IMG/VR virus record: IMGVR_UViG_3300028558_000791
Span: 372,001-436,000 of that record
Length of the DNA stretch: 64,000 nt
Strand: one strand, 5' to 3'
The notes below the pieces were generated by a model. The model did no database searches and was not told where the DNA came from. It was given only the letters and a program-made list of their open reading frames with translations. Made by a program: the position numbers and the translations under genes. This document shows, piece by piece, positions 1 through 64,000 of the stretch; the first letter of the stretch is position 1, and every line of letters starts with the position of its first letter.

Positions 1-1058
1 GTATAGCTAACTAACTGTTTACCATTATCAGTTGAAACCCAAATGTTTCCGGCAGTAGGAAATCCCGTAGTAGAAGCTACTGTGATAGTACCGGCAGTCG
101 CTGTTGGCAATCTGGTCGCATTGGAGGCGGATGCAATTGTTGTTGTAGCAGTAGTTGTTGAAGCGACGTTAATAGTTGCTTGCGGCAAAGATTGACCGTT
201 AGATCCAGAAGCAATCGTAGTGGTAGTTGCAGAAACTATTGTAGAGAATCCAATGACACCTGTACCACCCGAACATCCTGTGAAAGTGGTAGCCGTTATT
301 CCGGTATAGCTAACTGTTTGCCTACCGGTACTAGTATAAACAAATAGAGTTCCGCTACTTGGAAATGGTGTAGTGGATGGGACCGTTAAGGTAGTTTGAG
401 GTAGAGTAGTTGCATTGTTAGCTACACCATTTCCAGTTCTCATAGCTCCAGTGCCACCCGTACAACCGGTGAAAGTAGTAGCCGTTTTTGCAGTATAGGT
501 TACAGTTTGCACGCCGTTATCAGTATACACTAAAATAGTTCCACTAGCGGGAAATACTGTTGTTGAGCTTACGTTAATAGTGCTTGTAGGAAGAGAAATG
601 GCATTAGAGCTAGATATGATTGTTGTATCTGGAGTAATTGATGTCCCACTTCTATAATCAATGACATAAGAATTAGTGCCAGTATCAAATCCGGTAATTA
701 GAAAACAACCTGAATTAGATTGTGGATTAGCCGTACTTCTTAGGACTAGTATTCTACCCTTATCGGTAGCAGAAACTGTTCTAGTCCCTGATGGAATAGA
801 AACGTTCAACTCGGTATTCAAACCTAGATTGATTCCGGCTCGTGAGCCGCCAGCAAAAGTTGGGGCACCAGTAGGAGTAGAGTCGGCGGTAGAGATTAGT
901 AACGTTCCAACAGAATTTATGTTGTAGTTCGTATCACCAACATAGGTATACAACAAAACTCTTCTTAAAAAGATCGTTGATAGATACGAGCCAATGAATG
1001 TAGAGGTTGTAGTATTGAAATTCTGTGTTACATAATCTCTGAGTAAATGCCTTACCAT
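1..1058 (-). CDS. Virion/tail-fibre-like protein, truncated by the window start; paralogue of 1559..3286
   Basis: Manual translation from the ATG at 1058 gives MVRHLLRDYVTQNF...YTYVGDTNY..., matching the N-terminus of 1559..3286, followed by several TTFTGCTGGTG modules. Missing from the ORF track because it runs off the edge. Confidence 0.8.
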   Translation of the reverse strand, partial: MVRHLLRDYVTQNFNTTTSTFIGSYLSTIFLRRVLLYTYVGDTNYNINSVGTLLISTADSTPTGAPTFAGGSRAGINLGLNTELNVSIPSGTRTVSATDKGRILVLRSTANPQSNSGCFLITGFDTGTNSYVIDYRSGTSITPDTTIISSSNAISLPTSTINVSSTTVFPASGTILVYTDNGVQTVTYTAKTATTFTGCTGGTGAMRTGNGVANNATTLPQTTLTVPSTTPFPSSGTLFVYTSTGRQTVSYTGITATTFTGCSGGTGVIGFSTIVSATTTTIASGSNGQSLPQATINVASTTTATTTIASASNATRLPTATAGTITVASTTGFPTAGNIWVSTDNGKQLVSY

Positions 1059-1067
1059 ATTTTACCT

Positions 1068-1586
1068 TTACTGGATCCATCTTGCTACTATTTTTATGTT
1101 GGAAAGAGTATTTCCAGAAGGAGGAGCGAAGAAAACATTCAAATCTACATTGGGTGGGTTTCTAGTTGGATCAAACACTTCAGGACGCGGCACGATTTCT
1201 TCTGAAATTATCCATGTTTCGTAGGAGCTAGTGTTCTGATTAAACCCAGATAGTTTGTAATATATCTGTTGGTCTTTAGGATGAGGATAAACTGTGTTAG
1301 TGTCTAGTTGAACTGTTTGAAAATTCAATTCTGGAATGGCACTATAGTTATCTATAAACCCATTATATCCTTGATCTCTGAATGAGCTTGATAGGTTTTG
1401 GACTGTATTGCCTCCGTAATTGCCATTATTACCTTCATACAACACATTGAATTCGCCTTGTGAACCTTTTGGTAGTACAGATCCGCCAAAATTTTGATCG
1501 AATCCTTGATAGGGAAGAGTGCTTCCGGCAGTGTTAATTCCTAAATCAGCGGAGTTACTCATGGTACGACCTGTGGACCATTCCAA
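1068..1586 (-). CDS. Hypothetical virion-associated protein (start may be 1562)
   Basis: 172-aa ORF packed between structural genes. Confidence 0.6.
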   Translation of the reverse strand: MEWSTGRTMSNSADLGINTAGSTLPYQGFDQNFGGSVLPKGSQGEFNVLYEGNNGNYGGNTVQNLSSSFRDQGYNGFIDNYSAIPELNFQTVQLDTNTVYPHPKDQQIYYKLSGFNQNTSSYETWIISEEIVPRPEVFDPTRNPPNVDLNVFFAPPSGNTLSNIKIVARWIQ

Positions 1587-3286
1587 GTTACATAAACACC
1601 ATTTCTCATATGCTGCCAGGAATGATTGGCATCGGTGGTTAGTGAATACTCACCAAAGTTAGATCGGCCCGCTCTTAGATGAGGAACAGTTCCAATAATT
1701 CTTGGTTCAAGAGGAAATAAGGTTTGTGAGACGCCGCTATAACCACTAAAAGTAGTTGCTGTTCCATTAACAATATCTACCGAGAATAGTTCTGTGGCAT
1801 TTAACCATACACCATCGGTTGCGCTACCATCGAATCCGGGGCTATTAAATTGACCTACCCCTGTAGTATAAGTCCAAAGAGACGGCACACTACTGCATGG
1901 TAGTCCGCCCTGTGATTGACTAACGCCTTGACCTAGATTGGAATCGGGTGTCGATCCGTTGCTGGCAAATACGTTTCCTGGAGACCAACCAACATTATTT
2001 GCGCTATTTCCATAGTCGTTGCTGTTATTGTTAGAAAGTCCAGAGCCATAACAAAATAATCTAGCCGCATTATTAGTTGGTAAAGGAAGAGGCTCATTTT
2101 CTGGCAAACCAAAAGCCAACATAAATGATTTTGGAGTGCTAGCATCAAATGCTCTTCGTGCAAACATTGCTACACCCTGTCCCGTATCATCACCAACAAT
2201 AGTTATTCTATATTGAAATGCAAAGAATGAAGAACCACCGATGGTAGTAGAAGCATCACCAAATCCAGGTGTATTGCCAGCGTATTGTGTAGTTGAATTT
2301 GCAATATATGTAAAATAGTATTGCGCAGTATGAAGATGTGGCCCGGCAATCGCATAATCTCCGGCAGAATTGCCGCCAAATCCAGGGATAGCCGTCATGA
2401 CTGGAACATTACCCTGAGTATTATTGTTGTTAGCATAATCAGAAAATGTCTCATGACATAATCTAACTTGCCAACCAAGTGAATGTGGACTTTGCATAAT
2501 AATACGTGGAGTTGTTGAATTGCCATTTCCGCCATAGTTAGCAGGCCAAGTAGTATTTGGATTACCAGAAACTGGGGCGAATGAATCTGCAGCATACAGA
2601 TACCAAATCATACTATCAAAAGATTCTTGAGGAGGTAATCCTGCAGCACCCATCGTCCTATAATCAATAATATAACTATTAGTAACTACCGCACCACCAC
2701 TAACATAAGCTCCATTACCAGTAGTATTGATTGTAAATTGTGTACCATTCAAAACTGTAATAGTCCAAGTTCCATTAGCTGCTGTATTTCCAACTACTCC
2801 AGAAATAGCGACTGTTTGGCCGGTAGTTAGTGTATTAGTGGCAGTTGTAGTTATTGTAATTGGTGATACGCCGTTACCTGTAGTTGTTTGAACGCTTAGA
2901 TTTAATGCTTCAAATCCGGTGATGTTGTATACTCCAGAATTGGAAGTTGAATTAGCTGTGCTTTTTAGAACCAATAGACGGCCAACATCAGATAATCCAA
3001 CTGTTCTAATAGAAGGGGGAACCCAAACATAGAATTCTCTTCCGGTACCCTGATTGATGCCAGCTTTAGTACCAGCAGCAAATGTTGGCGTAGCTGCTGT
3101 TGGAGTAGAATCAGGAGTAGCAATTAACAATGTTCCTACTGTATTAAGTGGGTAATTAGTATCTCCAATATAAGTGTATCCAAGAATTCTTCTCATAAAA
3201 ATTCCAAGAATATATCCAGCCGCCCACTGCTTACTAGAAGTGGAAACGTTTTGAACAAGATAATCTCGAACTGTATGTATGGCCAT
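1559..3286 (-). CDS. Virion/tail-associated protein with an E1-FCCH-like beta module
   Basis: 575 aa, T/G/N-rich; contains PITITT...GQTVAISGVVGNTAANGTWTITV...AYVSGG. Confidence 0.7.
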   Translation of the reverse strand: MAIHTVRDYLVQNVSTSSKQWAAGYILGIFMRRILGYTYIGDTNYPLNTVGTLLIATPDSTPTAATPTFAAGTKAGINQGTGREFYVWVPPSIRTVGLSDVGRLLVLKSTANSTSNSGVYNITGFEALNLSVQTTTGNGVSPITITTTATNTLTTGQTVAISGVVGNTAANGTWTITVLNGTQFTINTTGNGAYVSGGAVVTNSYIIDYRTMGAAGLPPQESFDSMIWYLYAADSFAPVSGNPNTTWPANYGGNGNSTTPRIIMQSPHSLGWQVRLCHETFSDYANNNNTQGNVPVMTAIPGFGGNSAGDYAIAGPHLHTAQYYFTYIANSTTQYAGNTPGFGDASTTIGGSSFFAFQYRITIVGDDTGQGVAMFARRAFDASTPKSFMLAFGLPENEPLPLPTNNAARLFCYGSGLSNNNSNDYGNSANNVGWSPGNVFASNGSTPDSNLGQGVSQSQGGLPCSSVPSLWTYTTGVGQFNSPGFDGSATDGVWLNATELFSVDIVNGTATTFSGYSGVSQTLFPLEPRIIGTVPHLRAGRSNFGEYSLTTDANHSWQHMRNGVYVTWNGPQVVP

Positions 3287-3294
3287 TATATACC

Positions 3295-6200
3295 TTATAA
3301 GATGAAGAAGAGGTTTTGAGGAATAATCGTGTTATCCCAGATTATAGCAATTCCGTTTTGTACGTTAATGAATTGAGGTCCACCTGCAGTTCCAAATCTA
3401 TGAAAACCTGGTAGTGGTGTACTAGTAAATTTGATTGTTCTTAACTTAACTCTTCCAAGAGAATATTGATTAGTAACAGCAGGCAAACTTAATACACAAT
3501 CAGAAGCCAAGACGGTACCTCTAATAGTATTAAATGCTAATCTAACGTCTGTTAGCTGTGTACCAAAGTTAGGAGTTCCATCTCCAAACAAAGACTTAGA
3601 CAATGCATAGTGAGTTCTGACAGCCCCATCAGTTCCTTTCATTAAGAATCCACGTGATATGTTACCTCCAGCATTGCTGTTAGTGATAACATAAACTGAT
3701 CCGTTAAATACTCCGCCTCTATTTAACGCTACCATAGGATTAGTATCTGAAGCAGATGGATACAGTCTAGTTGGAATCTCGACATGTATATAAGAGGATC
3801 CATCGCCACTGTTTACATCTTTGAAATGCATCCAGAAGAAACCTGGATCAGCAGCCATAGTTACAGCCATGGTGGTTGCCGGAGATCCGTTGAACAAGTT
3901 GCCGCTTTGACTAGTGAATTGTCCAGTTGCATCTGTCTGTATATTGCCAGTAACTGGGAAGGCAACACCATTCCAATTTCCACCTGGTGACATATTCATT
4001 CCAATAGTGCCAGCAGAATCATTTCCAAATATCTGTACTTGACTATTAGCTTGACCAGGGTTTAAGCTAATAGAGGATGGATTGAATTGCATAACCATAT
4101 AGTTACCGTTACCAGAGCTAGCGTTTTGCGCCAAACCAACTTCAACTACTCTATAGTTAATGTTACTTCTCTGATTAAAAGATGGATGTAATGTAATAGG
4201 ATCTGGTGTGCCACCTGTGTTAATATTTATTCTTATTGTATTTGAGTTTACGACCGATGAGATGGTGTATATTCCATCTTCGCTGGTTCCTGAATTTGGC
4301 TGCCACATTACAAACAATTTGCCAACCATATTGATAGTGCTTACTGTTTGTGTTCCGCCGCTCGTCCAAGCTCCATTAGGAATAGAGTTAATGATAGTTA
4401 AGTTAGTTCTGTCATTAATAATTCCACCACTAGTATAGGTTCCGCTTGGTACCGTACTGTTAAGTGAGAAATTTCTATTATCAATTCTAGTTACTGTGAA
4501 GATACCGTTAGCTCCATTCAAACCACCAATACCAGATGTTACAGAAAATTGATTGGTTGTTAAAGTAGTGCCAGTAGTCGTTGTAACTTGAACTGGAGAA
4601 CTCATAATACTGCCGGTTGAAATGGTTCCAATACCGCCTGTACCACCTGTGAAAGTTGTTGGCGTTGTAGCTGTATAGGCTACTGTTTGGGTTCCTTGAG
4701 TAGATACTACGTTGAATGTTCCAGTGGGTGGATAACATATGACTACCGCATTACCAGTACTCATAGTTCCAGTACCGCCAGTGCATCCTGTAAATGTAGT
4801 ACCTGTAGTTCCAGTATATGTGACTACCTGGAATCCCGTGCTAGTGGTTACGTAAACATATCCGCTTGTAGGGAATCCTGTCGTGGAGGATACGTTAATA
4901 GTTGATTGTGGAAGAGACGCTCCGTTAGAACCTGCGGTAATAGAAGTATAGTTTGATGCTGGTGAAAAAGCTGTGAATACAGAGCCACCGGCCGATGTAT
5001 TGCCAGTGCCATTAGTGCATCCGGTAAGTGTAGTTGCTGTCGTACCGGTATATGAAACTGGTTGAGTTCCAGTAGTTGTTACTATGTAAACAGTACCGGT
5101 AGTTGGGAAATTAGTAAAGAATCCGTTGTTGTTGATAGTATTACCAGATTGCATTAAACCAACACCACCCAAACATCCTGTAAAGGTTGTAGATGTGACG
5201 CCGGTATAAGTAACAGTTTGCGCAACAGGTGAAGGTGGCGCTACGCTACTATTAGTTAGCATAGTTCCAGTACCACCTGTACATCCAGTAAATGAAACTC
5301 CAGTAATACCAGTATAAGCAACTGAAGTTGCAAGAGCAACAGCACCACCAGTGGACATAGTTCCAGTACCACCAGTACATCCTGTGAAAGTTGTTCCAGT
5401 AGTTCCAGTATAAGCTACAATTTGTGGTCCGTTGGCAGTTGTTACAAAGATATTTCCTGAGGTTGGGAATCCGGTTGTAGCAGCAACGTTAATCGTTCCT
5501 TGAGGTAGAGTCTGTCCGTTAGATCCAACAGCAATAGTTGTTGTAGTTGATGTTCCTACAAGCAAGTTACCAGTTGTAGGAAATCCGGCAGTAGAGCCTA
5601 CGTTAATGGTCGATTGTGGCAAAGTTAATAAGTTAGATGGAACAGTAACGCTAGTAAAAGGTGTTGCAAATACGCTGATAGTTCCCGTAGTTGGAAACCC
5701 TGTAGTTGATGTCGCGTTAACAGTAGTTTGTGGTAAAGTACTGCCGTTAGAAGCCGCGAGAATTGTAGTACTAGCTGTGGCGGTTGCAGTTACGTTGACT
5801 GTAGAAGTTGGAAGAGTCTGAATACCAGATGTCGTTGTGAATGGTGCCGCAGTGCTAGAGTTGATAGTAGTTTGTGGTAAAGATAATCCGTTAGATGGAA
5901 ATGCAATACTTGTGTTAAAAAAGTTTGCAGTGCTAACATTGTAGGTTGGTATACTAACAACTTGAGTTCCGCCTGTTGATACTCCATTAGCTGATGTATT
6001 TCCAAGAACACCATTAACCACTACTGACTGTAAATTATTATAGGAGTTAGATGAGTTCAAAGTTAGCTGTATTGTTGCGCTAACAGCTCCACCAGTCGAC
6101 ATAGTTCCAGTACCACCAGTACATCCTGTGAAAGTTGTGCCAGTGATACCAGTGTATGTGACTACTTGGTTGCCAGCGCCCGTGGTTACGTTAATAGTTC

Positions 6201-7077
6201 CGCTAGCCGGGAAAGAAATCGATACTGCTCCACCAGTAAACATGGTGCCTATACCAAAAGTACATCCAGTAAATGTTGTTGCAGTTGTTCCTGTATATAG
6301 AACTTGAACTGTTCCTTCAGTAGTAGCTATGTTAATATAGCCTGCAGATGGGAATCCTACAGTTGAAACAACGTTAATGGTGCCAGTTGGTAATGACACG
6401 TTATTTGATGAAGCGGTTATTGTAGTAGAAATTGGTGTGGTAGTAGCTACGTTAATAGTTGATTGTGGAAGGCTTTGACCGTTAGATCCTGAAGCTATTG
6501 TGGTCTGAAAGTTGGAAGCGTTCGTAACAGTAAAGCTAGTTGCGGTAGAGGTGAATGGATTGCTATTAAGTGCGGTAAATATAGCATCGCCAGTAAAAGT
6601 TGTGCTAATCTGTGCGGCTGTGTATCCATCATTTCCTACAGCTAGAACAGTGTTTCCTTCTGTGAAGTTAGTGCTCCAAGCAAATGGAGTGGTATTAACC
6701 GTACCTCCACCCGTGTAACCGCCGTTTCCAGTGGTGCTATTTAAGCTAAATGTAGAGCCTGTAATAACTGTAATTTGATAGATACCATTAGCCGCAGTAT
6801 TTCCAAGAACACCATTAATACTAACCTGTTGGCCAGTAAATAAAGCATTAGTTGTAGTTGTGGTAACTACAATTGGAGAGGTGCCAGCTCCAGTGGTATT
6901 AGAAATGGAGTAGTTGAGTGATGAGGTTGTGGACATTCCACCTGGAGTTTGAAGTGCAGAGGTACCATTGACTGCATATCCCCAAAATTCATAAAGCATT
7001 TTAAGGAACTCAGATGCGCGTCCATTTTGGTTGTAATTGTAGATCATTCCTCTACAAAATCTTAATGCTGTTGCCAT
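3295..7077 (-). CDS. Large tail-fibre-like protein with 8 nested ~65-aa repeat modules and FCCH-like modules
   Basis: 1260 aa Thr/Gly-rich; repeated SNGxxLPQxTINVxSTxGFP and VxYTGxTxTTFTGCTGGTG halves. Confidence 0.75.
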   Translation of the reverse strand: MATALRFCRGMIYNYNQNGRASEFLKMLYEFWGYAVNGTSALQTPGGMSTTSSLNYSISNTTGAGTSPIVVTTTTTNALFTGQQVSINGVLGNTAANGIYQITVITGSTFSLNSTTGNGGYTGGGTVNTTPFAWSTNFTEGNTVLAVGNDGYTAAQISTTFTGDAIFTALNSNPFTSTATSFTVTNASNFQTTIASGSNGQSLPQSTINVATTTPISTTITASSNNVSLPTGTINVVSTVGFPSAGYINIATTEGTVQVLYTGTTATTFTGCTFGIGTMFTGGAVSISFPASGTINVTTGAGNQVVTYTGITGTTFTGCTGGTGTMSTGGAVSATIQLTLNSSNSYNNLQSVVVNGVLGNTSANGVSTGGTQVVSIPTYNVSTANFFNTSIAFPSNGLSLPQTTINSSTAAPFTTTSGIQTLPTSTVNVTATATASTTILAASNGSTLPQTTVNATSTTGFPTTGTISVFATPFTSVTVPSNLLTLPQSTINVGSTAGFPTTGNLLVGTSTTTTIAVGSNGQTLPQGTINVAATTGFPTSGNIFVTTANGPQIVAYTGTTGTTFTGCTGGTGTMSTGGAVALATSVAYTGITGVSFTGCTGGTGTMLTNSSVAPPSPVAQTVTYTGVTSTTFTGCLGGVGLMQSGNTINNNGFFTNFPTTGTVYIVTTTGTQPVSYTGTTATTLTGCTNGTGNTSAGGSVFTAFSPASNYTSITAGSNGASLPQSTINVSSTTGFPTSGYVYVTTSTGFQVVTYTGTTGTTFTGCTGGTGTMSTGNAVVICYPPTGTFNVVSTQGTQTVAYTATTPTTFTGGTGGIGTISTGSIMSSPVQVTTTTGTTLTTNQFSVTSGIGGLNGANGIFTVTRIDNRNFSLNSTVPSGTYTSGGIINDRTNLTIINSIPNGAWTSGGTQTVSTINMVGKLFVMWQPNSGTSEDGIYTISSVVNSNTIRININTGGTPDPITLHPSFNQRSNINYRVVEVGLAQNASSGNGNYMVMQFNPSSISLNPGQANSQVQIFGNDSAGTIGMNMSPGGNWNGVAFPVTGNIQTDATGQFTSQSGNLFNGSPATTMAVTMAADPGFFWMHFKDVNSGDGSSYIHVEIPTRLYPSASDTNPMVALNRGGVFNGSVYVITNSNAGGNISRGFLMKGTDGAVRTHYALSKSLFGDGTPNFGTQLTDVRLAFNTIRGTVLASDCVLSLPAVTNQYSLGRVKLRTIKFTSTPLPGFHRFGTAGGPQFINVQNGIAIIWDNTIIPQNLFFIL

Positions 7078-7167
7078 TTATTCTCCATTTACCCAAAATG
7101 TCGTATTATTGAGTGTTATTCTCTACACTCTGCATTGGCAAATCTTCAAATCTTATCAAAGAGATGT

Positions 7168-8694
7168 TTATGTCGTCAAAGTAGGAATAGTTTGAATCCA
7201 GGATCCAATTACTTCAACTGTAGAATATGGTCCGCCACACGATGGTGCAGGGGCATTTGCCAAAGAAACTTGCGTATCTGTCCATACCACTGGGGTTGGA
7301 GTAGAACATCCTAAGTCAAAAGCTTGTAATTTATAAACAAATTGAACTGTCGGAGTGATTGTCTGAATGCCGTATTTATAAACATTTTGAAAATAGGAAA
7401 GCGGTCTAGCTACATTAGCTATTCTGATATCTTGAATCATATAATTAGCTTCTTCTTTGTTAGCAGATCCAGTAGCTGTAATAGCGCCAATCTTCCAAGG
7501 ACCACTTCCGTTGACTCCATCAGTATAGCTAATGGCGGCGCTAGAGGCTACTGAATTGAATTGAGTGGCGCCAGTATAGAAAATACACTGAGTTCCATTT
7601 AGGTAAGCTTTTAATGAAGTACCGTCGTAAGTCATTCCGATATGTGACCATGAAGAAAGTGGAATTGGATAGTCATCTATTTGAATAGAAATTTGAGTCG
7701 ATGTACTATTAGCGAACTGACATATCCAAGAAAGCCCGCTAGTAGTAGTTAACATAGATATATTGATAGCATAGAATGGTGCCGTCCAAGTTTGCGTGCT
7801 ATTAGTATCCCTATATTGTTTAGCTATGAGACTACCATTATTAGATGAGTTATACGATCTGACATAAACCCACGCTGAAACAGTCATTGGGAAAGCTGGC
7901 TGTATAGTATTAGCTCCCTGAGCATAATTTCTAATGGCAGAAGATCCGTTAGGAAAATTTCCAGTTCCAGGAATGAATGGACAAGAATCAAATATGCCAT
8001 TTCCATTTCTTAGAACGGTTGTTGTATTCAGTGAATAAGTTAATTTTGTTCCATTGGCTGGAATGTTAATACCATTACCAAATATAGTTGCAAAAGTTCC
8101 TGCAGAACTTTGAATGCCCGCACAACCTGTAAATCCAGAAGTGGCGGTAGAGTTTCCATAGATAACTTCAAAAGTCTGGCTATTCTCAAATAACCTTATT
8201 TCATAGTTAAGTGTACTAGTCTGGCCGAATGGCCTATTTCTAAATTCTATATTGAATATCCTGCTACCTGCTGAGCCTACAGTGGACGTAAAAATACCAA
8301 AGCCAGCAGTACTAGTATCTTCATCTCTAGTAAAACCAAAAATGGTAGCGCCAAAATCAGCACGGGGCATAGTAACGTTAAATGCTTGAGTCGCAAGTCC
8401 AAATTCTATAAATCCATTAGATGATACGTTAACAGAACTATATGTAGTGCCATAAAATGTAAAATTAAATGGCAAAGCTACTACAGTCATAGCTTCATCA
8501 GCATGATTACCAATATCAGTAGTTCCGGGATCAATAGACGCGCCAGAAGTTTGTGTTATCGAATAAGCTGTTGTAAGATTCAAATCAGTAGTAGTGCTAT
8601 TAGGAGATTGTGTGCCTGTATTTCTATAAGCTCCAGTCTGCTCATTCAATTTCCAAACTATGATGTCATTAGAATCTGGTAAAGTTCTGGCCAT
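7168..8694 (-). CDS. LamG/concanavalin-A-like lectin domain virion protein
   Basis: TVSAWVY...WSHIGMTYDGTSLKAYLNG...IQDIRIANVAR LamG pattern. Confidence 0.8.
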   Translation of the reverse strand: MARTLPDSNDIIVWKLNEQTGAYRNTGTQSPNSTTTDLNLTTAYSITQTSGASIDPGTTDIGNHADEAMTVVALPFNFTFYGTTYSSVNVSSNGFIEFGLATQAFNVTMPRADFGATIFGFTRDEDTSTAGFGIFTSTVGSAGSRIFNIEFRNRPFGQTSTLNYEIRLFENSQTFEVIYGNSTATSGFTGCAGIQSSAGTFATIFGNGINIPANGTKLTYSLNTTTVLRNGNGIFDSCPFIPGTGNFPNGSSAIRNYAQGANTIQPAFPMTVSAWVYVRSYNSSNNGSLIAKQYRDTNSTQTWTAPFYAINISMLTTTSGLSWICQFANSTSTQISIQIDDYPIPLSSWSHIGMTYDGTSLKAYLNGTQCIFYTGATQFNSVASSAAISYTDGVNGSGPWKIGAITATGSANKEEANYMIQDIRIANVARPLSYFQNVYKYGIQTITPTVQFVYKLQAFDLGCSTPTPVVWTDTQVSLANAPAPSCGGPYSTVEVIGSWIQTIPTLTT

Positions 8695-8697
8695 AAT

Positions 8698-9618
8698 TTA
8701 TCCTATCACATTCCAGGTTTCAACTACTTCTACTGGTCCATAACTACCGCCACATGGCCCAGCAGGCGCAGCATTGATAGAAATCGAAGTAGAAACCCAA
8801 TAAACGGGCGTTGGCGTACTGCAAGATAGATCATAGGCACGAAGCTTATAATAAGTTGTGAGTCCAGAACCAGTAGAGGCAGGACTTATTCCGCTGTTGT
8901 ATACGTTTTGAAAATAAGAAAGTGGTCTTACTACATTGGCTATTCTAAAATCACATAATGACATAGAACTTTCTTCTGGGTTACCAGATCCGGAAGGAAT
9001 AGCACCAAAGAACCATGGACCATGACCACTATAGTTTATTGATCCCGTTGTAGATGCAGTGCCATATAAGGTTCCATCCATATATCCATTTACAGTTGCT
9101 CCATCATAAGTCAAACCTAAATGGAACCATCTTCCTTGTGGATATTGATTGGCTGATGGAATCGATATTGTAGTGGCTCCAAAATCCATATTCAACTGTA
9201 ATGGTAAGCTTGAAGATCCTTTAGTATGAAAACTAAAAATAGCGAATGTCGGGCTACTCCAAATTCCAGCAGTGTCTTGTTTGTTAGCCATGTGCTGATC
9301 AAATCCTGTTGGATTAGTAGCTCTAAGAAAAAACCAACCAGAGAATGTAACTGGGGCTTGTGGTTCAACAGTATTGGCGCCTGAAATATAATTGCGTGTA
9401 CCGCTATTATTTCCAGTAAAGCGAACACAACTATTCAATCCACTAGCAGAGAATAAACTAGGCTGTTGTATTAAAAAGGATCCTCCAACGGTGGTTAAAT
9501 TGGCCGCAGAACCAAGAGAATTAATTGACGTAGAAGAGTTAGCGAAAACAGTTGCTGTGCTGTCATCAAACTTCCATACTACAATATCATTATTATCTGG
9601 TGTTACTCTATTACCCAT
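8698..9618 (-). CDS. LamG/concanavalin-A-like lectin domain virion protein
   Basis: TFSGWF...WFHLGLTYDGATVNGYMDG...DFRIANVVR; paralogue of its neighbours. Confidence 0.8.
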   Translation of the reverse strand: MGNRVTPDNNDIVVWKFDDSTATVFANSSTSINSLGSAANLTTVGGSFLIQQPSLFSASGLNSCVRFTGNNSGTRNYISGANTVEPQAPVTFSGWFFLRATNPTGFDQHMANKQDTAGIWSSPTFAIFSFHTKGSSSLPLQLNMDFGATTISIPSANQYPQGRWFHLGLTYDGATVNGYMDGTLYGTASTTGSINYSGHGPWFFGAIPSGSGNPEESSMSLCDFRIANVVRPLSYFQNVYNSGISPASTGSGLTTYYKLRAYDLSCSTPTPVYWVSTSISINAAPAGPCGGSYGPVEVVETWNVIG

Positions 9619-10327
9619 TTATATGAACCCCATTATAATAAATGTTAGCAAAATAACTTTGTGGGCGAGCAATGTTAGCTACCCTAATATCTTGGATAAG
9701 TGCCGGAGCACCTTGAACAGTTGCAGAACCCGGAATAGCTCCCGCATACCATTGTCCTCTATTACCTGCTGTACCATAGTCTATAGTTCCAGAGAAAGCC
9801 GAGCTAGCAACCACAGAGCCATTCATATAAGCTATAAGTGTAGCGCCATCCCAAGTACCTCCGATATGATACCATCGTCCTGGGGCTATAACATTATTTG
9901 AGCCTGAAGATACAGATTGTAATGTTCCATTAAGTGTAATGTAAAAATGCCATTGACCATCACTTGTATTATCCATTTGTATACCAAACGTTAAGAATGG
10001 TGATGACCATCCATTCAAAAAATATTGCTTATTGAATAACTCGGCAAAAAAGTTTGGACTTCTTCTAACAAATACCCATCCAGATAGAGTGAGTGTTGGA
10101 GTTACAATAACATCATTAGCTCCGCCGGCCCCATCATGATTAGGAGAAACAAAACTACCTGGTACATATAAAGCTCGTCCTACGATACCTTGTGTATTAG
10201 AAATTGGATTACCATAATCGGCCCAATTACCAACGCTGCCAAAAGTACCCGTATTAACATGTGTGCCAGGGCCATCGTCTAGGGCCCAAACAAAGACATC
10301 ATTTGAATCTGGTAAAGTTCTAGCCAT
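9611..10327 (-). CDS. LamG/concanavalin-A-like lectin domain virion protein
   Basis: TLSGWV...WYHIGGTWDGATLIAYMNG; same MARTLPDSND N-terminus as 7168..8694. Confidence 0.8.
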   Translation of the reverse strand: MARTLPDSNDVFVWALDDGPGTHVNTGTFGSVGNWADYGNPISNTQGIVGRALYVPGSFVSPNHDGAGGANDVIVTPTLTLSGWVFVRRSPNFFAELFNKQYFLNGWSSPFLTFGIQMDNTSDGQWHFYITLNGTLQSVSSGSNNVIAPGRWYHIGGTWDGATLIAYMNGSVVASSAFSGTIDYGTAGNRGQWYAGAIPGSATVQGAPALIQDIRVANIARPQSYFANIYYNGVHING

Positions 10328-10339
10328 AATTAAACTCCG

Positions 10340-11722
10340 TCACTGATACACTATAGTTATTCGAGCGTTATTACATATTACTCTATCTGTAACTGCATTA
10401 CTTACTTTCCATAACTGAACCTCATACCTACTAGTTACATCGCTTCTAATATTTCCATTAGTAGTTCCAACTGTTAAAGGAATGGAATGCACTTCTGCGG
10501 CGACAGTATTAGTAAAATGGAATAATGTATTAGTTACAGCAACGTTATGAGTAGTATCGAATAATTGACAGTATCCATCAACTCCTGCTGCTGATACTTC
10601 GAGGTCGGCGAAAAATTGCATACTTCTGGTTCGGCCACTTCCGTCCGTCATCAAAGCTGGAAATTGTGTGACGTCGAAGAACCTACCGCCGATACCAGCG
10701 GGGGTGGGGAATCCATTCAATTCGGTTCCGGCTACAAAAGAAATGTCTGTAGGCATGGCCAGCGCCAGCAAAGTCGTAACGTTGACAGGCGGACTATAGG
10801 TAATGTAAATTCTTGCATTCCTACAAATGACCTGATCATTAGCTCCGCCATTTGTAATGAAGATTTGAACTTCATACATGGCAGTCATATCAGTTCTCAT
10901 TGTTCCGGCAAAGTTTCCTGAACTAATGGCTGCCGAAAGTTCTACAGACGTTAAGCTCTGTGTAGTAAGTACGCTATTAGTTATGATGACGTTATTTGTT
11001 ACATCCTTTAATTGTACTGTGGCGGTAGCAGCGGGATTGGTAACTTCCAAGTCCGCCCTAAAAGTCATAGTTCGTGATCTGCCGTCTAAAGTAGTTACCG
11101 GATACGAAGACATATCGACGGCACGCGCACCAACTCTCAATGGACTAGAGATATTAGAGTATCCGTCACCACTTAAGAAAACAACTTCAGTAGGTAAAAG
11201 AGTTACAGTCGGCAGAATATTAAGTGTAACTGTTTGCGTAACAGGCTTCCAAATGTATCCGTCCCAGGTCAGAACCTGATTGTTAGTTGGAACTTGTGTT
11301 GATACTGGAAGTCCTTGTAGACCAGTAACAAATGGTAGGGCGTATGTATTTCCTAAGTCCTGAGCAAGCTGAATGCTGTTGGTTGGTTGCCACACGATAC
11401 CATTCCATCCTAGAACTTGAGTTGGTAATGGTGCAGCACTAGAGATTGTTCTTCCTTGCATTCCAATGACTAGAGGATTTGATGGAGTTCCTCCCAAATC
11501 ACCAGCAATTGTAACGACCTGCTGAGTAATAAGGGTCTCGATATGGTCCATTCTAGCTCTAACGGTAGCAAAAGTTCCGCTAGGTTTGGCGCCCAATTCA
11601 TTTTCAATTGCAATAATAGCGTCTCTGAGTCGATTGACAGTTTCCCCACCAACTGGGGTCTGATTGTCAATGACACGAGGTAGAGAAGCATTATTGTCTA
11701 TCTGTGCTGGATAACTGGTCAT
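10340..11722 (-). CDS. Putative tail-fibre/virion protein with a duplicated C-terminal domain
   Basis: YPxxxD...AIIAIENELG head shared with 11831..14815; AGDLGG..P.V.G repeats; DGRxRxMxFxADLEV...VICxNARI domain present twice. Confidence 0.65.
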   Translation of the reverse strand: MTSYPAQIDNNASLPRVIDNQTPVGGETVNRLRDAIIAIENELGAKPSGTFATVRARMDHIETLITQQVVTIAGDLGGTPSNPLVIGMQGRTISSAAPLPTQVLGWNGIVWQPTNSIQLAQDLGNTYALPFVTGLQGLPVSTQVPTNNQVLTWDGYIWKPVTQTVTLNILPTVTLLPTEVVFLSGDGYSNISSPLRVGARAVDMSSYPVTTLDGRSRTMTFRADLEVTNPAATATVQLKDVTNNVIITNSVLTTQSLTSVELSAAISSGNFAGTMRTDMTAMYEVQIFITNGGANDQVICRNARIYITYSPPVNVTTLLALAMPTDISFVAGTELNGFPTPAGIGGRFFDVTQFPALMTDGSGRTRSMQFFADLEVSAAGVDGYCQLFDTTHNVAVTNTLFHFTNTVAAEVHSIPLTVGTTNGNIRSDVTSRYEVQLWKVSNAVTDRVICNNARITIVYQ

Positions 11723-11830
11723 TTAGTAAGCCCTTGGATCTCTTGACGTTATTTTTTAGTCACATGTATGCTAAAAATTTAGTATAACTATACGGCAAGA
11801 ACCATTCACAAAATAGGCTAAACGTTAAAC

Positions 11831-14815
11831 ATGAGCAATTACCCTTACAGTTTAGATAACAACATCACATTACCTGGCGTTTCTGGAAGTACGCAGGAAG
11901 ATGTCGCTATTACAGCTTTGCGTAGCGCCGTTTTTGCCATTGAAACCGAGCTGGGCGTCACACCAAGTGGGATCTATCCAGACGTAAGAACTAGATTAGA
12001 TATTTTAGAAGCTAGAATCCAAAATGGTATTTCTCCAAATATTCCAAACGATGGATACGTAAAGAGTCCACTATATGTTTGGAACGTTCCGGCTAGTACA
12101 ATCCTAAGCATTAGCGATGGTTACGGCGCTCCGACTGAAAATAGATTAGATGGCTCTATCTACATGAGAGGTGGAGATGGTTACGCCAATAATCAACTTT
12201 ATGTCCGACTCAATGGGCACTGGTTCCCTGTTCAAACCGAACATTTCCAAGCGGCTAACGATTTAGCACCTTTGCTTTCAGTCTCTGGTAATAGTGACGG
12301 ACATTTATCTCAGACAGTTATTGGATTATACAACCATCCATTCAATCCAACTATGAATTCTGTGGGGGCTACTCAAGATGGTTACCATGTTACCTGGAAC
12401 AATAGCTTAGCAGAATGGGAAGCTCAAACTGGATTTATCCCAACTCACGACTTAGCGGCCTTCTCTGGACCTTATGGTAGAACGGGTCAAATAGTTACTG
12501 GTATTCAAGGTAGCCACGTGTCTCCAGTAGCACCACAAGATGGATACATGCTTGTTTGGAGTGCCGCCGATTCTGCTTGGGAGCCAAGGGTTAGGCCGTT
12601 TGTTTTCACTAACTCAGTTGTAGCAGGAGATGGTTACGTTGTAAGGACTAACATCTCTTCCAATAGAGGTTCCACACAATCTCCAAACATTTCCGCTGCC
12701 AGCAAAGTTGGTATGAATAATTTTGGAAGTCGTTCTTCAGGGGCTACTACCGGAGTCACTAATAGCTACGCTTCTATTTTGGGTGGCGATAGATTGTCAG
12801 TAAGCGGTTTGTACGGTGTTGGTGTAGGTGGAGATAGTAATATTGTCGCTGGACAGTATGCAGCCATTTTAGACGGTCTATCCAATACTGCATCAGGACA
12901 ATATAGCATTGTCCTAAATGGAACCCTTAACCTAGCCAGCAATACACAGTCTACTGTAATTAATGGTACATCTAACACTGCTTCAGGAGTAAACTCCACA
13001 GTTGAAAATGGTACTAATAATACTGCTGCTGCCAATTTCTCTACAATTCTAAATGGAGCAACTAACAGCATCTCCTCTGGATCCTTACACTCTGCAATAG
13101 GTTTTGGTTCAGGTCATCAGATTATCGGTGGTGGCTCTTCAATTTACTCTGTTTTGTTAGGCGGTGTTTCAAACACTATCTCCAGTGCACAAAATGTGTT
13201 GGTAGGTACACCAACTAGCTCAACTACAGCGGGTCATTACTCAGTTCTATTATCTGGTACTAATAATACCATCACTACATTATCTGACTTTGCAGTAATT
13301 TTATCAGGAGCCACAAACACAATCAACAACTCTTCTGAGTTTGGATTTATTGGTACCGGTCAGAACAATGCAGTTACTGGACACTTTGCAACCATTTTAA
13401 GCTCTGATCATTCAACAGCTAATGGACAGAGTGCCATGGTATTGAATGGATTTACCAACTCTGCAACTGGACAGTACTCTACTATCCTCAATGGCCAGAA
13501 TAACACTGTCAATAATAGTGGCTGGGGTCTAATTCTAGACGGTTATAGTAATTCTGTAACTGGCACTGGCTCGTTCATTGCTGACGGTTACAACAATAGT
13601 ATTTCTGGGTTCTTCTCTTCTATTATTAATGGTAATCTAAACACCATTGCCGGTAGAAACAGTACAATCCTAAACGGTTCCAATAATAGCGTGGACGTTA
13701 ATAGCCCTGAAAGTACCATTTTAGTTGGTAATAACAACGTTTATACAAACTCTAATAGCGGACTTGTAGTTGGTAACGGAAACATATTAACCAACGCTTC
13801 TCAACAATTCATACTTGGAATAAACAATAATACGCAATCAGCTCAGTCTTTCATCAATGGAGGATTTAATACATTAGCAAGCGGAGCTTCTTTTAATAGA
13901 ATTTTTGGCTCGAATAATAGTTTAGGATCTGGTGCTGCCACCAACTTTATCCATGGAAGTGGTAACAATCTTGGCCCAACTTTAACTACTGCTAATGCAA
14001 CAGTTCTTGGTTCTAGTAACATCATTGATGGTGTATCAAGTGGTTATATTAATGGATCACAAAATATCACTACATCTAGTTTAACTAATATTCATGGTCA
14101 ATTTGGTAGGGCTAGAATGTTTGGTCAAGAGGTAAGGGCCAACTCTAGATTTACTGCCACCACAATTGCTGTCGGATCTAATGGAATCTCTCTACCAACA
14201 GGAACCATTAACGTAGCTTCTACTACGGGATTCCCAACTAGTGGAACTATTGCCATCGTAACTAACGCTGGATTACAGACTGTTGCTTATACCAGCACTA
14301 ATGCTACACAGTTCTTAACTTGCACTGGTGGTACGGGCACTCTTGTTACAGGTGCAGCGGTTGGTAAGATTGGTGAAGCTCAATGGTCACGTCTTATCCT
14401 AACAGGATCTTCAACTGGTGGTTCAGCTATTCCGCTACAACTACAAGATACGGTAGCAACTAATCCAACATTTGTAGACGGATATTCCTACGATATGAGC
14501 ATCAAGCTACTCATCGTTAATACTTCTCCAATCTCACCTAATCCAGTTGTTCCAGCCAGACACTATATTGATGTTCTAGCTCATCAAGAGAGCGGCGTCT
14601 TAATTATCGACAACATCAACTTTACAGTATCTACGCCTAACACATCTGATAGCTCAACTAGAACTCCTTGGACAGTAACTGTTACGGCAGTTGGTAATCA
14701 ATTGGTATTGCAGGTAGACGTTGAAGCAATTACTTCTTACGTACAACCAAGCAACGGACCTTCTAACAGAAGAGCAATCGCCACAATCGATATGCGAGAA
14801 ATTTCGAGAATATAA
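11831..14815 (+). CDS. Putative tail fibre with an Asn/Ser-rich beta-solenoid (YadA-head-like repeats)
   Basis: 994 aa; ~15-aa repeats NTASGxxSxILNG; one TxFxTCTGGTG module near the C-terminus. Confidence 0.7.
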   Translation: MSNYPYSLDNNITLPGVSGSTQEDVAITALRSAVFAIETELGVTPSGIYPDVRTRLDILEARIQNGISPNIPNDGYVKSPLYVWNVPASTILSISDGYGAPTENRLDGSIYMRGGDGYANNQLYVRLNGHWFPVQTEHFQAANDLAPLLSVSGNSDGHLSQTVIGLYNHPFNPTMNSVGATQDGYHVTWNNSLAEWEAQTGFIPTHDLAAFSGPYGRTGQIVTGIQGSHVSPVAPQDGYMLVWSAADSAWEPRVRPFVFTNSVVAGDGYVVRTNISSNRGSTQSPNISAASKVGMNNFGSRSSGATTGVTNSYASILGGDRLSVSGLYGVGVGGDSNIVAGQYAAILDGLSNTASGQYSIVLNGTLNLASNTQSTVINGTSNTASGVNSTVENGTNNTAAANFSTILNGATNSISSGSLHSAIGFGSGHQIIGGGSSIYSVLLGGVSNTISSAQNVLVGTPTSSTTAGHYSVLLSGTNNTITTLSDFAVILSGATNTINNSSEFGFIGTGQNNAVTGHFATILSSDHSTANGQSAMVLNGFTNSATGQYSTILNGQNNTVNNSGWGLILDGYSNSVTGTGSFIADGYNNSISGFFSSIINGNLNTIAGRNSTILNGSNNSVDVNSPESTILVGNNNVYTNSNSGLVVGNGNILTNASQQFILGINNNTQSAQSFINGGFNTLASGASFNRIFGSNNSLGSGAATNFIHGSGNNLGPTLTTANATVLGSSNIIDGVSSGYINGSQNITTSSLTNIHGQFGRARMFGQEVRANSRFTATTIAVGSNGISLPTGTINVASTTGFPTSGTIAIVTNAGLQTVAYTSTNATQFLTCTGGTGTLVTGAAVGKIGEAQWSRLILTGSSTGGSAIPLQLQDTVATNPTFVDGYSYDMSIKLLIVNTSPISPNPVVPARHYIDVLAHQESGVLIIDNINFTVSTPNTSDSSTRTPWTVTVTAVGNQLVLQVDVEAITSYVQPSNGPSNRRAIATIDMREISRI

Positions 14816-15243
14816 TGGCAACAACAGTTAAAACAACTAGAACATTAGCGCTGCCCGATATGTCGGACAGATATACAGCGAACAATCCTCCTGACGGGTA
14901 TATTCTTACCTTCAGCCAGACTGACGGCTACTATCTTGCTAAACCATTATCTAGAATTCTAGCTATCAGTACTCCAACTACTCCTTATACTCCAATTGGT
15001 GAAGACGTAGTTTTAGTTCCATCTCATGCTGGAACTTTTACAATTAACTTACCATTAGGACAAACTCCAGGTAAAGTCTTCTTTGTTAAGGATTTTGGAG
15101 GAGTAGCAGCGGCCAACAACATTGTGGTTTCTGGAAATGGTAATAATATTGATGGTGCCCCTAACCAAACGATTAATACTAATTTCGGTGGTTTGGAAAT
15201 CATTTGGAGCGGCGCTTCTTGGGCTATCTTAGCGAGAGTCTGA
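14815..15243 (+). CDS. Small virion protein sharing the C-terminal TINLP...KD...GNGNNIDG domain
   Basis: Same domain ends 15313..19653 and 19653..20777. Confidence 0.65.
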   Translation: MATTVKTTRTLALPDMSDRYTANNPPDGYILTFSQTDGYYLAKPLSRILAISTPTTPYTPIGEDVVLVPSHAGTFTINLPLGQTPGKVFFVKDFGGVAAANNIVVSGNGNNIDGAPNQTINTNFGGLEIIWSGASWAILARV

Positions 15244-15312
15244 TATCTTTTAGAATTCTACGCATTTAGAATACCGATAATCTAATAAAGAGACATTCTC
15301 TTAGGAGATTCA

Positions 15313-18300
15313 ATGGCAATACAGTACTATATGCGAGCATTTAATACGACCCTAGTCAGGTATGTTGACTGGGTTGTAAATGATACGCCCGACAGTACAG
15401 GAGTTTTTTCTGGTTTCCCAACCAATCAACTCATCAACATTACTGTAAACAGAATTGTACAGTCTAAAGTATCGAACTTTCTGAAGCCAAATCAGTCTTT
15501 AGGCGGCACAGATGGTGAGTTTTTCCATGTTAATAGTTATGACTGGAGAAATGCTGTCACACCTATTTCACCTCCAACCACTCTAACTGGATTTGCCGTT
15601 GAAAGAGGAGTTTCTGCTGTATCATCTATTACCAGTGCCTCTAATACTTCTCCAATCAACGTTATCTCTGCTACTAACCATGGTTTAGTAACTGGCCAAA
15701 TTGTAACTATTAATGGTGTCACTGGTAACGTAGCCGCCAATGGATCCTGGCCAATCAATGTAACTGGTCTAACCACATTCACCTTACTTGGTTCTTCTGG
15801 TAGTGGAACGTATGTTTCTGGTGGAAACATTTTCTTACCAAACGATTTTTCTACACTCACTTGGGATGAAACCAATGCAGTGTGGAGATTTATGCTTAAC
15901 ACGAATGGCGATGGTACCACAATTGGTAATAGCCAGTCTGTAAAGGTAAACAATTTCTTTATCGATGGTTACCTAGCTCTAGGAAGCCCTCCACTCCCAA
16001 CTCATGGCATTATCAGATTGCCAAATAACCAGTTTATCTTTGGAGAAAATGCTCAAGGAACTGGTGACATTCAACTTATTGGATCTGATGCTCTCAATAG
16101 AATTAGACTTGGTTCTTTAACTACGGACATTGTTTATACGCCAGGAATCATTGATGTAGATGGATACATTCAACATGATGGTAATGGCTCTAATGTTGCT
16201 TCTACTGGATTTATTCGCGAACAAAACAACACAGCCATCGTTGGTTTCAAAAATGTAAACACAACTTTTGCCGATGTTACCGCCTTATCTTCTAACTCTT
16301 TTAACCAAGTAGTTATTGGAGATAGCGTTAATACTGGTACAGTTCATAATACATCAACTTCTACATTTAGTATTACGGCTGTTACGGCAACTAACCCAGT
16401 TCAAATAACTGTATCTGCTCCAACTACGTTTGTTACCGGACAGAACGTTAGCATTGCTGGTATTACTGGAACTATTGGAACCGATGCTACTAATGGTCTG
16501 AATGGTAAATCATTCGGAATCTCAGTTATTGATACGACTCACTTTACGTTAACCGGGTCTTTAGGTTCAGGATTGGTTTATACTAGTGGTGGTACAGTTA
16601 CAACTAATAATGTCCACGCTTTTCAAGAGGGCGGAGTTACACAAGTTGAAATTGGTACATCTGTCATTAGATTTCCAGCCGGTGTAAGTGCGCCTTTCCT
16701 AACACAAACTACAGCAACTGGTAGCAATAGCGGACAGAACTTAACTATTCAGTCTCAGAACTCTGGATTGGGAGGAACCAACGGTGGTAACCTAACCCTT
16801 ACCACTGGTACTGGTGCAACTAACGGTATATTGAATCTCGTAATTGGTGGTACTACTAGAGTAACGTTGAATGATACAACTGAAACGCACACTCATCCAA
16901 CTATCACGTTTGCTAATACAGTAGTCAGTCCAACTATTACGCAGAACACTACTTCTAGTGCGCCAACTAACCTTACTGTTTCTGCCCAACCAACTTCACA
17001 AGCAGCCACACTTGGAGGTTCCCTTAACCTAAGTTCTGGTACAGGAACTTCAGCGGCTGGTAACGTCAACGTTCAAACGGGTGGCACGAACCAAATTATC
17101 GTTTCTCCAAACTTCATTACTCCAGGAACTACTTCCTCAACGGGTGGTAGCGTAGTTATTAGAGGCAGCTTAGAAGTCGTTGGTACAACTACAACCGTAG
17201 ATAGCACCGTAGTTGATATCATTGGTAGAATCATCCATGCTAACTGGGCAGATCCAACTGGCTCCCCTAACGTAGCAGTTCCATCTCAGGTCGTTGGATA
17301 CAGCGTACACCGTGGAAACGCATCTGGTGTTCCTCGTGATGGTGGCGCTCTAATTTGGACTGAAGGCTCTCTAAACTCAGGTGCCGACGGATTCTGGAGA
17401 CATGTCACTTATCCTGGTGATGGTATCGGTACCGACAACTTCACTATTGCTAACTCTCTAAATGCTGTTGGCTCAATGGCTAGCAACTTCTCTTCTAGCA
17501 CGGATCCAAACCCAATCTCTGGATACTTGGCAGCCAGTGGTAGTTTAAGGACTGCTAACAACGTCTCAACTGTTGTTTCCAGAAACTTAACTCTAACTAC
17601 AACCGTTTCGGCAACATCTAACTTACAGACACTCCCACAAGGAACTATCAACGTAGCATCCACCGCCGGATTCACAGCGGCTGGAACCTTACTCATTCTA
17701 TCTAGCACTGGTGTACAGACTGTCACCTATACAGGTACAACTGGCACGACCTTCACTGGCGCCGTTGGTGGTACTGGTACAATAATTACAGGAAGCATTG
17801 TTGGTCAGACTAATCAATCAACTACGATTGCAGCCGGCTCTAACAACATAGCACTTCCAACAGGTACTATCAACGTTGCTTCTACAGTTGGATTCCCGGC
17901 TTCCGGAACTCTACGCCTTGTCAGTCGTACTAGCGCATCAGCCACGGCACCTCCAAGCATTCAAGTAATTACATATACTGGAACTGGTGCAACTACCTTT
18001 ACCGGTTGTACAGGTGGCACAGGAACTATGTTTACTGGAGATGCCGTTACAAGCCCTCCAAGCCCAGGAACTCAAGACTTAGTTCTATTGGGAACTGACT
18101 TTGGTAACCGTATCCTACATGGTGCTCCAGCCAACAACACTGGCCACATCTTCAATACAACTACTGGTAGCATCTATGACTTCCAGATCAACAGCGTATC
18201 TCAGGTTCAGCTAAGAGGTGATGCAGATACTGATACGTTTACTAAAACTATCACTATTGCTCCAACTGTTTCTACTCCTAAGTTGTATCAAGTAGTTCGT

Positions 18301-19653
18301 CCAGACACCGGAGCTAACAATGGATTCAATCTTGGAGTATTTGCTCAGGCTGGTCAGCAGCAAACTGGTGGCAACAATAATAACAATGGCGGAAACGTCG
18401 TCATCGGTTCTGGTGCTGCTGGTACTGGTGGTGGTGGTACAGCAGGTATCAACGGAAGCGTTGATCTCCAAACTGGAGCAACGCTCAAAGTAAGAATCTT
18501 CCCAACTACAGCAGTATCTGCTACTGATAATAACAGCATTATCTACTTTGAGAATTTGTTCAGAGTTGATACTGCACAGACTGCACCACTCTTTAGACAA
18601 GACAGCAATGTTACTAACGGAGCAACAGCCCAGAACTATACTGTCCAGGCACAGAATGCAACTGGTACAACCAGCACAGGTGGAGATATCATCAACACCT
18701 CTGGTACTGGTACAACAACTGCCGGTAACAACAGACTACAAACAGGTGGCGTAGATAAGATTATCGTTCATCCATCCTTTACTGAGTTTAGAGATACAGC
18801 AGAAGCTTATCGTATTACTCCAGTATCTGCCGGTACAACTACTTTGCAAGCAGCTAGCACAGTTACAGCGCTTGTTTACAAGCAAGCTGACTTAACTACT
18901 AACGCTGGAACTGGTGCAACTACAACTCTACAAGCACAAAATGAGACTGGCACAACGTCTACAGGTGGTTTGCTAGTTCTTACTTCAGGAACTGGAACGA
19001 CCACTGCTGGTAACGTCACTCTACAAACTGGTGCGGTTGATAGGGTAATTGTTCACCCAACCTTTACTGAATTTAGAGATACCTCTGAAGCTTATCGTAT
19101 CACTCCGCTATCCGCTGGAGCCACGACCCTTCAGGCTATTTCTACCGCCACTTCTGTTACATACAAACAAGGCGATTTGGCCACTGCTTCCGGTACTGGC
19201 GCAACTACAACCGTTCAAGCACAGAACGAAACTGGTACCACTTCAACTGGCGGTGCGTTAAACCTAACTTCTGGTACGGGTACAACTACTAATGGAGCTT
19301 TGAACCTACAAGCTGGTGGCGTAACGACAGCGTCTGTGGTAACTAACAAGTTTGTATTTAATAAGGGTAGTCGCAGAAATGTTACGCAAGTAACAAATAC
19401 ATATGCAGTACTTACTACTGATGACTTTATCGCAGTAACTACTTTATCTGCTCCATTTACCATCACTCTTCCAACGGGAGCGGCAACTGGTGATAGCTAT
19501 ACTATCAAAGATGCAACTGGAAATGCCGTAACAAACACCCTTACAATTGATGGAAATGGTAACAACATTGATGGCTCTCCTACATTTATAATGACGCAAG
19601 CATATGCGGCAGCCACCTTTACTTTCCTTAATAGTCAATGGAGCGTAAGCTAA
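15313..19653 (+). CDS. Large tail-fibre-like protein
   Basis: 1446 aa; FCCH-like modules, two TTFTG modules, QAQNxTGTTSTGGxxxLTSGTGT repeats. Confidence 0.75.
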   Translation: MAIQYYMRAFNTTLVRYVDWVVNDTPDSTGVFSGFPTNQLINITVNRIVQSKVSNFLKPNQSLGGTDGEFFHVNSYDWRNAVTPISPPTTLTGFAVERGVSAVSSITSASNTSPINVISATNHGLVTGQIVTINGVTGNVAANGSWPINVTGLTTFTLLGSSGSGTYVSGGNIFLPNDFSTLTWDETNAVWRFMLNTNGDGTTIGNSQSVKVNNFFIDGYLALGSPPLPTHGIIRLPNNQFIFGENAQGTGDIQLIGSDALNRIRLGSLTTDIVYTPGIIDVDGYIQHDGNGSNVASTGFIREQNNTAIVGFKNVNTTFADVTALSSNSFNQVVIGDSVNTGTVHNTSTSTFSITAVTATNPVQITVSAPTTFVTGQNVSIAGITGTIGTDATNGLNGKSFGISVIDTTHFTLTGSLGSGLVYTSGGTVTTNNVHAFQEGGVTQVEIGTSVIRFPAGVSAPFLTQTTATGSNSGQNLTIQSQNSGLGGTNGGNLTLTTGTGATNGILNLVIGGTTRVTLNDTTETHTHPTITFANTVVSPTITQNTTSSAPTNLTVSAQPTSQAATLGGSLNLSSGTGTSAAGNVNVQTGGTNQIIVSPNFITPGTTSSTGGSVVIRGSLEVVGTTTTVDSTVVDIIGRIIHANWADPTGSPNVAVPSQVVGYSVHRGNASGVPRDGGALIWTEGSLNSGADGFWRHVTYPGDGIGTDNFTIANSLNAVGSMASNFSSSTDPNPISGYLAASGSLRTANNVSTVVSRNLTLTTTVSATSNLQTLPQGTINVASTAGFTAAGTLLILSSTGVQTVTYTGTTGTTFTGAVGGTGTIITGSIVGQTNQSTTIAAGSNNIALPTGTINVASTVGFPASGTLRLVSRTSASATAPPSIQVITYTGTGATTFTGCTGGTGTMFTGDAVTSPPSPGTQDLVLLGTDFGNRILHGAPANNTGHIFNTTTGSIYDFQINSVSQVQLRGDADTDTFTKTITIAPTVSTPKLYQVVRPDTGANNGFNLGVFAQAGQQQTGGNNNNNGGNVVIGSGAAGTGGGGTAGINGSVDLQTGATLKVRIFPTTAVSATDNNSIIYFENLFRVDTAQTAPLFRQDSNVTNGATAQNYTVQAQNATGTTSTGGDIINTSGTGTTTAGNNRLQTGGVDKIIVHPSFTEFRDTAEAYRITPVSAGTTTLQAASTVTALVYKQADLTTNAGTGATTTLQAQNETGTTSTGGLLVLTSGTGTTTAGNVTLQTGAVDRVIVHPTFTEFRDTSEAYRITPLSAGATTLQAISTATSVTYKQGDLATASGTGATTTVQAQNETGTTSTGGALNLTSGTGTTTNGALNLQAGGVTTASVVTNKFVFNKGSRRNVTQVTNTYAVLTTDDFIAVTTLSAPFTITLPTGAATGDSYTIKDATGNAVTNTLTIDGNGNNIDGSPTFIMTQAYAAATFTFLNSQWSVS

Positions 19654-20777
19654 TGAGTTATCGTGTAGATGACGGATACGTCACAATAAATACAGCAGCA
19701 AGCGGAGTTGGAGCCACCTACAGCGTTAGAGCCCAAAATGCAACTGGCACAACTTCTACTGGCGGCAATTTAACACTTGAATCTGGTTCTGGTACCAGTA
19801 CGGCAGGTAATGTTATAGTAAAAACTGGCGGCATCACAAGGTTAACAATTTCTCCAGCTTCAACTACTTTTGCTGATACAGCCACAGCATTAACTATTGC
19901 ACCAGTTTCATCTGGCACAACCACACTTACATTTGCTAATACTGTTACGGCAGCTACGATTACTCAATCTGCGTCAACCACTGGCACTGGAACTCGCTTA
20001 TCAGTTATCGCTCAAAGCACTAGCAATCCTGGTTCCACTGGAGGTATAGCAAATATTAGAAGTGGTAGTGCAACAGGCGCTTCAGGAACTGGAGGTTCTT
20101 TGTTCTTAGATTCTGGTGGTGGTGTAACTGGTAACGGAGCTATTAGTTTTAGAACTGATACCAATCCAACTGGTGGTACAGCATTCACTACGTTTCTTAC
20201 ATTCTTAAACTCTGCAGGTTTAGGGCCTGAGCCGTCTGGATCAGTAGATATGAACTGGGTTAGCACTATTACGGCGCCTCGTATTGTTCATGCCACTAGT
20301 GCTGTTAACGGTGCAACTGGCGCTGACTTTGTAATTAGAGCCCAGAATATGGGTGGTACCACTACAACTGGTGGTAACGTAAAGCTTCAATCAGGAACCG
20401 GAACAACTATTGATGGTTATACGACTATTCTAACGGGCAACACTGAGAACACCAGGTTTATTCCAAACAAGATGGTTCATTTATCTGGGCAGAGACAGAA
20501 ATTAACTTCCGTCTCAACAACCCCATATGCGGTACTTGCATCTGATTTCAATATTATGGTAGATACAAGTACGCTTGCCATTACTGTCAACCTTCCAGCC
20601 ACACCAACTACTGGTGATGCTTACAGGATCAAAGACTCAACTGGAACTGCATCTACTCATAACATTACTGTTGCGGGTAATGGTAGCAATATAGAAGGTA
20701 CATCAACTAAGACTATCAACGTAAACTTTGATAAATTATCAGTCTTGTACAATGGTACGCAGTGGGTGCTAATATAA
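19653..20777 (+). CDS. Tail-fibre-like protein (ATG at 19653 overlapping the upstream TAA preferred to 19638)
   Basis: AQNATGTTSTGGNLTLESG repeats and the shared C-terminal domain. Confidence 0.7.
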   Translation: MSYRVDDGYVTINTAASGVGATYSVRAQNATGTTSTGGNLTLESGSGTSTAGNVIVKTGGITRLTISPASTTFADTATALTIAPVSSGTTTLTFANTVTAATITQSASTTGTGTRLSVIAQSTSNPGSTGGIANIRSGSATGASGTGGSLFLDSGGGVTGNGAISFRTDTNPTGGTAFTTFLTFLNSAGLGPEPSGSVDMNWVSTITAPRIVHATSAVNGATGADFVIRAQNMGGTTTTGGNVKLQSGTGTTIDGYTTILTGNTENTRFIPNKMVHLSGQRQKLTSVSTTPYAVLASDFNIMVDTSTLAITVNLPATPTTGDAYRIKDSTGTASTHNITVAGNGSNIEGTSTKTINVNFDKLSVLYNGTQWVLI

Positions 20778-21308
20778 TCAGATACAACAGCTTCCTGGCT
20801 GGATTTTCTCATATATTGCAACCATAGCTTTAAGCTCTGGTTTCTCAGGAGCTAGTACGAGCATGCTTCTAAGTTCAAATTCTAATGGGTTAATCCATGG
20901 GAATCTAGCAGACTCTTGACCATAAACCACGTCTACCCACTGTGGAACAAGAGTAAGATGGATCTCATCTATAAACTCCATGCCGGCCTCATAGATTTTT
21001 TCACCACCTACGATCCAAGTATTTTTACCATTATCACAAGCATCAAGTGCTTCAGCAACACTTCCGAATACCTCAATACCTTCAGAGTTTAGAACTCCAA
21101 GACTATTAGCCAGTCGACTAATGATGATGTTTCGTCTACCAGGCAATGGCTTATTACCAATAGTCTCGAAGGTCTTCCTGCCCATGATAATATTGGAGTT
21201 CTTTGTTTTGTGAGTAAAGAGTCTCATATCTTCCGGTAGTTTCCATGGCAGTTTGTTATCCACGCCAATGTAACCGTTTTGAGAAACGGAGGCGATCATA
21301 TTAATCAT
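20778..21308 (-). CDS. folA: Dihydrofolate reductase
   Basis: IGVDNKLPWKLPEDM...IMGRKTFETIG.KPLPGRRNIIISR...IVGG motifs. Confidence 0.95.
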   Translation of the reverse strand: MINMIASVSQNGYIGVDNKLPWKLPEDMRLFTHKTKNSNIIMGRKTFETIGNKPLPGRRNIIISRLANSLGVLNSEGIEVFGSVAEALDACDNGKNTWIVGGEKIYEAGMEFIDEIHLTLVPQWVDVVYGQESARFPWINPLEFELRSMLVLAPEKPELKAMVAIYEKIQPGSCCI

Positions 21309-21337
21309 TTGGTGCCTTTATAATTTGGTATATACAT

Positions 21338-21757
21338 ATGCCATTTATCAGAAAAAGAAGAAAGAGAATTAGATATAAGAACGAGCATTTAACAGGCGTT
21401 TACTTAGAGAAACTATTAGGATTTGCTCCGAAAAAACAGCTTTATATTAGAAAGCCAATCGTTGTTAACAATGAAACTATCAAGAAATACATCATCTGCG
21501 ATTTCTACTTTAAACTTCCTAACAACGTTCAATGTATTGTTGAGTACAATGGCGCCCAACACTATGTTGCCAAGAAGTATAAAACACGTTGGCGACAAAA
21601 AAGAGCAGATGAAAATTTCCGTAAACAAGTCATACGAGACAAATGGTTAGAAACTTATTGCTACGATAATGACATCATTCTAATATCTATTGATGGCAGG
21701 AAATATACTGGACCAAAGATACTGGCGTATCTAAAAGACTTAGTTACTTATTTATAA
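21338..21757 (+). CDS. PD-(D/E)XK / Vsr-DUF559-like endonuclease (possibly a homing endonuclease)
   Basis: DFY...IVEYNGAQHY...RDKWLETYC...LISI pattern; sits antisense between folA and thyX. Confidence 0.65.
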   Translation: MPFIRKRRKRIRYKNEHLTGVYLEKLLGFAPKKQLYIRKPIVVNNETIKKYIICDFYFKLPNNVQCIVEYNGAQHYVAKKYKTRWRQKRADENFRKQVIRDKWLETYCYDNDIILISIDGRKYTGPKILAYLKDLVTYL

Positions 21758-22405
21758 TTATTCGTAAATCTTCTCTTTAGTCCAACCAAAAGCATCTAGT
21801 GATAGATTGAATTGATTGGTCTCGGATGTCAGTTTGAGCATAGTTTTAGCTAGATTCTGAACTTCAAGCTGTGCACCTTCTTCATTGCGCAATCCCTGAA
21901 AGTGCATGAAGGAGCGGAAGTTAAACATAACGTCAGCCGTGAGCTGATGATTGTATGGTAAGTAGAAGCGAGCGCTTTCCTTAGCACGTTTGCGCGTGAA
22001 TCCTTTAGCAACCAAACGCTCTAAAGTGTCGTGGTACTTTTTGAAGGATTCCTGATAGTGCGTGATTAGTTTTACCTGTTCATCTTCGGGCCAATCGATT
22101 GGTACATAAAGCTTCTCTTCCTGAAGTTTCTTGTAGCGAGCAGACTCTCCATTTACAGAAACTCCGACTCGATGTTTTAAAATGTGGATATGGGTGGCAA
22201 TATCTGTAGTCACTAAGAAATGTAGGGATGATTTTTCAAATGGGGTATGGTGTCCATTAGTTGCTAACATTGTAAGTAGCTTGCCCATACGGCCACGCTT
22301 CTCATCATTCAAATCTCTGGAAGTAGAAGTCCAGGCAGAAAGTGCATGCGTCTCATCAGAGCCGTAGAAACCTACTAGCTCAACCTTATTAGTATAATCT
22401 TCCAT
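21758..22405 (-). CDS. thyX: FAD-dependent thymidylate synthase
   Basis: GHHTPFE, KHRVGVSVNGESARY, KESARFYLP, NFRSFMHFQGLR...AQLE. Confidence 0.92.
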   Translation of the reverse strand: MEDYTNKVELVGFYGSDETHALSAWTSTSRDLNDEKRGRMGKLLTMLATNGHHTPFEKSSLHFLVTTDIATHIHILKHRVGVSVNGESARYKKLQEEKLYVPIDWPEDEQVKLITHYQESFKKYHDTLERLVAKGFTRKRAKESARFYLPYNHQLTADVMFNFRSFMHFQGLRNEEGAQLEVQNLAKTMLKLTSETNQFNLSLDAFGWTKEKIYE

Positions 22406-22416
22406 AACTTATCCTC

Positions 22417-23064
22417 TTATTTAGCTACAGTCATTAAATCAGTAACCATCTTATCTAATGCTGGGTCAGAGGCAGACTCTGGTTTACCAGCTTTAATGTT
22501 AGCTGCCTCAGCAGCGAATTTAGCGTCCTCACCGAATGGCATCATCCAGTAGTATGCTGACGTTTTGAAGTTGTCTGTGTAATGTGGTGCAAGAGCAACT
22601 GGGTCCCAACCATATAGCGCATTACCAACTCTCATACTAACAAAGTATGCCCTTCTCTCAAAGTAAGCTCTGAATGGAGCTGGCCAAGGAAGGAGACATA
22701 ATAAGAATAAAGGTAGGACAATCTTCCAGGTTAGTACAAAGAGAAGAAGTAACATCGGAAGGGCAAGGAGCTGCGGAAATAGATAGCCTAACTTGAACTT
22801 TAGAGAGCCTAATCTCTTTTCATCATATATGTGAGTACACTCATGGATGAAAATTTCAGAGACGGCGTTAGGGTTGTTCTTTACATAATCTTCATTTGGC
22901 CAATAGATAGTATCACCAATAGTAGTAATGAATGACGTTTTGAAACCCGGATTGAAAAACAACAGAGTGCCCAAAACTTTCATAAGAGTGTCTTGGTCTT
23001 TATACTTAATCTGTAGCGTTGGGAAGTATGTCTGTGCTTTTGTTACGAGTTCGTTGAATGCCAT
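22417..23064 (-). CDS. Membrane-associated zincin-like metalloprotein
   Basis: HECTH (HExxH) followed by a hydrophobic hairpin and FERRAY. Confidence 0.6.
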   Translation of the reverse strand: MAFNELVTKAQTYFPTLQIKYKDQDTLMKVLGTLLFFNPGFKTSFITTIGDTIYWPNEDYVKNNPNAVSEIFIHECTHIYDEKRLGSLKFKLGYLFPQLLALPMLLLLFVLTWKIVLPLFLLCLLPWPAPFRAYFERRAYFVSMRVGNALYGWDPVALAPHYTDNFKTSAYYWMMPFGEDAKFAAEAANIKAGKPESASDPALDKMVTDLMTVAK

Positions 23065-23065
23065 A

Positions 23066-23371
23066 TTAACCTATTTCTTTAACTGTTATTCCCTCTGGTA
23101 GGAAACCGAAGGTAGCTGGTTTGAATGGTATGTCTTGAAATCCACCAGCCGTGGGATTGATAATGAGCCTATCGCCCATTAGATAGTTATGGCACACATC
23201 GTATCGGTAATCATCCGTGATGAAGACTATACCATAGTAATCCTTACACGAATAGGTCTCAACTTTTATGTTGAGAGGATAGATAATCCAATACTTATCC
23301 AAGACAAATATACTGTATTCTTTAAGAAACTCGGCAAGTGCTTTTTTTACATCTTCCATAGGCGAGCCCAC
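23066..23371 (-). CDS. Hypothetical protein
   Basis: ORF in the leftward operon. Confidence 0.55.
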   Translation of the reverse strand: MGSPMEDVKKALAEFLKEYSIFVLDKYWIIYPLNIKVETYSCKDYYGIVFITDDYRYDVCHNYLMGDRLIINPTAGGFQDIPFKPATFGFLPEGITVKEIG

Positions 23372-23497
23372 CTACAAAACCAACAGCACAAGCAACTAGT
23401 CCAGACCAGCAATGATACTGAACCCCGCTATATATTGATTCTGCGATTACAAGCCCGAAAAACATCCAGGCTAAAGATTTTCCAACTTTGCAGTTTA

Positions 23498-23704
23498 TCA
23501 TTTTTTACCAAAAAAGTATCGATAATCTGCGTATGAGAAGTATCCAAATCCAGCAAGCAATGCGCCAAAGGTGACTGACAAGATTGCTGGTTTACCGGTT
23601 GCGATTGACCAGACTATACCACCAATTAGTGCTATGTTAGTAAGCGCGGTGGCAGATGCAGTAACAACCTTAATAGTTTTAGCGACATCCATATTAAACC
23701 TCAT
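23498..23704 (-). CDS. Small two-TM membrane protein
   Basis: Two hydrophobic segments; overlaps the stop of the upstream gene. Confidence 0.6.
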   Translation of the reverse strand: MRFNMDVAKTIKVVTASATALTNIALIGGIVWSIATGKPAILSVTFGALLAGFGYFSYADYRYFFGKK

Positions 23705-24744
23705 TTAATGATTACATCATGCGGATGAGATTCCTTCAGACCCGCATTAGTGATTCTAATAAATACCGGATTATCCTTAAGTTCTTCTAGATTATGGGCT
23801 CCTTGATAGGAACATCCAGAAGTCAAGCCCTCTAAAAGCTTAGTTAATACGGACATATAGCTCCCTTTGGTTGGAACTAGGGCGGCCACACCCTCGATAT
23901 GGTTAGTCTTATGAGTTGAACTGCCTACATATTCTTTGTAGACGACCTTATCAATCTCAACTCTTCTGCCCGGAGTTTCCTCGCAGCCAGCAAAGAGATT
24001 ACCTGCCATTACCATATCTGCAAAGCATAGCGCTTTGATAACATCTCCGCTATTCTTAACACCGCCATCTGCAATGAAGGGAAATTTCCTTCTCTTTTCA
24101 ATGGGGTATGTTCGAGTGCGTTCTAATTCGTTCAATTGTCTTTGGACTTCAGCTACATCCATTAGGGCGGTTAGCTGAGGAACTCCATTACCAGTTTCAA
24201 TTCTAGTAGTACAGAGGCTACCTGGTCCGACACCTACCTTAACAACATCAGTCCCGGCTGTCCATAATCTACGAGCACCTTCTCCAGTAGCTACGTTGCC
24301 AGCAATGACAAACATGTCTGGATACTTACTTTTGATCCAAGCAATCATATCGGTGCACATGTTAGAGTCGCCATGAGCTACATCTATACAGATGTTACGG
24401 ATTCCGGCATCTCGGAATCTACTAACCATCTCTCTATCTGATGGTTTGACACCAACAGACATAGCTAGATGTTCATTACCATGATCATCAAAAAGCTTGT
24501 TAGCTGTTAAGAGCTGCTCTTTTTCATCCATGAAACGATGAAGAATGGCTAGTCCACCACTCTTAATGATCTTGACGGCCATCTCTTCACCAGTAACAGT
24601 TTTCATGTTAGCTGGGATAATGGGGTGAGCGAAGTGGAGCCCTCCCCATCTTACAGAAATGTCTACGTCTTTGGATCGACTTGTGATATCAGAATGTTGG
24701 GGAACTAGAAGCACATCATCAAAAGTTAAGCCTTCACGAATCAT
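23701..24744 (-). CDS. guaB: IMP dehydrogenase / GMP reductase family protein lacking CBS domains
   Basis: [47 protein letters not shown]. Confidence 0.85.
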
Positions 24745-24800
24745 TGATTACCTCCACGGCAGGCGCCATCACCGATATAACCTACGCTATATTGTGAAAC

Positions 24801-25034
24801 TTACGCGCCTTTAATTCTGTATACGATTCTTCCTTTGCTTGGATCGTATTCAGAAACTTCAATTTTCACTCTATCACCTAGCAGAATACGAACCGAATTG
24901 ATTCTAATTTTCCCGCTTAGTGAGCAGAGAACTGTATAGGTATCAGTTACTTGAACTTTGAACTGGCCCTTATTGGCATCAATTACTTCGCCTTCAAACT
25001 CTAGTCTATCTCTATCTCTATCTCTATCACTCAA
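24801..25034 (-). CDS. infA: Translation initiation factor IF-1
   Basis: LEFEGEV...FKV...SGKIRINSVRILLGDRVKIEVSEYDPSKGRIVYR. Confidence 0.92.
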   Translation of the reverse strand: MSDRDRDRDRLEFEGEVIDANKGQFKVQVTDTYTVLCSLSGKIRINSVRILLGDRVKIEVSEYDPSKGRIVYRIKGA

Positions 25035-25046
25035 TGTAGTATCCCT

Positions 25047-25697
25047 TTACTGTTTCAAAATGGAGGCCAGCATCTCCGATTGTTTATTCAAATCGGATAT
25101 GAAAGCTGAACTCGCTGGCAGATATGATAGCCATGCCGCGCCCGTGGCGCAAGGAATGGCCGAATTTTCTTTGTTTCCCAACTGGTGGTAATGCTTGACA
25201 TCTATATGATTTGCAATAGTTTTCAAACTTCTCATGCCCATTACTAGGGGAGAAACCTGTTGCCATTCACCATACCAATATAGGTATGAGCGCAGATGGT
25301 CATCGATACCTAAAAACGTTAGAATGGCGCAGTCTTCATATACATCTTCATCCTTACCGGATACCAGATGTACTAGCTTACTCATCTTAGCTACTTGCTC
25401 TAGGGCCAATCCATAATACAAATCGGTGCTAACGATTCTCTTCCTATCTAATCGCAAATCATTATGGATGAGTTCAACCTTCTTACTCTTCTCCATTGAG
25501 AGAGAGTTGCCGAACTCATCGAACCACCATTTGTATAGAATAATCCTCTCACTTCGCTCATCAAACACATAGTCATATGGTTTGAGACGACAAACCTTAA
25601 TGATAAACTCTAACTCAGGAATATCGCTATACGAAGCTGCTAGTCTAATTTGTTTATCAAGTTTAGCGTGGAGTAATTCTATACTGGGGCTTCTCAT
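25047..25697 (-). CDS. Hypothetical protein
   Basis: 216-aa ORF overlapping the exonuclease stop. Confidence 0.65.
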   Translation of the reverse strand: MRSPSIELLHAKLDKQIRLAASYSDIPELEFIIKVCRLKPYDYVFDERSERIILYKWWFDEFGNSLSMEKSKKVELIHNDLRLDRKRIVSTDLYYGLALEQVAKMSKLVHLVSGKDEDVYEDCAILTFLGIDDHLRSYLYWYGEWQQVSPLVMGMRSLKTIANHIDVKHYHQLGNKENSAIPCATGAAWLSYLPASSAFISDLNKQSEMLASILKQ

Positions 25698-26359
25698 AAA
25701 TCTAATAGGGCAGGATCTAATCCTTCATCATCTGCCGGTGGGGCAACTGAATGAATATCAGTCTTGATGTGTGGAAGGTAGTCTACTTGCTTGTCGTCAA
25801 TGAGGCTACGATACAATAGATAAGTGTTTCTACTATCTACCTTAGCGTTGTGAGCCTCGGAAATCTTCTTGATGCCAACCATATCGCAGCAGGCATGGAG
25901 CTGGGTGCTAGTTCTACCAGTGGCAGTCTTGACAATGGTTAGCTTGGACTCATCAGCGGTTTTTAGAAATTCTTTGGTGAGGGAGATGGTGTCTAGCCAT
26001 AGGTGAGCTGGAAACTCTTTACCTGAGGCTTCCCACATAGCCTGGAGAAATCTCCTATCGAATGGAGCATTGTGAGCTATGATGCAACGGTGAGCTGGAG
26101 TTAATCCATCTTCAGCAAAGAACTTCTCGCACTCTGCTATCACAGCTTCACGATCATAGCCGCGTTCAAGATCAGCTAAGGTCTTCTTGGTAATAGCTAA
26201 AGCATCAAAGCTTGCACGCTCAGGATAGATACACTTAATCTGTCTCCAGAGCTGTACCCTATCGGTAACACGAATGATACCAATTTCGGTCATTTCGTGA
26301 TGGCCGCTCTTCAAACCAGTTGTTTCTGTGTCGATTACGTAATATTGAATTCCGGACAT
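25694..26359 (-). CDS. DEDDh 3'-5' exonuclease (DnaQ-like)
   Basis: VIDTETTG, IAHNAPFD, HNAKVD motifs. Confidence 0.9.
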   Translation of the reverse strand: MSGIQYYVIDTETTGLKSGHHEMTEIGIIRVTDRVQLWRQIKCIYPERASFDALAITKKTLADLERGYDREAVIAECEKFFAEDGLTPAHRCIIAHNAPFDRRFLQAMWEASGKEFPAHLWLDTISLTKEFLKTADESKLTIVKTATGRTSTQLHACCDMVGIKKISEAHNAKVDSRNTYLLYRSLIDDKQVDYLPHIKTDIHSVAPPADDEGLDPALLDL

Positions 26360-26369
26360 TCTTCCTCAC

Positions 26370-26666
26370 TTACCAAAATGCTTTGTTTCTCATATAGCAT
26401 TCAAATTCTTGTTGTGTTTTGCAGAATAACTTATCGCCATTCAGCCACCATTCCATTGTACCATCAGATTTAACTGTAGCCGGACCATCTTCATTGTGAA
26501 GCATCCAACCTCTGAACATTGTATTGACTCCGGGCCTTTTATCTATATACACCATAGTGTATTCATTCCAATTTGGACCAAACCAACTTTCTAAAAGTCC
26601 CCTAAATAAGCTGCCCGGTGTAATATCCACACCACCATTGGACATTATATTTAGAGCTATAGTCAT
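26370..26666 (-). CDS. Hypothetical protein with LHNEDGPA...WWLNG motif
   Basis: Recurrent large-phage motif; ends KAFW. Confidence 0.65.
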   Translation of the reverse strand: MTIALNIMSNGGVDITPGSLFRGLLESWFGPNWNEYTMVYIDKRPGVNTMFRGWMLHNEDGPATVKSDGTMEWWLNGDKLFCKTQQEFECYMRNKAFW

Positions 26667-27160
26667 CGCTTTTGAATCATTGTCGGTTCCAATATGTAAA
26701 GTGGAACTAACTGCTTCTTTTTGTACGTATCTTGTAATGTCGCGTCTAGGTACTGAAACCCACTTATTAGTTTTCTACATTTGAAAGAGCCACAATGACA
26801 CTCCATCTTCCAAGTATCATATGTATCAGTAGACGTAAGCGAATAGTCGAATGTAATCTCGGCACCTTCGGGGATAAGGTATAGAGAGTATATGATTGCC
26901 CTATTACCAACTACATGAATATAGCAGTTGGGATCACACGAATGGTTTAGATACTCGGGAACATTCTTGCCCGATGGACCAATAAATGTATTAGGCCCAA
27001 TCTGTAAGTAGATATCTATATTGTCGTGCGGCGGAACATCTCTGTCCAATAGAACTGGTCCGCGAATCTCTGCTACTGGCAGTCCGGCAGGGATGCTTAC
27101 TTTTGTAAAAGTTCCCTTACCGGTTTTGGAGTCTCTAACTTCTAATTGTTGTGAATACAT
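26663..27160 (-). CDS. SET-domain protein lysine methyltransferase with post-SET cysteines (alternative start 27187)
   Basis: GKGTF, NHSCDPN, EITFDY, CHCGSFKCR. Confidence 0.88.
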   Translation of the reverse strand: MYSQQLEVRDSKTGKGTFTKVSIPAGLPVAEIRGPVLLDRDVPPHDNIDIYLQIGPNTFIGPSGKNVPEYLNHSCDPNCYIHVVGNRAIIYSLYLIPEGAEITFDYSLTSTDTYDTWKMECHCGSFKCRKLISGFQYLDATLQDTYKKKQLVPLYILEPTMIQKR

Positions 27161-27504
27161 TATCCGACCAATAGGTTCTTCATCCATCTCAGCATGGTGC
27201 TTCCAGCATCATACACACTAAGTTTGATGTCTTTTCTTCCAACTAATCTATGTTTGATTGTGGAAGGATTCATTCCTCTAATCAATCCGGCTGCTTGTTC
27301 GGGGTCCTCAGCCAATACACGAAAAGTAAGGGTAGCGGGTAACATACACTCTACCTTCACATCGTAGTAAAGTTTAGCTTTGATAGGAGGAGATTTCTCC
27401 TGCTTCTTCGCTTCCTTGGCAATAGGTGGTTTAGCTTGTCCTTGAGGGACAATTTGACTCATGATTTGATCTACTAATTGTGGTTCTTTTTTCTCTTCGC
27501 TCAT
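27160..27504 (-). CDS. Hypothetical protein
   Basis: 114-aa ORF in operon. Confidence 0.6.
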   Translation of the reverse strand: MSEEKKEPQLVDQIMSQIVPQGQAKPPIAKEAKKQEKSPPIKAKLYYDVKVECMLPATLTFRVLAEDPEQAAGLIRGMNPSTIKHRLVGRKDIKLSVYDAGSTMLRWMKNLLVG

Positions 27505-27517
27505 ATTTGTATCTATA

Positions 27518-28459
27518 TCAGAGGGAGTCTTTATACTTTAGATAATGCTCATAATGAGAAGAATCAGCCCCAATAAGTTCAAAGAATCTCTGCATGAACA
27601 TATCTTTAGCTTTATCCGGACTCCAAGATTCAATGGTGAAGGGAAGTGCCGTAATAGGCTGAACCCAGTCTGGGTGCAATGGGTGCATCAAATCTCTAGC
27701 TTCTGTGGCCAATAGCTTGGTATCAGCTTTCTTTACTGAGTGAGGCTCTTTAATTGGTAACCCAAAGCGCTTGCAAACGGCTTCTTGCATTACCCTCTCG
27801 AACTCGATATAACCTTCAATCTTACCAGACCTTTTCAAAGGACGAGGTACGTCTACTAAATAAGCTTCAGAAGCATCATGTAGTAATCCCCATAAAGCAT
27901 CCTCCTCATTACAGATATGGCTTACATAAACACTGTGCTGCGCAACGGAGTAGAACTTCTTGCAGTGCCCACTAAATCGACATTGCATAGATAATGCATG
28001 AGCAATATCCTGAATAACAATGGCATCTGGGTTAGGATTAGTCGGATTGAATCTACGACCAGAGTAAGTTTGAATCCAAGGTTCGCCTGGTTTGAAACCT
28101 GCAGTAACACCAGCTCCATTATAGTATATGTTGATCTTATTGGTCAGCATGATAGTATGATGGGCAGCATTAGCAGCCTCAAGCTGTTCTAGTGTAGCCA
28201 GGGGCGGGAACTGAGCACCTTTCAATGAAGAAGGGTCTAGCACATAATTAGGCACACCACTTCCTAATAGAGTATTATCAAATGGATCGAGAGGCACGGT
28301 CGTTCCAGTAGTTTGATCTACAAACTCTGTAGCGCCTCTTTTCATAGAAGAAGTGTGTGGACCGTCTCCGTAATCAGGAAACATATCATCCAGTTGATCC
28401 GAATCCACCGTTACCTCGCGAGGCACTTCGTTCTTTACAGAGCTTTTCGTATTCTTCAT
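27518..28459 (-). CDS. HD-domain 5'-deoxynucleotidase (YfbR/YfdR-like); true start may be 28384
   Basis: DIAHALS..CRFSGH...YSVAQHS...LLHDASEAY...KKAD...ATE. Confidence 0.85.
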   Translation of the reverse strand: MKNTKSSVKNEVPREVTVDSDQLDDMFPDYGDGPHTSSMKRGATEFVDQTTGTTVPLDPFDNTLLGSGVPNYVLDPSSLKGAQFPPLATLEQLEAANAAHHTIMLTNKINIYYNGAGVTAGFKPGEPWIQTYSGRRFNPTNPNPDAIVIQDIAHALSMQCRFSGHCKKFYSVAQHSVYVSHICNEEDALWGLLHDASEAYLVDVPRPLKRSGKIEGYIEFERVMQEAVCKRFGLPIKEPHSVKKADTKLLATEARDLMHPLHPDWVQPITALPFTIESWSPDKAKDMFMQRFFELIGADSSHYEHYLKYKDSL

Positions 28460-28940
28460 TTGTTACTCTTTCTACTATCATTTCTTCTCGACGAACTGGT
28501 ATGATTTGACCAATAGCTTCGCCCTCTTGAATGGTGAGGTCTTCAGCAACGTATTCAGTAATTACGCCGTTAATTTTGTATCCAGAACCGTAAGGTTCAT
28601 CTAAACCTGCTTCAATTCTAATAGGAGGAAGATACTGGCATGCAAAGATACACTGACCTTCGTAGTCTTCGTCTATAACACCATACAGTGCATGCAGGTT
28701 TTTCTTGGCAAAAGAAGAGGAACGTGGCCTCAATTCCATCCACCAACCAGTTGGGCAGAACATACGAAAACCTAATGAAATCTTAGCGTACTCTCCTGGC
28801 TTAATGATTAGCTTCTCAGTAGACCTAACATCCCAGCCAGTAGCTCTATCAGTACCCCTTGTAGGCAAATAGATATCCGATAACCCTTCATTTATCGCAA
28901 ATTTGAATGTCGCAACATTGTTTTCCATGATACCTCGCAT
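28386..28940 (-). CDS. dut: dUTPase
   Basis: GWDV, RPRSS, GVIDEDYEG, IGQII, RGNGGFGSTG. Confidence 0.92.
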   Translation of the reverse strand: MRGIMENNVATFKFAINEGLSDIYLPTRGTDRATGWDVRSTEKLIIKPGEYAKISLGFRMFCPTGWWMELRPRSSSFAKKNLHALYGVIDEDYEGQCIFACQYLPPIRIEAGLDEPYGSGYKINGVITEYVAEDLTIQEGEAIGQIIPVRREEMIVERVTNEEYEKLCKERSASRGNGGFGSTG

Positions 28941-28950
28941 AGTTCAAACC

Positions 28951-28978
28951 ATCTTAAATGCGCCATTATTTTTGTCAA
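28951..28978 (-). promoter_or_regulatory. Sigma70-like promoter for the leftward dut operon
   Basis: TTGACA-N16-TAAGAT on the minus strand just upstream of dut. Confidence 0.55.
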
Positions 28979-29000
28979 GCGCATAAAATCTCATACATTT

Positions 29001-29678
29001 ATGTCGTCTTTGCCGCCAGCAATCTTTTTTATTAATGGGGATATAAACTATCCGCCAAACCCACCATATTTCCCTGGTACAGATCCAAAAGCGCCAACGA
29101 ATACTCTTACAATTCTACAAAGACAGTTGTTCATTGATGACACAATGACCAAGGCAGAATTCGATGCTAGAGTTGCGGTTGACCCAAACTATCCAACTAT
29201 TGTTCATTTACAGGGATTTAGAATACTGGTAATTGTTCCAGAGTATAGCGACGGTTACGGCCACTATCCTCCTCACTTCCACCCGCACATAAATATACCC
29301 AACGTACGGTACGCTGACGTTGTTATGTTTTTACACCAGGGCCTCGCAGATATAGAAAAAAATCGTTTCGGACCGCCGTGCCAAAACTATGAAATTCAGA
29401 GAATAAACATGTACGCCTTGCTAAGGGCAGTAGGCTCTCCTAACGTAGTTATTCTGCCATTTTATACCATGCCACATTGCAATAGTTGTAACTATCCATT
29501 CTATTGTGATTGCTGTCATACTTTCTCCGGAATTAGGACTTGTGGAGGTTGTGGCGGTAGCTGTAAATGTGGTTGTAATTGTGGACTAATCGATAACCAG
29601 GGCATTAAACAGAGTAATATCCACGCTCCAAATTGCGATAACGAATATCATAATCCGGATTTTATCCACCGTAAATAA
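29001..29678 (+). CDS. Hypothetical protein with a Cys-rich C-terminus
   Basis: 225 aa; CNSC...CDCC...CGGCGGSCKCGCNC. Confidence 0.65.
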   Translation: MSSLPPAIFFINGDINYPPNPPYFPGTDPKAPTNTLTILQRQLFIDDTMTKAEFDARVAVDPNYPTIVHLQGFRILVIVPEYSDGYGHYPPHFHPHINIPNVRYADVVMFLHQGLADIEKNRFGPPCQNYEIQRINMYALLRAVGSPNVVILPFYTMPHCNSCNYPFYCDCCHTFSGIRTCGGCGGSCKCGCNCGLIDNQGIKQSNIHAPNCDNEYHNPDFIHRK

Positions 29679-29733
29679 CATTTCTGGTCATAATGGTGTA
29701 TAATCAATAGTATTTGCTGAAAAGGAACCCAGA

Positions 29734-30567
29734 ATGTCTAAAGCTGATAAATTACTAAAGAGAGTAGAATTCTACGAGAAAATGGCGTCCTCTAGGAAGC
29801 CAGAGAACGATGATTTACTCAAACGAGCATCTCTTTTTGAAAGACTAGCTTTGTATTCAGATCGTAAATCTTTTTTGAGTGCTTTAGCACAACAATTACC
29901 AAGCAGTGGTAGTGATGTAAAAGGCGCCGTTGATGCATTAGCACAAGCACTAGCTGCATGGTTAAATACTAGTGCTGAAAAGCGTGAAGACTTAGGCGGA
30001 ATCAGAGGCTTTCCAGCTTCAGTAGCCCCATACGCATCCAATGTTACAGTGTTGTCTAAATATCCAGAATCAGCTTTTAACCTAGATGTATTGAATCAAG
30101 TAAAAACTAATGCATCTCAGTTAGCATATGTCAATAAAAACTTGCGTGATGCAAGTGATGATGTTAGAAGGACTTGGATTAATACAGTTTTGCCTGCCGC
30201 AACCAATGTTATCACATTAGCAGACAAACAAATTGCAGCACTAAATGAATGGAAACAAAGCATTCCAACAGAGGAATCACCAGATGTCGGTAGTGGTAAA
30301 GTAACTATCCCAGAAGTGAACATTCAAGGTAGACCAGGACTACCATCGATTAACCCAGCCGATCAAGAAGCAGTATTCAACTTCGCAATTCAAGAAGCCG
30401 GACTTGTACCTAACCCAGCGGCACAGAAACCTGATGGACAACTCGGAAGAGAAACTAGAAAAGCATTAGAGGCTGTTAAGAATTACTTCGCTAAGAAGTT
30501 CCCACAGAACGCCCGCATGACTGATCAAGAAGCTATTCGCGCAGCAAAATTACCACCAAGACAATAA
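29734..30567 (+). CDS. Hypothetical protein, possible C-terminal peptidoglycan-binding-like helix
   Basis: DGQLGRETRKAL resembles the PG_binding_1 DGxxGxxT motif. Confidence 0.6.
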   Translation: MSKADKLLKRVEFYEKMASSRKPENDDLLKRASLFERLALYSDRKSFLSALAQQLPSSGSDVKGAVDALAQALAAWLNTSAEKREDLGGIRGFPASVAPYASNVTVLSKYPESAFNLDVLNQVKTNASQLAYVNKNLRDASDDVRRTWINTVLPAATNVITLADKQIAALNEWKQSIPTEESPDVGSGKVTIPEVNIQGRPGLPSINPADQEAVFNFAIQEAGLVPNPAAQKPDGQLGRETRKALEAVKNYFAKKFPQNARMTDQEAIRAAKLPPRQ

Positions 30568-30643
30568 CTTAATAGTATTGGACAGTACGGTAAGCGTCCC
30601 TGTCAGGTCAGTTAGTTCGACAGACATACACACTTAGACTTAG

Positions 30644-30678
30644 ATGGCGATGACTAAAAATCATCGCCATTTTTATTT
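30644..30678 (+). terminator. Rho-independent terminator
   Basis: ATGGCGATGA-ctaaaaa-TCATCGCCAT followed by TTTTATTT. Confidence 0.75.
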
Positions 30679-30839
30679 GCGATCATAACAAACTAGATCT
30701 CGACAAACGCATGGGGGATCTATGGGGGAAGTAGTATAAGTTGATCAGATCGATCCGCGGTATAATCGATCAATTAGTTGTTGCGGCCCGTACGACTGTG
30801 GTTATACTATTGATAGTGGTGTGAGCGTAGGGGTGTAGC

Positions 30840-31721
30840 ATGAAATCGTACAAGATGGTATTTTCTTGGATTTTAATTGTAGCGTTTACGGGTGTTTCTA
30901 CAGATGATAAGGCGGACGGTCTCAAAATTGAGACAAATAAAACAGGTGCTCCGCCAGAAAAAGCGGAAATTTCATGGCGGCGGAACGAAGATCGATCGCA
31001 CGCGTGTCCCAGTGATATGATAGAGGTACAAGGCGATTACTGTACCAATCTAAAGACAGAGTGTTTGTACAATATAGACATGGATGGTACTCGTCATTAC
31101 CCAGGAGATATTAATCTGGCCTGTGGGGAGTATAAAAACCCTAGCACATGTCTATCAGATAAGCTAGTACATTTACATTTCTGTATAGATAAATACGAAT
31201 GGCCCAATAAACCAGGTACAGTCCCTCAAGATTGGATGACTTATTTCGATGCAGAGAAGGCTGTAAACTCTGTAGGTAAGCGCCTGTGTACCCATAAAGA
31301 ATGGACGCTGGCGGCAGAAGGCCCCAACACACATCCACTACCGTATGGAGATGGTTTCCATCGTGATAGTAAGATTTGTAACTTCGATAACCATAATCCA
31401 AACATTGACGTATTCCAATCCAAAAATCCTAACGATGAGACTTCAGCTAAGCTTCGTGCCCTATTAGTTCCTTCTGGATCTATGGCGAGTTGTGTGAGCG
31501 ATTATGGTGTACATGATATGTCAGGTAACATCGATGAATGGGTTGTCAATGAAAGTAGTCAAGATATGTGTATTAGTAAAACTACTGGTAACTGTAAGAG
31601 TGGTCTAATGGGCGGTCATATCTGGCATGTACGTAATGCTAGTCGCCCCATGACTACTGCTCATGGTGCAGGATTCAGTTGGTATGAAACGGGCGCTAGA
31701 GCCTGTAAGGATGTTCAATGA
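30840..31721 (+). CDS. Secreted FGE-sulfatase (SUMF1) domain protein, myxobacterial type
   Basis: Signal peptide; CPSDM..V.GDYC, FCIDKYEWPN, GKRLCT..EW, YGVHDMSGNIDEW, GARAC. Confidence 0.85.
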   Translation: MKSYKMVFSWILIVAFTGVSTDDKADGLKIETNKTGAPPEKAEISWRRNEDRSHACPSDMIEVQGDYCTNLKTECLYNIDMDGTRHYPGDINLACGEYKNPSTCLSDKLVHLHFCIDKYEWPNKPGTVPQDWMTYFDAEKAVNSVGKRLCTHKEWTLAAEGPNTHPLPYGDGFHRDSKICNFDNHNPNIDVFQSKNPNDETSAKLRALLVPSGSMASCVSDYGVHDMSGNIDEWVVNESSQDMCISKTTGNCKSGLMGGHIWHVRNASRPMTTAHGAGFSWYETGARACKDVQ

Positions 31722-32374
31722 ATCTTCGAGAGTTCATTGACCAACGTACCAACTGCCCTATTTGTGATACTGCACTAGTAACACAGTTCATTTCTAATCG
31801 CAAGCAAAAAGTAAAGCTAATAGATAATAGATTTGTGGCAATTTTTGTAATGAAGGCATTGCGAGTTAATCAGCCAGACTATGAGATAGGCTACTCGTTT
31901 GATATGGATAGCAACCATTTCATGGTTGAGTTCTATTCAGAGTGGGATCACTACGAGCAAGTACCCATGCACCTAATAGATAAGTTCAAAGAGTTCCATA
32001 AGAACATGGGAGGATGTAAGTTCTATAGACGATGTACTTTCTGTAATAGGTATAGTAAAAGCTCTACGCCTTTCAGCCTTAATTTCAAGACCCAGAAGAT
32101 GGATACTGAATTGTGGGATGGTATAGAGGTAGCCTATGAATCGTTTGGCTTATCTTTGCCTACCGATGGAGGCTTCAAGATAATGCACCTGAGTAACTTT
32201 CATATACTGGAGCCCAAATCGAACCTGATCTGGTACCGCGCTGACTCAGAGATGTATGCCCGTTTAGACTATACACTACCTAATGCCCGTTCTGAAAAGA
32301 CATTGTCCTTCATTCCATTTGTTTCCAAAGAAGAAACAACAAAGAGGCTGAATAACCTAATAACTTTTGCTTAA
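31718..32374 (+). CDS. CxxC / C-terminal-tail array protein (long type)
   Basis: CPIC; ends KRLNNLITFA. Confidence 0.8.
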   Translation: MNLREFIDQRTNCPICDTALVTQFISNRKQKVKLIDNRFVAIFVMKALRVNQPDYEIGYSFDMDSNHFMVEFYSEWDHYEQVPMHLIDKFKEFHKNMGGCKFYRRCTFCNRYSKSSTPFSLNFKTQKMDTELWDGIEVAYESFGLSLPTDGGFKIMHLSNFHILEPKSNLIWYRADSEMYARLDYTLPNARSEKTLSFIPFVSKEETTKRLNNLITFA

Positions 32375-32937
32375 AGGAATGCAGATAGTTTCTTAACAGC
32401 CTGCATCCAACGCACAATCTCTACTGCAGTATCGATTGGTATGTTGGTGCCAAAGTTTCCTTGGTCAAAGTACTTCAACCAAGGTCTATTAATAAACCTA
32501 TTATCCTTCACAAAGATCATAGGATAATCAATCTTACAAGGCATTCCAGACGGTGTCTTGGTGCGTTCCTCCCAGACTTCCATGTCTACCGTCATCTGCA
32601 TGCCTTGCTGGCTCGGAACGCCGTTATAGCGCTTGATTCTAATCTTGAATGACCCAACCCTTAGGTTAGTGCATTTGAGAATTTCTTCTTTTATCTTACT
32701 GGATTTGACGGTTGTAAGGTCAATCATGCCGGCCGAGCTAGCTTGATGAATCTTTTGTTTAATTTCAGGTTCAGAAGGTGCCCACTCCATCTTGGTAATA
32801 TCATAATCATCAATAGCCTCATCATATTGTGAGTCTACTAACTTTTGAATGAGTTCCAGGTAATCCTGGTCTGTAAGTGATTTCATGGACATATATTCTT
32901 TAATATATCGCAATATTAATAACTTTGCATTTATCAC
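32371..32937 (-). CDS. Hypothetical protein, paralogue of 37126..37566
   Basis: Shared VGxxxIxI, DxRF...W and terminal LxAFL. Confidence 0.7.
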   Translation of the reverse strand: MINAKLLILRYIKEYMSMKSLTDQDYLELIQKLVDSQYDEAIDDYDITKMEWAPSEPEIKQKIHQASSAGMIDLTTVKSSKIKEEILKCTNLRVGSFKIRIKRYNGVPSQQGMQMTVDMEVWEERTKTPSGMPCKIDYPMIFVKDNRFINRPWLKYFDQGNFGTNIPIDTAVEIVRWMQAVKKLSAFL

Positions 32938-33597
32938 ATGAACCCGAACAAGCTACTTAGATTTGCCAATATGTTCTATTCCCTAGCTGTGGGTGAAGAG
33001 CTGCCATCTGATTCAGATGATTTGAAGGTAGTATTATCGAACATCGAGGGTTTGGAAACTTACAATGCCCGCAAGAATTATGCGGAGCGTAATCTTAAAC
33101 ATTTATCCTCGGGCTCATCGCGCATCGTCTACTTGACACCGAGCAAAACCATCATTAAACTGGCTAAGAATGACAAAGGCATCGCTCAGAATAAGGCGGA
33201 AGCTAATCCTGAGATGAAGTCCAAGTATCTAAACCAAATCATCAGTTCATCCAAAAATGATGCTTGGTTAGAAACCCATTACCTAGATAAGATAACCGAG
33301 AAGGAATTCGAGCAGATGACCGGCCTCAAATTTGAGGATTTCGGAGACTCTCTGCGTTATGGCCTTAAGGACGTATCCGGTAACAAAGATATTGAAAAAC
33401 CTAAAGAGTTTGAGAAGGTATCGAAGACGGACATATATAAGGAGCTACGAGATATCGGTGAACGATTCAAGCTCCTACCTGGTGACATTGCCAGGATTTC
33501 TTCTTGGGGAACCAAAGATGGCCGCCCCATCCTAATTGATGCTGGATTGACACGAGATATCTTCGATGAATTCTACGAAGACTCTGCATCCTCATGA
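32938..33597 (+). CDS. Protein-kinase-like fold enzyme
   Basis: GSSRIVY Gly-loop, IIKLAK, QNxxE, GD...WG, LIDAG. Confidence 0.65.
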   Translation: MNPNKLLRFANMFYSLAVGEELPSDSDDLKVVLSNIEGLETYNARKNYAERNLKHLSSGSSRIVYLTPSKTIIKLAKNDKGIAQNKAEANPEMKSKYLNQIISSSKNDAWLETHYLDKITEKEFEQMTGLKFEDFGDSLRYGLKDVSGNKDIEKPKEFEKVSKTDIYKELRDIGERFKLLPGDIARISSWGTKDGRPILIDAGLTRDIFDEFYEDSASS

Positions 33598-34187
33598 AAC
33601 AATTTAAGAACCTATTCGAAGTACTTCAATACCATTCTAAGTGTCCTTTCTGCTCCGGCAAGATGTCGACAGGATGGGATATGGCTTATGATGAGAATTC
33701 GATTAAAGCTTATCTCAAGTTTGGATTAACAACTCTAACTGTTGATTGCTATAACAATAACATTATAGAATGCCGTCAAACATCTAGCTATAATTACCTA
33801 CCCGCTATTGGAGGTATGGTAAGTCAATACGTAGGCTCATCTTTATCTGATCTTTCGTCTAAAGGTATTGATATCCGCCGTCTGAACATATCTTGTGATG
33901 TTTGCAGTAAGTATTCTTATTTGATTCAAGTACATATTTCACTTGAGCACGGCAAACTTATAGCGTTAGTTCTTAATTCAGAGTCCGCTTCAATTGAAGA
34001 GGGCACTAAATTGTATGAGATTAAGAACATCTATACAACCGAAAAGACAGAAATGTCCACGTTTCATACTCACCTCTCCAGTGCGAGAGGCGCACTAGAC
34101 AAGGTAGAGCTTCCGCTCGTTCCTCTGGACCTTCAGAATCCACTGAAGACTGTAGGGCGTATCAAGAATCTCCTCGTATTTTTGTGA
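33594..34187 (+). CDS. CxxC / C-terminal-tail array protein (long type)
   Basis: CPFC; ends GRIKNLLVFL. Confidence 0.8.
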   Translation: MKQFKNLFEVLQYHSKCPFCSGKMSTGWDMAYDENSIKAYLKFGLTTLTVDCYNNNIIECRQTSSYNYLPAIGGMVSQYVGSSLSDLSSKGIDIRRLNISCDVCSKYSYLIQVHISLEHGKLIALVLNSESASIEEGTKLYEIKNIYTTEKTEMSTFHTHLSSARGALDKVELPLVPLDLQNPLKTVGRIKNLLVFL

Positions 34188-34191
34188 AGAC

Positions 34192-34812
34192 ATGACAGAT
34201 AAATTTGAGTCCATCCTTGAGTTTACCAAACTCAAGGAGGAATGTGTATTTTGTAAAACACCATTACGTGCCCACTTAACTAATTTCGTTGGCCTTAATG
34301 AAGTTGGTTTAGCAATCATTAATGCTCCCCTAAAAGATAGTAGGATTGATTTCAAGATAGAACATACTACACCATCCTTTAAAATCAATGCTGATGTTTT
34401 TATCGATGCTACTAAAAATGTCCTTATATTTGATAACTACACTAATGGCGAATTGCCAGCCATAGATGATCATGTAATCAAGCAAACCTTTGAGGATTAT
34501 AGGCCCTATATGGAGCTTTATTGTCCTAGCAAGAAATGTGGTTTGAACTATCACCTATGTGGGCATTATATAAAGCTGAAGAAAGTTCATCCTGTCCAAG
34601 GTATGTGGTCAGTTCAGCCATTTAAACTTCTTCTAGAAGGTGTAAGAGTTAAGAATTATGTTATCCATAATGATTGGCATGGTCAGAAGACACGCATCTA
34701 TTCTAGGAACAATTCAGATGCGAAACCTATTGAGATAGCCTTAGTAGACTTCACTACTATGGATAAACAAAAATTAATAACACGAATACAAACGATAGTA
34801 ACATTCTCATGA
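34192..34812 (+). CDS. CxxC / C-terminal-tail array protein (long type)
   Basis: CVFC; ends [10 protein letters not shown]. Confidence 0.8.
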
Positions 34813-35903
34813 ATACCATACAACTAATATACGCCTGCCAAGAAAAGATCAAAGCTCTGGGCACAATGATTCCAGAGGCACAGCACCGTAGGCGCTTGGA
34901 AGAAATAGATGAGATAGTCAGTACCAATCCTAACCTATGGAATGATACTCGCAAAGCTGCTGCCCTAATGAAGGAGCGCACTAAGCTTGCAGACCTTTTA
35001 AGCAAACTAAAGTCTTTCCAAGAACAGGCCGCTTTCAATGCGGAGTTTGCGCAGTTAGCAGGTAATGAAATTGATACTATGTTTGATGATGTCCAACGCC
35101 TCCTTCAAGAGATGACGGATATGGAATTCAAACAGATGATGCAGGACCCTGTAGACGATACTCCTGCCATCATCTCTATTAATGCTGGTGCTGGCGGTCT
35201 AGAGGCAGCTAACTGGGTTACAATGCTATTGCGTATGTATATGCGATATGCCGATAGCCAAGATTTCAAAGTAGAGTTGCTTGACGAGAAGCCATCTGAA
35301 GAACACAGCTCTATTTGTACTGACTCTGTTTCTATTAGAGTAGATGGCCCATATGCTTATGGTTTCTTCAAGTCTGAGTCGGGAGTTCATCGTCTTATTC
35401 GTAATTCTCCATTCAATGCTGCCGATGCAAGACAGACATCATTTGCTGGTGTTCAAGTCTCGCCCGATATTGAAGATACAATTGACATTGTTATCAATGA
35501 TAAGGATATTGAGATTACAGCACAGACAGCAGGTGGCCCAGGAGGACAGAACGTTAATAAGGTGGCCAGTGCTATCAGATTGAAACACATACCAACTGGT
35601 ATTAATATTCTAGTTAGAACGGAACGAGATCAATTATCTAATAAGAAAACAGCTTTGAAGATGCTTAAGGCTCGCTTGTATGATATCGAAATGAAAAAGA
35701 AGCAAGCCGAGATGGATAAGCATATAGCATCTATTTCCGAGGTTTCATTTGGCAATCAAATTAGGACTTATACATTGACCCCTTATCAATTAGTAAAGGA
35801 TGAGCGTACTGGGTTTAAAACTAATGATGCTGATAGTATGTTAGATGGTGACATTCAAGGATTTATGATTGCCTACCTACAGGAATATGATAAAATCGCA
35901 TAA
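34809..35903 (+). CDS. prfB: Peptide chain release factor 2 homologue
   Basis: AGAGG.EA..W..ML.RMY, ESGVHRL, SPF (RF2-specific tripeptide), [17 protein letters not shown]; uninterrupted ORF. Confidence 0.92.
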
Positions 35904-35908
35904 GGAGT

Positions 35909-36493
35909 ATGAGGAAGTTCACCATCAAGGACTTCATAACGTACAATAATCCTTGTTTCAGTTGTGGTAATCAAATCAATTTTCGTATTGGGTTTCTGGA
36001 TTTAGAGACCAAGGCGGACATCTCATACTTGCGCCCCGTGGTTACCCCTACCTATACAGAGGTAGATTTAATCATCAAATACGCCAATACTGACGCTCTA
36101 AAGCTCTACATCTTCCATAAAACTAATAAAATACTAACTAATAGTCAGCAGGGGTTGACAAAGTATCTAGCCAGCCGTAAGTTGTTCTTATCAACTACAT
36201 GTGATAGGTGCTATACGCAGATAGAAAGCCAGTATTTAGATTTCAATATCGATAAGGGTTATGTAGCGGCCGTTGGCATTAGCACTGAGAGGCTAATGGT
36301 ACATGATGGGGATAGCGTATACCAGATTACTTCACATTTTATGGCAGAGAAAAGTAATCTGATTGTTGATAGACTTGACAAAATCAGACCACTTTCACCA
36401 TTTCAATTAGAATTGCCATTGATACCAAAATACAGATTTAAGGATAAGGCGCACTTCATCCAGAAAATGAAGACGTATATAACATTTTCATGA
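35909..36493 (+). CDS. CxxC / C-terminal-tail array protein (long type)
   Basis: CFSC; ends QKMKTYITFS. Confidence 0.8.
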   Translation: MRKFTIKDFITYNNPCFSCGNQINFRIGFLDLETKADISYLRPVVTPTYTEVDLIIKYANTDALKLYIFHKTNKILTNSQQGLTKYLASRKLFLSTTCDRCYTQIESQYLDFNIDKGYVAAVGISTERLMVHDGDSVYQITSHFMAEKSNLIVDRLDKIRPLSPFQLELPLIPKYRFKDKAHFIQKMKTYITFS

Positions 36494-37131
36494 ATTTACA
36501 AGAGATATTGAGCTACCGAGACAGTTGCCTGATATGTGACCGTCCGCTGGTCATGCGAATCAAGGAATATCCTAAACTCTCTATAACTCAGAATGATGAA
36601 GGACTCCAGATACGCTCAGGACATAAAGATGGCGTTCGTCTAAGCTTTGGTTTTGATGGTAAGTATGAGCGTAACAAGCGTGACTACAAGATTCATGCTG
36701 GTCCGGTCTTTATTCAGAAGCGCTGTCAATACCATCCATTGCGCGGCATGCACGTCACTGCCCCAGGTAATGGTAAAATTATCCTCAAGTCACGTAGCGT
36801 CGGGTTAACCACCATGACTAACTTTGGTACCACCTTAGATAGTCTAAAGGACCAGACCTGTCAGTATGGCTTTACCCTATTTGGAGATATCCAGGGTAAC
36901 TATGATGTTAATCTGACAACGGACTTTGTCTATTGGCATGATGACAAAGAGTTCTGGCATGTAAATACTTACTTCACATCGTCATATACTCAGGTTTATC
37001 ACTCAACATTTGAGAATACGATAGACGATGTAATACGAACAAGACTGCAAATTCCAGCAGTTAACCTAAAGAACGTAACCGGCGTACCTCAGTTACTAGA
37101 GAAACTTAAGCTGTATACACTCTTCTCATAA
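36490..37131 (+). CDS. CxxC / C-terminal-tail array protein (long type)
   Basis: CLIC; ends EKLKLYTLFS. Confidence 0.8.
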   Translation: MNLQEILSYRDSCLICDRPLVMRIKEYPKLSITQNDEGLQIRSGHKDGVRLSFGFDGKYERNKRDYKIHAGPVFIQKRCQYHPLRGMHVTAPGNGKIILKSRSVGLTTMTNFGTTLDSLKDQTCQYGFTLFGDIQGNYDVNLTTDFVYWHDDKEFWHVNTYFTSSYTQVYHSTFENTIDDVIRTRLQIPAVNLKNVTGVPQLLEKLKLYTLFS

Positions 37132-37566
37132 GAATGCTTTGAGTCGGTCTAGCCTCTTACAGTAACAGACGGCATCCAATAGATGCTTCATCTTAAGGTT
37201 ACCGAAAGAGTTATGTAAAACCCACTCCTGCCCTTTGAATCTAGAATCTCTCTTAAGGTCAATGCGCTTAGCCTTGGGTTCTAAACTATCATAAATAGCA
37301 ATCTCGAAATCTTTGAATTCTTTTAGCTTGCGAGGGCCGACTAAATCATATGGTAATTGAATCTTGATACTGTACATACCAACTTTAATGGTGTTACGAT
37401 AGAGAGTAATCTCGTTCTCTTTAGCTTCTTCCAAGCTTGCTAAACTACAATGGTCTAACTCGCGCTTTATCTTGTTTTTCGAACTCTTACCGTGACTGAA
37501 ATCGAGTACGATACGAGGTTCTTCATGTGATCGAATGGCTGTCATACTTCCTTGATAGTATGCCAT
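37126..37566 (-). CDS. Hypothetical protein, paralogue of 32371..32937
   Basis: Ends RLDRLKAFL. Confidence 0.7.
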   Translation of the reverse strand: MAYYQGSMTAIRSHEEPRIVLDFSHGKSSKNKIKRELDHCSLASLEEAKENEITLYRNTIKVGMYSIKIQLPYDLVGPRKLKEFKDFEIAIYDSLEPKAKRIDLKRDSRFKGQEWVLHNSFGNLKMKHLLDAVCYCKRLDRLKAFL

Positions 37567-37584
37567 ATACTTGCCATGTTATAG

Positions 37585-37911
37585 GTGTCCATCATGGAAA
37601 AATTTGATTGTCTGGTATGTAATAAAGAGATGGAGATGCATCATAAAATCATGTACATTGACTACTCATGTAATCGATCAGATGATCATCACTTCTCTTG
37701 GCGTATTAAAGACAATAGACTAGTTAAGCTTCGCATTCGGTTTCAAGATAATAGCGAGCGGCTATGTTTGAAAATTCATTATGATGAACAATACTCTGAG
37801 GTATGGTCTAAGTCTGCTAATAGGATACGTATCAATCAAGTGGTCATTCCTAACTTCCAAAATATAGAAGTGCTGAAAAACAAGATTAGAACTATGCTGG
37901 TGTTTGGATGA
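37585..37911 (+). CDS. CxxC / C-terminal-tail array protein
   Basis: CLVC; ends NKIRTMLVFG. Confidence 0.8.
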   Translation: MSIMEKFDCLVCNKEMEMHHKIMYIDYSCNRSDDHHFSWRIKDNRLVKLRIRFQDNSERLCLKIHYDEQYSEVWSKSANRIRINQVVIPNFQNIEVLKNKIRTMLVFG

Positions 37912-38237
37912 AACCGCCCATCAATTGCCCCGTATGTGGCGACCCATTACTTAATACTTTTCCACCCGCTGAAGACCTCAACACACGAGTTACCAAAACA
38001 TGCACTCGTCGAATTAACCACAATATAGTAATACTAGTTGAAGATGATGAGGTAACTCAATTAGCTATTGATATTGGTAATGGGCTTCAAGCTGTATGGC
38101 TATTCCTATTAGGAGCCGTATGGATTCAAGGTATGAAAAAGGATAAGGAAGTGATGGTGCTTCCATTTTTCGAACCCGATCTATCCAACTATAAAAAGCT
38201 GGTTGAGAAAGTAAAAACTTATCTGGTCTTCTCATAA
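37908..38237 (+). CDS. CxxC / C-terminal-tail array protein
   Basis: CPVC; ends EKVKTYLVFS. Confidence 0.8.
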   Translation: MKPPINCPVCGDPLLNTFPPAEDLNTRVTKTCTRRINHNIVILVEDDEVTQLAIDIGNGLQAVWLFLLGAVWIQGMKKDKEVMVLPFFEPDLSNYKKLVEKVKTYLVFS

Positions 38238-38269
38238 AGGAGTGGTATGGGCGCAGTTATATACTTTGT

Positions 38270-38635
38270 ATGGATGACGTCCTGAACTGCCCGATTTGTG
38301 GTAATAAATTAAGAACAAGCCACCATACAAATAAACACATTTACTTCATCGATCAGACTGGTGATTATACTGAGCGTATCTGCTCAAAAGGTCACAATCA
38401 TATCGTTGACATGTGGGTTAATAAGGCCACGAAACAAGTAGATTTCCTTAGGTTGTCCCTCAACTCAAAGTATTCTCGTTTTTTGGAGATTGATTACGTA
38501 AACCAAAAGTGTCGCATCTCCTGCGTCAAAGATGGTGAGTACGAGTATATCAACGTTCCTAAGATGATTGAACCAGACTTCCCTGATTTAGAAAAACTAA
38601 AAGAACGTGTAAGCCTCTACGTAGTATTCTCATGA
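38270..38635 (+). CDS. CxxC / C-terminal-tail array protein
   Basis: CPIC; ends ERVSLYVVFS. Confidence 0.8.
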   Translation: MDDVLNCPICGNKLRTSHHTNKHIYFIDQTGDYTERICSKGHNHIVDMWVNKATKQVDFLRLSLNSKYSRFLEIDYVNQKCRISCVKDGEYEYINVPKMIEPDFPDLEKLKERVSLYVVFS

Positions 38636-38964
38636 ATTGTCTATTCTGTAAACAAGATATGAATGTTGGTGAAAGAACCAAACTTGATTTCTTCTATCGG
38701 TATACCTGTTACTCAATTGAGTGTATGGTTAATAATGATTTCCCTAGATACATTTGCGGAACTGATAAAGAAGGTAGTGTATGTTGGCAAGAGTATGCTT
38801 TAGGCAGCTTCTATGTCAAAGTTAGTGACAATGGCTGTCTTATCTATAGATTAGAGAGCTGTATGCTAACTAATGAGATTAAGATAGCTAGACCTTTATG
38901 GCTCAATCCTACAAATTTCGACCACACGCTTGACAAGCTAAAGCTGATGGTTACATTCTCCTGA
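38632..38964 (+). CDS. CxxC / C-terminal-tail array protein
   Basis: CLFC; ends DKLKLMVTFS. Confidence 0.8.
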   Translation: MNCLFCKQDMNVGERTKLDFFYRYTCYSIECMVNNDFPRYICGTDKEGSVCWQEYALGSFYVKVSDNGCLIYRLESCMLTNEIKIARPLWLNPTNFDHTLDKLKLMVTFS

Positions 38965-38982
38965 AGATAGGGAATAAACTAA

Positions 38983-39327
38983 ATGCGATTCGCGACCCAT
39001 GAATGTCCTCTGTGCAATAATGTTCTCCAAATAAAACTAATGTCCGGAGTAACTACCTACTTCTGTCCAACTAAGATTACAGATGGTAATAACAATATTT
39101 CGCACTATGAAGTAGAGACAGATGGCAAACAAACCATTCAGCATCTCTATGTCTTCCCATATGCTATTGATAACTTTGCCAACGCAGGTAAGTCACGGGT
39201 TTATCTATGGGGAGAAACTAAGTGGCAGTTCCTAATGGAACTTCCTTTTGTCACAGCTCAACCACAAGAAAGTTTGCTGGACCACCTTTACAATGTGGCC
39301 CCTCCATCCTATGACATTGCTATGTAA
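38983..39327 (+). CDS. CxxC array protein lacking the conserved tail
   Basis: CPLC...YFCP; ends PSYDIAM. Confidence 0.75.
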   Translation: MRFATHECPLCNNVLQIKLMSGVTTYFCPTKITDGNNNISHYEVETDGKQTIQHLYVFPYAIDNFANAGKSRVYLWGETKWQFLMELPFVTAQPQESLLDHLYNVAPPSYDIAM

Positions 39328-39679
39328 GTTTTGCCAAGAAGAAGCTGCCTACGTTCCGCTCATCATTAAGGGCGGTAATGGAGATAATAATTTTCATACA
39401 TTCGATGTTCACTATTGCTATAATTGCGCAGCAGAATACGTCAAATGGTCAAGCTCCAATAGCATTCATCTATATACTATCATCAATACTAGAACGTATA
39501 GATGGACATTGAATGAAGGTGGAGCTACTGCTTATCTGTGGTATGTAGGAGAGCCAGGAGAACCAGGAGTGCGCCCCAATAGGAAGATGAAGCTGGTCAA
39601 GACATTCAGTGAACACTTCCCGCCAATCACTCCAGAAAACATAGAACGTAAACTCCGCTTCATGCTATTATTTTTATGA
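39311..39679 (+). CDS. CxxC / C-terminal-tail array protein (start reassigned to MTLLCKFC)
   Basis: CKFC, CYNC; ends RKLRFMLLFL. Confidence 0.8.
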   Translation: MTLLCKFCQEEAAYVPLIIKGGNGDNNFHTFDVHYCYNCAAEYVKWSSSNSIHLYTIINTRTYRWTLNEGGATAYLWYVGEPGEPGVRPNRKMKLVKTFSEHFPPITPENIERKLRFMLLFL

Positions 39680-40200
39680 GAAAAATCGAAATACTACAGT
39701 ACTCTTGCCCTCAATGCAATGCTGACCTGATAGTTAAAGCCGTTGACTTTTTATATAATCAAATGGATGGAGAAAAGACTAAAACATCATACCAGTGTAT
39801 AGGATGCCGAGAAGAGTTCTACTCATTGGAACAAGCGCATGTATCTAATACTAGCCTGACGCCTGAATACAAATGTCCCTACTGCCACCAGCAATGCTCC
39901 TATCTATCCCTTAAGGACGATTGGACTGATTACTGGAAGTGCTTACCATGTAAGGTAGCGTTTCAACAAACTTATAGTGCTAACTTTGCTGGTATCGATA
40001 CTATCAACATGTACACTACCATCAAAGGCAAGCTATTTGTATTGAGACAGTTCCTCAGAGAGAATCGGTCCAGAATAGATATGTTACCAGAAGACCCAGA
40101 GGATACGATTGTAATCGCTAAGGATTTCAATTTCCTGTTCCCTAATCTGCTGCCATCTAACATCCAAGAGAAACTCCTAACCTATCTTGTATTCTCATGA
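39676..40200 (+). CDS. CxxC / C-terminal-tail array protein with two Zn ribbons
   Basis: CPQC, CIGC, CPYC, CLPC; ends EKLLTYLVFS. Confidence 0.8.
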   Translation: MRKIEILQYSCPQCNADLIVKAVDFLYNQMDGEKTKTSYQCIGCREEFYSLEQAHVSNTSLTPEYKCPYCHQQCSYLSLKDDWTDYWKCLPCKVAFQQTYSANFAGIDTINMYTTIKGKLFVLRQFLRENRSRIDMLPEDPEDTIVIAKDFNFLFPNLLPSNIQEKLLTYLVFS

Positions 40201-40535
40201 ACTGTGAATTCTGTAAGAAGCCATTGCGCTTCTCTCATAACGAAAATGATAAAGATATTGAGGTATATGATTGCAATCATTGCCCCGTCCTAACTTCATT
40301 TCACTACCTTCACAAAGATGGTAGCCCAGTCAAGACCACGTTCATGATAGATAAGAATGAGAAGTGTTATCTGTGGACCAACAACTACATCCAGAATATC
40401 TCCTACATTCATGACTTGGGAACATCTATAGCTAGGGAAGGAAAAGACCCAATGATTCTCAAGTTCCCTAAAATTATGAATGTCAATCCAACTAACATTC
40501 ATGAGAAGTTCGCTTTCTATATGGTATTCCTATGA
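40197..40535 (+). CDS. CxxC / C-terminal-tail array protein
   Basis: CEFC, CNHC; ends EKFAFYMVFL. Confidence 0.8.
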   Translation: MNCEFCKKPLRFSHNENDKDIEVYDCNHCPVLTSFHYLHKDGSPVKTTFMIDKNEKCYLWTNNYIQNISYIHDLGTSIAREGKDPMILKFPKIMNVNPTNIHEKFAFYMVFL

Positions 40536-40945
40536 AGCCATTGCAGAACTGTCCATATTGCGGATGTTATCTATCTCGCATCAAACAGAACGAGAGCTGG
40601 CATGAGACCTATTGTTCTGACCGATGCTCCATGAAGTACCATCAGTATTTTGAAGGAGATTTCGATAGCGATAAGCTAAGGTATATCACGTTTGATACGC
40701 CCCGATTCAACGTCTACGTCTATTTTGAGACAGGGTTCTATCCTAATATCGTACACTTCTACTCTCATAAAGAGATGGCCGCTAAGGGAACAGCTATGCC
40801 AATAGTGGATAACTTGCCGTCAAGCAGGATTCCAACCCATGAACTAGAAGAGATGGCTAACTCTCGATATGAGACGGCCACCCAAGCACGGGAATGGTTG
40901 GACAAGGTAGATGAGAAGCTTCATACTCTAGCGTTATTCGCATGA
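40532..40945 (+). CDS. CxxC / C-terminal-tail array protein
   Basis: CPYC; ends EKLHTLALFA. Confidence 0.8.
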   Translation: MKPLQNCPYCGCYLSRIKQNESWHETYCSDRCSMKYHQYFEGDFDSDKLRYITFDTPRFNVYVYFETGFYPNIVHFYSHKEMAAKGTAMPIVDNLPSSRIPTHELEEMANSRYETATQAREWLDKVDEKLHTLALFA

Positions 40946-41274
40946 TCTGTCCATCTTGTGCTAAAGAAATCGGCCGCCCCAAAATGCACACGGCCACGTT
41001 TACTTGCAGTTACTATTGTATGTCATGTAAAGAAGAACATATCGTTTGGGAATCTATTACTCCAGGAGACTATGTAGTCGAGTGGGATAGGTATCGCATT
41101 TACTGCAACACTAAAGATAACACCGCCAAACTTCAAAAGATTTACATGGATATTGAATCAGATACCTCAATTATGTATCGATGGTACACCGTCCTAGAAC
41201 TACCCAATATCCCAGAGAATCTGACGCAAGATACCGCAGAAGAAAAGATTAAACTGTATTTGTTATTCTCATGA
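40942..41274 (+). CDS. CxxC / C-terminal-tail array protein
   Basis: CPSC, CMSC; ends EKIKLYLLFS. Confidence 0.8.
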   Translation: MICPSCAKEIGRPKMHTATFTCSYYCMSCKEEHIVWESITPGDYVVEWDRYRIYCNTKDNTAKLQKIYMDIESDTSIMYRWYTVLELPNIPENLTQDTAEEKIKLYLLFS

Positions 41275-41663
41275 AATGCTATTACTGCCAAAATGAAGTA
41301 GAACAAGACCCAGATAATAGCCCTGGTCCATTCAAAAGCCTGCGGTCCAAATCCTGTGATCACTGTACCAAAACTCATGATATCTATCATGTCTCGTTCA
41401 TCTATGAAACTGATGGTAGTTATCGGTACGCTCATATCTATTTGGATGAGGTAACATATACTACACTCCCAAAGACAGGATTCTCTAATCGCGGTCTAGT
41501 AATAGCTGACAACGAAACCTATCATATTAGATTGAATATGAAGGCAGGAAATACCAGCGTCATGCTATATGGAACGACGGAAGAGATTCTATGCCTACCA
41601 ACTCTTAACATCACTCCCGCCAATGTGCGCGAGAAGATTAAACTCTACCTATTATTCTCATGA
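41271..41663 (+). CDS. CxxC / C-terminal-tail array protein
   Basis: CYYC, CDHC; ends EKIKLYLLFS. Confidence 0.8.
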   Translation: MKCYYCQNEVEQDPDNSPGPFKSLRSKSCDHCTKTHDIYHVSFIYETDGSYRYAHIYLDEVTYTTLPKTGFSNRGLVIADNETYHIRLNMKAGNTSVMLYGTTEEILCLPTLNITPANVREKIKLYLLFS

Positions 41664-42001
41664 AATGTCCTATCTGTGAAGAACATGAACTAGTCACGCA
41701 ATCTCTAGAAGATTGCTATGGCCGGGCTCCAGATGTCTTCTGCCCCAAAGTCATTAGGTTGCCAGATGGTAAGATTGTCAATCATTACCGAGAGTATCCT
41801 GTGGTGGGCGATAAAACAAGAATCTTTGTTTGGCCCTTTAGAGTCATCACCTGGAAAGGCGAGTCTCAGGTTTCAGTAGATTCTCAATATAAGAGATCTA
41901 AAAAGCACTACTTTAAAACAGTTATGAGGATCCCAGCTTTGCATACAGATAAAGAAGATAAACTAAGGGATCGTATCAAGCTATTGATTCTATTATCATG
42001 A
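41660..42001 (+). CDS. CxxC / C-terminal-tail array protein
   Basis: CPIC; ends DRIKLLILLS. Confidence 0.8.
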   Translation: MKCPICEEHELVTQSLEDCYGRAPDVFCPKVIRLPDGKIVNHYREYPVVGDKTRIFVWPFRVITWKGESQVSVDSQYKRSKKHYFKTVMRIPALHTDKEDKLRDRIKLLILLS

Positions 42002-42372
42002 TGAACTGTAGATTTTGCCAGGCTCCAATGCTTCCCAATGAAGATGTTATACCTGACTCAGATACTCAATATTCACACTGCACTTGGGAATGTCATAACT
42101 GTCCAGCTACCGTTAGGCAAAAGAATGAACAACAAGATTGGTTTGCTATTCTGGCCTTTTATAATGGTTATTGGTTTGAAGTCATGCAGATGTATACAGA
42201 AAAGGGAAGCAAAGATCCACCGTTACTATCCATCTATAAACTAACCCCTTACATTAATGATGTTTATGAAGATGCTGTTAAATCAGAGTTTGTCATGGAG
42301 TTGAATGTTAATGGTAACATCACTCCCCAAAACATTAAAGATAAACTGGCCGTCATCCTAACCTTCTCATGA
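41998..42372 (+). CDS. CxxC / C-terminal-tail array protein
   Basis: CRFC, CHNC; ends DKLAVILTFS. Confidence 0.8.
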   Translation: MMNCRFCQAPMLPNEDVIPDSDTQYSHCTWECHNCPATVRQKNEQQDWFAILAFYNGYWFEVMQMYTEKGSKDPPLLSIYKLTPYINDVYEDAVKSEFVMELNVNGNITPQNIKDKLAVILTFS

Positions 42373-42701
42373 TTAACTGTCCATTTTGTAACGCCCAACT
42401 CCGAATCCAAATGTATCAATCCGATTGCAAGGATTGCCAGGTTAACTTCATATCCAGACAAACTGGCCACACATTAGATTCCCCTTGGCATACTTACTAC
42501 TACACCTTTAAGTTTAGAGATGATACCTATCATGCTCTCAATATAGATTTTGAAAAGCAAATCACCACAGTTTGGTTGGTCAATCCCAATTCACCATTAC
42601 ACCAAACTCCATTGCATATTCCTAGAGTCTTCCCAGATACTAATCCTAATAACGCATTAACATTAGCTAGAAAACTACACCACCTAATTGCCTTCACCTA
42701 A
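42369..42701 (+). CDS. CxxC / C-terminal-tail array protein
   Basis: CPFC, CKDC; ends RKLHHLIAFT. Confidence 0.8.
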   Translation: MINCPFCNAQLRIQMYQSDCKDCQVNFISRQTGHTLDSPWHTYYYTFKFRDDTYHALNIDFEKQITTVWLVNPNSPLHQTPLHIPRVFPDTNPNNALTLARKLHHLIAFT

Positions 42702-42759
42702 GCGGCAACACACTCCATTCCGATCTAACCGCCCCAATTCGCGCATGAATCCCTATCTC

Positions 42760-43044
42760 ATGAACTGTCATTACTGTAACCAAATCTGTGAATGCAATGT
42801 CTCCAGTTGGATTTGTCGTAAATGTGGCGCCGAATTTTTCGATGGACATATTAATCTGTATACCGTCATCAATGAAAAACATTATACTTTCCAAATGAGA
42901 TTCGAACATACAGAATTCCCCGCCCGTATCCTGGGAGGACCAATAAGTCAACTGAAACGAATTATCAACCTCCCCAAAATACCTGATAACATCACTCCGT
43001 CCAACGTCAATGAAAAGGTCAGACTATATCTGCTGTTCTCATGA
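42760..43044 (+). CDS. CxxC / C-terminal-tail array protein (start reassigned to MNCHYC)
   Basis: CHYC, CRKC; ends EKVRLYLLFS. Confidence 0.8.
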   Translation: MNCHYCNQICECNVSSWICRKCGAEFFDGHINLYTVINEKHYTFQMRFEHTEFPARILGGPISQLKRIINLPKIPDNITPSNVNEKVRLYLLFS

Positions 43045-43412
43045 TTACCTGCCCCTTCTGCGATAAGCCAGTCCACCTATCCAAGGACGAACGAGACTCC
43101 AATTCTCTGTTGGCTGATACAGATACCGATGACTTCTACTGCCCAACCTATGTAGACACCGCCCCAGGTAGACGCCAGTGCCACTACCAACGCACGACTA
43201 GACAAGGCTGGTATCCAGATTACCACGCCATCATCCCGCCCTTTAGAATCCACTACGTAGAGGGTGAAAGCATTACCGTCTTTACCATAGAGCCCGGCGA
43301 AAACTCCGATATAACCACCTTCAACCTTATCTACGAAGACAAAGTCAACCCAACCTTTGAAGCCTTTGTCAAAATGTATCACCGATTCAAAACCCTCCGA
43401 GCCTTCATATGA
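43041..43412 (+). CDS. CxxC / C-terminal-tail array protein
   Basis: CPFC; ends HRFKTLRAFI. Confidence 0.8.
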   Translation: MITCPFCDKPVHLSKDERDSNSLLADTDTDDFYCPTYVDTAPGRRQCHYQRTTRQGWYPDYHAIIPPFRIHYVEGESITVFTIEPGENSDITTFNLIYEDKVNPTFEAFVKMYHRFKTLRAFI

Positions 43413-43798
43413 TTACCACTCTGAAATGCCATCAGTGCAATAAAGAACTAACTCAGATTGACTGGGATGTCCCAGATGTCGGCCCAATCCCCAATCCAAA
43501 GACCACCATGACCCTGGAATGCCCTGACGTCCATTGCCGTGTTGTCTATGATAAAGAACTCCAGAACATCACCGAGTATACCATCTTCTTCGAAGACGCT
43601 ATCCAACGTAGATATAAAGTCAATGGCTTCCGCCATAACAAATCAACCCACTTCATGGTCAAAAACGGACCCAAACCCTGGAACTACCAAACCGCCCTGC
43701 AAATCAAACGCTTCCTGGCATTCAAACCAAATAAAGAAGGCCAACTGCAAGGCGAAGCTATCTTCCGGAAACTTAAAACCCTACTAACATTCTCATGA
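43409..43798 (+). CDS. CxxC / C-terminal-tail array protein
   Basis: CHQC; ends RKLKTLLTFS. Confidence 0.8.
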   Translation: MITTLKCHQCNKELTQIDWDVPDVGPIPNPKTTMTLECPDVHCRVVYDKELQNITEYTIFFEDAIQRRYKVNGFRHNKSTHFMVKNGPKPWNYQTALQIKRFLAFKPNKEGQLQGEAIFRKLKTLLTFS

Positions 43799-44154
43799 GC
43801 GATCCAACTTGCCGTTTCTGCCATCGTCGTATGACCTGGAGCTGTACCCATATCCCAACTCATATCTCAACTGGTCCCTACAAAGACGAGCAGGTGGATA
43901 GCTACTCTTGTGGTTACTGTGCCTCAGAACAAGACTTCCTAGAAACAGGACAGCCAGCAAGCTATTACTTTATGGTCGGTGCCTATAAACTATGCTTCTA
44001 TCCCCATAACCAAACCTTCCAAGTTAGACACTATCCACAAGGTAGATTAAGTGAGCACATCACCATCGTCATGACTCTCAACTACCTGCCCCATAATCTA
44101 ACCCCATCAACTGTGACTGTGGATAGACTAAAGACACTAATCGTATTCTCATGA
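43795..44154 (+). CDS. CxxC / C-terminal-tail array protein
   Basis: CRFC, CGYC; ends DRLKTLIVFS. Confidence 0.8.
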   Translation: MSDPTCRFCHRRMTWSCTHIPTHISTGPYKDEQVDSYSCGYCASEQDFLETGQPASYYFMVGAYKLCFYPHNQTFQVRHYPQGRLSEHITIVMTLNYLPHNLTPSTVTVDRLKTLIVFS

Positions 44155-44513
44155 ACCCTAAATGTCGATTCTGTAATGGCAAGCAAGAAAACAGCGGTTT
44201 TAAAAGAGAAAACAATATGACTATGTACCGGTACAGATGTAATACCTGTCTGATAGAACAAACTTACCATCCCGATGGCTCTTTGCTAGAAGCTACTTTG
44301 CGTATCCCCATAGATAGAAACACCAAATTTAATCATGGCATGTTCCATTACGTAATAGACTTCAATCCAACTACTATGAACCTAAAGGTAAGAAGTTACG
44401 GCGAAGAATGCGGCTGGAAAGAACACTTCAACGTTAAAGTCACCAACCAGCCCGATTGGTTTAATCCATCTCTTTCAGAAGAAAAACTCAAACTGTATAT
44501 ACTATTCTCATGA
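44151..44513 (+). CDS. CxxC / C-terminal-tail array protein
   Basis: CRFC, CNTC; ends EKLKLYILFS. Confidence 0.8.
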   Translation: MNPKCRFCNGKQENSGFKRENNMTMYRYRCNTCLIEQTYHPDGSLLEATLRIPIDRNTKFNHGMFHYVIDFNPTTMNLKVRSYGEECGWKEHFNVKVTNQPDWFNPSLSEEKLKLYILFS

Positions 44514-44833
44514 ACTGTCTCTTCTGCCAAAAACCTTGCTCCAACAATAGAATCGAATCCCAGCACTATTGCCTGCCTTGCTATGCCACCTTCTTCTACG
44601 AAAATGATATCCTTAACTTCATCGAACTCTGGGTCCAAATTAAAGATCGTAAATACATCGTCAGGCTATGGCAAGAATCCAAAACAACTGAACTAAAACA
44701 AACTAATCCCGTCGATCCCAATAACCTACAAGCAGGTTATTTTCATGAAGTTGTGCTAACTCTAGATTACTTAGCAAATGTCTCCCCAAGTAATATCGAA
44801 TCTAAAGTACAAACTATGTTGACTTTCCTATGA
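44510..44833 (+). CDS. CxxC / C-terminal-tail array protein
   Basis: CLFC, CLPC; ends SKVQTMLTFL. Confidence 0.8.
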   Translation: MNCLFCQKPCSNNRIESQHYCLPCYATFFYENDILNFIELWVQIKDRKYIVRLWQESKTTELKQTNPVDPNNLQAGYFHEVVLTLDYLANVSPSNIESKVQTMLTFL

Positions 44834-45156
44834 TTTGTCGTTATTGCAATCAACCATGTCGCCTAATCACAAAAGGCTCTTTGCCCGATGGACTGGCAGA
44901 AAACAGAATCGCCCACTGCGACCCATGCAATGTCAAATACTTCGATAGATTCCATGTCCTGGTCTGCAATATCAAAGATACCGAATACTCCGTCTCCTAT
45001 ATGGATGACCACCCAAACCACTGGACTTCTATCTACCAATACAACAAAAAGGAAAGGCCCAGGGTGCATGATATCGCCCTGAGCTTCCAATTCCATGTTA
45101 GGTTCACCCCAGCTAACTTCAAAGAAAAGCTAAAGATATACCTGCTGTTCAGTTAG
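44830..45156 (+). CDS. CxxC / C-terminal-tail array protein
   Basis: CRYC, CDPC; ends EKLKIYLLFS. Confidence 0.8.
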   Translation: MICRYCNQPCRLITKGSLPDGLAENRIAHCDPCNVKYFDRFHVLVCNIKDTEYSVSYMDDHPNHWTSIYQYNKKERPRVHDIALSFQFHVRFTPANFKEKLKIYLLFS

Positions 45157-45851
45157 TTAGGACAGTTAGTCAACACAGGTCCACCATCAGGTACCTGACT
45201 GCTATTAACTGGCTCCCCATCCACACAATAGTTCAAGTTCCTAAGCTCCAAATCAAAGAAAGCAGATACCTTAACCATGGTATCATAATCAATGCACTGA
45301 AACCTGGCTCGACTATAATGCGGATACATCAACCTCTGACCCACATGACCCGATCCCATCAAATGACCAATCTCATGTAATGTCACACCATAAACATCAT
45401 CATTCCCAAGTCTATCACGTACTAAGTACATGTGATGTCCACCAACTTGCTCGCAAAAACCAATGGTCCAATAACCCTTGTCGTTAATCGGTACCATCTT
45501 GTTCTTACTGTCAACCTTCAAGAATAACCACCCGCCACTATTCACCTGAGTAACTATCTTATCAATCTCCATATCAAACTTAGTATCAACTACCTTCAAT
45601 TTAACATAGCCATTCATAGCAAAGTTCCAAGCGTTAATAGCATCGTCAATAGCTAACTTGTCAGCTTCCCCAAAATTAATATCAATCCATATCGGTATCT
45701 CCCTAATAGGAGCCTCCTCAAAGACCGGTACATGTGTGTAATGATACAAACCTAGCTTAGGATTACTAGGATTTAATGTAACACCAGCGCAACCAACTAT
45801 AATAGCCGCAATAATAACAACTATTAATAAGACAATAGCAGTCATCTTCAT
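45153..45851 (-). CDS. Matrixin-like (metzincin) metalloprotease lipoprotein
   Basis: Lipobox IVGC; HEIGHLMGSGH; Met-turn LMYP. Confidence 0.85.
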   Translation of the reverse strand: MKMTAIVLLIVVIIAAIIVGCAGVTLNPSNPKLGLYHYTHVPVFEEAPIREIPIWIDINFGEADKLAIDDAINAWNFAMNGYVKLKVVDTKFDMEIDKIVTQVNSGGWLFLKVDSKNKMVPINDKGYWTIGFCEQVGGHHMYLVRDRLGNDDVYGVTLHEIGHLMGSGHVGQRLMYPHYSRARFQCIDYDTMVKVSAFFDLELRNLNYCVDGEPVNSSQVPDGGPVLTNCPN

Positions 45852-45874
45852 GATAACACCTAAAATAAGGTTAC

Positions 45875-46777
45875 TTACTTCTTGACCGATTTGTTGTTGT
45901 TGCTGTCCAAAAAACTTGCAATCGTGTCACGGTGTACAAAGAATCCAACCTCTGGAGCACGAGTAATACGAACCGCAATGCCAATTAACTCGCCATAATC
46001 ATTGAAACATCCACCACCAGAGTTACCATAGAAAATTGGTGACTGTACCTGCATGTATGGTCCCCTAGCATCATCCTTGCCAGCACTCAAACGCTTGTAA
46101 TGATCAGCATCACGGTAAGCAGCAACCTGACCACCCATGTACGTCCAGTATAATCCAGTCTGATGACCAACTACATTAACATGCTCGCCAAGTGCCGGTG
46201 TCTCACTAGCAATACGAGCTACCTTGTGTGCCGGTACTAAATCTCCCTGCGCCTCAAGTAACGCTAAATCATGCGCTTCATCAAATGCAACCGCCTTGCT
46301 CAAATGCCAGCCAGATGGCTCGGCCGCAACTCCCATAACTTCCTTCTCTACAATGTAGTGAATCTTAAGACCCTTCTTCTCTACCTTGTCAGCCTCTTGT
46401 GGTCCTCCACTGCCACCACCAAATAGCTTCTGAAGCATCTCTTGAAGACTCTTAGGCTCATCATTGCTGCCTTCCTTGCGCTTGTCAAGCCTCTCCTGCT
46501 GCCATTCAAGCTCTCCCTCAATACAATGATTAGCTGTGAGAATGTGAGTCTCATCAACCCAAACTCCAGTACAAAATGGACGATAACCAGTAGTAATAGT
46601 GGTCTCCTTATCGTCGTGGTATCCCATCAATGCAACAGTGGCTCCACCTTCCTGTATGATTAAATCGTGTGCGCTCAGCTTCGACTTAGGTATTACCCCA
46701 GAGTCTTTTAAACTAGCACAGCCGCCTAAAGTAACACTCAAAATAACTAATAGTAGCAAACTGAAATAACGTTTCAT
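45875..46777 (-). CDS. Trypsin-like serine protease lipoprotein
   Basis: Lipobox LGGC; LTANHC, DLALL, GNSGG. Confidence 0.9.
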   Translation of the reverse strand: MKRYFSLLLLVILSVTLGGCASLKDSGVIPKSKLSAHDLIIQEGGATVALMGYHDDKETTITTGYRPFCTGVWVDETHILTANHCIEGELEWQQERLDKRKEGSNDEPKSLQEMLQKLFGGGSGGPQEADKVEKKGLKIHYIVEKEVMGVAAEPSGWHLSKAVAFDEAHDLALLEAQGDLVPAHKVARIASETPALGEHVNVVGHQTGLYWTYMGGQVAAYRDADHYKRLSAGKDDARGPYMQVQSPIFYGNSGGGCFNDYGELIGIAVRITRAPEVGFFVHRDTIASFLDSNNNKSVKK

Positions 46778-46885
46778 GAAACCCCGACGAGGTTCAGTAG
46801 GCTACCGTACTTGGCAACCCAAGATTACAAAGATACAAGAATACATACCAAACCGTTACTCAAATGTTTCTTATACATTGTATAA

Positions 46886-47455
46886 TCAGTAATTTATATT
46901 ACTATCTTTATAACCTATTGCGTCAATTAACAATGGCTGAGTTGCATCAATTACCTTCTCACCTCTTAAGAGTATAGCCGTATGATACTCCCTACTACAA
47001 CCATCATCCGACCAGTCATGCCAGCGAGCCTCAAATTGGCTGCTAGAGAGACGTGCATACCGCCCAGCCACGCTGGGGTCCATTAGGTCCACAAAACCAT
47101 TTATAAGGTTAACCAGGACCACGTAATGACCGTCTTCCCAGACCTCCGAGAAGTCCGTATCAGGCCCGTAATTACCCCAAGCTTGAATATTAAGAATACA
47201 TGTGTATCCAGAATCTAAATACTCTTTAAGATCAGTTATCTTTAGGTTATTACGATACAACACTTCTAACCCATAAGATACTGCTAGTTCTATAATGCTA
47301 TAGCCAGAAGTACCATCGCAGTTTGTTCCAAGTAATGGGTATAACTCTGGTTCGCGCCCTGACCAAACTCCCCAATAGTATAAACAACTAGCTAAAGATG
47401 CTGCCCCACAACTGTAATCATAGGCTTGTCTAACTAGAGGAACATAGGTTGGCAT
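46886..47455 (-). CDS. C39-family cysteine peptidase (start reassigned to MPTYVPL)
   Basis: QAYDYSCGAASL, GHYVV, MDPS, FEARW. Confidence 0.85.
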   Translation of the reverse strand: MPTYVPLVRQAYDYSCGAASLASCLYYWGVWSGREPELYPLLGTNCDGTSGYSIIELAVSYGLEVLYRNNLKITDLKEYLDSGYTCILNIQAWGNYGPDTDFSEVWEDGHYVVLVNLINGFVDLMDPSVAGRYARLSSSQFEARWHDWSDDGCSREYHTAILLRGEKVIDATQPLLIDAIGYKDSNINY

Positions 47456-47810
47456 GTTGAATCTCCTGCTATTGAGAAAGTGAGAGAGTAAAAGAGAGAG
47501 AGAGGGTACAATCTGCCTGTATGCCATTATAGCCCAAGCGTATGCCTAACTGCAAAAACATATGTTTATAATGCGATAAGATGCTTTGAGAAATACCTAA
47601 TTTATATTTGCTAGTTTTGTCGTACCTATATCCTGAATAGACGCTAATAGGACACCCATATCGTCCATATGGGATACCAGAGCACACTCTAACTGCCCCA
47701 GATAGTCACTTGATGGTCACTTGATAGCTGTTAGACCCCTATTTGGGAGGCGAACTGCCACCGCGCACGACAATGGCCCACACTTTTCCAGTAGGGGTAT
47801 AATGGGGCTT

Positions 47811-47843
47811 TGGCATAGCCTTTGCAATATGCAATCTATGCCA
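47811..47843. promoter_or_regulatory. Inverted sigma54-like element, copy 1 (right arm 2 nt short)
   Basis: TGGCATAGCCTTTGCA-ata-TGCAATCTATGCCA. Confidence 0.55.
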
Positions 47844-47917
47844 ACTACATGTAGTATGATCTCTTTCCTTTCGATCACATCACATTATGTGTAGTATATT
47901 TCAATACATAGCAGAGA

Positions 47918-47952
47918 TGGCATGAGTATTGCAAAAAGCAATCAATATGCCA
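47918..47952. promoter_or_regulatory. Inverted double sigma54-like element, copy 2
   Basis: TGGCATGAGTATTGCA-aaa-AGCAATCAATATGCCA; GG-N10-GC on both strands. Confidence 0.7.
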
Positions 47953-48021
47953 GGTGGGATAAGGTGAGAGGTCTTTGGCTCCCATTCACTGTCTGATCTT
48001 ACCCAAGATCGAGGTGATTCG

Positions 48022-48396
48022 ATGAACAAGAGCCAGGTTTCCGCCATCCTCGCAAGCAATCCTCGTGCCGTCACCAAGGCCGTTGTCCTACTCTTCGGCT
48101 TGCAGACCCACCAGGAGCGTGGGACACATCGCACCATCGACGACAACGGGGTCGGGTTCAGCGCGGCCGACGCTGACTTCGGCACCTACTGCGCGATGTG
48201 GGTGCTCAACATCCACAAGACCACTCCGCCTCACATCGTGGCCGACCGACTGGCCCACTACTTGCAGGGCGACAACCACCGCAGGTATCGCACCCTGTCG
48301 GGGAAGTTCCTCCAACGTGCGCTGGAGATGACACCGCGCTACTGGCGGCAGCTCTCACATGCTGCGAAGGTGAAGGCGGAGTCGGTTCCCTTCTGA
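48022..48396 (+). CDS. Hypothetical early protein
   Basis: GAGGTG RBS; GC3-rich codons; NGVGFSAAD motif. Confidence 0.8.
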   Translation: MNKSQVSAILASNPRAVTKAVVLLFGLQTHQERGTHRTIDDNGVGFSAADADFGTYCAMWVLNIHKTTPPHIVADRLAHYLQGDNHRRYRTLSGKFLQRALEMTPRYWRQLSHAAKVKAESVPF

Positions 48397-48413
48397 CATC
48401 AGGCGACTCGTCG

Positions 48414-48448
48414 GGAGAGGTAGGACATCCTACCTCTCCTTTCTTTTG
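48414..48448 (+). terminator. Rho-independent terminator
   Basis: GGAGAGGTAGG...CCTACCTCTCC followed by TTTCTTTT. Confidence 0.8.
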
Positions 48449-48461
48449 TCTACAGTGTGGT

Positions 48462-48497
48462 TGGTATAGTCGTTGCAATATGCAAGGTGCCATGCCA
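48462..48497. promoter_or_regulatory. Inverted sigma54-like element, copy 3
   Basis: TGGTATAGTCGTTGCA-ata-TGCAAGGTGCCATGCCA (right arm 1 nt long). Confidence 0.6.
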
Positions 48498-48598
48498 GGT
48501 AAGTGCGAGCCAGGTAAAAGGGCGCGGCTCCCATTCACTGACTACCCAGGCCGGAAGGTGCGACGCCAACCCAAACCGAACGAAAGAGAGATACCGCC

Positions 48599-49294
48599 AT
48601 GTCCGACCTTTCCCTCTCGCCCGACAACATCATCGCTCTCCTCCTCTCGCAGCACACGTCGCACCAGGTCGCACACGAGGCGACCAAGGTGACCACCACC
48701 ATCATCCGCAACGCGGAGCCCAGCAAGAAGCAGGCCAAGCAGGCCGAGGCCCGCAAGGGCGAGGTGAAGGCTCCCATTCACAACGGCCCCAAGGTGTTCG
48801 GTGTGGCGATGCCCGACCGCAACACGCTGGATGCCAAAGGCTTCCTGATGGCTTGCCGCGATGCCGGCAAGCGCTCCTTCCAGACGGTCAACGAAGTGAC
48901 CGGCGAAGTTACCTCGGTCGTCAAGCGTGACGAGCGAGAGGTGCGCAACGATCTCATCAAGGCGATTCACGCCTACTGCGGTTACGACAACGGCCGTGAC
49001 TTCGGCTCGCAAGACACGGCGGCCAGGGCGAAGGCCAGTCGCGAGCTGAGCGGCAAGCCCATCGTCCTCGGTCCCTCGCGAGAGGAGCAGAAGGCGGCCG
49101 AGCGGTCAATGACCGGCTACGTTCACGGCATGCCGAACTACATGGCGTCCAAGGTGGCCGAGCTGACGGCACGTGAGACGGCCACGGCAGAGGAGCTGAT
49201 CGATGCCCGCAAGGAGGGCAACGAGGTGGAGGTGGCACGCTTGACCGCACTGCTCTCCAACGTGCGAGGCGAGCTGAGCCGCCTCGGTCTCTGA
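48599..49294 (+). CDS. Hypothetical early protein
   Basis: 231-aa ORF with strong codon bias. Confidence 0.8.
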   Translation: MSDLSLSPDNIIALLLSQHTSHQVAHEATKVTTTIIRNAEPSKKQAKQAEARKGEVKAPIHNGPKVFGVAMPDRNTLDAKGFLMACRDAGKRSFQTVNEVTGEVTSVVKRDEREVRNDLIKAIHAYCGYDNGRDFGSQDTAARAKASRELSGKPIVLGPSREEQKAAERSMTGYVHGMPNYMASKVAELTARETATAEELIDARKEGNEVEVARLTALLSNVRGELSRLGL

Positions 49295-49315
49295 CACACA
49301 CACGGACTTACATCA

Positions 49316-49355
49316 GAGAGGGCTGCACCTGGCGGGGTGTGGCCCTTTCGTTTTT
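49316..49355 (+). terminator. Rho-independent terminator
   Basis: GAGAGGGCTGCACC...GGTGTGGCCCTTTC followed by GTTTTT. Confidence 0.7.
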
Positions 49356-49367
49356 CCGCAATCGGCT

Positions 49368-49402
49368 TGGCACGGACGTTGCAGAGTGCAAACGATGTGC
49401 CA
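49368..49402. promoter_or_regulatory. Inverted double sigma54-like element, copy 4
   Basis: TGGCACGGACGTTGCA-gag-TGCAAACGATGTGCCA; near-perfect consensus on both strands. Confidence 0.75.
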
Positions 49403-49642
49403 CGGAGATCCGCCTCTCCACACAAGAAAGAGAGTGCCGCTCCCATTCACTGACAGTCGAGAGCGAGAAGCGCAGCAACGAACGGACGGCAGCAAGCGCA
49501 AGCAAGCGCAGCGCATGTAGGATGCGTGACTAGGAGACCCCGAAGACGTGCCCGAATGTGAGGGCATGTAAGTCACCCTACCCGATGACCATAGCGCAAG
49601 TCGTCCAGCCGAGCTGCTCCCATTCACCGCTCGCTGAAAGGA

Positions 49643-49888
49643 GTGAGCATGAGACGCCGCAACGAAGTCGATACCAACGCACTTCCGGATCTGATGCCAC
49701 GTGTGGCACGCATGTTGGAAGTGACGGGCGTGAGCATCGAAGACGTGGTGGCAGAATTGCGCACTACGGATCTGACGGAGTACAACATCTTCCTCACCAT
49801 CAAAGGTGCGGCCATGTGTTACCCTCACGTCAAGCAAGCGCTCGCTGATGCCTGCCCCGACACTCTGCCCTCTCCCATTCACGACTGA
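49643..49888 (+). CDS. Hypothetical protein (start 49643 or 49649)
   Basis: AAGGAG RBS; C-terminus PSPIHD is encoded by the repeat. Confidence 0.7.
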   Translation: MSMRRRNEVDTNALPDLMPRVARMLEVTGVSIEDVVAELRTTDLTEYNIFLTIKGAAMCYPHVKQALADACPDTLPSPIHD

Positions 49889-49944
49889 CTCGAAACGATA
49901 AACGCCGCAAGGCAATCACCGCAACGAACGAAAGAGAGACCATC

Positions 49945-50133
49945 ATGGAAAACGTCAAGTTCACCCGCAACGGCGACAAGCTCACCATCGAAGTCGACCT
50001 CGCCTACCGTGGGCAGGTGTCCGCCACCGGCAAGACCCTTCGGGTCGCCAGCACCGAAGGCAACGTCCCCTGCGACGGTTCCCCCGAGATCAAGATCGGT
50101 CTCAACATCTTCGCCCCTGTTCCCAAGAAGTAA
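49945..50133 (+). CDS. Small hypothetical protein, paralogue of 56324..56500
   Basis: MENVK...LTIEVDLA.RG..S.TGKT.RVASTEGN. Confidence 0.85.
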   Translation: MENVKFTRNGDKLTIEVDLAYRGQVSATGKTLRVASTEGNVPCDGSPEIKIGLNIFAPVPKK

Positions 50134-50203
50134 TTCGCCTACATCGGCGAGCCCCCTGCAATCCCGATACCAACAGGTACGCAAGGGACAGGGGGCTGAC
50201 TCT

Positions 50204-50290
50204 TCGCCAGTGCTACACGAAAAACGGGGCGGGACGCCTCGGCCTTCCAAGGTGGTGTAGCGTAAGGGTTCGATTCCCTGACTGGCGACC
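50204..50290 (+). ncRNA. tRNA-like element with acceptor-like stem and T-arm but no D-arm
   Basis: TCGCCAGT/ACTGGCGA, GCTACAC/GTGTAGC, AGGG-TTCGATT-CCCT. Confidence 0.55.
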
Positions 50291-50338
50291 CTGGCTCCCA
50301 TTCATGAGCCAGTAGATTCCAACATCGGAGGTTCCAAC

Positions 50339-50626
50339 ATGAAGTCACTCGACATGGCAGACAAGTATCCCCCGGCCGAAGACTTCGATGATGAGGACAC
50401 CACCGTCCGCATGCATGTGCCTACCTTCCTCCCCAAGGTCATCGTCGAGGATGAGGGTGAGGACGAGTACGACCTCTGGGGAGCTAGGGATACCATCCCC
50501 TGCCCACCTCCCTACCCTCATCCCCACATGAAGCGAGAAGTCAATTGGGGTGCAGTCGGCATCCTTGCCTTCACCATCGTCTTCTGGTGGACCGTCGGCT
50601 ACATGCTCTACTGCTGGATCTACTGA
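50339..50626 (+). CDS. Acidic protein with a C-terminal TM anchor
   Basis: GGAGG RBS; hydrophobic C-terminus. Confidence 0.75.
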   Translation: MKSLDMADKYPPAEDFDDEDTTVRMHVPTFLPKVIVEDEGEDEYDLWGARDTIPCPPPYPHPHMKREVNWGAVGILAFTIVFWWTVGYMLYCWIY

Positions 50627-50710
50627 CCAGCTCCCTGGCCCGACCTCCCATTCACTGGGAGGCGGGCTTTAGGCATTATCAGGGGGCATGGGCAATGTCC
50701 CCATCTGTGT

Positions 50711-50852
50711 AGGAGGAATGCCGAGTAGTCGCTCAAGCCTGGAACATGGCGACACGAGCGTAAAAAGACTAGCAGGTGTCACACACCGTTTGGGCTAACT
50801 AGCTCCCGAGTGTGTGAAACTGTAATCTAGTGTAGCTACTCGTAACTCTCCT
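50711..50852 (+). ncRNA. Candidate structured RNA
   Basis: Nested helices AGGAG/CTCCT, CGAGTAG/CTACTCG, CGCTC/GAGCG, TCACACAC/GTGTGTGA-like. Confidence 0.45.
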
Positions 50853-50892
50853 TGTGTTCTCTCCCATTCACAACTCACCCTGAGGTGCAGCC

Positions 50893-51141
50893 ATGGCGTA
50901 CGGTCTTTGGAATGTGAGCGGTAAGGTCATCATCCCCGGCACGCGCAAGAGCGCCAGCTTCGGTCCCGTTCGCATCGGCGATAAGGATCGTCAGACCGCC
51001 AGCAAGTGGCTGGCCTGCATGCTGAACGACAAGTTCAAGCGTGACCTGCGCGGAGGTGCGAAGTTCTCCGACCACTTCGCCCTCATGAACCTGAAGTGGG
51101 AAGATGTCGGCAAAGCTGCGCCGGCTCCCGCACAGACGTGA
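50893..51141 (+). CDS. Hypothetical protein
   Basis: GAGGTG RBS; follows a repeat copy. Confidence 0.75.
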   Translation: MAYGLWNVSGKVIIPGTRKSASFGPVRIGDKDRQTASKWLACMLNDKFKRDLRGGAKFSDHFALMNLKWEDVGKAAPAPAQT

Positions 51142-51188
51142 GGTGGATGGCTCCAGGGTAATACCTGGGGCCGTTCTTCAAAAGGCGG

Positions 51189-51223
51189 TGGCACGCCCGT
51201 TGCACTCTGCATCCCGCATGCCA
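51189..51223. promoter_or_regulatory. Inverted double sigma54-like element, copy 5
   Basis: TGGCACGCCCGTTGCA-ctc-TGCATCCCGCATGCCA. Confidence 0.75.
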
Positions 51224-51268
51224 TCGCCGCTTCGGCTCCCATTCACAACCCCCTGGAGAGCAACGAAC

Positions 51269-51415
51269 ATGGCAACGTCATTCGTCATCAAGCTCCCCAA
51301 GCAGAAAGCGCGTAACCCCCTGGGTCACATGCAAGAGCGGAAGCAGATCATGCGTGACCGTCGCAACCGGCGTCCCAAGGATGCCCGCAAGCAACGCGAA
51401 CCCTTCGAGTCCTGA
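51269..51415 (+). CDS. Small basic protein MATSFVIKLPKQKARNP...
   Basis: GGAG RBS; flanked by two repeat copies. Confidence 0.7.
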   Translation: MATSFVIKLPKQKARNPLGHMQERKQIMRDRRNRRPKDARKQREPFES

Positions 51416-51450
51416 ACCCTCCCATTCACCGCCAACAAGTGGAGATGCAC

Positions 51451-51633
51451 ATGAGCAAGCAAACGTTCCGAGTGGTCGAGATGACGATTGTCCCTGGCCA
51501 GGAGCCGGCGACCAAACTCGTGCAGGGCAACCTCCCCAAGGGCAAGGCTCAGTCTCTCCAGGAGAAGCTGGAAGAGAAGCTCGGCGACTTCGACCCGCAG
51601 AAGGTGGTCTCCTACCTGGTCCAACCAGCATGA
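51451..51633 (+). CDS. Small hypothetical protein MSKQTF...
   Basis: GGAG RBS. Confidence 0.7.
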   Translation: MSKQTFRVVEMTIVPGQEPATKLVQGNLPKGKAQSLQEKLEEKLGDFDPQKVVSYLVQPA

Positions 51634-51881
51634 CTGTAGCACCGAACCTTGCCAGCATCCAAAGCGTAGGATGCTGGTACGAGGACCAGGAACGTACGCA
51701 ACCCATGCGGTACCAGGTGTGTGTACGCCAGTTCCGTAGAGGTGAGTGGGAAGTCATGATGGGTAGCATCGTAACCTACCTGTCACCCGAAGACTACTGC
51801 GACATGCATCAGCTACTACTGGTGGAGATGTATCGTGGCACGCGCCATGCACTCTCACACGAACGCACGGAGTTGATCTAA
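51630..51881 (+). CDS. Hypothetical protein MTVAPNL...
   Basis: ATGA overlap with the upstream gene. Confidence 0.6.
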   Translation: MTVAPNLASIQSVGCWYEDQERTQPMRYQVCVRQFRRGEWEVMMGSIVTYLSPEDYCDMHQLLLVEMYRGTRHALSHERTELI

Positions 51882-52216
51882 CGATCCTCCTACAAGTCAG
51901 CAGAGCTGGGGAGGATGTCATGTAACATCACACGGTTGATGACCGTTGTTTACTTGCGCCGACAACCAGAGAGATAGTAGCGACTCCCATTCATCGACAC
52001 CCTCAAACCAAAGGAATCGAGATGCTGGGTTTAGTCGGGCGGGAGTGAGTCCCGCCCATCCTTGGCTACAGTGCTGCCCACGCGACTCTATGGGCTCTAG
52101 CTGCAAGGTAATTAGGTAACGTAGTCTGCAACGTTCTCACATAAGCGTTCCGGGTTTAGGAACCAGTGAGTCATATCCTTCTAGGATGTGGGGATACGTC
52201 AGCTACCTACCGTTGG

Positions 52217-52243
52217 ATTGGGGCCTGGCGAGGCCCCAATTTT
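52217..52243 (+). terminator. Rho-independent terminator
   Basis: ATTGGGGCCT-ggcg-AGGCCCCAAT followed by TTT. Confidence 0.65.
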
Positions 52244-52332
52244 AATACGAACGCACCTACCCCGCACCACAGCACAGCACACACGGCGCCATCAGGGCGC
52301 TTTTTGTTAGCGTACATGTAGGGAAAGGTAGT

Positions 52333-52367
52333 TGGCATGGGCAGTGCATATTGCAAACGATATGCCA
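52333..52367. promoter_or_regulatory. Inverted double sigma54-like element, copy 6
   Basis: TGGCATGGGCAGTGCA-tat-TGCAAACGATATGCCA. Confidence 0.7.
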
Positions 52368-52417
52368 GCAGGTTCCGCCCGCACAATCAAGCGACCGAAG
52401 GTGTGGGATAAGGTGGT

Positions 52418-52452
52418 TGGCATGGCCGTTGCATATTGCGAAGGCTATGCCG
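52418..52452. promoter_or_regulatory. Inverted double sigma54-like element, copy 7
   Basis: TGGCATGGCCGTTGCA-tat-TGCGAAGGCTATGCCG. Confidence 0.7.
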
Positions 52453-52632
52453 GGCTGGGCGCGAGGGTGCAAGGGAAGCGGCTCCCATTCACGGATAGCC
52501 GGCGACCGAAAGCGCCGCAACCAACCACGAACAAGCAAACGAGTCACACACTCACAATGACTCACAAGGTACGGAACGGCAGCTCCCATTCACGGCGCAT
52601 CGAACGCCAAGGTCACGACGGAGGAAACGAAC

Positions 52633-52833
52633 ATGGGTAAAGTCATCGTCATCATTCTGGCCACGTGTGCGGCACTGGGTATCCTGGTGCACTTCCTGGG
52701 CCATGCGACTATGGGGTCAACGGCCGTCACTGTCCCCAACACGGAACACACTCCCGCATTCGGACTTACATGGTTCGTGATCGGTGGTCTGTTCATCGGC
52801 GGTCTCTTCTACAAGCTCGTCAAGGGCAAGTAG
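52633..52833 (+). CDS. Small two-TM membrane protein
   Basis: GGAGG RBS; two hydrophobic segments. Confidence 0.75.
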   Translation: MGKVIVIILATCAALGILVHFLGHATMGSTAVTVPNTEHTPAFGLTWFVIGGLFIGGLFYKLVKGK

Positions 52834-52857
52834 GAGGGCCTGTAGGAATCTGGGTAT

Positions 52858-52925
52858 ACCCCCTACCCCTAAAAAAGTTTTACCTGTTTTCCCAAAAACG
52901 GTAATCGGGGTTCGGTATACGCATA
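52858..52925 (+). repeat. 68-bp intergenic element, copy 1
   Basis: ACCCCCYACCCCTAAAAAAGTTTT-N17-CGGTAATCGGG...CATA, collinear with 55527..55594. Confidence 0.7.
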
Positions 52926-53040
52926 CCATTCCTGTAGGTTTTCATGGGTGGGGTGTCAAGCCCCCAGCAAGTCTAGCTAGGAGCCTACCTTGGTTGCCAA
53001 CTAGCTAGCTCCCATTCACTGCACGTCGAGAGGTGAAAGC

Positions 53041-53295
53041 ATGGCACACTCAATCGGTCTCGGCGATATCGTCTCTCTCCAGTGGAGTGATGGGTACGAC
53101 AACGGTACTGTCTGTCAGGTCCACAAGGACGGAACGGTAGACGTCTTTCGTCCCTACGTCCACAATGCTGACTTCTCATGTGCAGGTAGTCACGAGGGTT
53201 CACTGTCGGTCATCTGCTACATTGGAGTCGAGACTAGCAAGGGTATCAATCCCGAGCGTCTCAAGGTACTCCGCAAGGGCGGCACGATTCGATAG
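53041..53295 (+). CDS. Hypothetical protein (SH3-like pattern)
   Basis: GAGGTG RBS; LGDIV...GTVCQVHKDGTVDV. Confidence 0.75.
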   Translation: MAHSIGLGDIVSLQWSDGYDNGTVCQVHKDGTVDVFRPYVHNADFSCAGSHEGSLSVICYIGVETSKGINPERLKVLRKGGTIR

Positions 53296-53331
53296 CCTCC
53301 CATTCACGGCGGCAGGAAAGCGACAATAGCA

Positions 53332-53533
53332 ACGGCGGGCTAGACTCTGGGTACATGGCATACTTGGTCGCTACCCAAGTAGGTCCCAACTGAGACAGTA
53401 TCTTGTAGCGAGGGAATGTCTTGGGGGCCACAAGCTCCCCACATAGGGGTTCGACTCCCCACTACTATCCAAGTGGTAGGAGACCAGGTTGGCTGGGTGT
53501 GTGTTGGCATGAACCTAGAGTCTAGCCCATCGT
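53332..53533 (+). ncRNA. Candidate structured RNA closed by a long terminal stem, with an internal T-loop hairpin
   Basis: GGGCTAGACTCTGGGTACATG pairs with CATGAACCTAGAGTCTAGCCC; internal GGGG-TTCGACT-CCCC. Confidence 0.6.
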
Positions 53534-53569
53534 CGGGCTCCCATTCACGGCCCATCAGCGGAGGATGAC

Positions 53570-53800
53570 ATGAGCAACAACAACGCAACGGCGCAGCAAG
53601 TCACGGCAGGCATCAGAGCAGCGGCGGCCATTGGTGAGGTAATTCGAGACTTGGGCTCTGTCCCCTCGGGGCACCTGTATGCCCGACTCATGGGACGTAT
53701 GAGCCTGGACACCTACAACAGTCTCATCGGACTACTCAAGCAAGCCAATCTGGTGGAGGAGTCTAACCACCTTCTCACCTGGGTCGGCCCCAAAGAGTAA
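53570..53800 (+). CDS. Small hypothetical protein (wHTH-like pattern)
   Basis: GGAGG RBS. Confidence 0.75.
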   Translation: MSNNNATAQQVTAGIRAAAAIGEVIRDLGSVPSGHLYARLMGRMSLDTYNSLIGLLKQANLVEESNHLLTWVGPKE

Positions 53801-53809
53801 CCATCTCAC

Positions 53810-54067
53810 ATGAAAAAACATCTCATCATCCTACTCACGCTTACCCTGATGGTGGCGGCAGGTGTTCACTGCGGGGAGCGTGAGTTGGAGTCAGAGTGTG
53901 ACTCTTTCGGTCCCACATCCACACACTGTCAGTGGAAGATCGAAAACAGGTATGCGGGACTCTGCTGTCCTGGCACACATCCCTACTGCGGTAGAGAGGG
54001 TACTACCTGTCCAGTTGGTAGTTGCTGCGAGTCGGCACCTCTGTACACACATCTACACACCAACTAG
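53810..54067 (+). CDS. Secreted Cys-rich small protein
   Basis: Signal peptide; CCP...YCG...CPVGSCC. Confidence 0.7.
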   Translation: MKKHLIILLTLTLMVAAGVHCGERELESECDSFGPTSTHCQWKIENRYAGLCCPGTHPYCGREGTTCPVGSCCESAPLYTHLHTN

Positions 54068-54099
54068 CTCCCATTCACGGCAGACCGGAGAGCAAGGTC

Positions 54100-54321
54100 A
54101 TGAAGACCGCAATCGAGGTTCCCAAGGCCATTGTCATCCAGGTGGCTACGTGGTACGATGGTGAGCTGGTACTGGAGACGGTGTGTCGAGACTACGACCA
54201 CTACACCACACTACCCAACGTGGTAGTCTACGAAGGGGTGGAGTGTGGTAAGACGGGTTGGAGTAGTGATAACCACTATGCCTGCTACAAGTCAGGAGCC
54301 AGTATCGCACATGGGCGCTGA
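54100..54321 (+). CDS. Hypothetical protein MKTAIEVP...
   Basis: GGAG RBS after a repeat copy. Confidence 0.7.
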   Translation: MKTAIEVPKAIVIQVATWYDGELVLETVCRDYDHYTTLPNVVVYEGVECGKTGWSSDNHYACYKSGASIAHGR

Positions 54322-54460
54322 TTCCAAGAGCAAGCGTGAGCGTTGGGGCGAGGTAGTTAGCAAGACGGGGAAGTGTCCCTTCTGCCCACCTCACAACGGG
54401 GAGAACGCCAAGAGGCGTACTCGTACGGACAAGTACAAGAGCAAGCGCAAGGGCCGCTGA
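54311..54460 (+). CDS. Small basic CPFCPPH protein
   Basis: AGGAG RBS; MGADSKSKRERW...CPFCPPHNGEN. Confidence 0.65.
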   Translation: MGADSKSKRERWGEVVSKTGKCPFCPPHNGENAKRRTRTDKYKSKRKGR

Positions 54461-54508
54461 GGGCTCCCATTCACGGTCGAACGAAACCCAAGGTCGGAGG
54501 CAACGAAC

Positions 54509-55138
54509 ATGGCTGACACGAAAGAGCGCAAGATGACCCCCAAGGGATTCTTGCACAAGACCACGACCAAGGCCGCAAACTCGGCCATCGCGTTTCTGAC
54601 TCAGTACCGGGAGTATCTGACCACGGGTGAGGTGAAGGAAGCCTGCGCCCCCATCATCGCCAAGGTGGACTCTGGTGAGCTTCTGCCCACCCCTGCCCTC
54701 AAGGAGATTCAGTATGCGGTGATGACGCACATCATCGTCTCTGACTCCACCAAGGCCGACAAGTCAGCGGTGGAGCCCAAGGTCAAGGGGCAGACACGCA
54801 AGGCATGGCGGTCAACCATCTACGATGCGGCTGGTGTAGTCCAGACTCGCACCAACGGCAAGGGTGAGGAGGAGGATCTCATTCAGGGGTTCGATCTCTC
54901 ACAACGTGCCAACGAGTGGGCAGACCGGCGCTTGTTCGAGGGGACGCATGGCTGGTATGCCATCGTGGAGCACACTGTCATCCCCAACATCTCCAGTCGA
55001 ATCGAGCGAGGGGATTCCATGGCACGAATCCTGAAGCAGCCCAAGGGGCCGGCCATTCAGCAGAAGGGCAAGAGCACCAAGACTCTCGGGTTCGGGGTCA
55101 AGGCCAAACAGACACGAGTGACTTTCTCGGGTAGCTGA
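54509..55138 (+). CDS. Hypothetical protein
   Basis: GGAGG RBS; 209 aa. Confidence 0.8.
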   Translation: MADTKERKMTPKGFLHKTTTKAANSAIAFLTQYREYLTTGEVKEACAPIIAKVDSGELLPTPALKEIQYAVMTHIIVSDSTKADKSAVEPKVKGQTRKAWRSTIYDAAGVVQTRTNGKGEEEDLIQGFDLSQRANEWADRRLFEGTHGWYAIVEHTVIPNISSRIERGDSMARILKQPKGPAIQQKGKSTKTLGFGVKAKQTRVTFSGS

Positions 55139-55207
55139 GACAAGGGAGGGGCAGGTAGGTTGTCGTGGGCCTGACCTGCCCCTCCCATTCACGGAAGGAC
55201 GAGTGAC

Positions 55208-55501
55208 ATGGCTATGACGTTGACCGAAGCAATGAAGGCACTGGGTACGACAACCGAGTCAGTCACGGCCAAGCTGAGGGAGAAAGGTATCAAAGGGTAC
55301 CGTCGTCTGGCACACTCGTGTCCCCTCGCCAAGTATCTCAAGCAAGAGTGTCAGGTCCAGGATGTGACTGTCGGCACCACGGCTAACATCTACCAGGGTG
55401 AGAGTCAGACACCGGATGAGAGTTACATGCTCCCCGATGGTGTCAAGGTGTGGGTGCAGAACTTCGATGATGGGATGTATCCGGAGTTCTGGTTGGACTG
55501 A
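55208..55501 (+). CDS. Hypothetical protein
   Basis: CPLAKYL...FDDG.YP motif. Confidence 0.75.
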   Translation: MAMTLTEAMKALGTTTESVTAKLREKGIKGYRRLAHSCPLAKYLKQECQVQDVTVGTTANIYQGESQTPDESYMLPDGVKVWVQNFDDGMYPEFWLD

Positions 55502-55526
55502 AGGTCCCTTGCTGGAGTAGGTGTAG

Positions 55527-55594
55527 ACCCCCCACCCCTAAAAAAGTTTTCGGTCAATTCTCAGAATCGGTAATCGGGCCTTGGAATCCACATA
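55527..55594 (+). repeat. 68-bp intergenic element, copy 2
   Basis: Collinear with 52858..52925. Confidence 0.7.
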
Positions 55595-55733
55595 GTTTTT
55601 TCCAGGGTTTTTTGGCTCCCATTCACTGAGCGAATCTAGCGGCGGATCGGAAAGGGTGTATGTCGCCATGAGAACCTGGGAAGAGTACGAGGAAGAGACC
55701 AGCAAGTTTCCCTGGTGGTACACGGGGGACTAG

Positions 55734-55994
55734 GTGGACACCGACGAATTCGAGATAACTGCAACACATCCACACATGGAGGCACGTGTGTGGACTAGGA
55801 GTCGCTACGAAGTAGCCAAGGCAATTGCTGATGGGGCGGTTACCAAGCTAGGGTATAGCAAGGTAGTAGTCATCAACACCTTCGGTGGCCATAGGAGCGA
55901 TACCTTGTACGAGGTAGTGTCGGGCTCCCATTCACGGGACTACGTGGAGGAGGAACGCAATGCAAGTCACCAAGCGTTCAATGCTCAGCGGTAA
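55734..55994 (+). CDS. Hypothetical protein
   Basis: GTG start with GGGGA RBS. Confidence 0.6.
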   Translation: MDTDEFEITATHPHMEARVWTRSRYEVAKAIADGAVTKLGYSKVVVINTFGGHRSDTLYEVVSGSHSRDYVEEERNASHQAFNAQR

Positions 55995-56157
55995 AGAGCA
56001 CACTCTGGAGATTGACATCACCTGGGAACAGATGCATCGTTGGAAGATGGGTGGAGAGCTACTACAGAACGTGTGTCCCCACTTGTCGGTGGATGACCGA
56101 GAGTTTCTCATCAGTGGTTCCACCAAGGAAGAGTGGGATAACTTCTTCAAGCGATAA
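55960..56157 (+). CDS. Small hypothetical protein
   Basis: GGAGG RBS; PHLS.DDREFLISG...EW motif. Confidence 0.75.
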   Translation: MQVTKRSMLSGKEHTLEIDITWEQMHRWKMGGELLQNVCPHLSVDDREFLISGSTKEEWDNFFKR

Positions 56158-56323
56158 GGGGCCTGCGAGTCTGGGTAGAACCAGTAAGGATCCCTTCACG
56201 TAAACCTGTAATAGTAACCTAAACCCTTGGCCCGTACCTATCGAAAGATGGGGCGGGCATAAGGCATTGAAACAACTTGGGAGATGCAATGCTCCCATTC
56301 ACCAACGCAACGGAGCAATGCAC

Positions 56324-56500
56324 ATGGAAAACGTCAAGATGTCGGTCAACGGAACGAAGCTCACCATCGAGGTGGATCTCGCCCATCGTGGTGCGAAGTC
56401 CAGCACGGGGAAGACGGTGCGAGTCGCTTCCACCGAGGGGAACATCGAGTGTCCCGAGAATCCGGCCATCAAGGTTGGCCTGAATATCTTTACGAAGTAA
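56324..56500 (+). CDS. Small hypothetical protein, paralogue of 49945..50133
   Basis: Most residues identical to 49945..50133. Confidence 0.85.
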   Translation: MENVKMSVNGTKLTIEVDLAHRGAKSSTGKTVRVASTEGNIECPENPAIKVGLNIFTK

Positions 56501-56561
56501 TTCGTAAGGGTAGGATCAACTCCCATTCACCAAACAACCAAACGAGAGACACAACATCAAC

Positions 56562-56759
56562 ATGTGCGGCAACAAGCGGGATGCAGTCGAGAACGTCCAG
56601 ATCAACCTCAACTACATGAAGGAGGACGTCAGCAGCGCACTCTCCTACGCCAGTGATGTGGGCGACCCGGAGCTGACCAAGCAGCTCACGGAGCTGAAGG
56701 ACAAGACCCAGGGCGTCAAGGACTACATCAAGTCCAAGGCCGACCCCAAGAAGGGCTGA
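56562..56759 (+). CDS. Small helical hypothetical protein
   Basis: Strong codon bias. Confidence 0.7.
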   Translation: MCGNKRDAVENVQINLNYMKEDVSSALSYASDVGDPELTKQLTELKDKTQGVKDYIKSKADPKKG

Positions 56760-56828
56760 AGCACAAGACGGGCATTGGACCGATAGCTATCTAACCATAC
56801 CTCCCTCTGGCGGTAGCTATCCGAGGTC

Positions 56829-56949
56829 CGAAACAAGGTAAGTGAAAGTATATAGGTAGGGTCCCTGTCACACTAGCGGTGGTGATGTCAGCCGTCCCGA
56901 CCATGCGAGTAACTACCTTGTCCCCAGCGTAGGGCGCTGGGCTGATGAG
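56829..56949 (+). ncRNA. Type II hammerhead ribozyme candidate
   Basis: C-GAA-ACAAGGTA/TACCTTGT-C (GUC site at 56920-56922), stem I CCCAGCG/CGCTGGG, CTGATGA-G. Confidence 0.7.
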
Positions 56950-56955
56950 CCAACC

Positions 56956-57123
56956 ATGAAGTATCTCCTCCCATTCATAGTAGTAGTGATGATAGGTTGC
57001 AGGACGGTACTACCCAAGGAAGACTACAGCATAGTCATTACCTCTCATGTCTGCGATGTAGACGGAGGTGCGTGTCACAAGGAGACGAAGGTTCTCCCAT
57101 TCACGGCGGAGGGTTCAAAGTGA
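56956..57123 (+). CDS. Small putative lipoprotein MKYLLPFIVVVMIGC (55 aa, not in the ORF track)
   Basis: Manual translation; lipobox-like MIGC; TGATG overlap with the next gene. Confidence 0.6.
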   Translation: MKYLLPFIVVVMIGCRTVLPKEDYSIVITSHVCDVDGGACHKETKVLPFTAEGSK

Positions 57124-57371
57124 TGGCAATCGGTACAACGCTGACGGTTCAAGGAATCACTTGGGCATCCATGAAGTACAATGGCAAGCTAGCCCTGGGA
57201 TACAGGAAGCATGCCATCGCTTGGGATTGTGGTAGTGGCAAGTATCACATCTTGGAAGAGGGTCGCAGTATCTTCTCTGACTCAAGTGTGACTGCCTGCT
57301 TGGAGAACGCGGCAGCACTGGTGTGGGACTACTACGCCAGCAAGATCATTCCCTCTTGGGAAGTGGCATAG
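57123..57371 (+). CDS. Hypothetical protein MAIGTTL...
   Basis: GGAGGG RBS. Confidence 0.7.
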   Translation: MAIGTTLTVQGITWASMKYNGKLALGYRKHAIAWDCGSGKYHILEEGRSIFSDSSVTACLENAAALVWDYYASKIIPSWEVA

Positions 57372-57454
57372 GGACGAAGGCGCTCCCATTCACGGGACGC
57401 CGGCACGAACGAACAACCGAGCAATCACGCTCAACTGAAAAGGACGAATCAATC

Positions 57455-57907
57455 ATGGCTTGGGACAAGACCCCCTCTCAGAAGGAAGCCGTCAAGGCGT
57501 TTCTCGTGACCACGGATGGCAAGACGGATCTGGAGGCTTCGGTGGAGAAGTACCGCCAGGTGTGTCTCGGATACATCGCTGGTCAGACGGCAGAGCAGGA
57601 TCTCGTTGCATCCTGCATGACGGAGCTGTTCAACTTCCGCAAGGGAGCCACGCTCAACCTGGACTACATCAAGAGCCAGACGGTGGCTCTGATGGTCAAG
57701 CGTGAGCCCAGCCTCAGCGACCCCACGCTGTTCGCCATGCTGAGTGGTCGGGTGGAGGACTACCTCCATGCCAACTGCAACCAGCCGGCGCAGGAAGCCA
57801 AGGGCAAGCGTCCTGCCAAGGAAGCTGTCACTGGCCAGACCTACTCGGTCCGTCGTGGTCTGGGTGGCGGGTTCTACCGCGACACCGACCAGGCGCCTAC
57901 CAAGTGA
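57455..57907 (+). CDS. Hypothetical protein MAWDKTP...
   Basis: AAGGA RBS; strong codon bias. Confidence 0.8.
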   Translation: MAWDKTPSQKEAVKAFLVTTDGKTDLEASVEKYRQVCLGYIAGQTAEQDLVASCMTELFNFRKGATLNLDYIKSQTVALMVKREPSLSDPTLFAMLSGRVEDYLHANCNQPAQEAKGKRPAKEAVTGQTYSVRRGLGGGFYRDTDQAPTK

Positions 57908-58005
57908 GGTTCATTCGCCGACAGTGGGCCAAGGTGGTTCACTGGATCAACGACGGAACGCACGGTCCCTGCGACTGGTAGGGTTACCATTCACGGAGAG
58001 TCAGC

Positions 58006-58629
58006 ATGCGTAATTCAATTGCGGTGATGTTGTGCTGCTTGGTTTGCGCATGCGGCTCTTTTGCTTCAGAGGATGAGGCGAGTGATACTGTTGCTGCTAC
58101 CACTGATTATGGTAGTAGCAGCAACAGTGATAGTGGGAATGACAACATTGTTGTCATCATTCACAAGGGAGTTTTCACTTTCTACAACGACAGTGATTCT
58201 CAGGTGAGTGACTCTGGTGTCGAGACCAGTGTGGATGTGTCGGATGCTGGAGTGGATTCCAGTGACGATGATGCATCGGCTGGTGATGATGCCGGCCTGA
58301 GCGAACCGACTTGCGAGACAGGAACCTACGTTGTCGGGCATTGCCTATACAACATGGCTACTGTTTGTCAGGAATACTTTTCTGACCATGAAGCTGACTG
58401 CAAGAGTCTGACGGTTCATCCTATGGGAGGGTCTTGGTGGCCTGGACCATGTGGTGGTGAGCCTGGCACTGACCTTCACCGTTCATCTGGTGGCTGTATG
58501 AACGAGTGTGGGAGCATTACTTGGAGTTACCGCCTGGGTGGTGGTCCTCCTGACGAGGTATCGATTCAGGGCGAGAAGGATCTTTGCGAAGCCTTCCCTG
58601 GTTATACCTACATCATGACTGGATTCTGA
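58006..58629 (+). CDS. Cys-rich acidic lipoprotein
   Basis: Lipobox VCAC; DSG/DAG low-complexity linker; Cys-rich C-terminus. Confidence 0.75.
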   Translation: MRNSIAVMLCCLVCACGSFASEDEASDTVAATTDYGSSSNSDSGNDNIVVIIHKGVFTFYNDSDSQVSDSGVETSVDVSDAGVDSSDDDASAGDDAGLSEPTCETGTYVVGHCLYNMATVCQEYFSDHEADCKSLTVHPMGGSWWPGPCGGEPGTDLHRSSGGCMNECGSITWSYRLGGGPPDEVSIQGEKDLCEAFPGYTYIMTGF

Positions 58630-58639
58630 CACGAGGTTT

Positions 58640-58819
58640 CCTAGACAGAGTGACGGTTGCCTCCCTGAATAAGACAGAGGGTTACTATGCAATGGTCAAG
58701 CGCCAGTAACCGGGACGCAGCTTGATAGGACTGACCAACTAACAAGTCAGTGGGTTTCGACTCCCATTCACGGCAGAGAACGTCGTGAGCTATATGAGGC
58801 AGGCGTCACCCTGTTTAGG
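58640..58819 (+). ncRNA. Candidate structured RNA overlapping the downstream RBS
   Basis: CCTAGACAG/CTGTTTAGG, GTGACG/CGTCAC, TGCCTC/GAGGCA closing helices; internal hairpins. Confidence 0.5.
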
Positions 58820-58828
58820 AGATACATC

Positions 58829-59188
58829 ATGTGCAATCCCGATGTGGATACTAAGGTCGAGTTGGCGAGACTGCCACAACTCCTACGGGAGAGGGGATGG
58901 TCAAGCTCAGAAGTCAAGAAGGACTATCCTGGTTCTTCTGGTCCTGGCGACTGGATCCAAGGTTCCTCGGGGCCAACCGAAACCCACCAGGGGATCACTT
59001 TCTTCTCTGGCACACCATTCCAGGTGATTGCCCGTGAGGATGACCTAAAGGTACGAGTAGGTTGGCCGGCACAAGGAACGACTACCTATACTTGCTTCTC
59101 AGCAGAGCAGGTGGAATGGTGGTTGGGTAAGATACTGGAGATGGCCGACAAGGACATTGCTGATAGACGACGGGCCTTACTAGTCTGA
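58829..59188 (+). CDS. Hypothetical protein
   Basis: AGGAG RBS. Confidence 0.7.
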   Translation: MCNPDVDTKVELARLPQLLRERGWSSSEVKKDYPGSSGPGDWIQGSSGPTETHQGITFFSGTPFQVIAREDDLKVRVGWPAQGTTTYTCFSAEQVEWWLGKILEMADKDIADRRRALLV

Positions 59189-59191
59189 GAT

Positions 59192-59271
59192 GTAGCTAAG
59201 AGAGCGTAGGTTCGCTCAAGGGTGTTGTAACCCTGGCCTGATCAACCGTGGTTCGAGTCCACCTAGCTACC
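59192..59271 (+). tRNA. Degenerate tRNA / tRNA-like RNA (non-canonical anticodon loop, identity uncertain)
   Basis: GTAGCTA/TAGCTAC acceptor, GAGCG/CGCTC D-arm, AGGGT/ACCCT with 6-nt loop GTTGTA, GTGG-TTCGAGT-CCAC T-arm; no encoded CCA. Confidence 0.55.
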
Positions 59272-59272
59272 C

Positions 59273-59410
59273 GAGCTGACTGTCACACCGAAGGATACGA
59301 CCCTCTCCAAAGAACCCCCAGGGAGGCTACGGAGGATCTTTTCGTCCCTCGATGGACTAGGTGGCACATCCCCGAAGGTGGTTGGGGAAGTGTGCAACGA
59401 CAGTCGGCTC
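59273..59410 (+). ncRNA. Candidate structured RNA
   Basis: 12-bp closing stem GAGCTGACTGTC/GACAGTCGGCTC; internal GCACATCCCC/GGGGAAGTGTGC hairpin. Confidence 0.45.
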
Positions 59411-59439
59411 TCTAATTGCACTCTGCAAAACAGGAGCCA
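59405..59439. promoter_or_regulatory. Inverted double sigma54-like element, copy 8
   Basis: CGGCTCTCTAATTGCA-ctc-TGCAAAACAGGAGCCA; GG-N10-GC on both strands. Confidence 0.6.
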
Positions 59440-59481
59440 TCGGTGCTCCCATTCACGGCACGACGAAAGCCGAGGGAGTCG

Positions 59482-59670
59482 ATGTATCCTATCGTTTGCA
59501 AACATCACAAGGAACATTGCGAGGACTGCGCTATGTGTCGTAACTTCGACCAGGCTGTCCAACAGAGCTTAGTGAGTTTCAAGCCTCATCCTAGCCAACA
59601 CTCCACGGTCATGATGCCGAGAATCAAGGCTTGGATTGACTCAGTGTTTCCGGTTCCCATCAAGTCATAG
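59482..59670 (+). CDS. Small Cys/His-rich protein MYPIVCKHH...
   Basis: GAGGGAG RBS. Confidence 0.65.
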   Translation: MYPIVCKHHKEHCEDCAMCRNFDQAVQQSLVSFKPHPSQHSTVMMPRIKAWIDSVFPVPIKS

Positions 59671-59676
59671 GGCCAC

Positions 59677-60045
59677 ATGAAACTCCTACTCAACGCCATT
59701 CAATGTCTGTCATGTGATGAAGTGATTGTCTCTCGGGACCGTCATGACTTCAAGACATGCAAGTGTGGTAAGGTTAGCGTGGATGGTGGGTTGGACTACA
59801 AACGGCGTGCCTTCCAGGGAGTACATAGTTACTTGGAGCGTTGTGCCTGGACCTATTCCAAGAACACCAATCCCAGCGATGTGGTAGACAAGTTCATTGT
59901 CTGGAGTCCTGGCGGCAAGACCAATCCTGGAGTCATCTTCGACTATCAGGGCGATGCCGAAGCATCGGCCAAGGAACTATCGGCCAGGGTTCCAGAGAGT
60001 GATTGGTACGTGGCACAACTGTATCACGTGCCCACTAAGCCATGA
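59677..60045 (+). CDS. Zn-ribbon protein
   Basis: NAIQCLSC..VIVS..RHDFKTCKCG.VSVDGG. Confidence 0.8.
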   Translation: MKLLLNAIQCLSCDEVIVSRDRHDFKTCKCGKVSVDGGLDYKRRAFQGVHSYLERCAWTYSKNTNPSDVVDKFIVWSPGGKTNPGVIFDYQGDAEASAKELSARVPESDWYVAQLYHVPTKP

Positions 60046-60749
60046 TTCGCTGGCTACTTGCCAAGCTCTGGGAGAAGGTCAATCTACCTGCTGTCTATCG
60101 AGAGATGAAAGCTCTTGGTAAGAAGCATGGTCGAAGATTCTTCTGGGCGGCTATCATCTGGGAAGCCATCGAAGACATCGTGCTCCCATTCATCGCCTGG
60201 TTGTGCGGAGTGCCAGAGTTGATTCCGGTCTTCCTGGTCCTGCACTTCGAGCCCATCGTTTACCCTGCCTTCTTCTGGGGATTCAAAACCTGGGACCGGC
60301 TACATGGTAGGGAACCTTGGGAGCCTAATCGAGAAGCTCAGTCTACACACTGGCGTTCTATCCTGAAAGGACTCACACTTCATCTGACTGTCTCTGGCTG
60401 GTTGTTACAGGTTGTTGCCTGGAAGCCACTAGCTATCCTGATGGTACTGATGAGTCTCTTTGGATTCATTCACGAGCGTATCTGGCATGATACTAACTAT
60501 GGTATCATTGGAGATGATGTAGTTCAGTATCGGCGAAGCCTCGCTAAAGCTGGCACCTACTTGCTCATCTCCAGCATGACACTGTATCCTCTCCTGAAGG
60601 TTACTGGCTCGGTGCATATTCTGCATTCGTTGCTACTGGCTCAAGGTATAACGGGTTTCTTGTACCTGTTGTTGGAGAGTGTGTGGGCCAAGTCTAAGTG
60701 GGGTGTGACTCCCATTCACCCGCCTGATGACCCCGAGGAACATCGATAA
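60042..60749 (+). CDS. Multi-pass membrane protein (DUF2061-like HERIW motif)
   Basis: Several TM segments; HERIW...YG and ESVW...WG internal repeat. Confidence 0.75.
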   Translation: MIRWLLAKLWEKVNLPAVYREMKALGKKHGRRFFWAAIIWEAIEDIVLPFIAWLCGVPELIPVFLVLHFEPIVYPAFFWGFKTWDRLHGREPWEPNREAQSTHWRSILKGLTLHLTVSGWLLQVVAWKPLAILMVLMSLFGFIHERIWHDTNYGIIGDDVVQYRRSLAKAGTYLLISSMTLYPLLKVTGSVHILHSLLLAQGITGFLYLLLESVWAKSKWGVTPIHPPDDPEEHR

Positions 60750-60754
60750 AACAT

Positions 60755-60946
60755 ATGCTGACTCCCGAGGAAGCTGTTGCCTATCACTTCATCAAGGCTT
60801 GGTTGGCGTGGGAAGAGGCCCATGACATTCAAGAATGGATGGAGCGAGGTTTCAAGTTCAACGACGCTGATAGCCATCTCTATCAGGCCATTGGGCTTGC
60901 TGGATTGAAGTGGCCTTGGGAGTATCGCCTTCCCCGCAAGAGGTAG
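60755..60946 (+). CDS. Small hypothetical protein
   Basis: ORF in operon. Confidence 0.6.
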   Translation: MLTPEEAVAYHFIKAWLAWEEAHDIQEWMERGFKFNDADSHLYQAIGLAGLKWPWEYRLPRKR

Positions 60947-60950
60947 CAAC

Positions 60951-61556
60951 GTGGCCTACACTGGACAACAACGGTTCCTACTCAGAGACGCTGACAAGTA
61001 TCTCGAATTGGGATATCGAGTTGGCCTAGCTAAGGACAAGAAGTTCCTCAAGGAATACAAGAACACAACGACCATGACCTTCTGGGGTCCAATGCAGACT
61101 ACTCCAGAAGTGAACGTTGACTTCAATGGCATCTCAATCATCCCCGATGAGATTGTCTGCGTGGACATTGACATACCAGACTTCAGTGTTGTGTACGAGG
61201 AACTACCTCCTACCTTCAAGGAGAAGACGCCACGTGGTTGGCATCTCTGGTATCGTCTACCACAAGTGATTGGCGCACCCTGGTCACCGCAGATCAAGTG
61301 GCGCCCGCATGTTGACTTACTGACAACAGAGAAGATTGTCACACTCAGTCTTGGTTCTCCCTTCAAACGGCGGTCTCGCTATGACACTGGGGATGACGAT
61401 GATGGGCAAGACGAACCGGCCATCGTCTCACACTGGGGTGAGCATGTGCTAAGCAGTGGAACTACAGGCTATCAACGAATGTGGCCTGATGAGACTCCTG
61501 CAAAAGCTGATCTTCCGATGGCGCCTCAATGGCTCCAAGACGCGCTGCTCAAGTAA
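60951..61556 (+). CDS. Bifunctional primase-polymerase (Prim-Pol)-like domain protein
   Basis: VCVDID, KTPRGWHLWY, C-terminal PMAPQWL. Confidence 0.7.
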   Translation: MAYTGQQRFLLRDADKYLELGYRVGLAKDKKFLKEYKNTTTMTFWGPMQTTPEVNVDFNGISIIPDEIVCVDIDIPDFSVVYEELPPTFKEKTPRGWHLWYRLPQVIGAPWSPQIKWRPHVDLLTTEKIVTLSLGSPFKRRSRYDTGDDDDGQDEPAIVSHWGEHVLSSGTTGYQRMWPDETPAKADLPMAPQWLQDALLK

Positions 61557-61568
61557 GGGCTCCCATTC

Positions 61569-61880
61569 ATGGAACCGGCTAAGCTGACTCATGTGGCGGT
61601 TCGAGTAAGAGGAGTCCTCTACTCACTACCGTCTCCCAACAGACACCATCATATCCTCTGGATTCTTGCCAAGAGAAAAGGCGATGAGGGTGCGCCAGAG
61701 GTGGCTGACGAGCACCTGCTAACGGAGACCTTGAATGCTGGCGATAACAGTCAAGGTTTCTTGGATGCCGATGGTCAGTACCTAAACAGGGCTGACGGTC
61801 TAATCAGGGCGCAAGCTACTGGACAGATCAAGAACGGGAAGACTATCGGAAGTGTTCTCACTTCGGAGGACTTGTGGTAA
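61569..61880 (+). CDS. Hypothetical protein
   Basis: RHHHI...QGFLD..G.YLNR...LTSEDLW; the ATG lies within the repeat (CTCCCATTCATG). Confidence 0.8.
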   Translation: MEPAKLTHVAVRVRGVLYSLPSPNRHHHILWILAKRKGDEGAPEVADEHLLTETLNAGDNSQGFLDADGQYLNRADGLIRAQATGQIKNGKTIGSVLTSEDLW

Positions 61881-62059
61881 TGGCCAACGAACAATCGGTT
61901 GCGGTCAACATCGAGAAGCTGGGTGAGTTTCATACTCGCCAAGACAAGTGCCCGAGCTGCAAGAGCAAGGACATCAAACAGACTGACCCACCGGAGAACG
62001 GTACGCACTCCAAGGAGTGCAACATCTGTGACTATCACTGGATGGAAACGCTTTCGTAG
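61880..62059 (+). CDS. Small Zn-ribbon protein
   Basis: CPSC...CNIC; TAATG overlap. Confidence 0.7.
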   Translation: MANEQSVAVNIEKLGEFHTRQDKCPSCKSKDIKQTDPPENGTHSKECNICDYHWMETLS

Positions 62060-62094
62060 CGCCTCCCATTCACGGCACATCGGGGGCCGAAGCC

Positions 62095-62493
62095 ATGAGC
62101 AAGCAGAACGAAATCGTACTCAAGCTGTATGACGAAGAGGGAGACGAGGTGGAGCACACCTTCCCTTCCAAGAACGAAGTGTGTCCGACCTGTGAAGGAT
62201 TCGGTACTCACCTCAACCCCAGCATCGGCAACCATGCTTACACCATGGAAGAATTCAACGAGTCCTTCGATGAAGAAGGTAAGGAAGAATACTTCCGTCG
62301 GGGCGGCATCTACGATGTCACCTGCGAAGAGTGCAAGGGCAACAAGGTCATCCAGGTAGTGGATGAGGACCATCTTAGCGATGAGCAGAAGAAGCTTTAC
62401 GCAGAGTGGGAAGAGCAAGAGGAAGAACGAATCAGTGATGAGAGGGCTGATGCTCGCACTCGCTACTACGAATCTGGAGGCTACGATTACTGA
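62095..62493 (+). CDS. DnaJ-type CxxCxG Zn-finger protein
   Basis: CPTCEGFG...CEECKG. Confidence 0.8.
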   Translation: MSKQNEIVLKLYDEEGDEVEHTFPSKNEVCPTCEGFGTHLNPSIGNHAYTMEEFNESFDEEGKEEYFRRGGIYDVTCEECKGNKVIQVVDEDHLSDEQKKLYAEWEEQEEERISDERADARTRYYESGGYDY

Positions 62494-62846
62494 TGCCATC
62501 TCCCATTCACAATCCGTCGTTCGTCCAACGTAATCCAGCCACCAAGGAAATTGATGTGCAAGCCAGCCTGCGTATCATTGCCAAGGACTTGATTACTCAG
62601 AGGGACGAAGAGAAGCGGGTTCGCTCCAGTCGTCGGTATCGCAATGCGGTCCGGGCTGTCCTTCTCGCCAATAACAACATCCCCATGACCAGGGCAGAGT
62701 TGGTCCGTGGTGCCATCACCAAGCTCAGAGTCAAGGATTCCGAACGGACCAAGACGCTGGATGACTTGTGGAACCATGTCACCGCCAACCGCGAATTCGG
62801 CTACCTGTATATGGCAGGCCGAGGAATGAATCTCAAGCAACCATGA
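62493..62846 (+). CDS. Basic hypothetical protein
   Basis: TGATG overlap; N-terminus MPSPIH encoded by the repeat. Confidence 0.7.
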   Translation: MPSPIHNPSFVQRNPATKEIDVQASLRIIAKDLITQRDEEKRVRSSRRYRNAVRAVLLANNNIPMTRAELVRGAITKLRVKDSERTKTLDDLWNHVTANREFGYLYMAGRGMNLKQP

Positions 62847-63172
62847 AGCTCCCATTCATCGCCTCACTCATCGCTCTCGTCAGTGTCGTGGGTTGTGCAG
62901 CAGCCCCGCCCCCTGCACCGTTGCCTCCAGTGGTGGTGACCATCAGGGACATCCCGACTCCTCCCGTCAGGGGTGAAGTTGTGGAGGACTCGGTTGTGGT
63001 GGTGGAGTCTGTCCAAGAGGAGACTCACGAGGCCATGAATCCCGAGGACTACCAGAGGTTGTCTGGTCTTATTCACCGTGAGACGGCCAGCATCAAGTGT
63101 GTCTGCACTGCGGGTGACCCGCACTGCTTCTGCCGACTGCCCAACGGCCCCAAGATTCTTCCCAAGGAGTGA
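62843..63172 (+). CDS. Putative lipoprotein MKLPFIASLIALVSVVGC
   Basis: ATGA overlap; lipobox VVGC; CVC..GDPHC. Confidence 0.75.
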   Translation: MKLPFIASLIALVSVVGCAAAPPPAPLPPVVVTIRDIPTPPVRGEVVEDSVVVVESVQEETHEAMNPEDYQRLSGLIHRETASIKCVCTAGDPHCFCRLPNGPKILPKE

Positions 63173-63175
63173 GTC

Positions 63176-63487
63176 ATGAGTGAGTATCTCAATAAGAACG
63201 GACTAGTGCAGGGTCTCATTCCTGCCAATACCGCTTGTCCGTTCTTGGAGAACTGCAAGCTCAAGGTTCACACCTGTCCTGGTGTGGATGGCAAGATGAA
63301 GCCAAACCACTTCTCTTGTGCCGCTGCCAGACTACACTCCGCAATCGCTCAAGCGGCTGATGCTCCCGCCTTTCAAGCTAAGGCTAGGAGTATCGTGGAG
63401 AAAGAGCCAACTCTCTTCGAGATTAGGCGCGGCAAAGCTTACATTACTTTTGGTAGTATGCCTGCCGTCAAGGATCCCAACAAGTGA
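63176..63487 (+). CDS. Cys-containing hypothetical protein
   Basis: AAGGAG RBS. Confidence 0.7.
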   Translation: MSEYLNKNGLVQGLIPANTACPFLENCKLKVHTCPGVDGKMKPNHFSCAAARLHSAIAQAADAPAFQAKARSIVEKEPTLFEIRRGKAYITFGSMPAVKDPNK

Positions 63488-63615
63488 AACCGTCTCCCAT
63501 TCACTGCAAGGTCTGTCAACACAACATGGGACGGTCCAGGGTCAAGGGTGGCCGAGTGCGGTGTAATAACTGCAAGACGGTTTATATCGTTACCATAGTC
63601 CCCAAGAAAGACTGA
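63484..63615 (+). CDS. Small Zn-ribbon protein (43 aa, not in the ORF track)
   Basis: GTGA overlap; MKPSPIHCKVC...CNNC. Confidence 0.6.
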   Translation: MKPSPIHCKVCQHNMGRSRVKGGRVRCNNCKTVYIVTIVPKKD

Positions 63616-63616
63616 C

Positions 63617-63943
63617 ATGGCTACCTACAAAGTCGAGCTGGATGCTGATGGACGTACTCACTATGTGATGGACTTGAAGTCTGGTCACGGCAAGGAGAAG
63701 TATGCTCACACCATGCTCATCTACTACTACCCGGCAGGTGACATCGACACTCGTATGAAAGACGCTCATATGATGTATGGCGCCCTTTACGATCTCTTCC
63801 AGACTCACGATGACTTGAAGGAAGGCGACATCTTCGAGACTGAGTTTGGTCACTACCGATGTGAAGGGGTTCACGTTCTACCCAACTTCGAGTTGGGGCC
63901 GCAGCCCGAGTACATGACTCGTCAACACAACTTGGAGTGGTAA
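63617..63943 (+). CDS. Hypothetical protein
   Basis: 108-aa ORF followed by a repeat copy. Confidence 0.7.
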   Translation: MATYKVELDADGRTHYVMDLKSGHGKEKYAHTMLIYYYPAGDIDTRMKDAHMMYGALYDLFQTHDDLKEGDIFETEFGHYRCEGVHVLPNFELGPQPEYMTRQHNLEW

Positions 63944-64000
63944 ACCCGCTCCCATTCACGAACCGCAAACGAGGAAGACCATGGACAACACCACACCGCC

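Follow-up and report, generated by a model that had tools for sequence, protein, structure and literature searches.

Recursive insertion of small β-barrel domains predicted in a protein of a huge tailed phage

Introduction

How does one uninterrupted reading frame come to hold eight copies of a small domain whose halves do not lie side by side? A gene of the window (the whole 64,000-nucleotide stretch of DNA analysed) raises this question: it occupies 3295..7077 on the minus strand, stop codon included, and encodes a 1,260-residue protein, P0001, open across all 1,260 codons. An earlier note, made from sequence alone, had read the repeats as domains inserted into one another's loops and inferred recursive insertion, not tandem duplication. 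Here we report that this inference is supported by four lines of evidence and that recursive domain insertion is the likely origin of the P0001 decoration (probability about 0.8), as shown in silico only. Recursive self-insertion has so far been documented mainly for cyanobacterial RpoC2, and the architecture is otherwise rare; a survey of 2.7 million domains is reported to single out RpoC2 as extreme, with six levels.

Results

The genome, of roughly 480 kb, is that of a huge tailed phage from soil and rhizosphere metagenomes. We assign it to a tailed phage and not a giant virus because a search for an NCLDV capsid found none and because release factor, sheath-like and terminase-like matches are present, the latter two elsewhere in the phage genome and below cut-off. 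When the high-GC end of the window was read with different stop-codon assignments, no convincing sign of coding emerged, and no alternative code was adopted anywhere. The P0001 gene belongs to a cluster of module/FCCH genes and ConA-like lectin genes, its neighbours being three ConA-like lectin (Laminin_G_3) genes, additional FCCH/module genes and an ORF of 172 aa whose PHROG match to a baseplate wedge is weak (E 0.0094), and the synteny of the cluster is kept on an NCBI metagenome contig. The P0001 gene was not found in any RNA run. A paralogue cut by the window edge (3..1058, minus strand; 774 aa in the genome) has the order F F N24 F C26, a one-level nest of which the module HMM recovers F F N24 and the start of the inner copy within the window; the earlier note's claim that this truncated gene is also nested held.

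We built a module HMM of 69 positions from contiguous copies and ran it on P0001 (all P0001 features given below are on the minus strand). The search identified eight module copies, three contiguous and five split, in agreement with the earlier claim of eight copies not in simple tandem; the module measures 69 residues. The span that had been singled out, 4600..6510, corresponds to residues 190–826 and is exactly both nests. In nest 1, an M1 N-piece (residues 192–215, HMM positions 1–24; 6433..6504) is followed by the contiguous module M2 (218–286; 6220..6426), inserted in M1 after profile position ~23, and by the M1 C-piece (287–333, HMM 23–69; 6079..6219). Nest 2 opens with two short N-pieces matched at 389–434, namely those of M3 (389–412; 5842..5913) and M4 (413–434; 5776..5841), and continues with the N-pieces of M5 (437–471, HMM 1–35; 5665..5769) and M6 (475–511, HMM 1–37; 5545..5655) to the innermost contiguous module, M7 (513–581; 5335..5541). 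The C-pieces then follow in series: M6 (585–613, HMM 41–69; 5239..5325), M5 (619–648, HMM 39–68; 5134..5223) and M4 (654–700, HMM 22–68; 4978..5118), after which a second insert in M3, the contiguous module M8 (711–779; 4741..4947), precedes the M3 C-piece (781–826, HMM 24–69; 4600..4737).

The eight N-parts and eight C-parts occur in the order N N C C / N N N N N C C C C / N C C, a balanced bracket word that includes the five successive N-halves (N3–N7) previously noticed. A random order of eight N- and eight C-parts is balanced in about 11% of cases (1430/12870), and the weight of the argument therefore rests on break points, orthologue balance and folding tests. Break points complement each other only when the pieces are paired last-in-first-out, with the profile coordinates of partner pieces summing to one module without overlap, and linkers between pieces measure 1–6 residues. 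Module hosts are interrupted after profile position ~23 (the β2–β3 loop) or ~36 (the β3–β4 hairpin), with a third insertion site near position ~50 seen in a paralogue. Similarity between N- and C-halves under nested pairing is a weak test (r 0.46, with 2502/40320 permutations, or 6%, as high) that favours the M1/M2 assignment (swap: 0.08) and cannot separate the pairing of M5 and M6. Related proteins carry this widespread, unannotated phage decoration module in plain tandem as well.

Both nests lie within barrels of a second family. The E1_FCCH domain (PF16190) is identified in P0001 by a profile score above the curated cut-off and by a six-stranded closed barrel that superposes on Uba1/UBA6. 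FCCH-1 is contiguous (residues 57–129, leading strand YSISN; 6691..6909) and is supported by a Pfam match of 39.1 bits against a cut-off of 29.5 over residues 68–128, a full-length match to our own FCCH HMM, and a phmmer match to UBA6 that begins at residue 57. FCCH-A is split by the FCCH HMM into positions 3–34 (335–366) and 41–61 (889–909), which flank FCCH-B with nest 2; its middle part, including the next strand, spans residues 335–376 (5950..6075) and its closing part residues 889–913 (4339..4413). Its leading strand is inferred, on motif alone, to be residues 181–189 (SFTVTNASN; 6511..6537), parted from the rest of FCCH-A by nest 1; in other proteins the same motif immediately precedes contiguous FCCH copies, and the segment forms strand E2-8 in the model. 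FCCH-B consists of a strand at about 375–386 ahead of nest 2 (leading strand assigned to 377–386, TYNVSTAN, from the E1 FCCH alignment and the motif; 5920..5949) and a main part behind it (826–889; 4411..4602). In structural alignment, the 80 contiguous residues of the Uba1/UBA6 FCCH domains match 75–76 model residues spread across 196..711 (Z 10–10.9, rmsd 1.6–2.0, 22–29% identity; Foldseek probability 1.00). FCCH hosts are interrupted in the loop after the leading strand and in the hairpin after the 'ITVI' strand, and carry inserts of 142 aa, 438 aa (nest 2) and, within the FCCH-A hairpin, 522 aa in total. The earlier claim that the nest interrupts an FCCH-like module itself interrupting another is thus upheld by the alignment and the HMM split, with the addition that nest 1 in FCCH-A occupies the same site, the first loop, as nest 2 in FCCH-B. 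No sequence relation between the two barrel families was detectable by hhalign of their profiles (probability 0.2%).

These assignments give eleven small six-stranded barrels, three E1-FCCH-like and eight of the 69-residue module, of which seven are discontinuous with another barrel inserted in a loop. The model predicts the hierarchy FCCH-A[M1[M2], FCCH-B[M3[M4[M5[M6[M7]]], M8]]], or seven levels along the host chain FCCH-A > FCCH-B > M3 > M4 > M5 > M6 > M7, with a branched topology because M3 and FCCH-A host two inserts each. Recursive insertion within one family requires that a domain be split by a same-family copy in a loop and that inserted domains themselves act as hosts over three or more levels, and both features are met in silico: M3 > M4 > M5 > M6 > M7 on the basis of piece order and break points, and the FCCH-A > FCCH-B levels from the FCCH profile, structural alignment and motif. 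The remaining sequence forms a core in three pieces (residues 1–56, 6910..7077; 130–180, 6538..6690; and a C-terminal domain, 914–1260, 3298..4338). Relatives of ~520 aa and a 662-aa paralogue retain the same three core pieces, the N-terminal one included, and carry a module or FCCH at other places. Searches of the PDB (phmmer), Atlas features and NCBIfam left the fold of the C-terminal domain unidentified.

Structure prediction yielded discontinuous barrels and not independently folding half-modules. In an AF2 model of residues 186–340, covering nest 1 (pLDDT 92.9, pTM 0.78), the inner copy and the split outer copy have six strands each, and across the AF2 models, including one of 746 residues (180–925; pLDDT 83, pTM 0.69), the six strands of a contiguous copy recur in every split one. 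With VIA-align, contiguous barrels of 69–84 residues superpose on 68–76 residues spread across positions 1..152 of the nest 1 model, and the inner copy (model 30..103) likewise matches contiguous small barrels. The best matches of the module fold are EF-Tu-domain-2-like, ATPase N-terminal and FCCH-like barrels and phage decoration barrels; Foldseek of either AF2 model against the PDB gave no match at E ≤ 0.001.

We also folded the four N-pieces (386–512) and the C-pieces (585–830) of nest 2 as separate chains alongside three controls. The median ipSAE was 0.83 (runs 0.85, 0.45 and 0.83) compared to 0.00 for the best of the three controls, with about 557 contacts, at least 84% of contacts in agreement between runs, and partner pLDDT of at least 71. 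Of 80 solved complexes 58 reach the tool's mark, as do 2 of 110 mismatched pairs; these counts are only a rough guide here because our own alignments were used. The lowest-error pairs, 684–427, 623–466, 700–415 and 632–453, join N4 to C4 and N5 to C5: the M4 N-piece contacts 683/684 through 427/429 and residue 700 through 415, so that the first strand of M4 touches its last, and residues 466–470 of M5 contact 620–624. Direct best contacts are shown for these two pairs, and the interface lists are consistent with N3–C3 and N6–C6; M8 is nearly absent from the interface. Complementary HMM coordinates, AF2, VIA-align and this split-chain test all uphold the earlier reading that C-halves close in series around copies held in loops. 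The discontinuity is read from profile coordinates, contact lists and the ranges aligned, and is model-based with no experimental structure; structure predictors have common training data, and our alignments were fed to them.

Comparison of nesting depth among orthologues revealed 3, 4 or 5 module levels, differing even between close relatives, and all 25 are balanced. An automatic nesting grammar was passed by 14 of 25 orthologues, the other 11 failing solely on one weak short piece. Five topologies occur, protein length follows module number, and the same skeleton is found in 24 orthologues from separate assemblies (62–81% identity). Nest 1 measures 155 aa without indels in 23 of 24 orthologues, the 24th (P0022) being a fragment that starts inside nest 1, and its N-F-C unit was found in 27 more proteins. 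Close relatives (82–85% identity) differ by an in-register indel of 39 aa plus 32 aa, for which a two-gap alignment scores 333 compared to 296 for the best single gap. On the core tree, at least nine topology changes are needed (minimum possible 4, shuffled mean 13.8); this tree is possibly confounded by recombination between core and decoration.

Three rival explanations were weighed. The one that survives best, although we consider it unlikely, accepts nesting in sequence and holds that barrels swap strands with their neighbours, as in some Si3 domains, such that hosts and guests are not clean. Linkers of so few residues and the less confident complex run (0.45) are compatible with swapping. 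Against it, split copies retain the complete six-strand pattern of contiguous copies, the lowest-error contacts link pieces of the same module with first and last strands included, and the profile coordinates of partner pieces make one module without overlap. Strand exchange between adjacent barrels, reported for Si3, is not excluded.

A second alternative, which the evidence renders very improbable, denies nesting altogether and treats the half-module runs as independent short repeats forming a continuous β-structure such as an NHL-like propeller, a solenoid or a fibre shaft. In its favour, the PDB entries matched by the module profile are six-bladed propellers of the designed 'Pizza' type and the PknD NHL sensor (full-sequence E 1e-8 to 1e-3), the sequence has low complexity with an abundance of Thr, Ser and Gly, and filtered tblastn against phage records was empty. 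However, single Pizza blade matches are insignificant (about 10.6 bits, i-Evalue about 3), the total arises from six identical designed blades, and the Pizza/NHL matches are confined to profile positions 3–42. AF2 predicts barrels in place of blades (pLDDT 93; matches to barrels at Z 5–8), and a non-nested reading is at odds with the complementary break points and the passed split-chain test. We accordingly rejected the Pizza/NHL blades, the sole matches of the PDB profile search, as a compositional or short-motif resemblance; with a per-blade i-Evalue of about 3 and a predicted barrel fold, NHL or β-propeller membership is not met.

A metagenomic assembly artefact of collapsed or shuffled repeats is all but excluded: Logan unitigs break within the gene near 5383 and 6109–6127, short cross-matches between repeats appear as 'joints' and in neither run does one short-read contig cover the gene from end to end, but overlapping pieces from the probable source sample tile it without any difference, contigs from another rhizosphere sample likewise show 0 differences over most of its length (3473–4545, 4837–5232 and 5473–7077 listed), each of the 30 depth bins is covered, DNA identity between module copies is merely 50–86% over 69–84 nt, separate assemblies give the same orthologue skeleton, and the frame stays open.

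Discussion

Recursive insertion remains our preferred reading, and the closest known parallel is Si3 of cyanobacterial RpoC2 (RNA polymerase β′), a six-level recursive insertion with nodes hosting two inserts (PMC13114784; PMC10895346; PMC11515920) and insert domains of the sandwich-barrel hybrid motif (HABAS). As in Si3, small β-rich domains of one family are inserted in each other's loops, several domains are discontinuous, and the body is elongated and branched. Si3 is also the top neighbour of the 746-residue model in Foldseek, although a weak one (8emb, 9dvs_F; probability at most 0.09, TM 0.07). In contrast to Si3, the P0001 barrels are EF-Tu-domain-2-like, ATPase N-terminal and FCCH-like and not hybrid motifs, P0001 would be a structural protein of a phage, whereas Si3 lies in an essential enzyme's trigger loop, two barrel families (FCCH and module) are interleaved over seven levels from FCCH-A, and depth varies among close orthologues, a feature not reported for Si3 in the literature searched. 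Membership of the Si3/HABAS family (CATH 2.40.50.100) is not met, since fold and context both differ.

Phage decoration barrels offer a second comparison. FCCH domains form an outward-facing decoration of siphovirus tail tubes (PMC13576161), and three P0001 barrels are FCCH-like; unlike the simple terminal fusion described there, two of the three P0001 copies host very large inserts and one sits within another. A single module superposes on decoration barrels of phage tail tubes (9n71), tail tips (8vjh, 8iyk), Klebsiella phage depolymerases (7w1c, 7vul) and the P22 I-domain at Z 6–8 and rmsd 2.0–2.6 over 65–74 residues, with sequence identity of 6–16% and no profile match. Values of Z 6–8 may mean a common arrangement only. 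Self-nesting is absent from the titles and annotations of these entries. Neighbours in BFVD and the Atlas are all Caudoviricetes proteins, among them a baseplate wedge initiator, baseplate J-like proteins and proteins of Atu_ph07 and phage G. For a short relative, the Atlas look-alikes are hypothetical proteins of viruses, with a lead (0.87) to the C-terminal domain of the crAss muzzle.

The labels 'tail-fibre-like' and 'adhesin' in the earlier note have no family match behind them: searches of Pfam, PHROGs and NCBIfam with P0001 returned no tail-fibre, tailspike or baseplate family, with FCCH the only match and nothing from PHROGs or NCBIfam. The lack of any tblastn match in 50,697 phage records is uninformative, given that the low-complexity filter was on and near records were possibly excluded. 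A role as a tail or baseplate adhesin, location in the virion and surface binding are inferred from context and fold resemblance, with no virion or binding data.

In the mechanism we propose, P0001 would be a virion structural protein in which the conserved core bears the barrel tree. The chain would run outward via N-pieces to the innermost M7 and back via C-pieces, therefore crossing each domain boundary twice, and both ends of the entire decoration would come back to the core. The tree may be a projection, stiff and branched, that reaches outward from a tail or baseplate protein which binds polymers of the host surface. We further infer that evolution tunes the depth of the nest because the run of N-pieces (repeating every ~39 aa) and that of C-pieces (every ~32 aa) would behave as two tandem arrays that grow or shrink in register, only copy-number-matched variants surviving. 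The basis for this two-array mechanism is a difference of 37 score units in an alignment of repetitive sequence.

A bolder reading is possible, in which P0001 holds the deepest nest yet described (seven levels from FCCH-A, or conceivably eight if the core is one fold hosting FCCH-A in a loop) and is a length-tunable device whose coupled N- and C-piece arrays may be obliged to match in copy number. Through slippage or unequal exchange, a stiff two-stranded stalk would then gain or lose a barrel at its tip.

P0001 would represent a second, independent case of recursive self-insertion, with different folds, in a virus, and with many natural variants one level apart. The 69-residue module will be missed or mis-parsed by domain annotators that take domains to be contiguous. 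The variants make testable the origin of the nest, the co-variation of two half-domain arrays, folding when five barrels cannot close before the innermost is made, and the mechanical benefit of a two-stranded barrel stack over beads on a string. If the bolder reading is true, huge phages could adjust the reach of a receptor-binding projection over short evolutionary timescales.

Five of the eight module copies in P0001 are split into complementary pieces

The ORF at window 3295..7077 (−) encodes P0001, a putative structural protein of 1,260 residues with eight N-motifs of the LPQxTIN type and eight C-motifs of the YTGxTxxxFTGC type. The motif string reads N N C C, N N N N N C C C C, N C C, so the earlier note's claim of eight module copies that are not in tandem held; its interval 4600..6510 corresponds to P0001 residues 190-826. 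We built a 69-position module profile from contiguous copies, ran it against P0001, and recovered three full-length copies (residues 218-286, 513-581 and 711-779), with all remaining matches partial and complementary in profile coordinates. The profile search divides copy M1 into an N-piece at 192-215 (profile 1-24) and a C-piece at 287-333 (profile 23-69), M6 into 475-511 (1-37) and 585-613 (41-69), and M5 into 437-471 (1-35) and 619-648 (39-68). Copies M4 and M3 have short N-pieces within 389-434 that end near profile position 23, and their C-pieces lie at 654-700 (profile 22-68) and 781-826 (profile 24-69). Whole modules are recovered from these pieces only when the copies close last-in-first-out, and the breaks fall at two points in the module, after profile position ~23 and after ~36.

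The FTGC motif supplies one near-invariant cysteine per module, retained by at least 90% of a diverse set of 31 copies (for example P0001 residues 275, 322, 570, 602, 638, 690 and 768), and M3 has a glycine in its place.

Predicted structures support discontinuous barrels and interrupted FCCH layers

All structural statements on the P0001 nests rest on predictions. An AF2 model of residues 186-340, covering nest 1 in which M2 sits inside M1, reached pLDDT 92.9 and pTM 0.78 with a 51-row alignment, and shows an inner copy of six strands and an outer copy also of six strands, two before the insert and four after. In a structural search of all against representatives, the inner copy (model 30..103) matched small closed barrels with Z 5-8, including phage tail-tube, tail-tip and Klebsiella phage depolymerase domains, EF-Tu domain 2 and ATPase N-terminal barrels. 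Several contiguous barrels of 69-84 residues (9cop_E, 7f6d_B, 24qj_A and 9io5_A) aligned over 68-76 residues spread across model range 1..152, the pattern expected from a discontinuous outer barrel. We judged discontinuity from these aligned residue ranges and not from model coordinates, and strand exchange between adjacent barrels remains possible.

A second barrel family surrounds the modules. Pfam E1_FCCH matches P0001 residues 68-128 with 39.1 bits, above the 29.5-bit cut-off, and a profile of phage FCCH copies finds full-length matches at 66-129 and 826-889 together with a split copy, FCCH-A, whose profile positions 3-34 lie at 335-366 and positions 41-61 at 889-909, so that FCCH-A is broken by 522 residues. 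Relatedness between the module and FCCH profiles was not detectable. In an AF2 model of residues 180-925 (pLDDT 83, pTM 0.69, 25 orthologues in the alignment), the 80 contiguous residues of the Uba1/UBA6 FCCH align with 75-76 residues, the first at model 196 and the last at 711 (Z 10-10.9, rmsd 1.6-2.0). The contiguous part of FCCH-B comprises only 65 residues (model 647-711), so about ten further residues must be supplied by the strand at model 196-206 (protein 375-386), ahead of nest 2, the M3-M8 group. Contiguous FCCH copies in P0001 and other proteins always have a strand motif directly ahead of them (SYSISN, AFTVTNATN, SLTVTAASN); this motif is absent from FCCH copies located after a nest. 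It has a close counterpart just ahead of nest 1 (SFTVTNASN, 181-189) and a less exact one just ahead of nest 2 (TYNVSTAN, 378-385). The leading strand of FCCH-A is assigned by motif alone.

Together, the alignment range and motif positions place each nest in the first loop of its FCCH host, and FCCH-B plus its nest inside a hairpin of FCCH-A. The profile split, structural alignment and motif therefore uphold the further claim that the nest interrupts an FCCH-like module that itself interrupts another. With X[Y] denoting Y inside X, the likely hierarchy is FCCH-A[ M1[M2], FCCH-B[ M3[ M4[M5[M6[M7]]], M8 ] ] ], and P0001 as a whole is likely to comprise eleven barrels, seven of them discontinuous, in seven levels, a reading that rests on predicted models.

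Separated halves of the deep nest are predicted to pair in nested order

We modeled residues 386-512, which hold four successive N-pieces, and residues 585-830, which hold their C-pieces and M8, as separate chains alongside controls. The three ipSAE values were 0.85, 0.45 and 0.83 (median 0.83), compared with 0.00 for the best of three controls, with ~557 contacts predicted, at least 84% contact agreement between runs and partner pLDDT of at least 71. In benchmarking, 58 out of 80 complexes of solved structure passed the ipSAE mark, as did 2 out of 110 mismatched pairs, counts that apply only roughly here because our own alignments were used. The lowest-error contacts, in protein numbering, are 684-427, 683-427/429, 700-415, 620-624 with 466-470, 632-453 and 648-469; these join the N-piece of M4 to its C-piece and the N-piece of M5 to the second C-only piece, a predicted pairing that is nested and not crossed. 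Contact 700-415 sets the last strand of M4 against its first, the exact arrangement that insertion of a domain into a loop requires. M8 (chain-1 residues 127-195) is nearly missing from the interface, as expected of an independent insert. The result expresses model confidence and is not a measurement.

Nesting depth varies among relatives around a conserved core

A word search identified 434 module-bearing proteins, 24 of them full-length orthologues with 48-81% identity to P0001 over the best local alignment. Many relatives carry plain tandem modules, and at least 27 share the one-level unit found in P0001, a split copy around a full copy. Among orthologues nest 1 is invariant in length and nest 2 occurs in five topologies, with a main branch of depth 5, 4 or 3 and a second branch consisting of a single module or of a nest one level deep; protein size tracks module number (about 1103, 1190, 1260 and 1335 aa). 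An automatic nesting grammar passed 14 of 25 proteins outright, and the other 11 failed only through one missed short divergent piece. On a tree of the C-terminal core, the topologies require at least 9 changes (minimum possible 4, shuffled mean 13.8), a count that recombination between core and decoration may have inflated. Close pairs (82-85% identity) one level apart are distinguished by two in-register indels: one is 39 aa long and equals a period of the N-run, the other is 32 aa long and equals a period of the C-run. Allowing two gaps gives an alignment score of 333 (63/89 identical) versus 296 (56/89) for the best single 71-aa gap. These indels suggest, without proving, that the N-run and C-run act as tandem arrays that change separately and are held at matching numbers by selection.

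Proteins of ~510-537 aa have P0001 residues 1-50, 136-178 and 914-1258 in common, and two of them carry a single module at the position of FCCH-1, the contiguous FCCH of P0001. Five of these short relatives (P0126, P0127, P0128, P0134 and P0140, about 500-525 aa) have an FCCH within the C-terminal domain, between the equivalents of P0001 ~1043 and ~1071, indicating that the core accepts an inserted barrel at yet another position. Elsewhere in the P0001 genome, a 662-aa paralogue (G000:C1:368756-370741 (−), outside the window) has the same three core pieces and a one-level nest, N51 F C47, whose module is split near profile position ~50, a third insertion site unused in P0001. The same core with differently placed barrels marks the decorations as accessories at varying points of a conserved core. 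Database searches gave no identification of the core fold.

Genomic context

The window comes from an IMG/VR record of 480,838 bp, and the contigs that carry related genes are 490-498 kb long. Two genes, at window 34809-35903 (+) and 23701-24744 (−), encode a class-1 peptide chain release factor (PCRF and RF-1 domains, E 3e-44 and 5e-33) and a GMP reductase/IMPDH-family protein (E 3e-91). Translation and nucleotide-metabolism genes of these kinds are typical of huge phages. Sheath-like and terminase-like matches in the genome are weak, and no NCLDV capsid match was found in it. Structural neighbors in viral libraries are exclusively proteins of tailed phages, and several of them bear baseplate or structural-protein names. 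Six of the seven module-bearing ORFs in the genome cluster around the P0001 gene, and the gene order there is kept on an NCBI metagenome contig. DNA of the P0001 gene is found in rhizosphere metagenomes, and pieces from a second sample cover most of its length without any difference.

Immediately upstream of the P0001 gene, at 7168-10327 (−), lies a row of three genes (508, 306 and 238 aa), each encoding a ConA-like lectin/glucanase domain (Laminin_G_3, E 1e-9 to 4e-13), an arrangement kept on NCBI metagenome contig L011. On the strand opposite to P0001, large genes at 11831-14815 (+) (994 aa) and 15313-19653 (+) (1446 aa) encode one or two contiguous modules, the former with a weak beta-roll (antifreeze-like) match and the latter with an FCCH domain too. 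Three peptidase-like genes at 45153-47527 (−), resembling a metallopeptidase (weakly), a trypsin-like serine peptidase (E 7e-18) and a C39 cysteine peptidase (E 1e-9), lie just ahead of a jump in GC content (window ~47600-64000; genome record ~419600-480838) from about 41% to 52-60% and then near 50% to the record end. This high-GC region has no tRNA, no Rfam family and, when read in the standard code, no ORF above 235 aa; its sole Pfam match is a sub-threshold Prim-Pol at 60951-61556. IMG/VR labels the record a provirus, yet every related contig measures 490-498 kb; the region may be host flank, the product of a chimeric join or phage DNA.

Comparison with Si3 and implications

In cyanobacterial RpoC2, the Si3 insertion is a domain family recursively inserted into itself, with eight or nine hybrid-motif domains, four made from distant segments; it is described as nested six levels deep and as the most extreme example among 2.7 million surveyed domains (PMC10895346, PMC11515920, PMC13114784). 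That survey does not mention phages, and text searches of the literature found no phage example of such recursive insertion. P0001 and Si3 have the principle of recursive insertion in common but differ in fold, protein and context, and P0001 goes beyond Si3 in that its barrels belong to two interleaved families, insertions occupy at least five sites and depth varies naturally. From genomic context and fold neighbors we infer that the P0001 decoration would form an outward, stiff and branched projection of a tail or baseplate protein, with a putative role in binding.

What the first reader, a model, noticed from the sequence alone, without database searches (positions are those of the whole stretch)
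31718..45156. Array of 26 hypervariable Zn-ribbon proteins sharing one C-terminal tail (K-L-K-x-Y-L-x-F-S-stop): candidate modular adaptor/effector system
Seen: 26 co-oriented genes of ~95-220 aa, each with an N-terminal CxxC and a middle that I cannot align between neighbours. 25 of them end in an amphipathic [EDR]-[KR]-h-[KR]-x-h-h-x-F-[SLAG] terminus (one ends LS), often preceded by P-x-N. The tail survives with different codons where there is no gene coupling (TTC TCC TGA at 38964, TTC AGT TAG at 45156, TTC TCA TAA at 37131 and 38237), so selection acts on the peptide. Inference: a variable recognition domain plus a constant terminal docking helix is the design of substrate-adaptor families (by analogy only, poxvirus ANK-PRANC/F-box proteins). 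The tail could dock on a common phage or host partner, act as a C-terminal degron or PDZ ligand (Prc/Tsp, FtsH type), or be a capsid-loading/export signal. I know of no described phage family with this layout.
Basis: partly seen in the sequence, partly recalled or inferred. Interest (0 to 1): 0.88.

Follow-up and report, generated by a model that had tools for sequence, protein, structure and literature searches.

The report
Zinc-ribbon paralog array in huge phage
A roughly 480 kb uncultured phage carries a translationally coupled operon of 26 diverged copies of one small zinc-binding protein of unknown function and apparently new fold, and the shared "tail" is most likely the last helix of that fold, not a detachable docking tag.

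Summary
There are 26 co-oriented ORFs, and all have an N-terminal CxxC. 25 end in a [KR]-h-x-x-h-h-x-F-[SL] motif that is kept with different codons.

The interpretation needs changing in four ways:
- The members are homologous end to end (about 22-26% identity). This is one diverged domain, not a variable domain plus a constant tag.
- AlphaFold2 gives a confident compact model (pLDDT 96.8): zinc ribbon, beta-sheet and a C-terminal helix. That helix is the "tail", and T-P-x-N is its N-cap.
- Orthologues in related phages are 37-81% identical and under purifying selection, like their neighbours. The genes are not hypervariable.
- Bacillus phage G has a described, non-homologous expansion with the same layout (gp32-like; Iyer et al. 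2021).

The family is large and uncharacterised. A profile search finds 1,231 clusters at 50% identity. It has no Pfam, PHROGs or NCBIfam family, no PDB fold neighbour, and no copy in GenBank phages or GTDB genomes.

A phage RF2 gene sits inside the module, and this is conserved in related phages.

The most likely function is inferred, not shown: a co-expressed battery of small zinc-stabilised binding proteins with diversified surfaces. A shared docking role for the helix surface is not excluded.

The parts
31718..32374 (+). m1, long member (218 aa), degenerate tail ending ITFA; ATGA-coupled to the upstream gene
   Evidence: the long-member alignment that includes it shares its last ~60 columns with the short family (hhalign prob 94.8%)
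33594..34187 (+). m2, long member (197 aa), tail LLVFL
34192..34812 (+). m3, long member (206 aa), tail IVTFS; ATGA-coupled to RF2
35909..36493 (+). m4, long member (194 aa); about 80 extra residues between the two zinc knuckles
   Evidence: AF2 pLDDT 91.0, pTM 0.84, C-terminal helix 180-192
36490..37131 (+). m5, long member (213 aa), tail YTLFS, TAA stop
   Evidence: family HMM E 0.0033 on its C-terminal half
37585..37911 (+). m6 (108 aa from GTG; alternative ATG at 37594), tail MLVFG
   Evidence: HMM E 3e-13
37908..38237 (+). m7 (109 aa), tail YLVFS, TAA stop
   Evidence: HMM E 8e-8
38270..38635 (+). m8 (121 aa), tail YVVFS; many orthologues in metagenomes
38632..38964 (+). m9 (110 aa), tail MVTFS, TTC TCC TGA
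38983..39327 (+). m10 (114 aa), has CxxC but has lost the tail
   Evidence: tail score -17.6; its L002 orthologue hits the family HMM at positions 4-98
39311..39679 (+). m11 (122 aa from ATG 39311; the listed ORF starts at TTG 39248), tail MLLFL
   Evidence: HMM E 9e-27; start checked
39676..40200 (+). m12 (174 aa): an extra N-terminal zinc ribbon plus the family domain at residues 67-174
   Evidence: two HMM stretches
40197..40535 (+). m13 (112 aa), tail YMVFL
   Evidence: HMM E 1e-25
40532..40945 (+). m14 (137 aa), tail LALFA
40942..41274 (+). m15 (110 aa), tail YLLFS
   Evidence: HMM E 2e-18
41271..41663 (+). m16 (130 aa), tail YLLFS
   Evidence: HMM E 3e-15
41660..42001 (+). m17 (113 aa), tail LILLS (Leu in place of Phe in this member and most orthologues)
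41998..42372 (+). m18 (124 aa), tail ILTFS
   Evidence: HMM E 4e-19
42369..42701 (+). m19 (110 aa), tail LIAFT, TAA stop
   Evidence: HMM E 3e-16
42760..43044 (+). m20 (94 aa from ATG 42760; ORF open from 42688); the member that was modelled
   Evidence: AF2 pLDDT 96.8, pTM 0.87; HMM E 5e-23
43041..43412 (+). m21 (123 aa), degenerate tail LRAFI
   Evidence: HMM E 2.8e-4; tail score 1.8
43409..43798 (+). m22 (129 aa), tail LLTFS
   Evidence: HMM E 2e-12
43795..44154 (+). m23 (119 aa), tail LIVFS
   Evidence: HMM E 6e-18
44151..44513 (+). m24 (120 aa), tail YILFS
   Evidence: HMM E 1e-17
44510..44833 (+). m25 (107 aa), tail MLTFL
   Evidence: HMM E 7e-24
44830..45156 (+). m26 (108 aa), tail YLLFS, TTC AGT TAG; last gene of the operon
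   Evidence: HMM E 2e-21
34809..35903 (+). Class-I release factor RF2 (SPF and GGQ motifs, uninterrupted ORF), embedded in the array and ATGA-coupled to m3
   Evidence: Pfam PCRF 3e-44 and RF-1 6e-33; motifs; same position in L003 and L018
32938..33597 (+). 219-aa non-family gene, ATGA-coupled to m2; most conserved gene of the module
   Evidence: 85% identity to its L003 orthologue; no Pfam or PDB match
32371..32937 (-). Antisense 188-aa gene inside the array, no CxxC, ends KKLSAFL
   Evidence: homologous to 37126-37566 (E 1e-4); unrelated to the family (hhalign prob 0.4%)
37126..37566 (-). Antisense 146-aa paralogue of the gene above, ends DRLKAFL
   Evidence: conserved in L003 and L018
30840..31721 (+). 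First gene of the transcription unit: FGE-sulfatase-domain protein with a hydrophobic N-terminus, ATGA-coupled to m1; terminator-like hairpin upstream at 30642-30672
   Evidence: Pfam 3e-13
45153..47527 (-). Three convergent peptidase genes that close the locus: M10-like (45153-45851), trypsin-like (45875-46777) and C39 (46886-47527)
   Evidence: Pfam; the M10-like and trypsin-like genes also follow the array in L003 and L007/L008

Best explanation
The array is a lineage-specific expansion of one small gene in a clade of uncultured huge phages of about 480-510 kb.

The protein. Each copy encodes a compact, self-contained domain of roughly 95-125 aa. Two CxxC (or C/H) knuckles form a zinc ribbon. 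Next comes a four- to five-stranded sheet with one conserved hydrophobic face. A C-terminal amphipathic helix, N-capped by T-P-x-N, packs on that face. The "tail" is this helix. It is the best conserved segment because, together with the zinc site, it forms the core of the fold.

What varies. The opposite sheet face, the loop between the knuckles and the hairpin loops differ in sequence, length and charge (pI 4.6-9.3).

Long members. Five members (m1-m5) carry about 80 extra residues between the knuckles. m12 carries an extra zinc ribbon.

Expression. The genes are read from one polycistronic message through a chain of ATGA stop/start overlaps. This also fixes the last codon as NNA and the next gene's second codon as ANN. 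The paralogues are therefore made together.

Function (inferred, not shown). No residues are conserved apart from the zinc ligands and the core, so a catalytic role is unlikely. Each paralogue is separately held by purifying selection. They most likely act as stoichiometric binding proteins that each engage a different host or phage macromolecule during infection, for example in host take-over or counter-defence.
For: - Full-length homology among members: BLASTP down to 4e-8 over 108 aa; invariant Cys columns.
- Large family: the profile finds 1,231 clusters at 50% identity, and nearly all of the 150 listed are 90-130 aa and matched end to end.
- Confident models: pLDDT 96.8 and pTM 0.87 for m20, with helix 83-93 inside the domain. 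pLDDT 91.0 for long member m4, which also ends in a helix.
- Conserved hydrophobic positions alternate along the strands (31/33/37, 42/44/46, 55, 68/71), and the positions between them vary.
- Peptide-level selection on the tail.
- Each paralogue keeps its own tail variant in its orthologues: 9.1 of 12 residues identical, against 4.0 of 12 between paralogues. This fits a helix tuned to its own core.
- dN/dS is 0.05-0.21 wherever dS could be computed. Identity is 37-81%, similar to RF2 (69%) and the M10-like peptidase (67%).
- pI ranges from 4.6 to 9.3.
- 20 ATGA overlaps, and the only + strand terminator-like sites inside the array are weak hairpins that lie within coding sequence.
- Fusions are seen only to further zinc ribbons or to a second copy of the domain.
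Against: - The structures are predictions. I had no coordinates, so burial of the helix is inferred from pLDDT and the helical-wheel pattern.
- Helix positions expected to face outward (E/D at -10, K at -7, T at -6, T/V/L at -3) carry 1.7-2.4 bits. Typical surface positions carry 0.3-0.9 bits. That is more conservation than core packing alone needs.
- Lys -9 and Phe -2 are 93-94% invariant across the family.
- There is no direct evidence for any binding partner, expression time or cellular location.
- The host is unknown.
- Only 64 kb of a genome of about 480 kb was examined.
Confidence: 0.55

Rival explanations
1. Modular adaptor system. The conserved face of the C-terminal helix, including the Lys -9 to Phe -2 stripe, is a common docking surface. 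Through it, all co-expressed paralogues plug into one phage or host hub, while the variable sheet face selects different cargo.
For: - Outward-facing helix positions are unusually conserved across paralogues that are otherwise about 20% identical.
- Lys/Arg at -9 is present in 25/25 members and Phe at -2 in 24/25.
- Co-expression from one operon.
- An unrelated phage G family has the same layout with its own conserved C-terminal helix. A conserved terminal helix has therefore been kept in two separate expansions.
Against: - The helix is predicted as an integral part of the fold, not a free peptide.
- The body is homologous too.
- Tails differ between paralogues but are fixed within orthologues. 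One invariant partner would tend to make them uniform.
- No candidate hub was identified.
- No unrelated protein in the window carries the tail.
Confidence: 0.17
2. Nucleic-acid-binding proteins: a battery of zinc-ribbon transcription factors or structural DNA or RNA binders, as Iyer et al. suggested for the phage G zinc-ribbon expansion.
For: - Zinc ribbons often bind nucleic acids (general knowledge).
- Marginal profile matches to Elf1-type ribbons (E 0.004).
- One PHROGs match to a family annotated as DNA binding protein (E 0.006, 1 of 20 members).
- Precedent in the literature (PMC7824862).
- About 27% of relatives have pI above 8.5.
Against: - There is no uniform positive charge: pI ranges from 4.6 to 9.3, and about 28% of relatives are below 6.
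- No recognised DNA-binding domain or fold neighbour.
- All database matches are sub-threshold and confined to the zinc knuckles.
Confidence: 0.15
3. The C-terminus is a degron, a PDZ or protease ligand, or a capsid-loading or export signal, perhaps read by the three peptidases encoded next to the array.
For: - The array is followed by convergent M10-like and trypsin-like peptidase genes in the window, L003 and the more distant L007/L008; a C39 peptidase gene follows them in the window.
- The motif always lies at the extreme C-terminus.
Against: - The M10-like and trypsin-like proteins have lipoprotein-type signal sequences, so they are probably exported. The zinc-ribbon proteins have no signal peptide (reading).
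- No PDZ domain was found in the trypsin-like protein.
- The tail is predicted to be a structured helix.
- The synteny may simply reflect common descent.
Confidence: 0.06
4. The tail is conserved at the nucleotide level, as a signal for termination-reinitiation at the ATGA overlaps.
For: 18 family genes end NNA TGA overlapping the next ATG, and most of these overlapped starts have no Shine-Dalgarno-like motif upstream.
Against: - Synonymous positions vary freely.
- The motif persists at uncoupled ends with other codons (TCC TGA, AGT TAG, TCA TAA).
- Orthologous tails differ at synonymous sites in about half of their identical residues.
- Only the final codon is constrained.
Confidence: 0.02

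Closest known systems
Bacillus phage G gp32-like zinc-ribbon expansion (YP_009015343.1 = gp32; Iyer et al. 2021, PMC7824862)
   Same: - A huge phage of about 0.5 Mb.
- Many clustered paralogues of about 90-120 aa.
- An N-terminal CPxC knuckle plus a second Cys pair, and a variable middle.
- A strongly conserved helix motif at the C-terminus (K-E-N-D-R-Y-L type).
- Function unknown.

   Different: - No detectable homology: only the first knuckle aligns (hhalign prob 15%).
- The tail motif is different.
- The phage G family is confined to phage G among 50,697 phage records. This family is spread over 1,231 metagenomic clusters.
- Phage G proteins were not among the 50 listed fold matches in BFVD.
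Poxvirus ankyrin-PRANC / F-box adaptor families
   Same: A viral multigene family with a conserved C-terminal element and a diversified remainder (general knowledge).
   Different: - In the poxvirus proteins the C-terminal element is a separate domain appended to a repeat array (general knowledge). Here the helix is predicted to be part of one compact domain.
- There is no F-box or PRANC match.
- The host is bacterial.
Trm112 / YbaR-type small zinc-ribbon proteins (the name JGI gives to two relatives)
   Same: A small protein with an N-terminal Cys4 knuckle pair.
   Different: - No Trm112 match in Pfam among the 10 window members at E up to 1, nor among the 25 most-matched families listed for the 143-sequence scan at E up to 0.1.
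- Not among the 50 PDB fold matches listed.
- The JGI name appears to rest on the zinc knuckles alone.
Phage T4 internal proteins with a shared capsid-targeting sequence (from my own knowledge, not tested here)
   Same: Unrelated bodies share a short terminal peptide that directs them to one place.
   Different: - The T4 signal is N-terminal, cleaved, and attached to unrelated proteins.
- Here the element is C-terminal, predicted to be structured, and the bodies are homologous to each other.

Membership tests
The family itself (profile A2; no public name) | Two zinc knuckles (CxxC ... CxxC or C/H) | tested here: met
   C3 and C6 are invariant and C19 and C22 are 99% conserved in 143 sequences. 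All 26 window ORFs have the first CxxC.
The family itself (profile A2; no public name) | Full-length profile match over about 110 positions | tested here: met
   21 window ORFs hit at E of 0.0033 or better, all inside the array. The m1-m5 group matches through its C-terminal ~60 columns. m10 matches through its L002 orthologue. The profile includes 18 window members, so this test is partly circular.
The family itself (profile A2; no public name) | C-terminal helix motif T-P-x-N-h-x-x-K-h-K-T-Y-L-x-F-[SL] | tested here: met
   25 of 26 members have it. In 149 outside relatives, Lys at -9 occurs in 141 and Phe at -2 in 140.
Phage G gp32-like zinc-ribbon expansion | Sequence homology to gp32/gp34/gp35 | tested here: not met
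   hhalign prob 15%, with 13 columns of the first knuckle only. tblastn of two window members finds nothing in phage G.
Phage G gp32-like zinc-ribbon expansion | Layout: N-terminal zinc ribbon, variable middle, conserved C-terminal helix, multicopy in a huge phage | tested here: met
Adaptor with a detachable docking module (ANK-PRANC / F-box type) | The constant element is a separate module appended to non-homologous or repeat bodies | tested here: not met
   The bodies are homologous. The helix is predicted inside a single domain. No F-box or PRANC match.
Adaptor with a detachable docking module (ANK-PRANC / F-box type) | A common partner bound through the constant element | not testable with these tools
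   No multimer prediction or coordinates were available.
Trm112 / YbaR family | Match to the Trm112 profile or fold | tested here: not met
Lar restriction-alleviation proteins (PF14354) | Score at or above Pfam's gathering threshold | tested here: not met
   7 of 143 members match at E up to 0.1, none with E below 0.0026. These are generic zinc-knuckle matches.
C-terminal degron or PDZ ligand | A free, unstructured C-terminal peptide and a cognate PDZ or tail-specific protease | tested here: inconclusive
   The tail is predicted helical with pLDDT about 95. The neighbouring trypsin-like protein shows no PDZ domain. Accessibility of the last two residues is unknown.

The most novel reading that the evidence does not exclude
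The conserved stripe on the C-terminal helix (Lys -9, Thr/Leu -6, Tyr -5, Phe -2) is a shared docking surface. About 25 co-translated paralogues would use it to compete for, or load different cargo onto, one hub. The hub could be a component of the translation apparatus (an RF2 gene is conserved inside the module), a protease, or the capsid. That would make this a phage-encoded combinatorial adaptor system. The independent phage G family would then be a second invention of the same design.
Probability: 0.15. Interest if true: 0.85.

Novelty: new variant of a known kind. Interest (0 to 1): 0.5.

Why it matters
Huge phages are full of unannotated small genes. This work defines one of the larger such families: 1,231 clusters at 50% identity. 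It comes with a confident structural model that has no solved relative, a clear signature, and a conserved genomic module. That module consists of long members, RF2, antisense genes, a coupled chain of short members and convergent peptidase genes.

The family is a ready candidate for a new domain entry and for functional screens such as host take-over, counter-defence and effects on translation.

Cultured Bacillus phage G has an unrelated family with the same layout. This suggests that "zinc ribbon plus conserved terminal helix" is a recurring scaffold for gene expansion in giant phages. It also offers a cultivable system in which the general question could be tested.

The ordinary part is that the eye-catching tail is most likely just the last helix of the fold.

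Tried and rejected
- GenBank phages: megablast of the 15 kb array region and tblastn of m8 and m11 found nothing.
- GTDB genomes: a protein scan found nothing. A back-translated tail pattern gave 5 hits, none of which carries a family member, so they are chance matches.
- Pfam, PHROGs and NCBIfam: only scattered sub-threshold zinc-knuckle matches, to Ima1_N, Elf1, Lar, C1 and one YoeB.
- PDB by sequence profile: generic zinc ribbons only.
- Foldseek against the PDB for both models: best E 1.3 and 0.17, all TM-scores below 0.4.
- BFVD: only uncharacterised "uncultured Caudovirales phage" proteins, which are family members.
- Nucleotide-level explanation of the tail: rejected on the codon data.
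- Tail as a portable motif on unrelated proteins: the two antisense genes end in KAFL-type tails, but they score only -9.1 and -8.4 on the tail matrix (empirical p about 0.012-0.015) and are unrelated to the family. This is not significant.
- Long members as tandem duplicates of the domain: only the first knuckle of the N-terminal half aligns with the family (prob 55%), so this is not shown.
- Recoding of TGA or TAG in the high-GC block: rejected. Read-through frames lack a coding GC3 signal, while short standard-code ORFs have one.
- tRNA and Rfam scans of the window found nothing.
- The promoter scan was uninformative: 61 sites found against 55 expected.
- Literature searches found no description of this family.

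Full report
**What the window is**

The low-GC part of the window (1-48,000, GC about 0.41) belongs to a huge uncultured phage. IMG/VR contig IMGVR_UViG_3300028558_000791 (480,838 bp) is base-for-base identical to window positions 28,270-48,632. Relatives of the array proteins lie on contigs of 476-511 kb from many metagenomes.

The window encodes tail-fibre-like giant proteins, a GMP-reductase-type enzyme, a nucleotide phosphatase and a release factor. Nothing similar exists in 50,697 GenBank phage records. Two scans of one genome per GTDB species also found nothing.

**Checking the observation**

- All 26 ORFs are present, co-oriented, and 94-218 aa long. Each has an N-terminal CxxC.
- 25 end in the motif. 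m17 ends LLS. m10 has no tail.
- The quoted codons are exact.
- A position matrix of the last 12 residues, built only from 148 outside relatives, scores 22 members at about 10 or more. The best of 31 non-family C-termini scores 1.6.
- Synonymous sites in the tail are free, within the array and between orthologues.
- The final codon is an exception. 18 family genes end NNA TGA overlapping the next ATG, and there are 20 ATGA overlaps along the + strand chain.
- The overlap biases the last residue towards Ser, Leu, Ile, Ala or Gly. It biases the second residue of the next protein towards Asn, Lys, Ile or Thr. Ser still occurs at uncoupled ends as TCC, AGT and TCA.

**The middle is not unalignable and the genes are not hypervariable**

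- 27 of 325 member pairs have BLASTP E<1e-3, typically 22-26% identity over the whole length. 20 pairs stay at E<1e-2 once the last 22 residues are removed.
- A 20-member profile finds 1,231 clusters (50% identity representatives) at E of 1e-3 or better among 1.84 billion. Nearly all of the 150 listed are 90-130 aa and matched from position 2 to 111.
- The five long members share the last ~60 profile columns with the short family (hhalign prob 94.8%, E 5e-8).
- Window-versus-L003 orthologues are 37-81% identical. dN/dS is 0.05-0.21 wherever dS is not saturated. Neighbouring genes look the same: RF2 69%, M10-like peptidase 67%, orf277 49%.
- What does change is the repertoire. m19-m26 have no clear orthologues in L003, which carries other paralogues in that part of the array. 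The m10 slot holds a different, tailed member there.

**Structure**

- With a 143-sequence alignment, AlphaFold2 models m20 at mean pLDDT 96.8 and pTM 0.87. The model has short zinc-ribbon strands, four longer strands, and helix 83-93 of 94 residues. The last block has pLDDT 95.
- The tail is therefore predicted to be a helix inside a compact domain.
- The conserved T-P-x-N just before it fits a helix N-cap. This is my reading from general structural knowledge.
- Conserved hydrophobic positions alternate along the strands, and the positions between them are variable. This is what is expected if one sheet face packs on the helix and the other is a free, diversifying surface.
- Long member m4 is also modelled confidently (pLDDT 91.0). 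It has about 80 extra residues between the two knuckles and the same terminal helix. I could not show that the extra part is a duplicate of the domain.
- Neither model has a PDB neighbour: best E 1.3 and 0.17, TM-scores below 0.4.
- BFVD returns only uncharacterised "uncultured Caudovirales phage" proteins at TM 0.75-0.79, which are family members.
- I had no coordinates. Burial of individual helix residues is therefore inferred, not measured.

**What argues for and against a shared docking role**

For a structural role:
- The fold prediction.
- The whole-length homology.
- Each paralogue keeps its own tail variant in its orthologues. On average 9.1 of 12 residues are identical there, against 4.0 of 12 between paralogues.

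For something more than a structural role:
- Lys/Arg at -9 and Phe at -2 are almost invariant.
- Positions expected to face outward carry 1.7-2.4 bits, against 0.3-0.9 bits for other surface positions.

I therefore keep the adaptor idea as a live but minority rival.

**Context**

- The unit starts after a terminator-like hairpin at 30,642-30,672.
- It runs through an FGE-sulfatase-domain gene, m1, a conserved 219-aa gene, m2, m3, RF2, m4 and m5. It then continues through the short members from m6 to m26.
- Two homologous genes lie on the opposite strand.
- Three convergent peptidase genes close the locus.
- The order [quoted passage not shown] is kept in L003. It is also kept in the more distant L018, whose RF2 is 62% identical to the window's.
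- The array is followed by convergent M10-like and trypsin-like peptidase genes in L003. In the more distant L007/L008 the same two genes follow; the trypsin match is on record there, and the first gene is M10-like by size and position only.
- Huge phages are already known to encode release factors (PMC7162821).
- Whether RF2 is functionally tied to an operon whose genes mostly end in UGA (20 of 25) is speculation.

**Comparison with what is known**

No curated family matches. JGI's "Trm112 family" label on two relatives reflects the zinc knuckles only.

The closest described case is in Bacillus phage G:
- gp32 (= YP_009015343.1), gp34, gp35, gp37 and gp46 are 92-118 aa long.
- They have a CPIC knuckle, a second Cys pair, a variable middle and a conserved C-terminal K-E-N-D-R-Y-L helix motif.
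- gp35 has 14 tblastn matches in phage G and none in any other phage record.
- Iyer et al. describe this as a roughly 35-copy zinc-ribbon expansion, and suggest transcription factors or structural DNA binders (PMC7824862).
- It is not detectably homologous to the present family.
- The layout has therefore been described before, but this family has not.

**Verdict**

This is a real, large, uncharacterised family with an apparently new fold, expanded into a coupled operon. The tail is best read as the fold's terminal helix. The function is unknown. I favour a battery of zinc-stabilised binding proteins with diversified surfaces. My confidence is about 0.85 for the structural statement and about 0.4 for the functional one, which I combine to 0.55.

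Noticed in passing
window 34809-35903 (+): A complete RF2-type release factor (SPF and GGQ motifs, no frameshift site) is embedded in the array and ATGA-coupled to m3. It sits in the same place in L003 and L018. Of 31 non-family genes in the window, 18 end in TAA, 13 in TGA and none in TAG. In the array the counts are TGA 20, TAA 4, TAG 1.
   Followed up: partly
window 48001-64000; also L003 from about 18300: GC jumps from about 0.42 to 0.55-0.62 within 250 bases and stays high to the end of the window. The block holds only short standard-code ORFs (some with GC3 of 0.72-0.83) and one weak Prim-Pol match at 60951-61556. There are no tandem repeats, and TGA or TAG recoding is not supported. The same switch follows the peptidase genes in L003, so it is not an assembly artefact of a single contig. 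It may be an acquired island or a resident mobile element.
   Followed up: partly
L009 (Bacillus phage G, JN638751) 26153-28126 and 32804-33106: Phage G gp32/34/35/37/46 form an unrelated paralogue family with the same layout: N-terminal zinc knuckles, a variable middle and a conserved C-terminal K-E-N-D-R-Y-L helix. There are 14 tblastn places in phage G and none in other phage records.
   Followed up: yes
window 32371-32937 (-) and 37126-37566 (-): Two homologous antisense genes inside the array have no CxxC and no family match. They end in KKLSAFL and DRLKAFL, and this ending is conserved in L003 and L018. The resemblance to the family tail is weak (empirical p about 0.012-0.015).
   Followed up: partly
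window 32938-33597 (+): This 219-aa gene is ATGA-coupled to m2 and is the most conserved gene of the module (85% identity to its L003 orthologue). By eye it has kinase-like motifs (a Gly-rich loop, a Lys in IIKLAK, and LIDAG), but it has no Pfam or PDB sequence match.
   Followed up: partly
window 45153-47527 (-): Three convergent peptidase genes follow the array: M10-like and trypsin-like, both with lipoprotein-type signal sequences, and a C39 peptidase. The M10-like and trypsin-like genes follow the array in L003 as well; in L007/L008 a trypsin-like gene and an unannotated gene of M10-like size do.
   Followed up: partly
window 1559-7077 (-) and 15313-19653 (+): Three very large proteins (575, 1260 and 1446 aa) each carry an E1_FCCH-type domain. 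They lie next to Laminin_G_3 proteins and a tail-fibre-like C-terminus (19638-20777). This is probably the fibre or receptor-binding module.
   Followed up: no
P0116 and P0120 (metagenomic relatives); window 39676-40200: Some relatives are tandem fusions of two copies of the domain. In these, the internal copy keeps the T-P-capped helix but loses the terminal Y-L-x-F-S. m12 and its orthologues instead carry an extra N-terminal zinc ribbon.
   Followed up: partly
L007 5583-5942: A distant relative of this phage encodes a ribosomal protein L12-domain gene a few kb from its zinc-ribbon array.
   Followed up: no

What the first reader, a model, noticed from the sequence alone, without database searches (positions are those of the whole stretch)
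34801..44833. TTCTCATGA stop/start junction chains the array, and the phage's own UGA-reading release factor is wired into the chain
Seen: about 20 ATGA overlaps between 31718 and 44833, many with the context TTCTCATGA, and no obvious Shine-Dalgarno at these junctions. The RF2 gene (SPF and GGQ motifs) itself starts at one (ACATTCTCATGA, 34801-34812). The uncoupled start at 42760 still has TATCTCATGA. Established: RF2 terminates at UGA/UAA, and most bacterial prfB genes are autoregulated by a +1 frameshift, which is absent here. Inference: array expression may run by termination-reinitiation at UGA, boosted by a non-autoregulated phage RF2 (IF-1 is also encoded, at 24801). The junction could also be a micro-homology for gene gain and loss.
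Basis: partly seen in the sequence, partly recalled or inferred. Interest (0 to 1): 0.62.

Follow-up and report, generated by a model that had tools for sequence, protein, structure and literature searches.

The report
Coupled phage gene array holding RF2
The repeated TTCTCATGA is real, but it is mostly the DNA image of a conserved Phe-Ser protein end overlapping the next gene's start, in a roughly 25-gene family of unknown function in a 481-kb phage; a link between the embedded RF2 gene and restart of translation is possible but unproven.

Summary
There are 20 ATGA stop/start overlaps between 31718 and 44833. Ten are exact TTCTCATGA (0.1-0.2 expected), and there is almost no Shine-Dalgarno (SD) sequence, unlike the rest of the genome.

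The motif is not a nucleotide signal. The array holds about 25 ancient paralogues of an unannotated huge-phage family. Each has an N-terminal zinc ribbon, a beta-sheet body and a C-terminal helix ending in Phe-Ser.

Among 237 members in 14 phages, Phe-Ser persists with TAA, TAG or non-overlapping TGA stops. There Ser uses all six codons. TCA and TGA are forced only by the 4-nt overlap.

SD-less overlaps make termination-reinitiation the likeliest way the array is translated. This was not tested.

RF2 (34809-35903) is a true prfB without a frameshift. It sits between large family members in nearly all relatives, and its start is ATGA-coupled in the seven nearest.

RF2 lies in a sub-operon separate from the main small-gene array. 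One relative has the array without RF2 at that site.

The phage also carries two amber-suppressor tRNAs, and 94% of its genes end in TAA or TGA. That gives RF2 a genome-wide role as a rival explanation.

Three whole-gene insertions or deletions start and end at the junction, which supports the recombination idea.

The parts
30840..31721 (+). Leading gene of + block A (293 aa, FGE-sulfatase-like domain); its TGA overlaps the ATG of 31718
31718..32374 (+). Large family member (218 aa): CPxC zinc knuckle and tail ...LITFA; stop TAA
32371..32937 (-). Minus-strand gene that interrupts the chain (likely start ATG at 32892). It is conserved in relatives, has a tail ...KKLSAFL and no zinc knuckle
32938..33597 (+). 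Conserved 219-aa gene of unknown function, not a family member. It leads + block C and has an ATGA overlap onto 33594
33594..34187 (+). Large family member (197 aa), tail ...NLLVFL
34192..34812 (+). Large family member (206 aa), tail ...IVTFS; its TGA overlaps the RF2 ATG
34801..34812 (+). Junction ACATTCTCATGA, which codes Thr-Phe-Ser-stop of 34192-34812 and overlaps the Met-Asn start of RF2
34809..35903 (+). Peptide chain release factor 2 (prfB), 364 aa, uninterrupted ORF with SPF and GGQ; stop TAA
35909..36493 (+). Large family member (194 aa). Its start is preceded by AAGGAG, which spans the RF2 stop. AF2 model: pLDDT 92.5, 12 strands plus a C-terminal helix at 180-192
36490..37131 (+). 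Large family member (213 aa), ATGA-coupled, tail ...LYTLFS; stop TAA. It ends block C
37126..37566 (-). Second minus-strand gene that splits the array (146 aa, tail ...RLKAFL), conserved in relatives
37594..45156 (+). Main array (block E) of 20 small paralogues of 107-174 aa. The longest unbroken ATGA runs are 39293->42701 (8 junctions) and 42760->45156 (6 junctions). The last member ends LFS-TAG
42702..42759 (+). 58-nt spacer that ends with two ATGA 15 nt apart (ATGAATCCCTATCTCATGA). It may be the relic of a deleted member
38238..38269 (+). 32-nt spacer with AAGGAG. L005 and L012 carry one extra family gene here; in the window it is absent exactly from tail to tail
24801..25034 (-). Translation initiation factor IF-1 (infA), about 10 kb upstream on the other strand; not part of the array

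Best explanation
The window comes from a 480,838-bp virus record, a huge phage from a rhizosphere metagenome. Positions 31718-45156 hold about 25 ancient paralogues of an unannotated protein family. About 20 are small (107-174 aa) and 5 are large (194-218 aa). Each has an N-terminal zinc ribbon (CxxC...C), a beta-sheet body and a C-terminal amphipathic helix that usually ends in Phe-Ser.

TTCTCATGA arises from two stacked constraints:
1. Purifying selection keeps the Phe-Ser C-terminus of each protein. This is shown.
2. A 4-nt ATGA overlap with the next cistron forces the last codon to NNA, so Ser becomes TCA, and forces the stop to TGA. This is shown.

The last ten or so codons are taken up by the hydrophobic helix, so no SD can be encoded there. 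The downstream cistrons are therefore most likely translated by termination-reinitiation, that is, classical translational coupling. This is inferred, not tested.

The overlap also stabilises itself. Any single change in ATGA destroys either a start or a stop.

RF2 is a real prfB without a frameshift. It lies between large members of the family, in a proximal sub-operon (32938-37131) that is separate from the main small-gene array. In this phage and its six nearest relatives it is ATGA-coupled to the preceding member, so it is probably co-translated with that sub-operon.

The likeliest job of RF2 is genome-wide termination at UGA and UAA. These end about 94% of the phage's genes, 44% of them UGA. 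The phage also brings two amber-suppressor tRNAs and hardly uses UAG. This is inferred. A specific stimulation of restart in the array is possible but unsupported.

The junction island is the tail of gene n plus the Met-x-Cys-x-x-Cys start of gene n+1. It spans about 30-57 nt at 60-80% identity. It is the only stretch among these paralogues, which share 22-26% amino-acid identity, that is similar enough to recombine. Whole-gene gains and losses in relatives begin and end there.
For: **Family and fold**
- HMM searches find 25 members in the array and 4 dispersed copies elsewhere in the genome.
- In the alignment of 73 members C3, C6 and C26 are invariant and the penultimate Phe is at least 90% conserved.
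- AF2 models have pLDDT 91.7 and 92.5, and the tail forms a confident C-terminal helix.

**Selection acts on the amino acids**
- 237 members were collected from 14 phages.
- The penultimate Phe is present in 125/136 ATGA-type, 53/59 TAA-type, 27/30 other TGA-type and 9/12 TAG-type ends.
- The last residue is Ser in 63-75% of each class.
- In the non-overlapping classes Ser is coded by TCT, TCG, TCC, AGT, AGC and TCA. All ATGA-type ends use an NNA codon.
- The four dispersed copies in this genome end ...LVFS...VLFQ...LILFS and ...LIFS, with TAA or TGA stops and no overlap.

**Indications of coupling**
- ATGA overlaps are 80% of array junctions against 15% elsewhere.
- SD-like sequences occur at 7% of array starts against 43-62% elsewhere, and at 3% of 103 ATGA junctions across the clade.
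- Start regions are less structured than gene interiors: -6.4 against -8.8 kcal/mol, p = 4e-4.
- Overlapping ATGA pairs were strictly coupled in 13 of 14 tested cases in H. volcanii and E. coli, with a variable need for SD (PMC6728339).

**RF2**
- It scores 383 bits against TIGR00020, above the 370-bit cut-off.
- None of 14 phage-type genes has CTTTGA, against 19 of 33 cellular homologues.
- The block 27160-46777 is collinear in the five nearest relatives compared gene by gene (L001, L002, L003, L005, L012).
- RF2 starts at an ATGA overlap after a family-type tail in the window, L001, L002, L003, L005, L012 and L006.

**Stop usage and tRNAs**
- Crude gene calls give TAA 310, TGA 275 and TAG 37.
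- Two tRNA-CUA genes have good cloverleaf folds.
- A relative with a complete genome, G009, also has a tRNA-CUA.

**Insertions and deletions at the junction**
- The gene L005 13414-13764 is absent from the window exactly from tail to tail.
- Window gene 41271-41663 is absent from L005 exactly from ATGA to ATGA.
- Window gene 42369-42701 is also absent from L005. There the orthologues of its neighbours are joined directly by an ATGA; one of them matches at only 25% identity.
- The two junctions flanking 41271-41663 are the second most similar of 300 junction pairs.
Against: - No expression data exist. Only DNA runs hold this sequence, so operon structure and coupling are inferred.
- A chain of 8 consecutive restarts would need about 75% efficiency or more per junction to keep 10% output. 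Such efficiency is unproven, which leaves room for SD-independent de novo initiation.
- Family genes that follow a spacer also rarely show SD (15%; start calls there are crude).
- The AF2 models are predictions, and no known fold or function was found.
- The co-occurrence of RF2 with tRNA-CUA was checked in only two genomes.
- The truncated array of L012 leaves a 7-codon relic of the next gene, so not every breakpoint lies at the junction.
Confidence: 0.7

Rival explanations
1. One reading: the phage RF2, which lacks autoregulation, is a dedicated part of the array's expression system. Fast termination at the overlapping UGA raises restart efficiency along the chain, perhaps with help from phage IF-1.
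For: - RF2 lies inside the family locus in nearly all relatives with enough flanking sequence, and it is ATGA-coupled to a family member in the seven nearest genomes.
- 70% of family genes end in TGA.
- A complete related genome (G002, 472 kb) lacks both RF2 and the family, while G007 (complete) and the incomplete G006 hold the family and carry RF2. RF2 and family members were also found in loci of three further near-complete genomes: G008, G009 and G010.
- No frameshift site is present.
Against: - The whole 20-kb block is collinear, so the adjacency may simply be inherited gene order.
- RF2 sits in a different + strand block from the 20-gene small array, ends in TAA, and is followed by an SD-led start.
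- Five relatives have an uncoupled RF2 with a spacer or an SD.
- L026 has an ATGA/FS-chained array but no RF2 at the site or in the 118 kb available.
- Relatives with mostly TAA stops and few overlaps (L008, L014) still keep RF2.
- RF2 would act in trans on every UGA or UAA, not only on those in the array.
Confidence: 0.15
2. RF2 belongs to a stop-codon strategy rather than to the array. With two amber-suppressor tRNAs, the phage reads UAG through, either in host genes or in a few of its own. Its own RF2 then guarantees termination at UAA and UGA, the only stops the phage relies on. This resembles the 'code-change' modules of TAG-recoded phages.
For: - Two tRNA-CUA genes fold well.
- TAG ends only 37 of 622 crude genes, and almost none between 180 and 420 kb.
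- Two family genes in relatives end in TAG followed directly by TAA.
- RF2 together with tRNA-CUA is the pattern reported for TAG-recoded Lak, Agate and jumbo phages (bioRxiv 10.1101/2021.08.26.457843; PMC13037316).
- G009, a relative with a complete genome, also has a tRNA-CUA.
Against: - No in-frame TAG was found in convincing genes.
- In-frame extensions after TAG are no longer than those after TAA or TGA.
- A Pfam domain starts right after one candidate TAG.
- Reading through TAG does not raise coding density beyond what any stop would give.
- TAG clearly ends family genes at the conserved tail.
- The idea does not explain why RF2 sits inside the array.
Confidence: 0.3
3. There is no coupling. 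Each array gene is started de novo without SD, at an unstructured, A-rich start region, possibly through S1 or IF-1. The ATGA overlaps are only compact packing inherited through duplication.
For: - Start windows are less structured than gene interiors.
- Family genes that follow spacers also rarely show SD.
- A long chain relying only on restart would lose output steeply.
- The ATGA overlap stabilises itself, so its conservation does not prove selection for coupling.
Against: - The same genome uses SD at 43-62% of other genes, including other ATGA overlaps.
- Overlaps are five times more frequent in the array.
- Tested ATGA pairs are almost always coupled (PMC6728339).
Confidence: 0.2
4. TTCTCATGA is itself a selected nucleotide signal, for example a restart enhancer, a recombination site, or a protein or restriction site (TCATGA is palindromic).
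For: - Ten exact copies occur where 0.1-0.2 are expected.
- TTC is preferred over TTT at overlapping junctions, 77:48 against 39:50, p = 0.012.
Against: - Where there is no overlap, the same Phe-Ser end is written with five other Ser codons and with TTT.
- Dispersed copies keep the Phe-Ser end without the motif.
- Overlapping junctions also use CTA, TTA, ATA and other codons.
- The motif is absent from other ATGA overlaps in the genome.
Confidence: 0.05

Closest known systems
Translational coupling by termination-reinitiation at ATGA or TGATG overlaps (Huber et al. 2019, PMC6728339)
   Same: Co-directional genes with a 4-nt stop/start overlap. The downstream start sits inside the upstream gene's end. 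SD is known to be dispensable in some pairs.
   Different: Up to 8 consecutive overlaps occur in one family array. SD is almost completely absent, in a genome that otherwise uses it, because a conserved hydrophobic tail occupies the SD window. Coupling has not been tested here.
Release factors encoded by huge or jumbo phages (Al-Shayeb et al. 2020, PMC7162821; Borges et al. preprint 10.1101/2021.08.26.457843; PMC13037316)
   Same: A bacterial-type RF2 is carried by a phage of more than 400 kb, together with many tRNAs, a tmRNA, IF-1 and tRNA-CUA suppressors.
   Different: No TAG recoding was detected in this genome. RF2 is embedded in, and in the nearest relatives ATGA-coupled to, a paralogue array. 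Those papers do not describe such an arrangement in the passages read.
Bacterial prfB with its +1 programmed frameshift for autoregulation
   Same: PCRF and RF-1 domains, SPF and GGQ motifs, and a score above the TIGR00020 cut-off.
   Different: A single open frame without a CTTTGA site in all 14 phage-type genes. Identity to the best cellular homologues is only about 40-45% (one row lists 52% for its best segment).
Tandem multigene families of small proteins in large phages
   Same: Many diverged paralogues lie head to tail, and copy number varies between relatives (0, 5 or 8 genes at the far end of the array in L012, L005 and the window).
   Different: This family has no Pfam or PHROG model and no convincing structural neighbour. 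It carries an unusually conserved C-terminal Phe-Ser end. Function is unknown.

Membership tests
Class-I release factor RF2 (prfB, TIGR00020) | PCRF and RF-1 domains, and a whole-protein score above the curated cut-off | tested here: met
   PF03462 at 3e-44 and PF00472 at 6e-33. TIGR00020 scores 383.4 bits against a 370-bit cut-off; the RF1 models fall far below their cut-offs.
Class-I release factor RF2 (prfB, TIGR00020) | SPF stop-codon recognition tripeptide and GGQ hydrolysis motif | tested here: met
   Both are present in the window's protein and in 12 of 13 relatives read as one ORF. L004 is interrupted by an in-frame TAA but has both motifs downstream.
Class-I release factor RF2 (prfB, TIGR00020) | +1 programmed frameshift at CTT TGA (common in bacteria, not defining) | tested here: not met
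   0 of 14 phage-type genes have CTTTGA near the 5' end, against 19 of 33 cellular homologues. The phage ORFs are contiguous from the ATG.
Translationally coupled overlapping gene pairs (termination-reinitiation) | Co-directional genes with a 4-nt (ATGA) or 1-nt overlap | tested here: met
   20 of 25 junctions in the array; 136 of 237 family genes across the clade.
Translationally coupled overlapping gene pairs (termination-reinitiation) | Translation of the downstream gene depends on translation of the upstream gene | not testable with these tools
   No RNA or ribosome data exist; only DNA runs hold the sequence.
Stop-codon-recoded phage with a code-change module (suppressor tRNA plus release factor) | A suppressor tRNA for the recoded stop, and a release factor that does not read that stop | tested here: met
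   Two tRNA-CUA genes; RF2.
Stop-codon-recoded phage with a code-change module (suppressor tRNA plus release factor) | In-frame recoded stops (TAG) inside real genes, and higher coding density under the alternative code | tested here: not met
   Searches show no excess of same-frame continuation after TAG. A Metallophos_2 domain starts right after one candidate TAG. TAG ends family genes at the conserved tail.
Any curated protein family for the array proteins (Pfam, PHROGs, NCBIfam) | A significant profile match | tested here: not met
   No Pfam hit for seven of the eight members scanned; the one row, CKS (E 0.005, 17.4 bits), is below its 27-bit cut-off. Only scattered PHROG hits at E of about 1e-3 or weaker in 73 members. 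More than 214 metagenomic homologues were found; nearly all are unnamed or 'hypothetical' and none carries a Pfam domain.
Tubby / LURP-one-related-like fold (beta sheet around a C-terminal helix) | Structural superposition clearly above noise | tested here: inconclusive
   ESM Atlas rows with LOR, scramblase or Tubby_C_like families reach only TM 0.48-0.54 over 73-77 residues. The best PDB Z-scores are 6.0 and 5.6, within noise.

The most novel reading that the evidence does not exclude
The array, RF2 and perhaps IF-1 form a phage-specified translation mode. It would be an SD-free 'conveyor' in which ribosomes are passed from cistron to cistron through UGA-overlapping starts. A phage RF2 freed from autoregulation, and itself fed by the conveyor, would set the restart efficiency. 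The conserved C-terminal helix would then serve both as a fold element and as the nascent-chain or mRNA context for restart.
Probability: 0.1. Interest if true: 0.75.

Novelty: new member of a known kind. Interest (0 to 1): 0.42.

Why it matters
This case shows how a striking nucleotide repeat can come from protein-level selection combined with gene overlap. That warns against reading such repeats as regulatory signals.

It also defines an unannotated family with a confidently predicted fold, expanded to about 25 copies in a clade of 390-480 kb environmental phages (at least one from a rhizosphere sample).

Finally, it offers a natural test bed for two questions. How efficient can SD-independent termination-reinitiation be over many consecutive cistrons? 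And does a phage-encoded RF2 change that efficiency?

If RF2 proved to tune restart, that would be a new role for virus-encoded release factors. So far they are discussed only in connection with stop-codon recoding.

Tried and rejected
**Protein family and fold searches (no function found)**
- Pfam, PHROGs and NCBIfam scans of array proteins gave nothing usable.
- Foldseek against the PDB, VIA-align wide, BFVD and the ESM Atlas were run for two confident AF2 models. Only uncharacterised phage proteins matched clearly. PDB Z-scores were 6 or less, and Atlas TM-scores about 0.5.
- The feature search of the protein atlas gave scores of 0.86 or less, so no lead.

**Searches for relatives**
- Megablast of the array against the phage collection found no match.
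A conserved neighbouring gene was used as the anchor instead.

**Expression and population data**
- The sigma-70 promoter scan found 61 sites against 52.6 expected, which is uninformative. The only strong terminator is at 30642-30672, outside the array.
- Sequencing runs: two rhizosphere DNA metagenomes hold the sequence and no RNA run does. Laying their contigs on 39300-45250 (5,951 letters, within the operators' limit) showed identical sequence with no joints, so no population-level insertions or deletions.

**Genetic code**
- TAG, TAA and TGA recoding was tested mechanically and with Pfam scans on separate segments, and was rejected. No alternative genetic code was named in any tool.

**tRNA and host**
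- A DNA-level search for tRNA-CUA in five relatives found one. The method is too insensitive to count the others as lacking it.
- Host inference from RF2 failed. The nearest cellular homologues reach only about 40-45% identity (one row lists 52% for its best segment) and are spread over several phyla.

**Not run**
- The large representative protein search was not used, because the word search had already shown the family to be widespread and unnamed.

Full report
**Context**

The window is positions 372001-436000 of a single 480,838-bp contig that the genome tool labels a virus record. The contig has 43% GC, 58 tRNA calls and a tmRNA. Two rhizosphere metagenomes hold the sequence. Coding density and the behaviour of frames after each stop codon fit the standard bacterial code.

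**The observation**

- Exact TTCTCATGA occurs ten times on the + strand within 31000-45200, where Markov models of order 1-3 expect 0.12-0.20. It is essentially absent from the other 467 kb: 1 copy on the + strand and 6 on the - strand, with about 3.7 expected per strand.
- With crude ORF-based gene calls, ATGA overlaps make up 20 of 25 co-directional junctions in the array and 76 of 491 elsewhere.
- SD-like tetramers at -20..-4 are found at 7% of array starts, and none is GGAG or GAGG. Other genes of the same genome show 43-62%, including 54% at other ATGA overlaps, and random positions show 16%.

So the genome uses SD in general, and the array stands out by lacking it. This includes ACATTCTCATGA at 34801-34812, TATCTCATGA before 42760 and IF-1 at 24801-25034 on the minus strand.

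**What the array is**

Translation shows that almost every + strand gene from 31718 to 45156 starts with M-x-C-x-x-C. Almost every one ends with a hydrophobic tail of the type K-L-K-x-Y-L-x-F-S.
- An HMM built from the small genes finds 25 members in the array and four dispersed copies elsewhere in the genome.
- The paralogues are old. The best pairwise identities inside the window are 22-26%.
- In an alignment of 73 members from this phage and its relatives, three cysteines are invariant and the penultimate Phe is at least 90% conserved.
- AlphaFold2 gives confident models. The 112-aa member 40197-40535 has pLDDT 91.7: a zinc ribbon, seven strands and a C-terminal helix at 101-110. The 194-aa member 35909-36493 has pLDDT 92.5: twelve strands and a C-terminal helix at 180-192.
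- The conserved tail is therefore a structural helix of the protein.
- No Pfam, PHROG or NCBIfam model matches.
- The word-index protein search finds more than 214 metagenomic homologues. Nearly all are unnamed or called 'hypothetical' and none carries a Pfam domain. Some lie on contigs of 480-511 kb.
- BFVD returns only 'uncharacterized protein [uncultured Caudovirales phage]'.
- PDB comparisons stay within noise (Z of 6.0 or less).
- The ESM Atlas gives TM of about 0.5 to LOR/tubby-like barrels. That is a lead, not a finding.

**Why the nine bases repeat**

RF2 was used to fetch 14 related loci from IMG/VR contigs of up to 448 kb, with RF2 identity of 49-69%. Every one carries the family around RF2. 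An iterated HMM collected 237 members.

| End type | Members | Penultimate Phe |
|---|---|---|
| ATGA overlap | 136 | 125 |
| TAA | 59 | 53 |
| TGA without an ATG overlap | 30 | 27 |
| TAG | 12 | 9 |

- The last residue is Ser in 63-75% of each class.
- Where there is no overlap, Ser is written with all six codons.
- Where there is an overlap, the last codon is always NNA: TCA in 85 cases, and otherwise CTA, TTA, ATA and others.
- The four dispersed copies in this genome end in ...LVFS...VLFQ...LILFS and ...LIFS. They use TCG, AGT or TCT for Ser where the last residue is Ser, TAA or TGA stops, and no overlap.

The conserved entity is therefore the Phe-Ser C-terminus. TCA and TGA follow mechanically from the 4-nt overlap. 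TTC is slightly preferred over TTT at overlapping junctions (77:48 against 39:50, p = 0.012). That is the only hint of an extra nucleotide-level preference.

**How the array is probably translated**

The SD window of each downstream gene lies in the codons of the hydrophobic helix, which cannot spell GGAG. Across the clade only 3% of 103 ATGA junctions have an SD-like tetramer.

Start regions are less structured than gene interiors (-6.4 against -8.8 kcal/mol, p = 4e-4).

In published tests, 13 of 14 overlapping pairs were strictly coupled by termination-reinitiation, and the need for SD ranged from essential to none (PMC6728339). Coupling by termination-reinitiation is thus the best-supported mechanism here, but it is inferred.

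Two cautions apply:
1. The ATGA overlap stabilises itself, because any single change destroys a start or a stop. That all ten orthologous junctions compared between the window and L005 are ATGA in both therefore does not prove selection for coupling.
2. The longest unbroken runs have 8 and 6 junctions. Restart would need to be at least about 75% efficient per junction to keep 10% output at the end. Otherwise expression is graded, or SD-independent de novo initiation contributes. Family genes that follow spacers also rarely show SD (15% with crude start calls).

**RF2**

The ORF 34809-35903 has the PCRF and RF-1 domains. It passes the TIGR00020 cut-off (383 against 370 bits) and carries SPF and GGQ.
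- None of the 14 phage-type genes has a CTTTGA shift site, against 19 of 33 cellular homologues. The alignments of most cellular homologues start only at residues 24-43, as expected downstream of a frameshift.
- The nearest cellular RF2 proteins are only about 40-45% identical (one row lists 52% for its best segment) and come from several phyla, so no host can be read from them.

The position of RF2 is conserved. The whole block 27160-46777 is collinear with L005, L012 and L001-L003, gene for gene. In a second set anchored on the neighbouring gene 32938-33597, 12 of the 19 loci have RF2 1-3 kb downstream. Of the other seven, L021 and L029 end too close to the anchor to tell. L026 and L031 lack RF2 although family members follow the anchor. 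L032, L034 and L035 lack both RF2 and the family.

RF2's start overlaps the stop of a family-type tail (...TFS, or ...LLMQ in L006) in the window, L001, L002, L003, L005, L012 and L006.

1. Two conserved minus-strand genes (32371-32937 and 37126-37566) split the + strand into three blocks. RF2 sits in the proximal block with the large members, not in the 20-gene small array.
2. RF2 ends in TAA, and the next gene has AAGGAG across that stop.
3. In L008, L009, L011, L013 and L014 RF2 is preceded by a spacer or an SD, not by an overlap.
4. L026 has the syntenic block with an ATGA/FS-chained array but no RF2 there, nor in the 118 kb available. That record is 28% complete.

The family was sought genome-wide in four records. 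It is absent from the complete 472-kb relative G002, which also lacks RF2. It is present in the complete G007, the incomplete G006 and the fragment G001. For the near-complete G008, G009 and G010, RF2 and family members were seen in the loci fetched from them. This is a small sample, confounded by phylogeny.

**A rival role for RF2**

Literature on huge phages reports RF1 and RF2 genes (PMC7162821). It ties RF2 plus tRNA-CUA to TAG recoding (preprint 10.1101/2021.08.26.457843; PMC13037316).

This genome has two well-folded tRNA-CUA genes and a doubtful tRNA-UUA. TAG ends only 37 of 622 crude genes, and almost none between 180 and 420 kb. Yet I found no in-frame TAG in convincing genes, and TAG visibly ends family genes at the tail.

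RF2 may thus secure termination at the two stops the phage relies on while amber suppression is active. That role is genome-wide and independent of the array. G009, a complete relative, also has a tRNA-CUA. The other relatives could not be assessed.

**The junction as a recombination substrate**

The only stretch of appreciable nucleotide identity among the paralogues is the island made of the tail of one gene and the zinc-knuckle start of the next. It spans 30-57 nt at 60-80% identity. The mean over 300 junction pairs is 43%.

Three gene-content differences have junction-to-junction boundaries:
- The gene L005 13414-13764 (and its L012 counterpart) is missing from the window. There the tail of 37908-38237 is joined directly to the spacer that follows the missing gene's tail in L005.
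- Window gene 41271-41663 is missing from L005, where the orthologues of its neighbours are joined by one ATGA. Its two flanking junctions are the second most similar pair of 300.
- Window gene 42369-42701 is also missing from L005. There the orthologues of its neighbours (one matching at only 25% identity) are joined directly by an ATGA.

The far end of the array holds 0, 5 and 8 genes in L012, L005 and the window.

Against a strict rule, L012 keeps a 7-codon relic (M-N-C-E-I-K-N-stop) of the next gene, so that breakpoint lies just beyond the junction. The spacer 42702-42759 ends with two ATGA 15 nt apart and may be a similar relic.

**Verdict**

- Its core is explained by ordinary forces: a conserved protein C-terminus, gene overlap and a paralogous array.
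- Translational coupling is likely but untested.
- The RF2 link is a conserved neighbourhood without functional evidence, and it has a credible alternative.
- The gain-and-loss idea has modest direct support.
- The family itself is unannotated, folds confidently and is widespread in a clade of huge phages from environmental metagenomes. That is the most useful new fact.

Noticed in passing
window 47800-59500 (genome 420-480 kb): GC rises abruptly from about 41% to 52-60%, and genes become short and widely spaced. The region holds at least 25 copies of GCTCCCATTCAC[G/T]G, several of them (e.g. 51419, 53538) 20-30 nt upstream of an SD plus ATG. It also holds at least 7 copies of a sigma-54-like -24/-12 element (TTGGCAT-N5-TTGCA...), at 47810, 47917, 48461, 49367, 51188, 52332 and 52417.
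   Followed up: partly
L004:9986-11080 (IMGVR_UViG_3300028735_000003): The RF2 homologue has an in-frame TAA at codon 69, followed immediately by an in-frame ATG. It is either a split RF2 or a UAA that must be read through or restarted. This is an intriguing parallel to autoregulation, since RF2 itself reads UAA.
   Followed up: partly
genome 172924-172997, 173183-173255, 50073-50149, 170047-170403 (outside the window): There are two well-folded amber-suppressor tRNA-CUA genes, a doubtful tRNA-UUA and a tmRNA (tag ANDNAFAMAA). TAG ends only about 6% of crude gene calls, and almost none between 180 and 420 kb, yet no TAG recoding was found.
   Followed up: partly
window 32371-32937 (-) and 37126-37566 (-): The two minus-strand genes inside the array end in ...KKLSAFL and ...RLKAFL. 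These tails resemble the family's helix, but there is no N-terminal zinc knuckle. Their stops overlap the stops of the convergent + strand genes. The divergent gaps to the next + strand block are only about 20-45 nt.
   Followed up: no
L012:17280-17303: After the last array gene of L012 comes a 7-codon relic ORF (M-N-C-E-I-K-N-stop) of a further family member. This shows that the far end of the array was deleted in that phage.
   Followed up: yes
L026:8900-14300 (IMGVR_UViG_3300023212_000464): This relative has the syntenic block and an ATGA/FS-chained array. It lacks RF2, the large members that flank RF2, and the minus-strand gene between them. The record is only 28% complete.
   Followed up: partly
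L005:19022-19357 and L013:14524-14895: Two family genes end in TAG followed directly by TAA. Such tandem stops would be expected if UAG is leaky in cells that hold the phage's amber suppressors.
   Followed up: no
L042 (JBAYGN010000022.1, filed as a Candidatus Paceibacterota MAG): This 7-kb contig carries a phage-type RF2: 62% identical, aligned from residue 1, with no shift site. It is probably a phage fragment binned into a bacterial MAG.
   Followed up: no
window 3295-7077 (-) and 15313-19653 (+): Two very large proteins (1260 and 1446 aa) each carry a domain like the ubiquitin-activating-enzyme E1 FCCH domain near the N-terminus. A GMP reductase/IMPDH-type gene lies at 23701-24744 (-).
   Followed up: no
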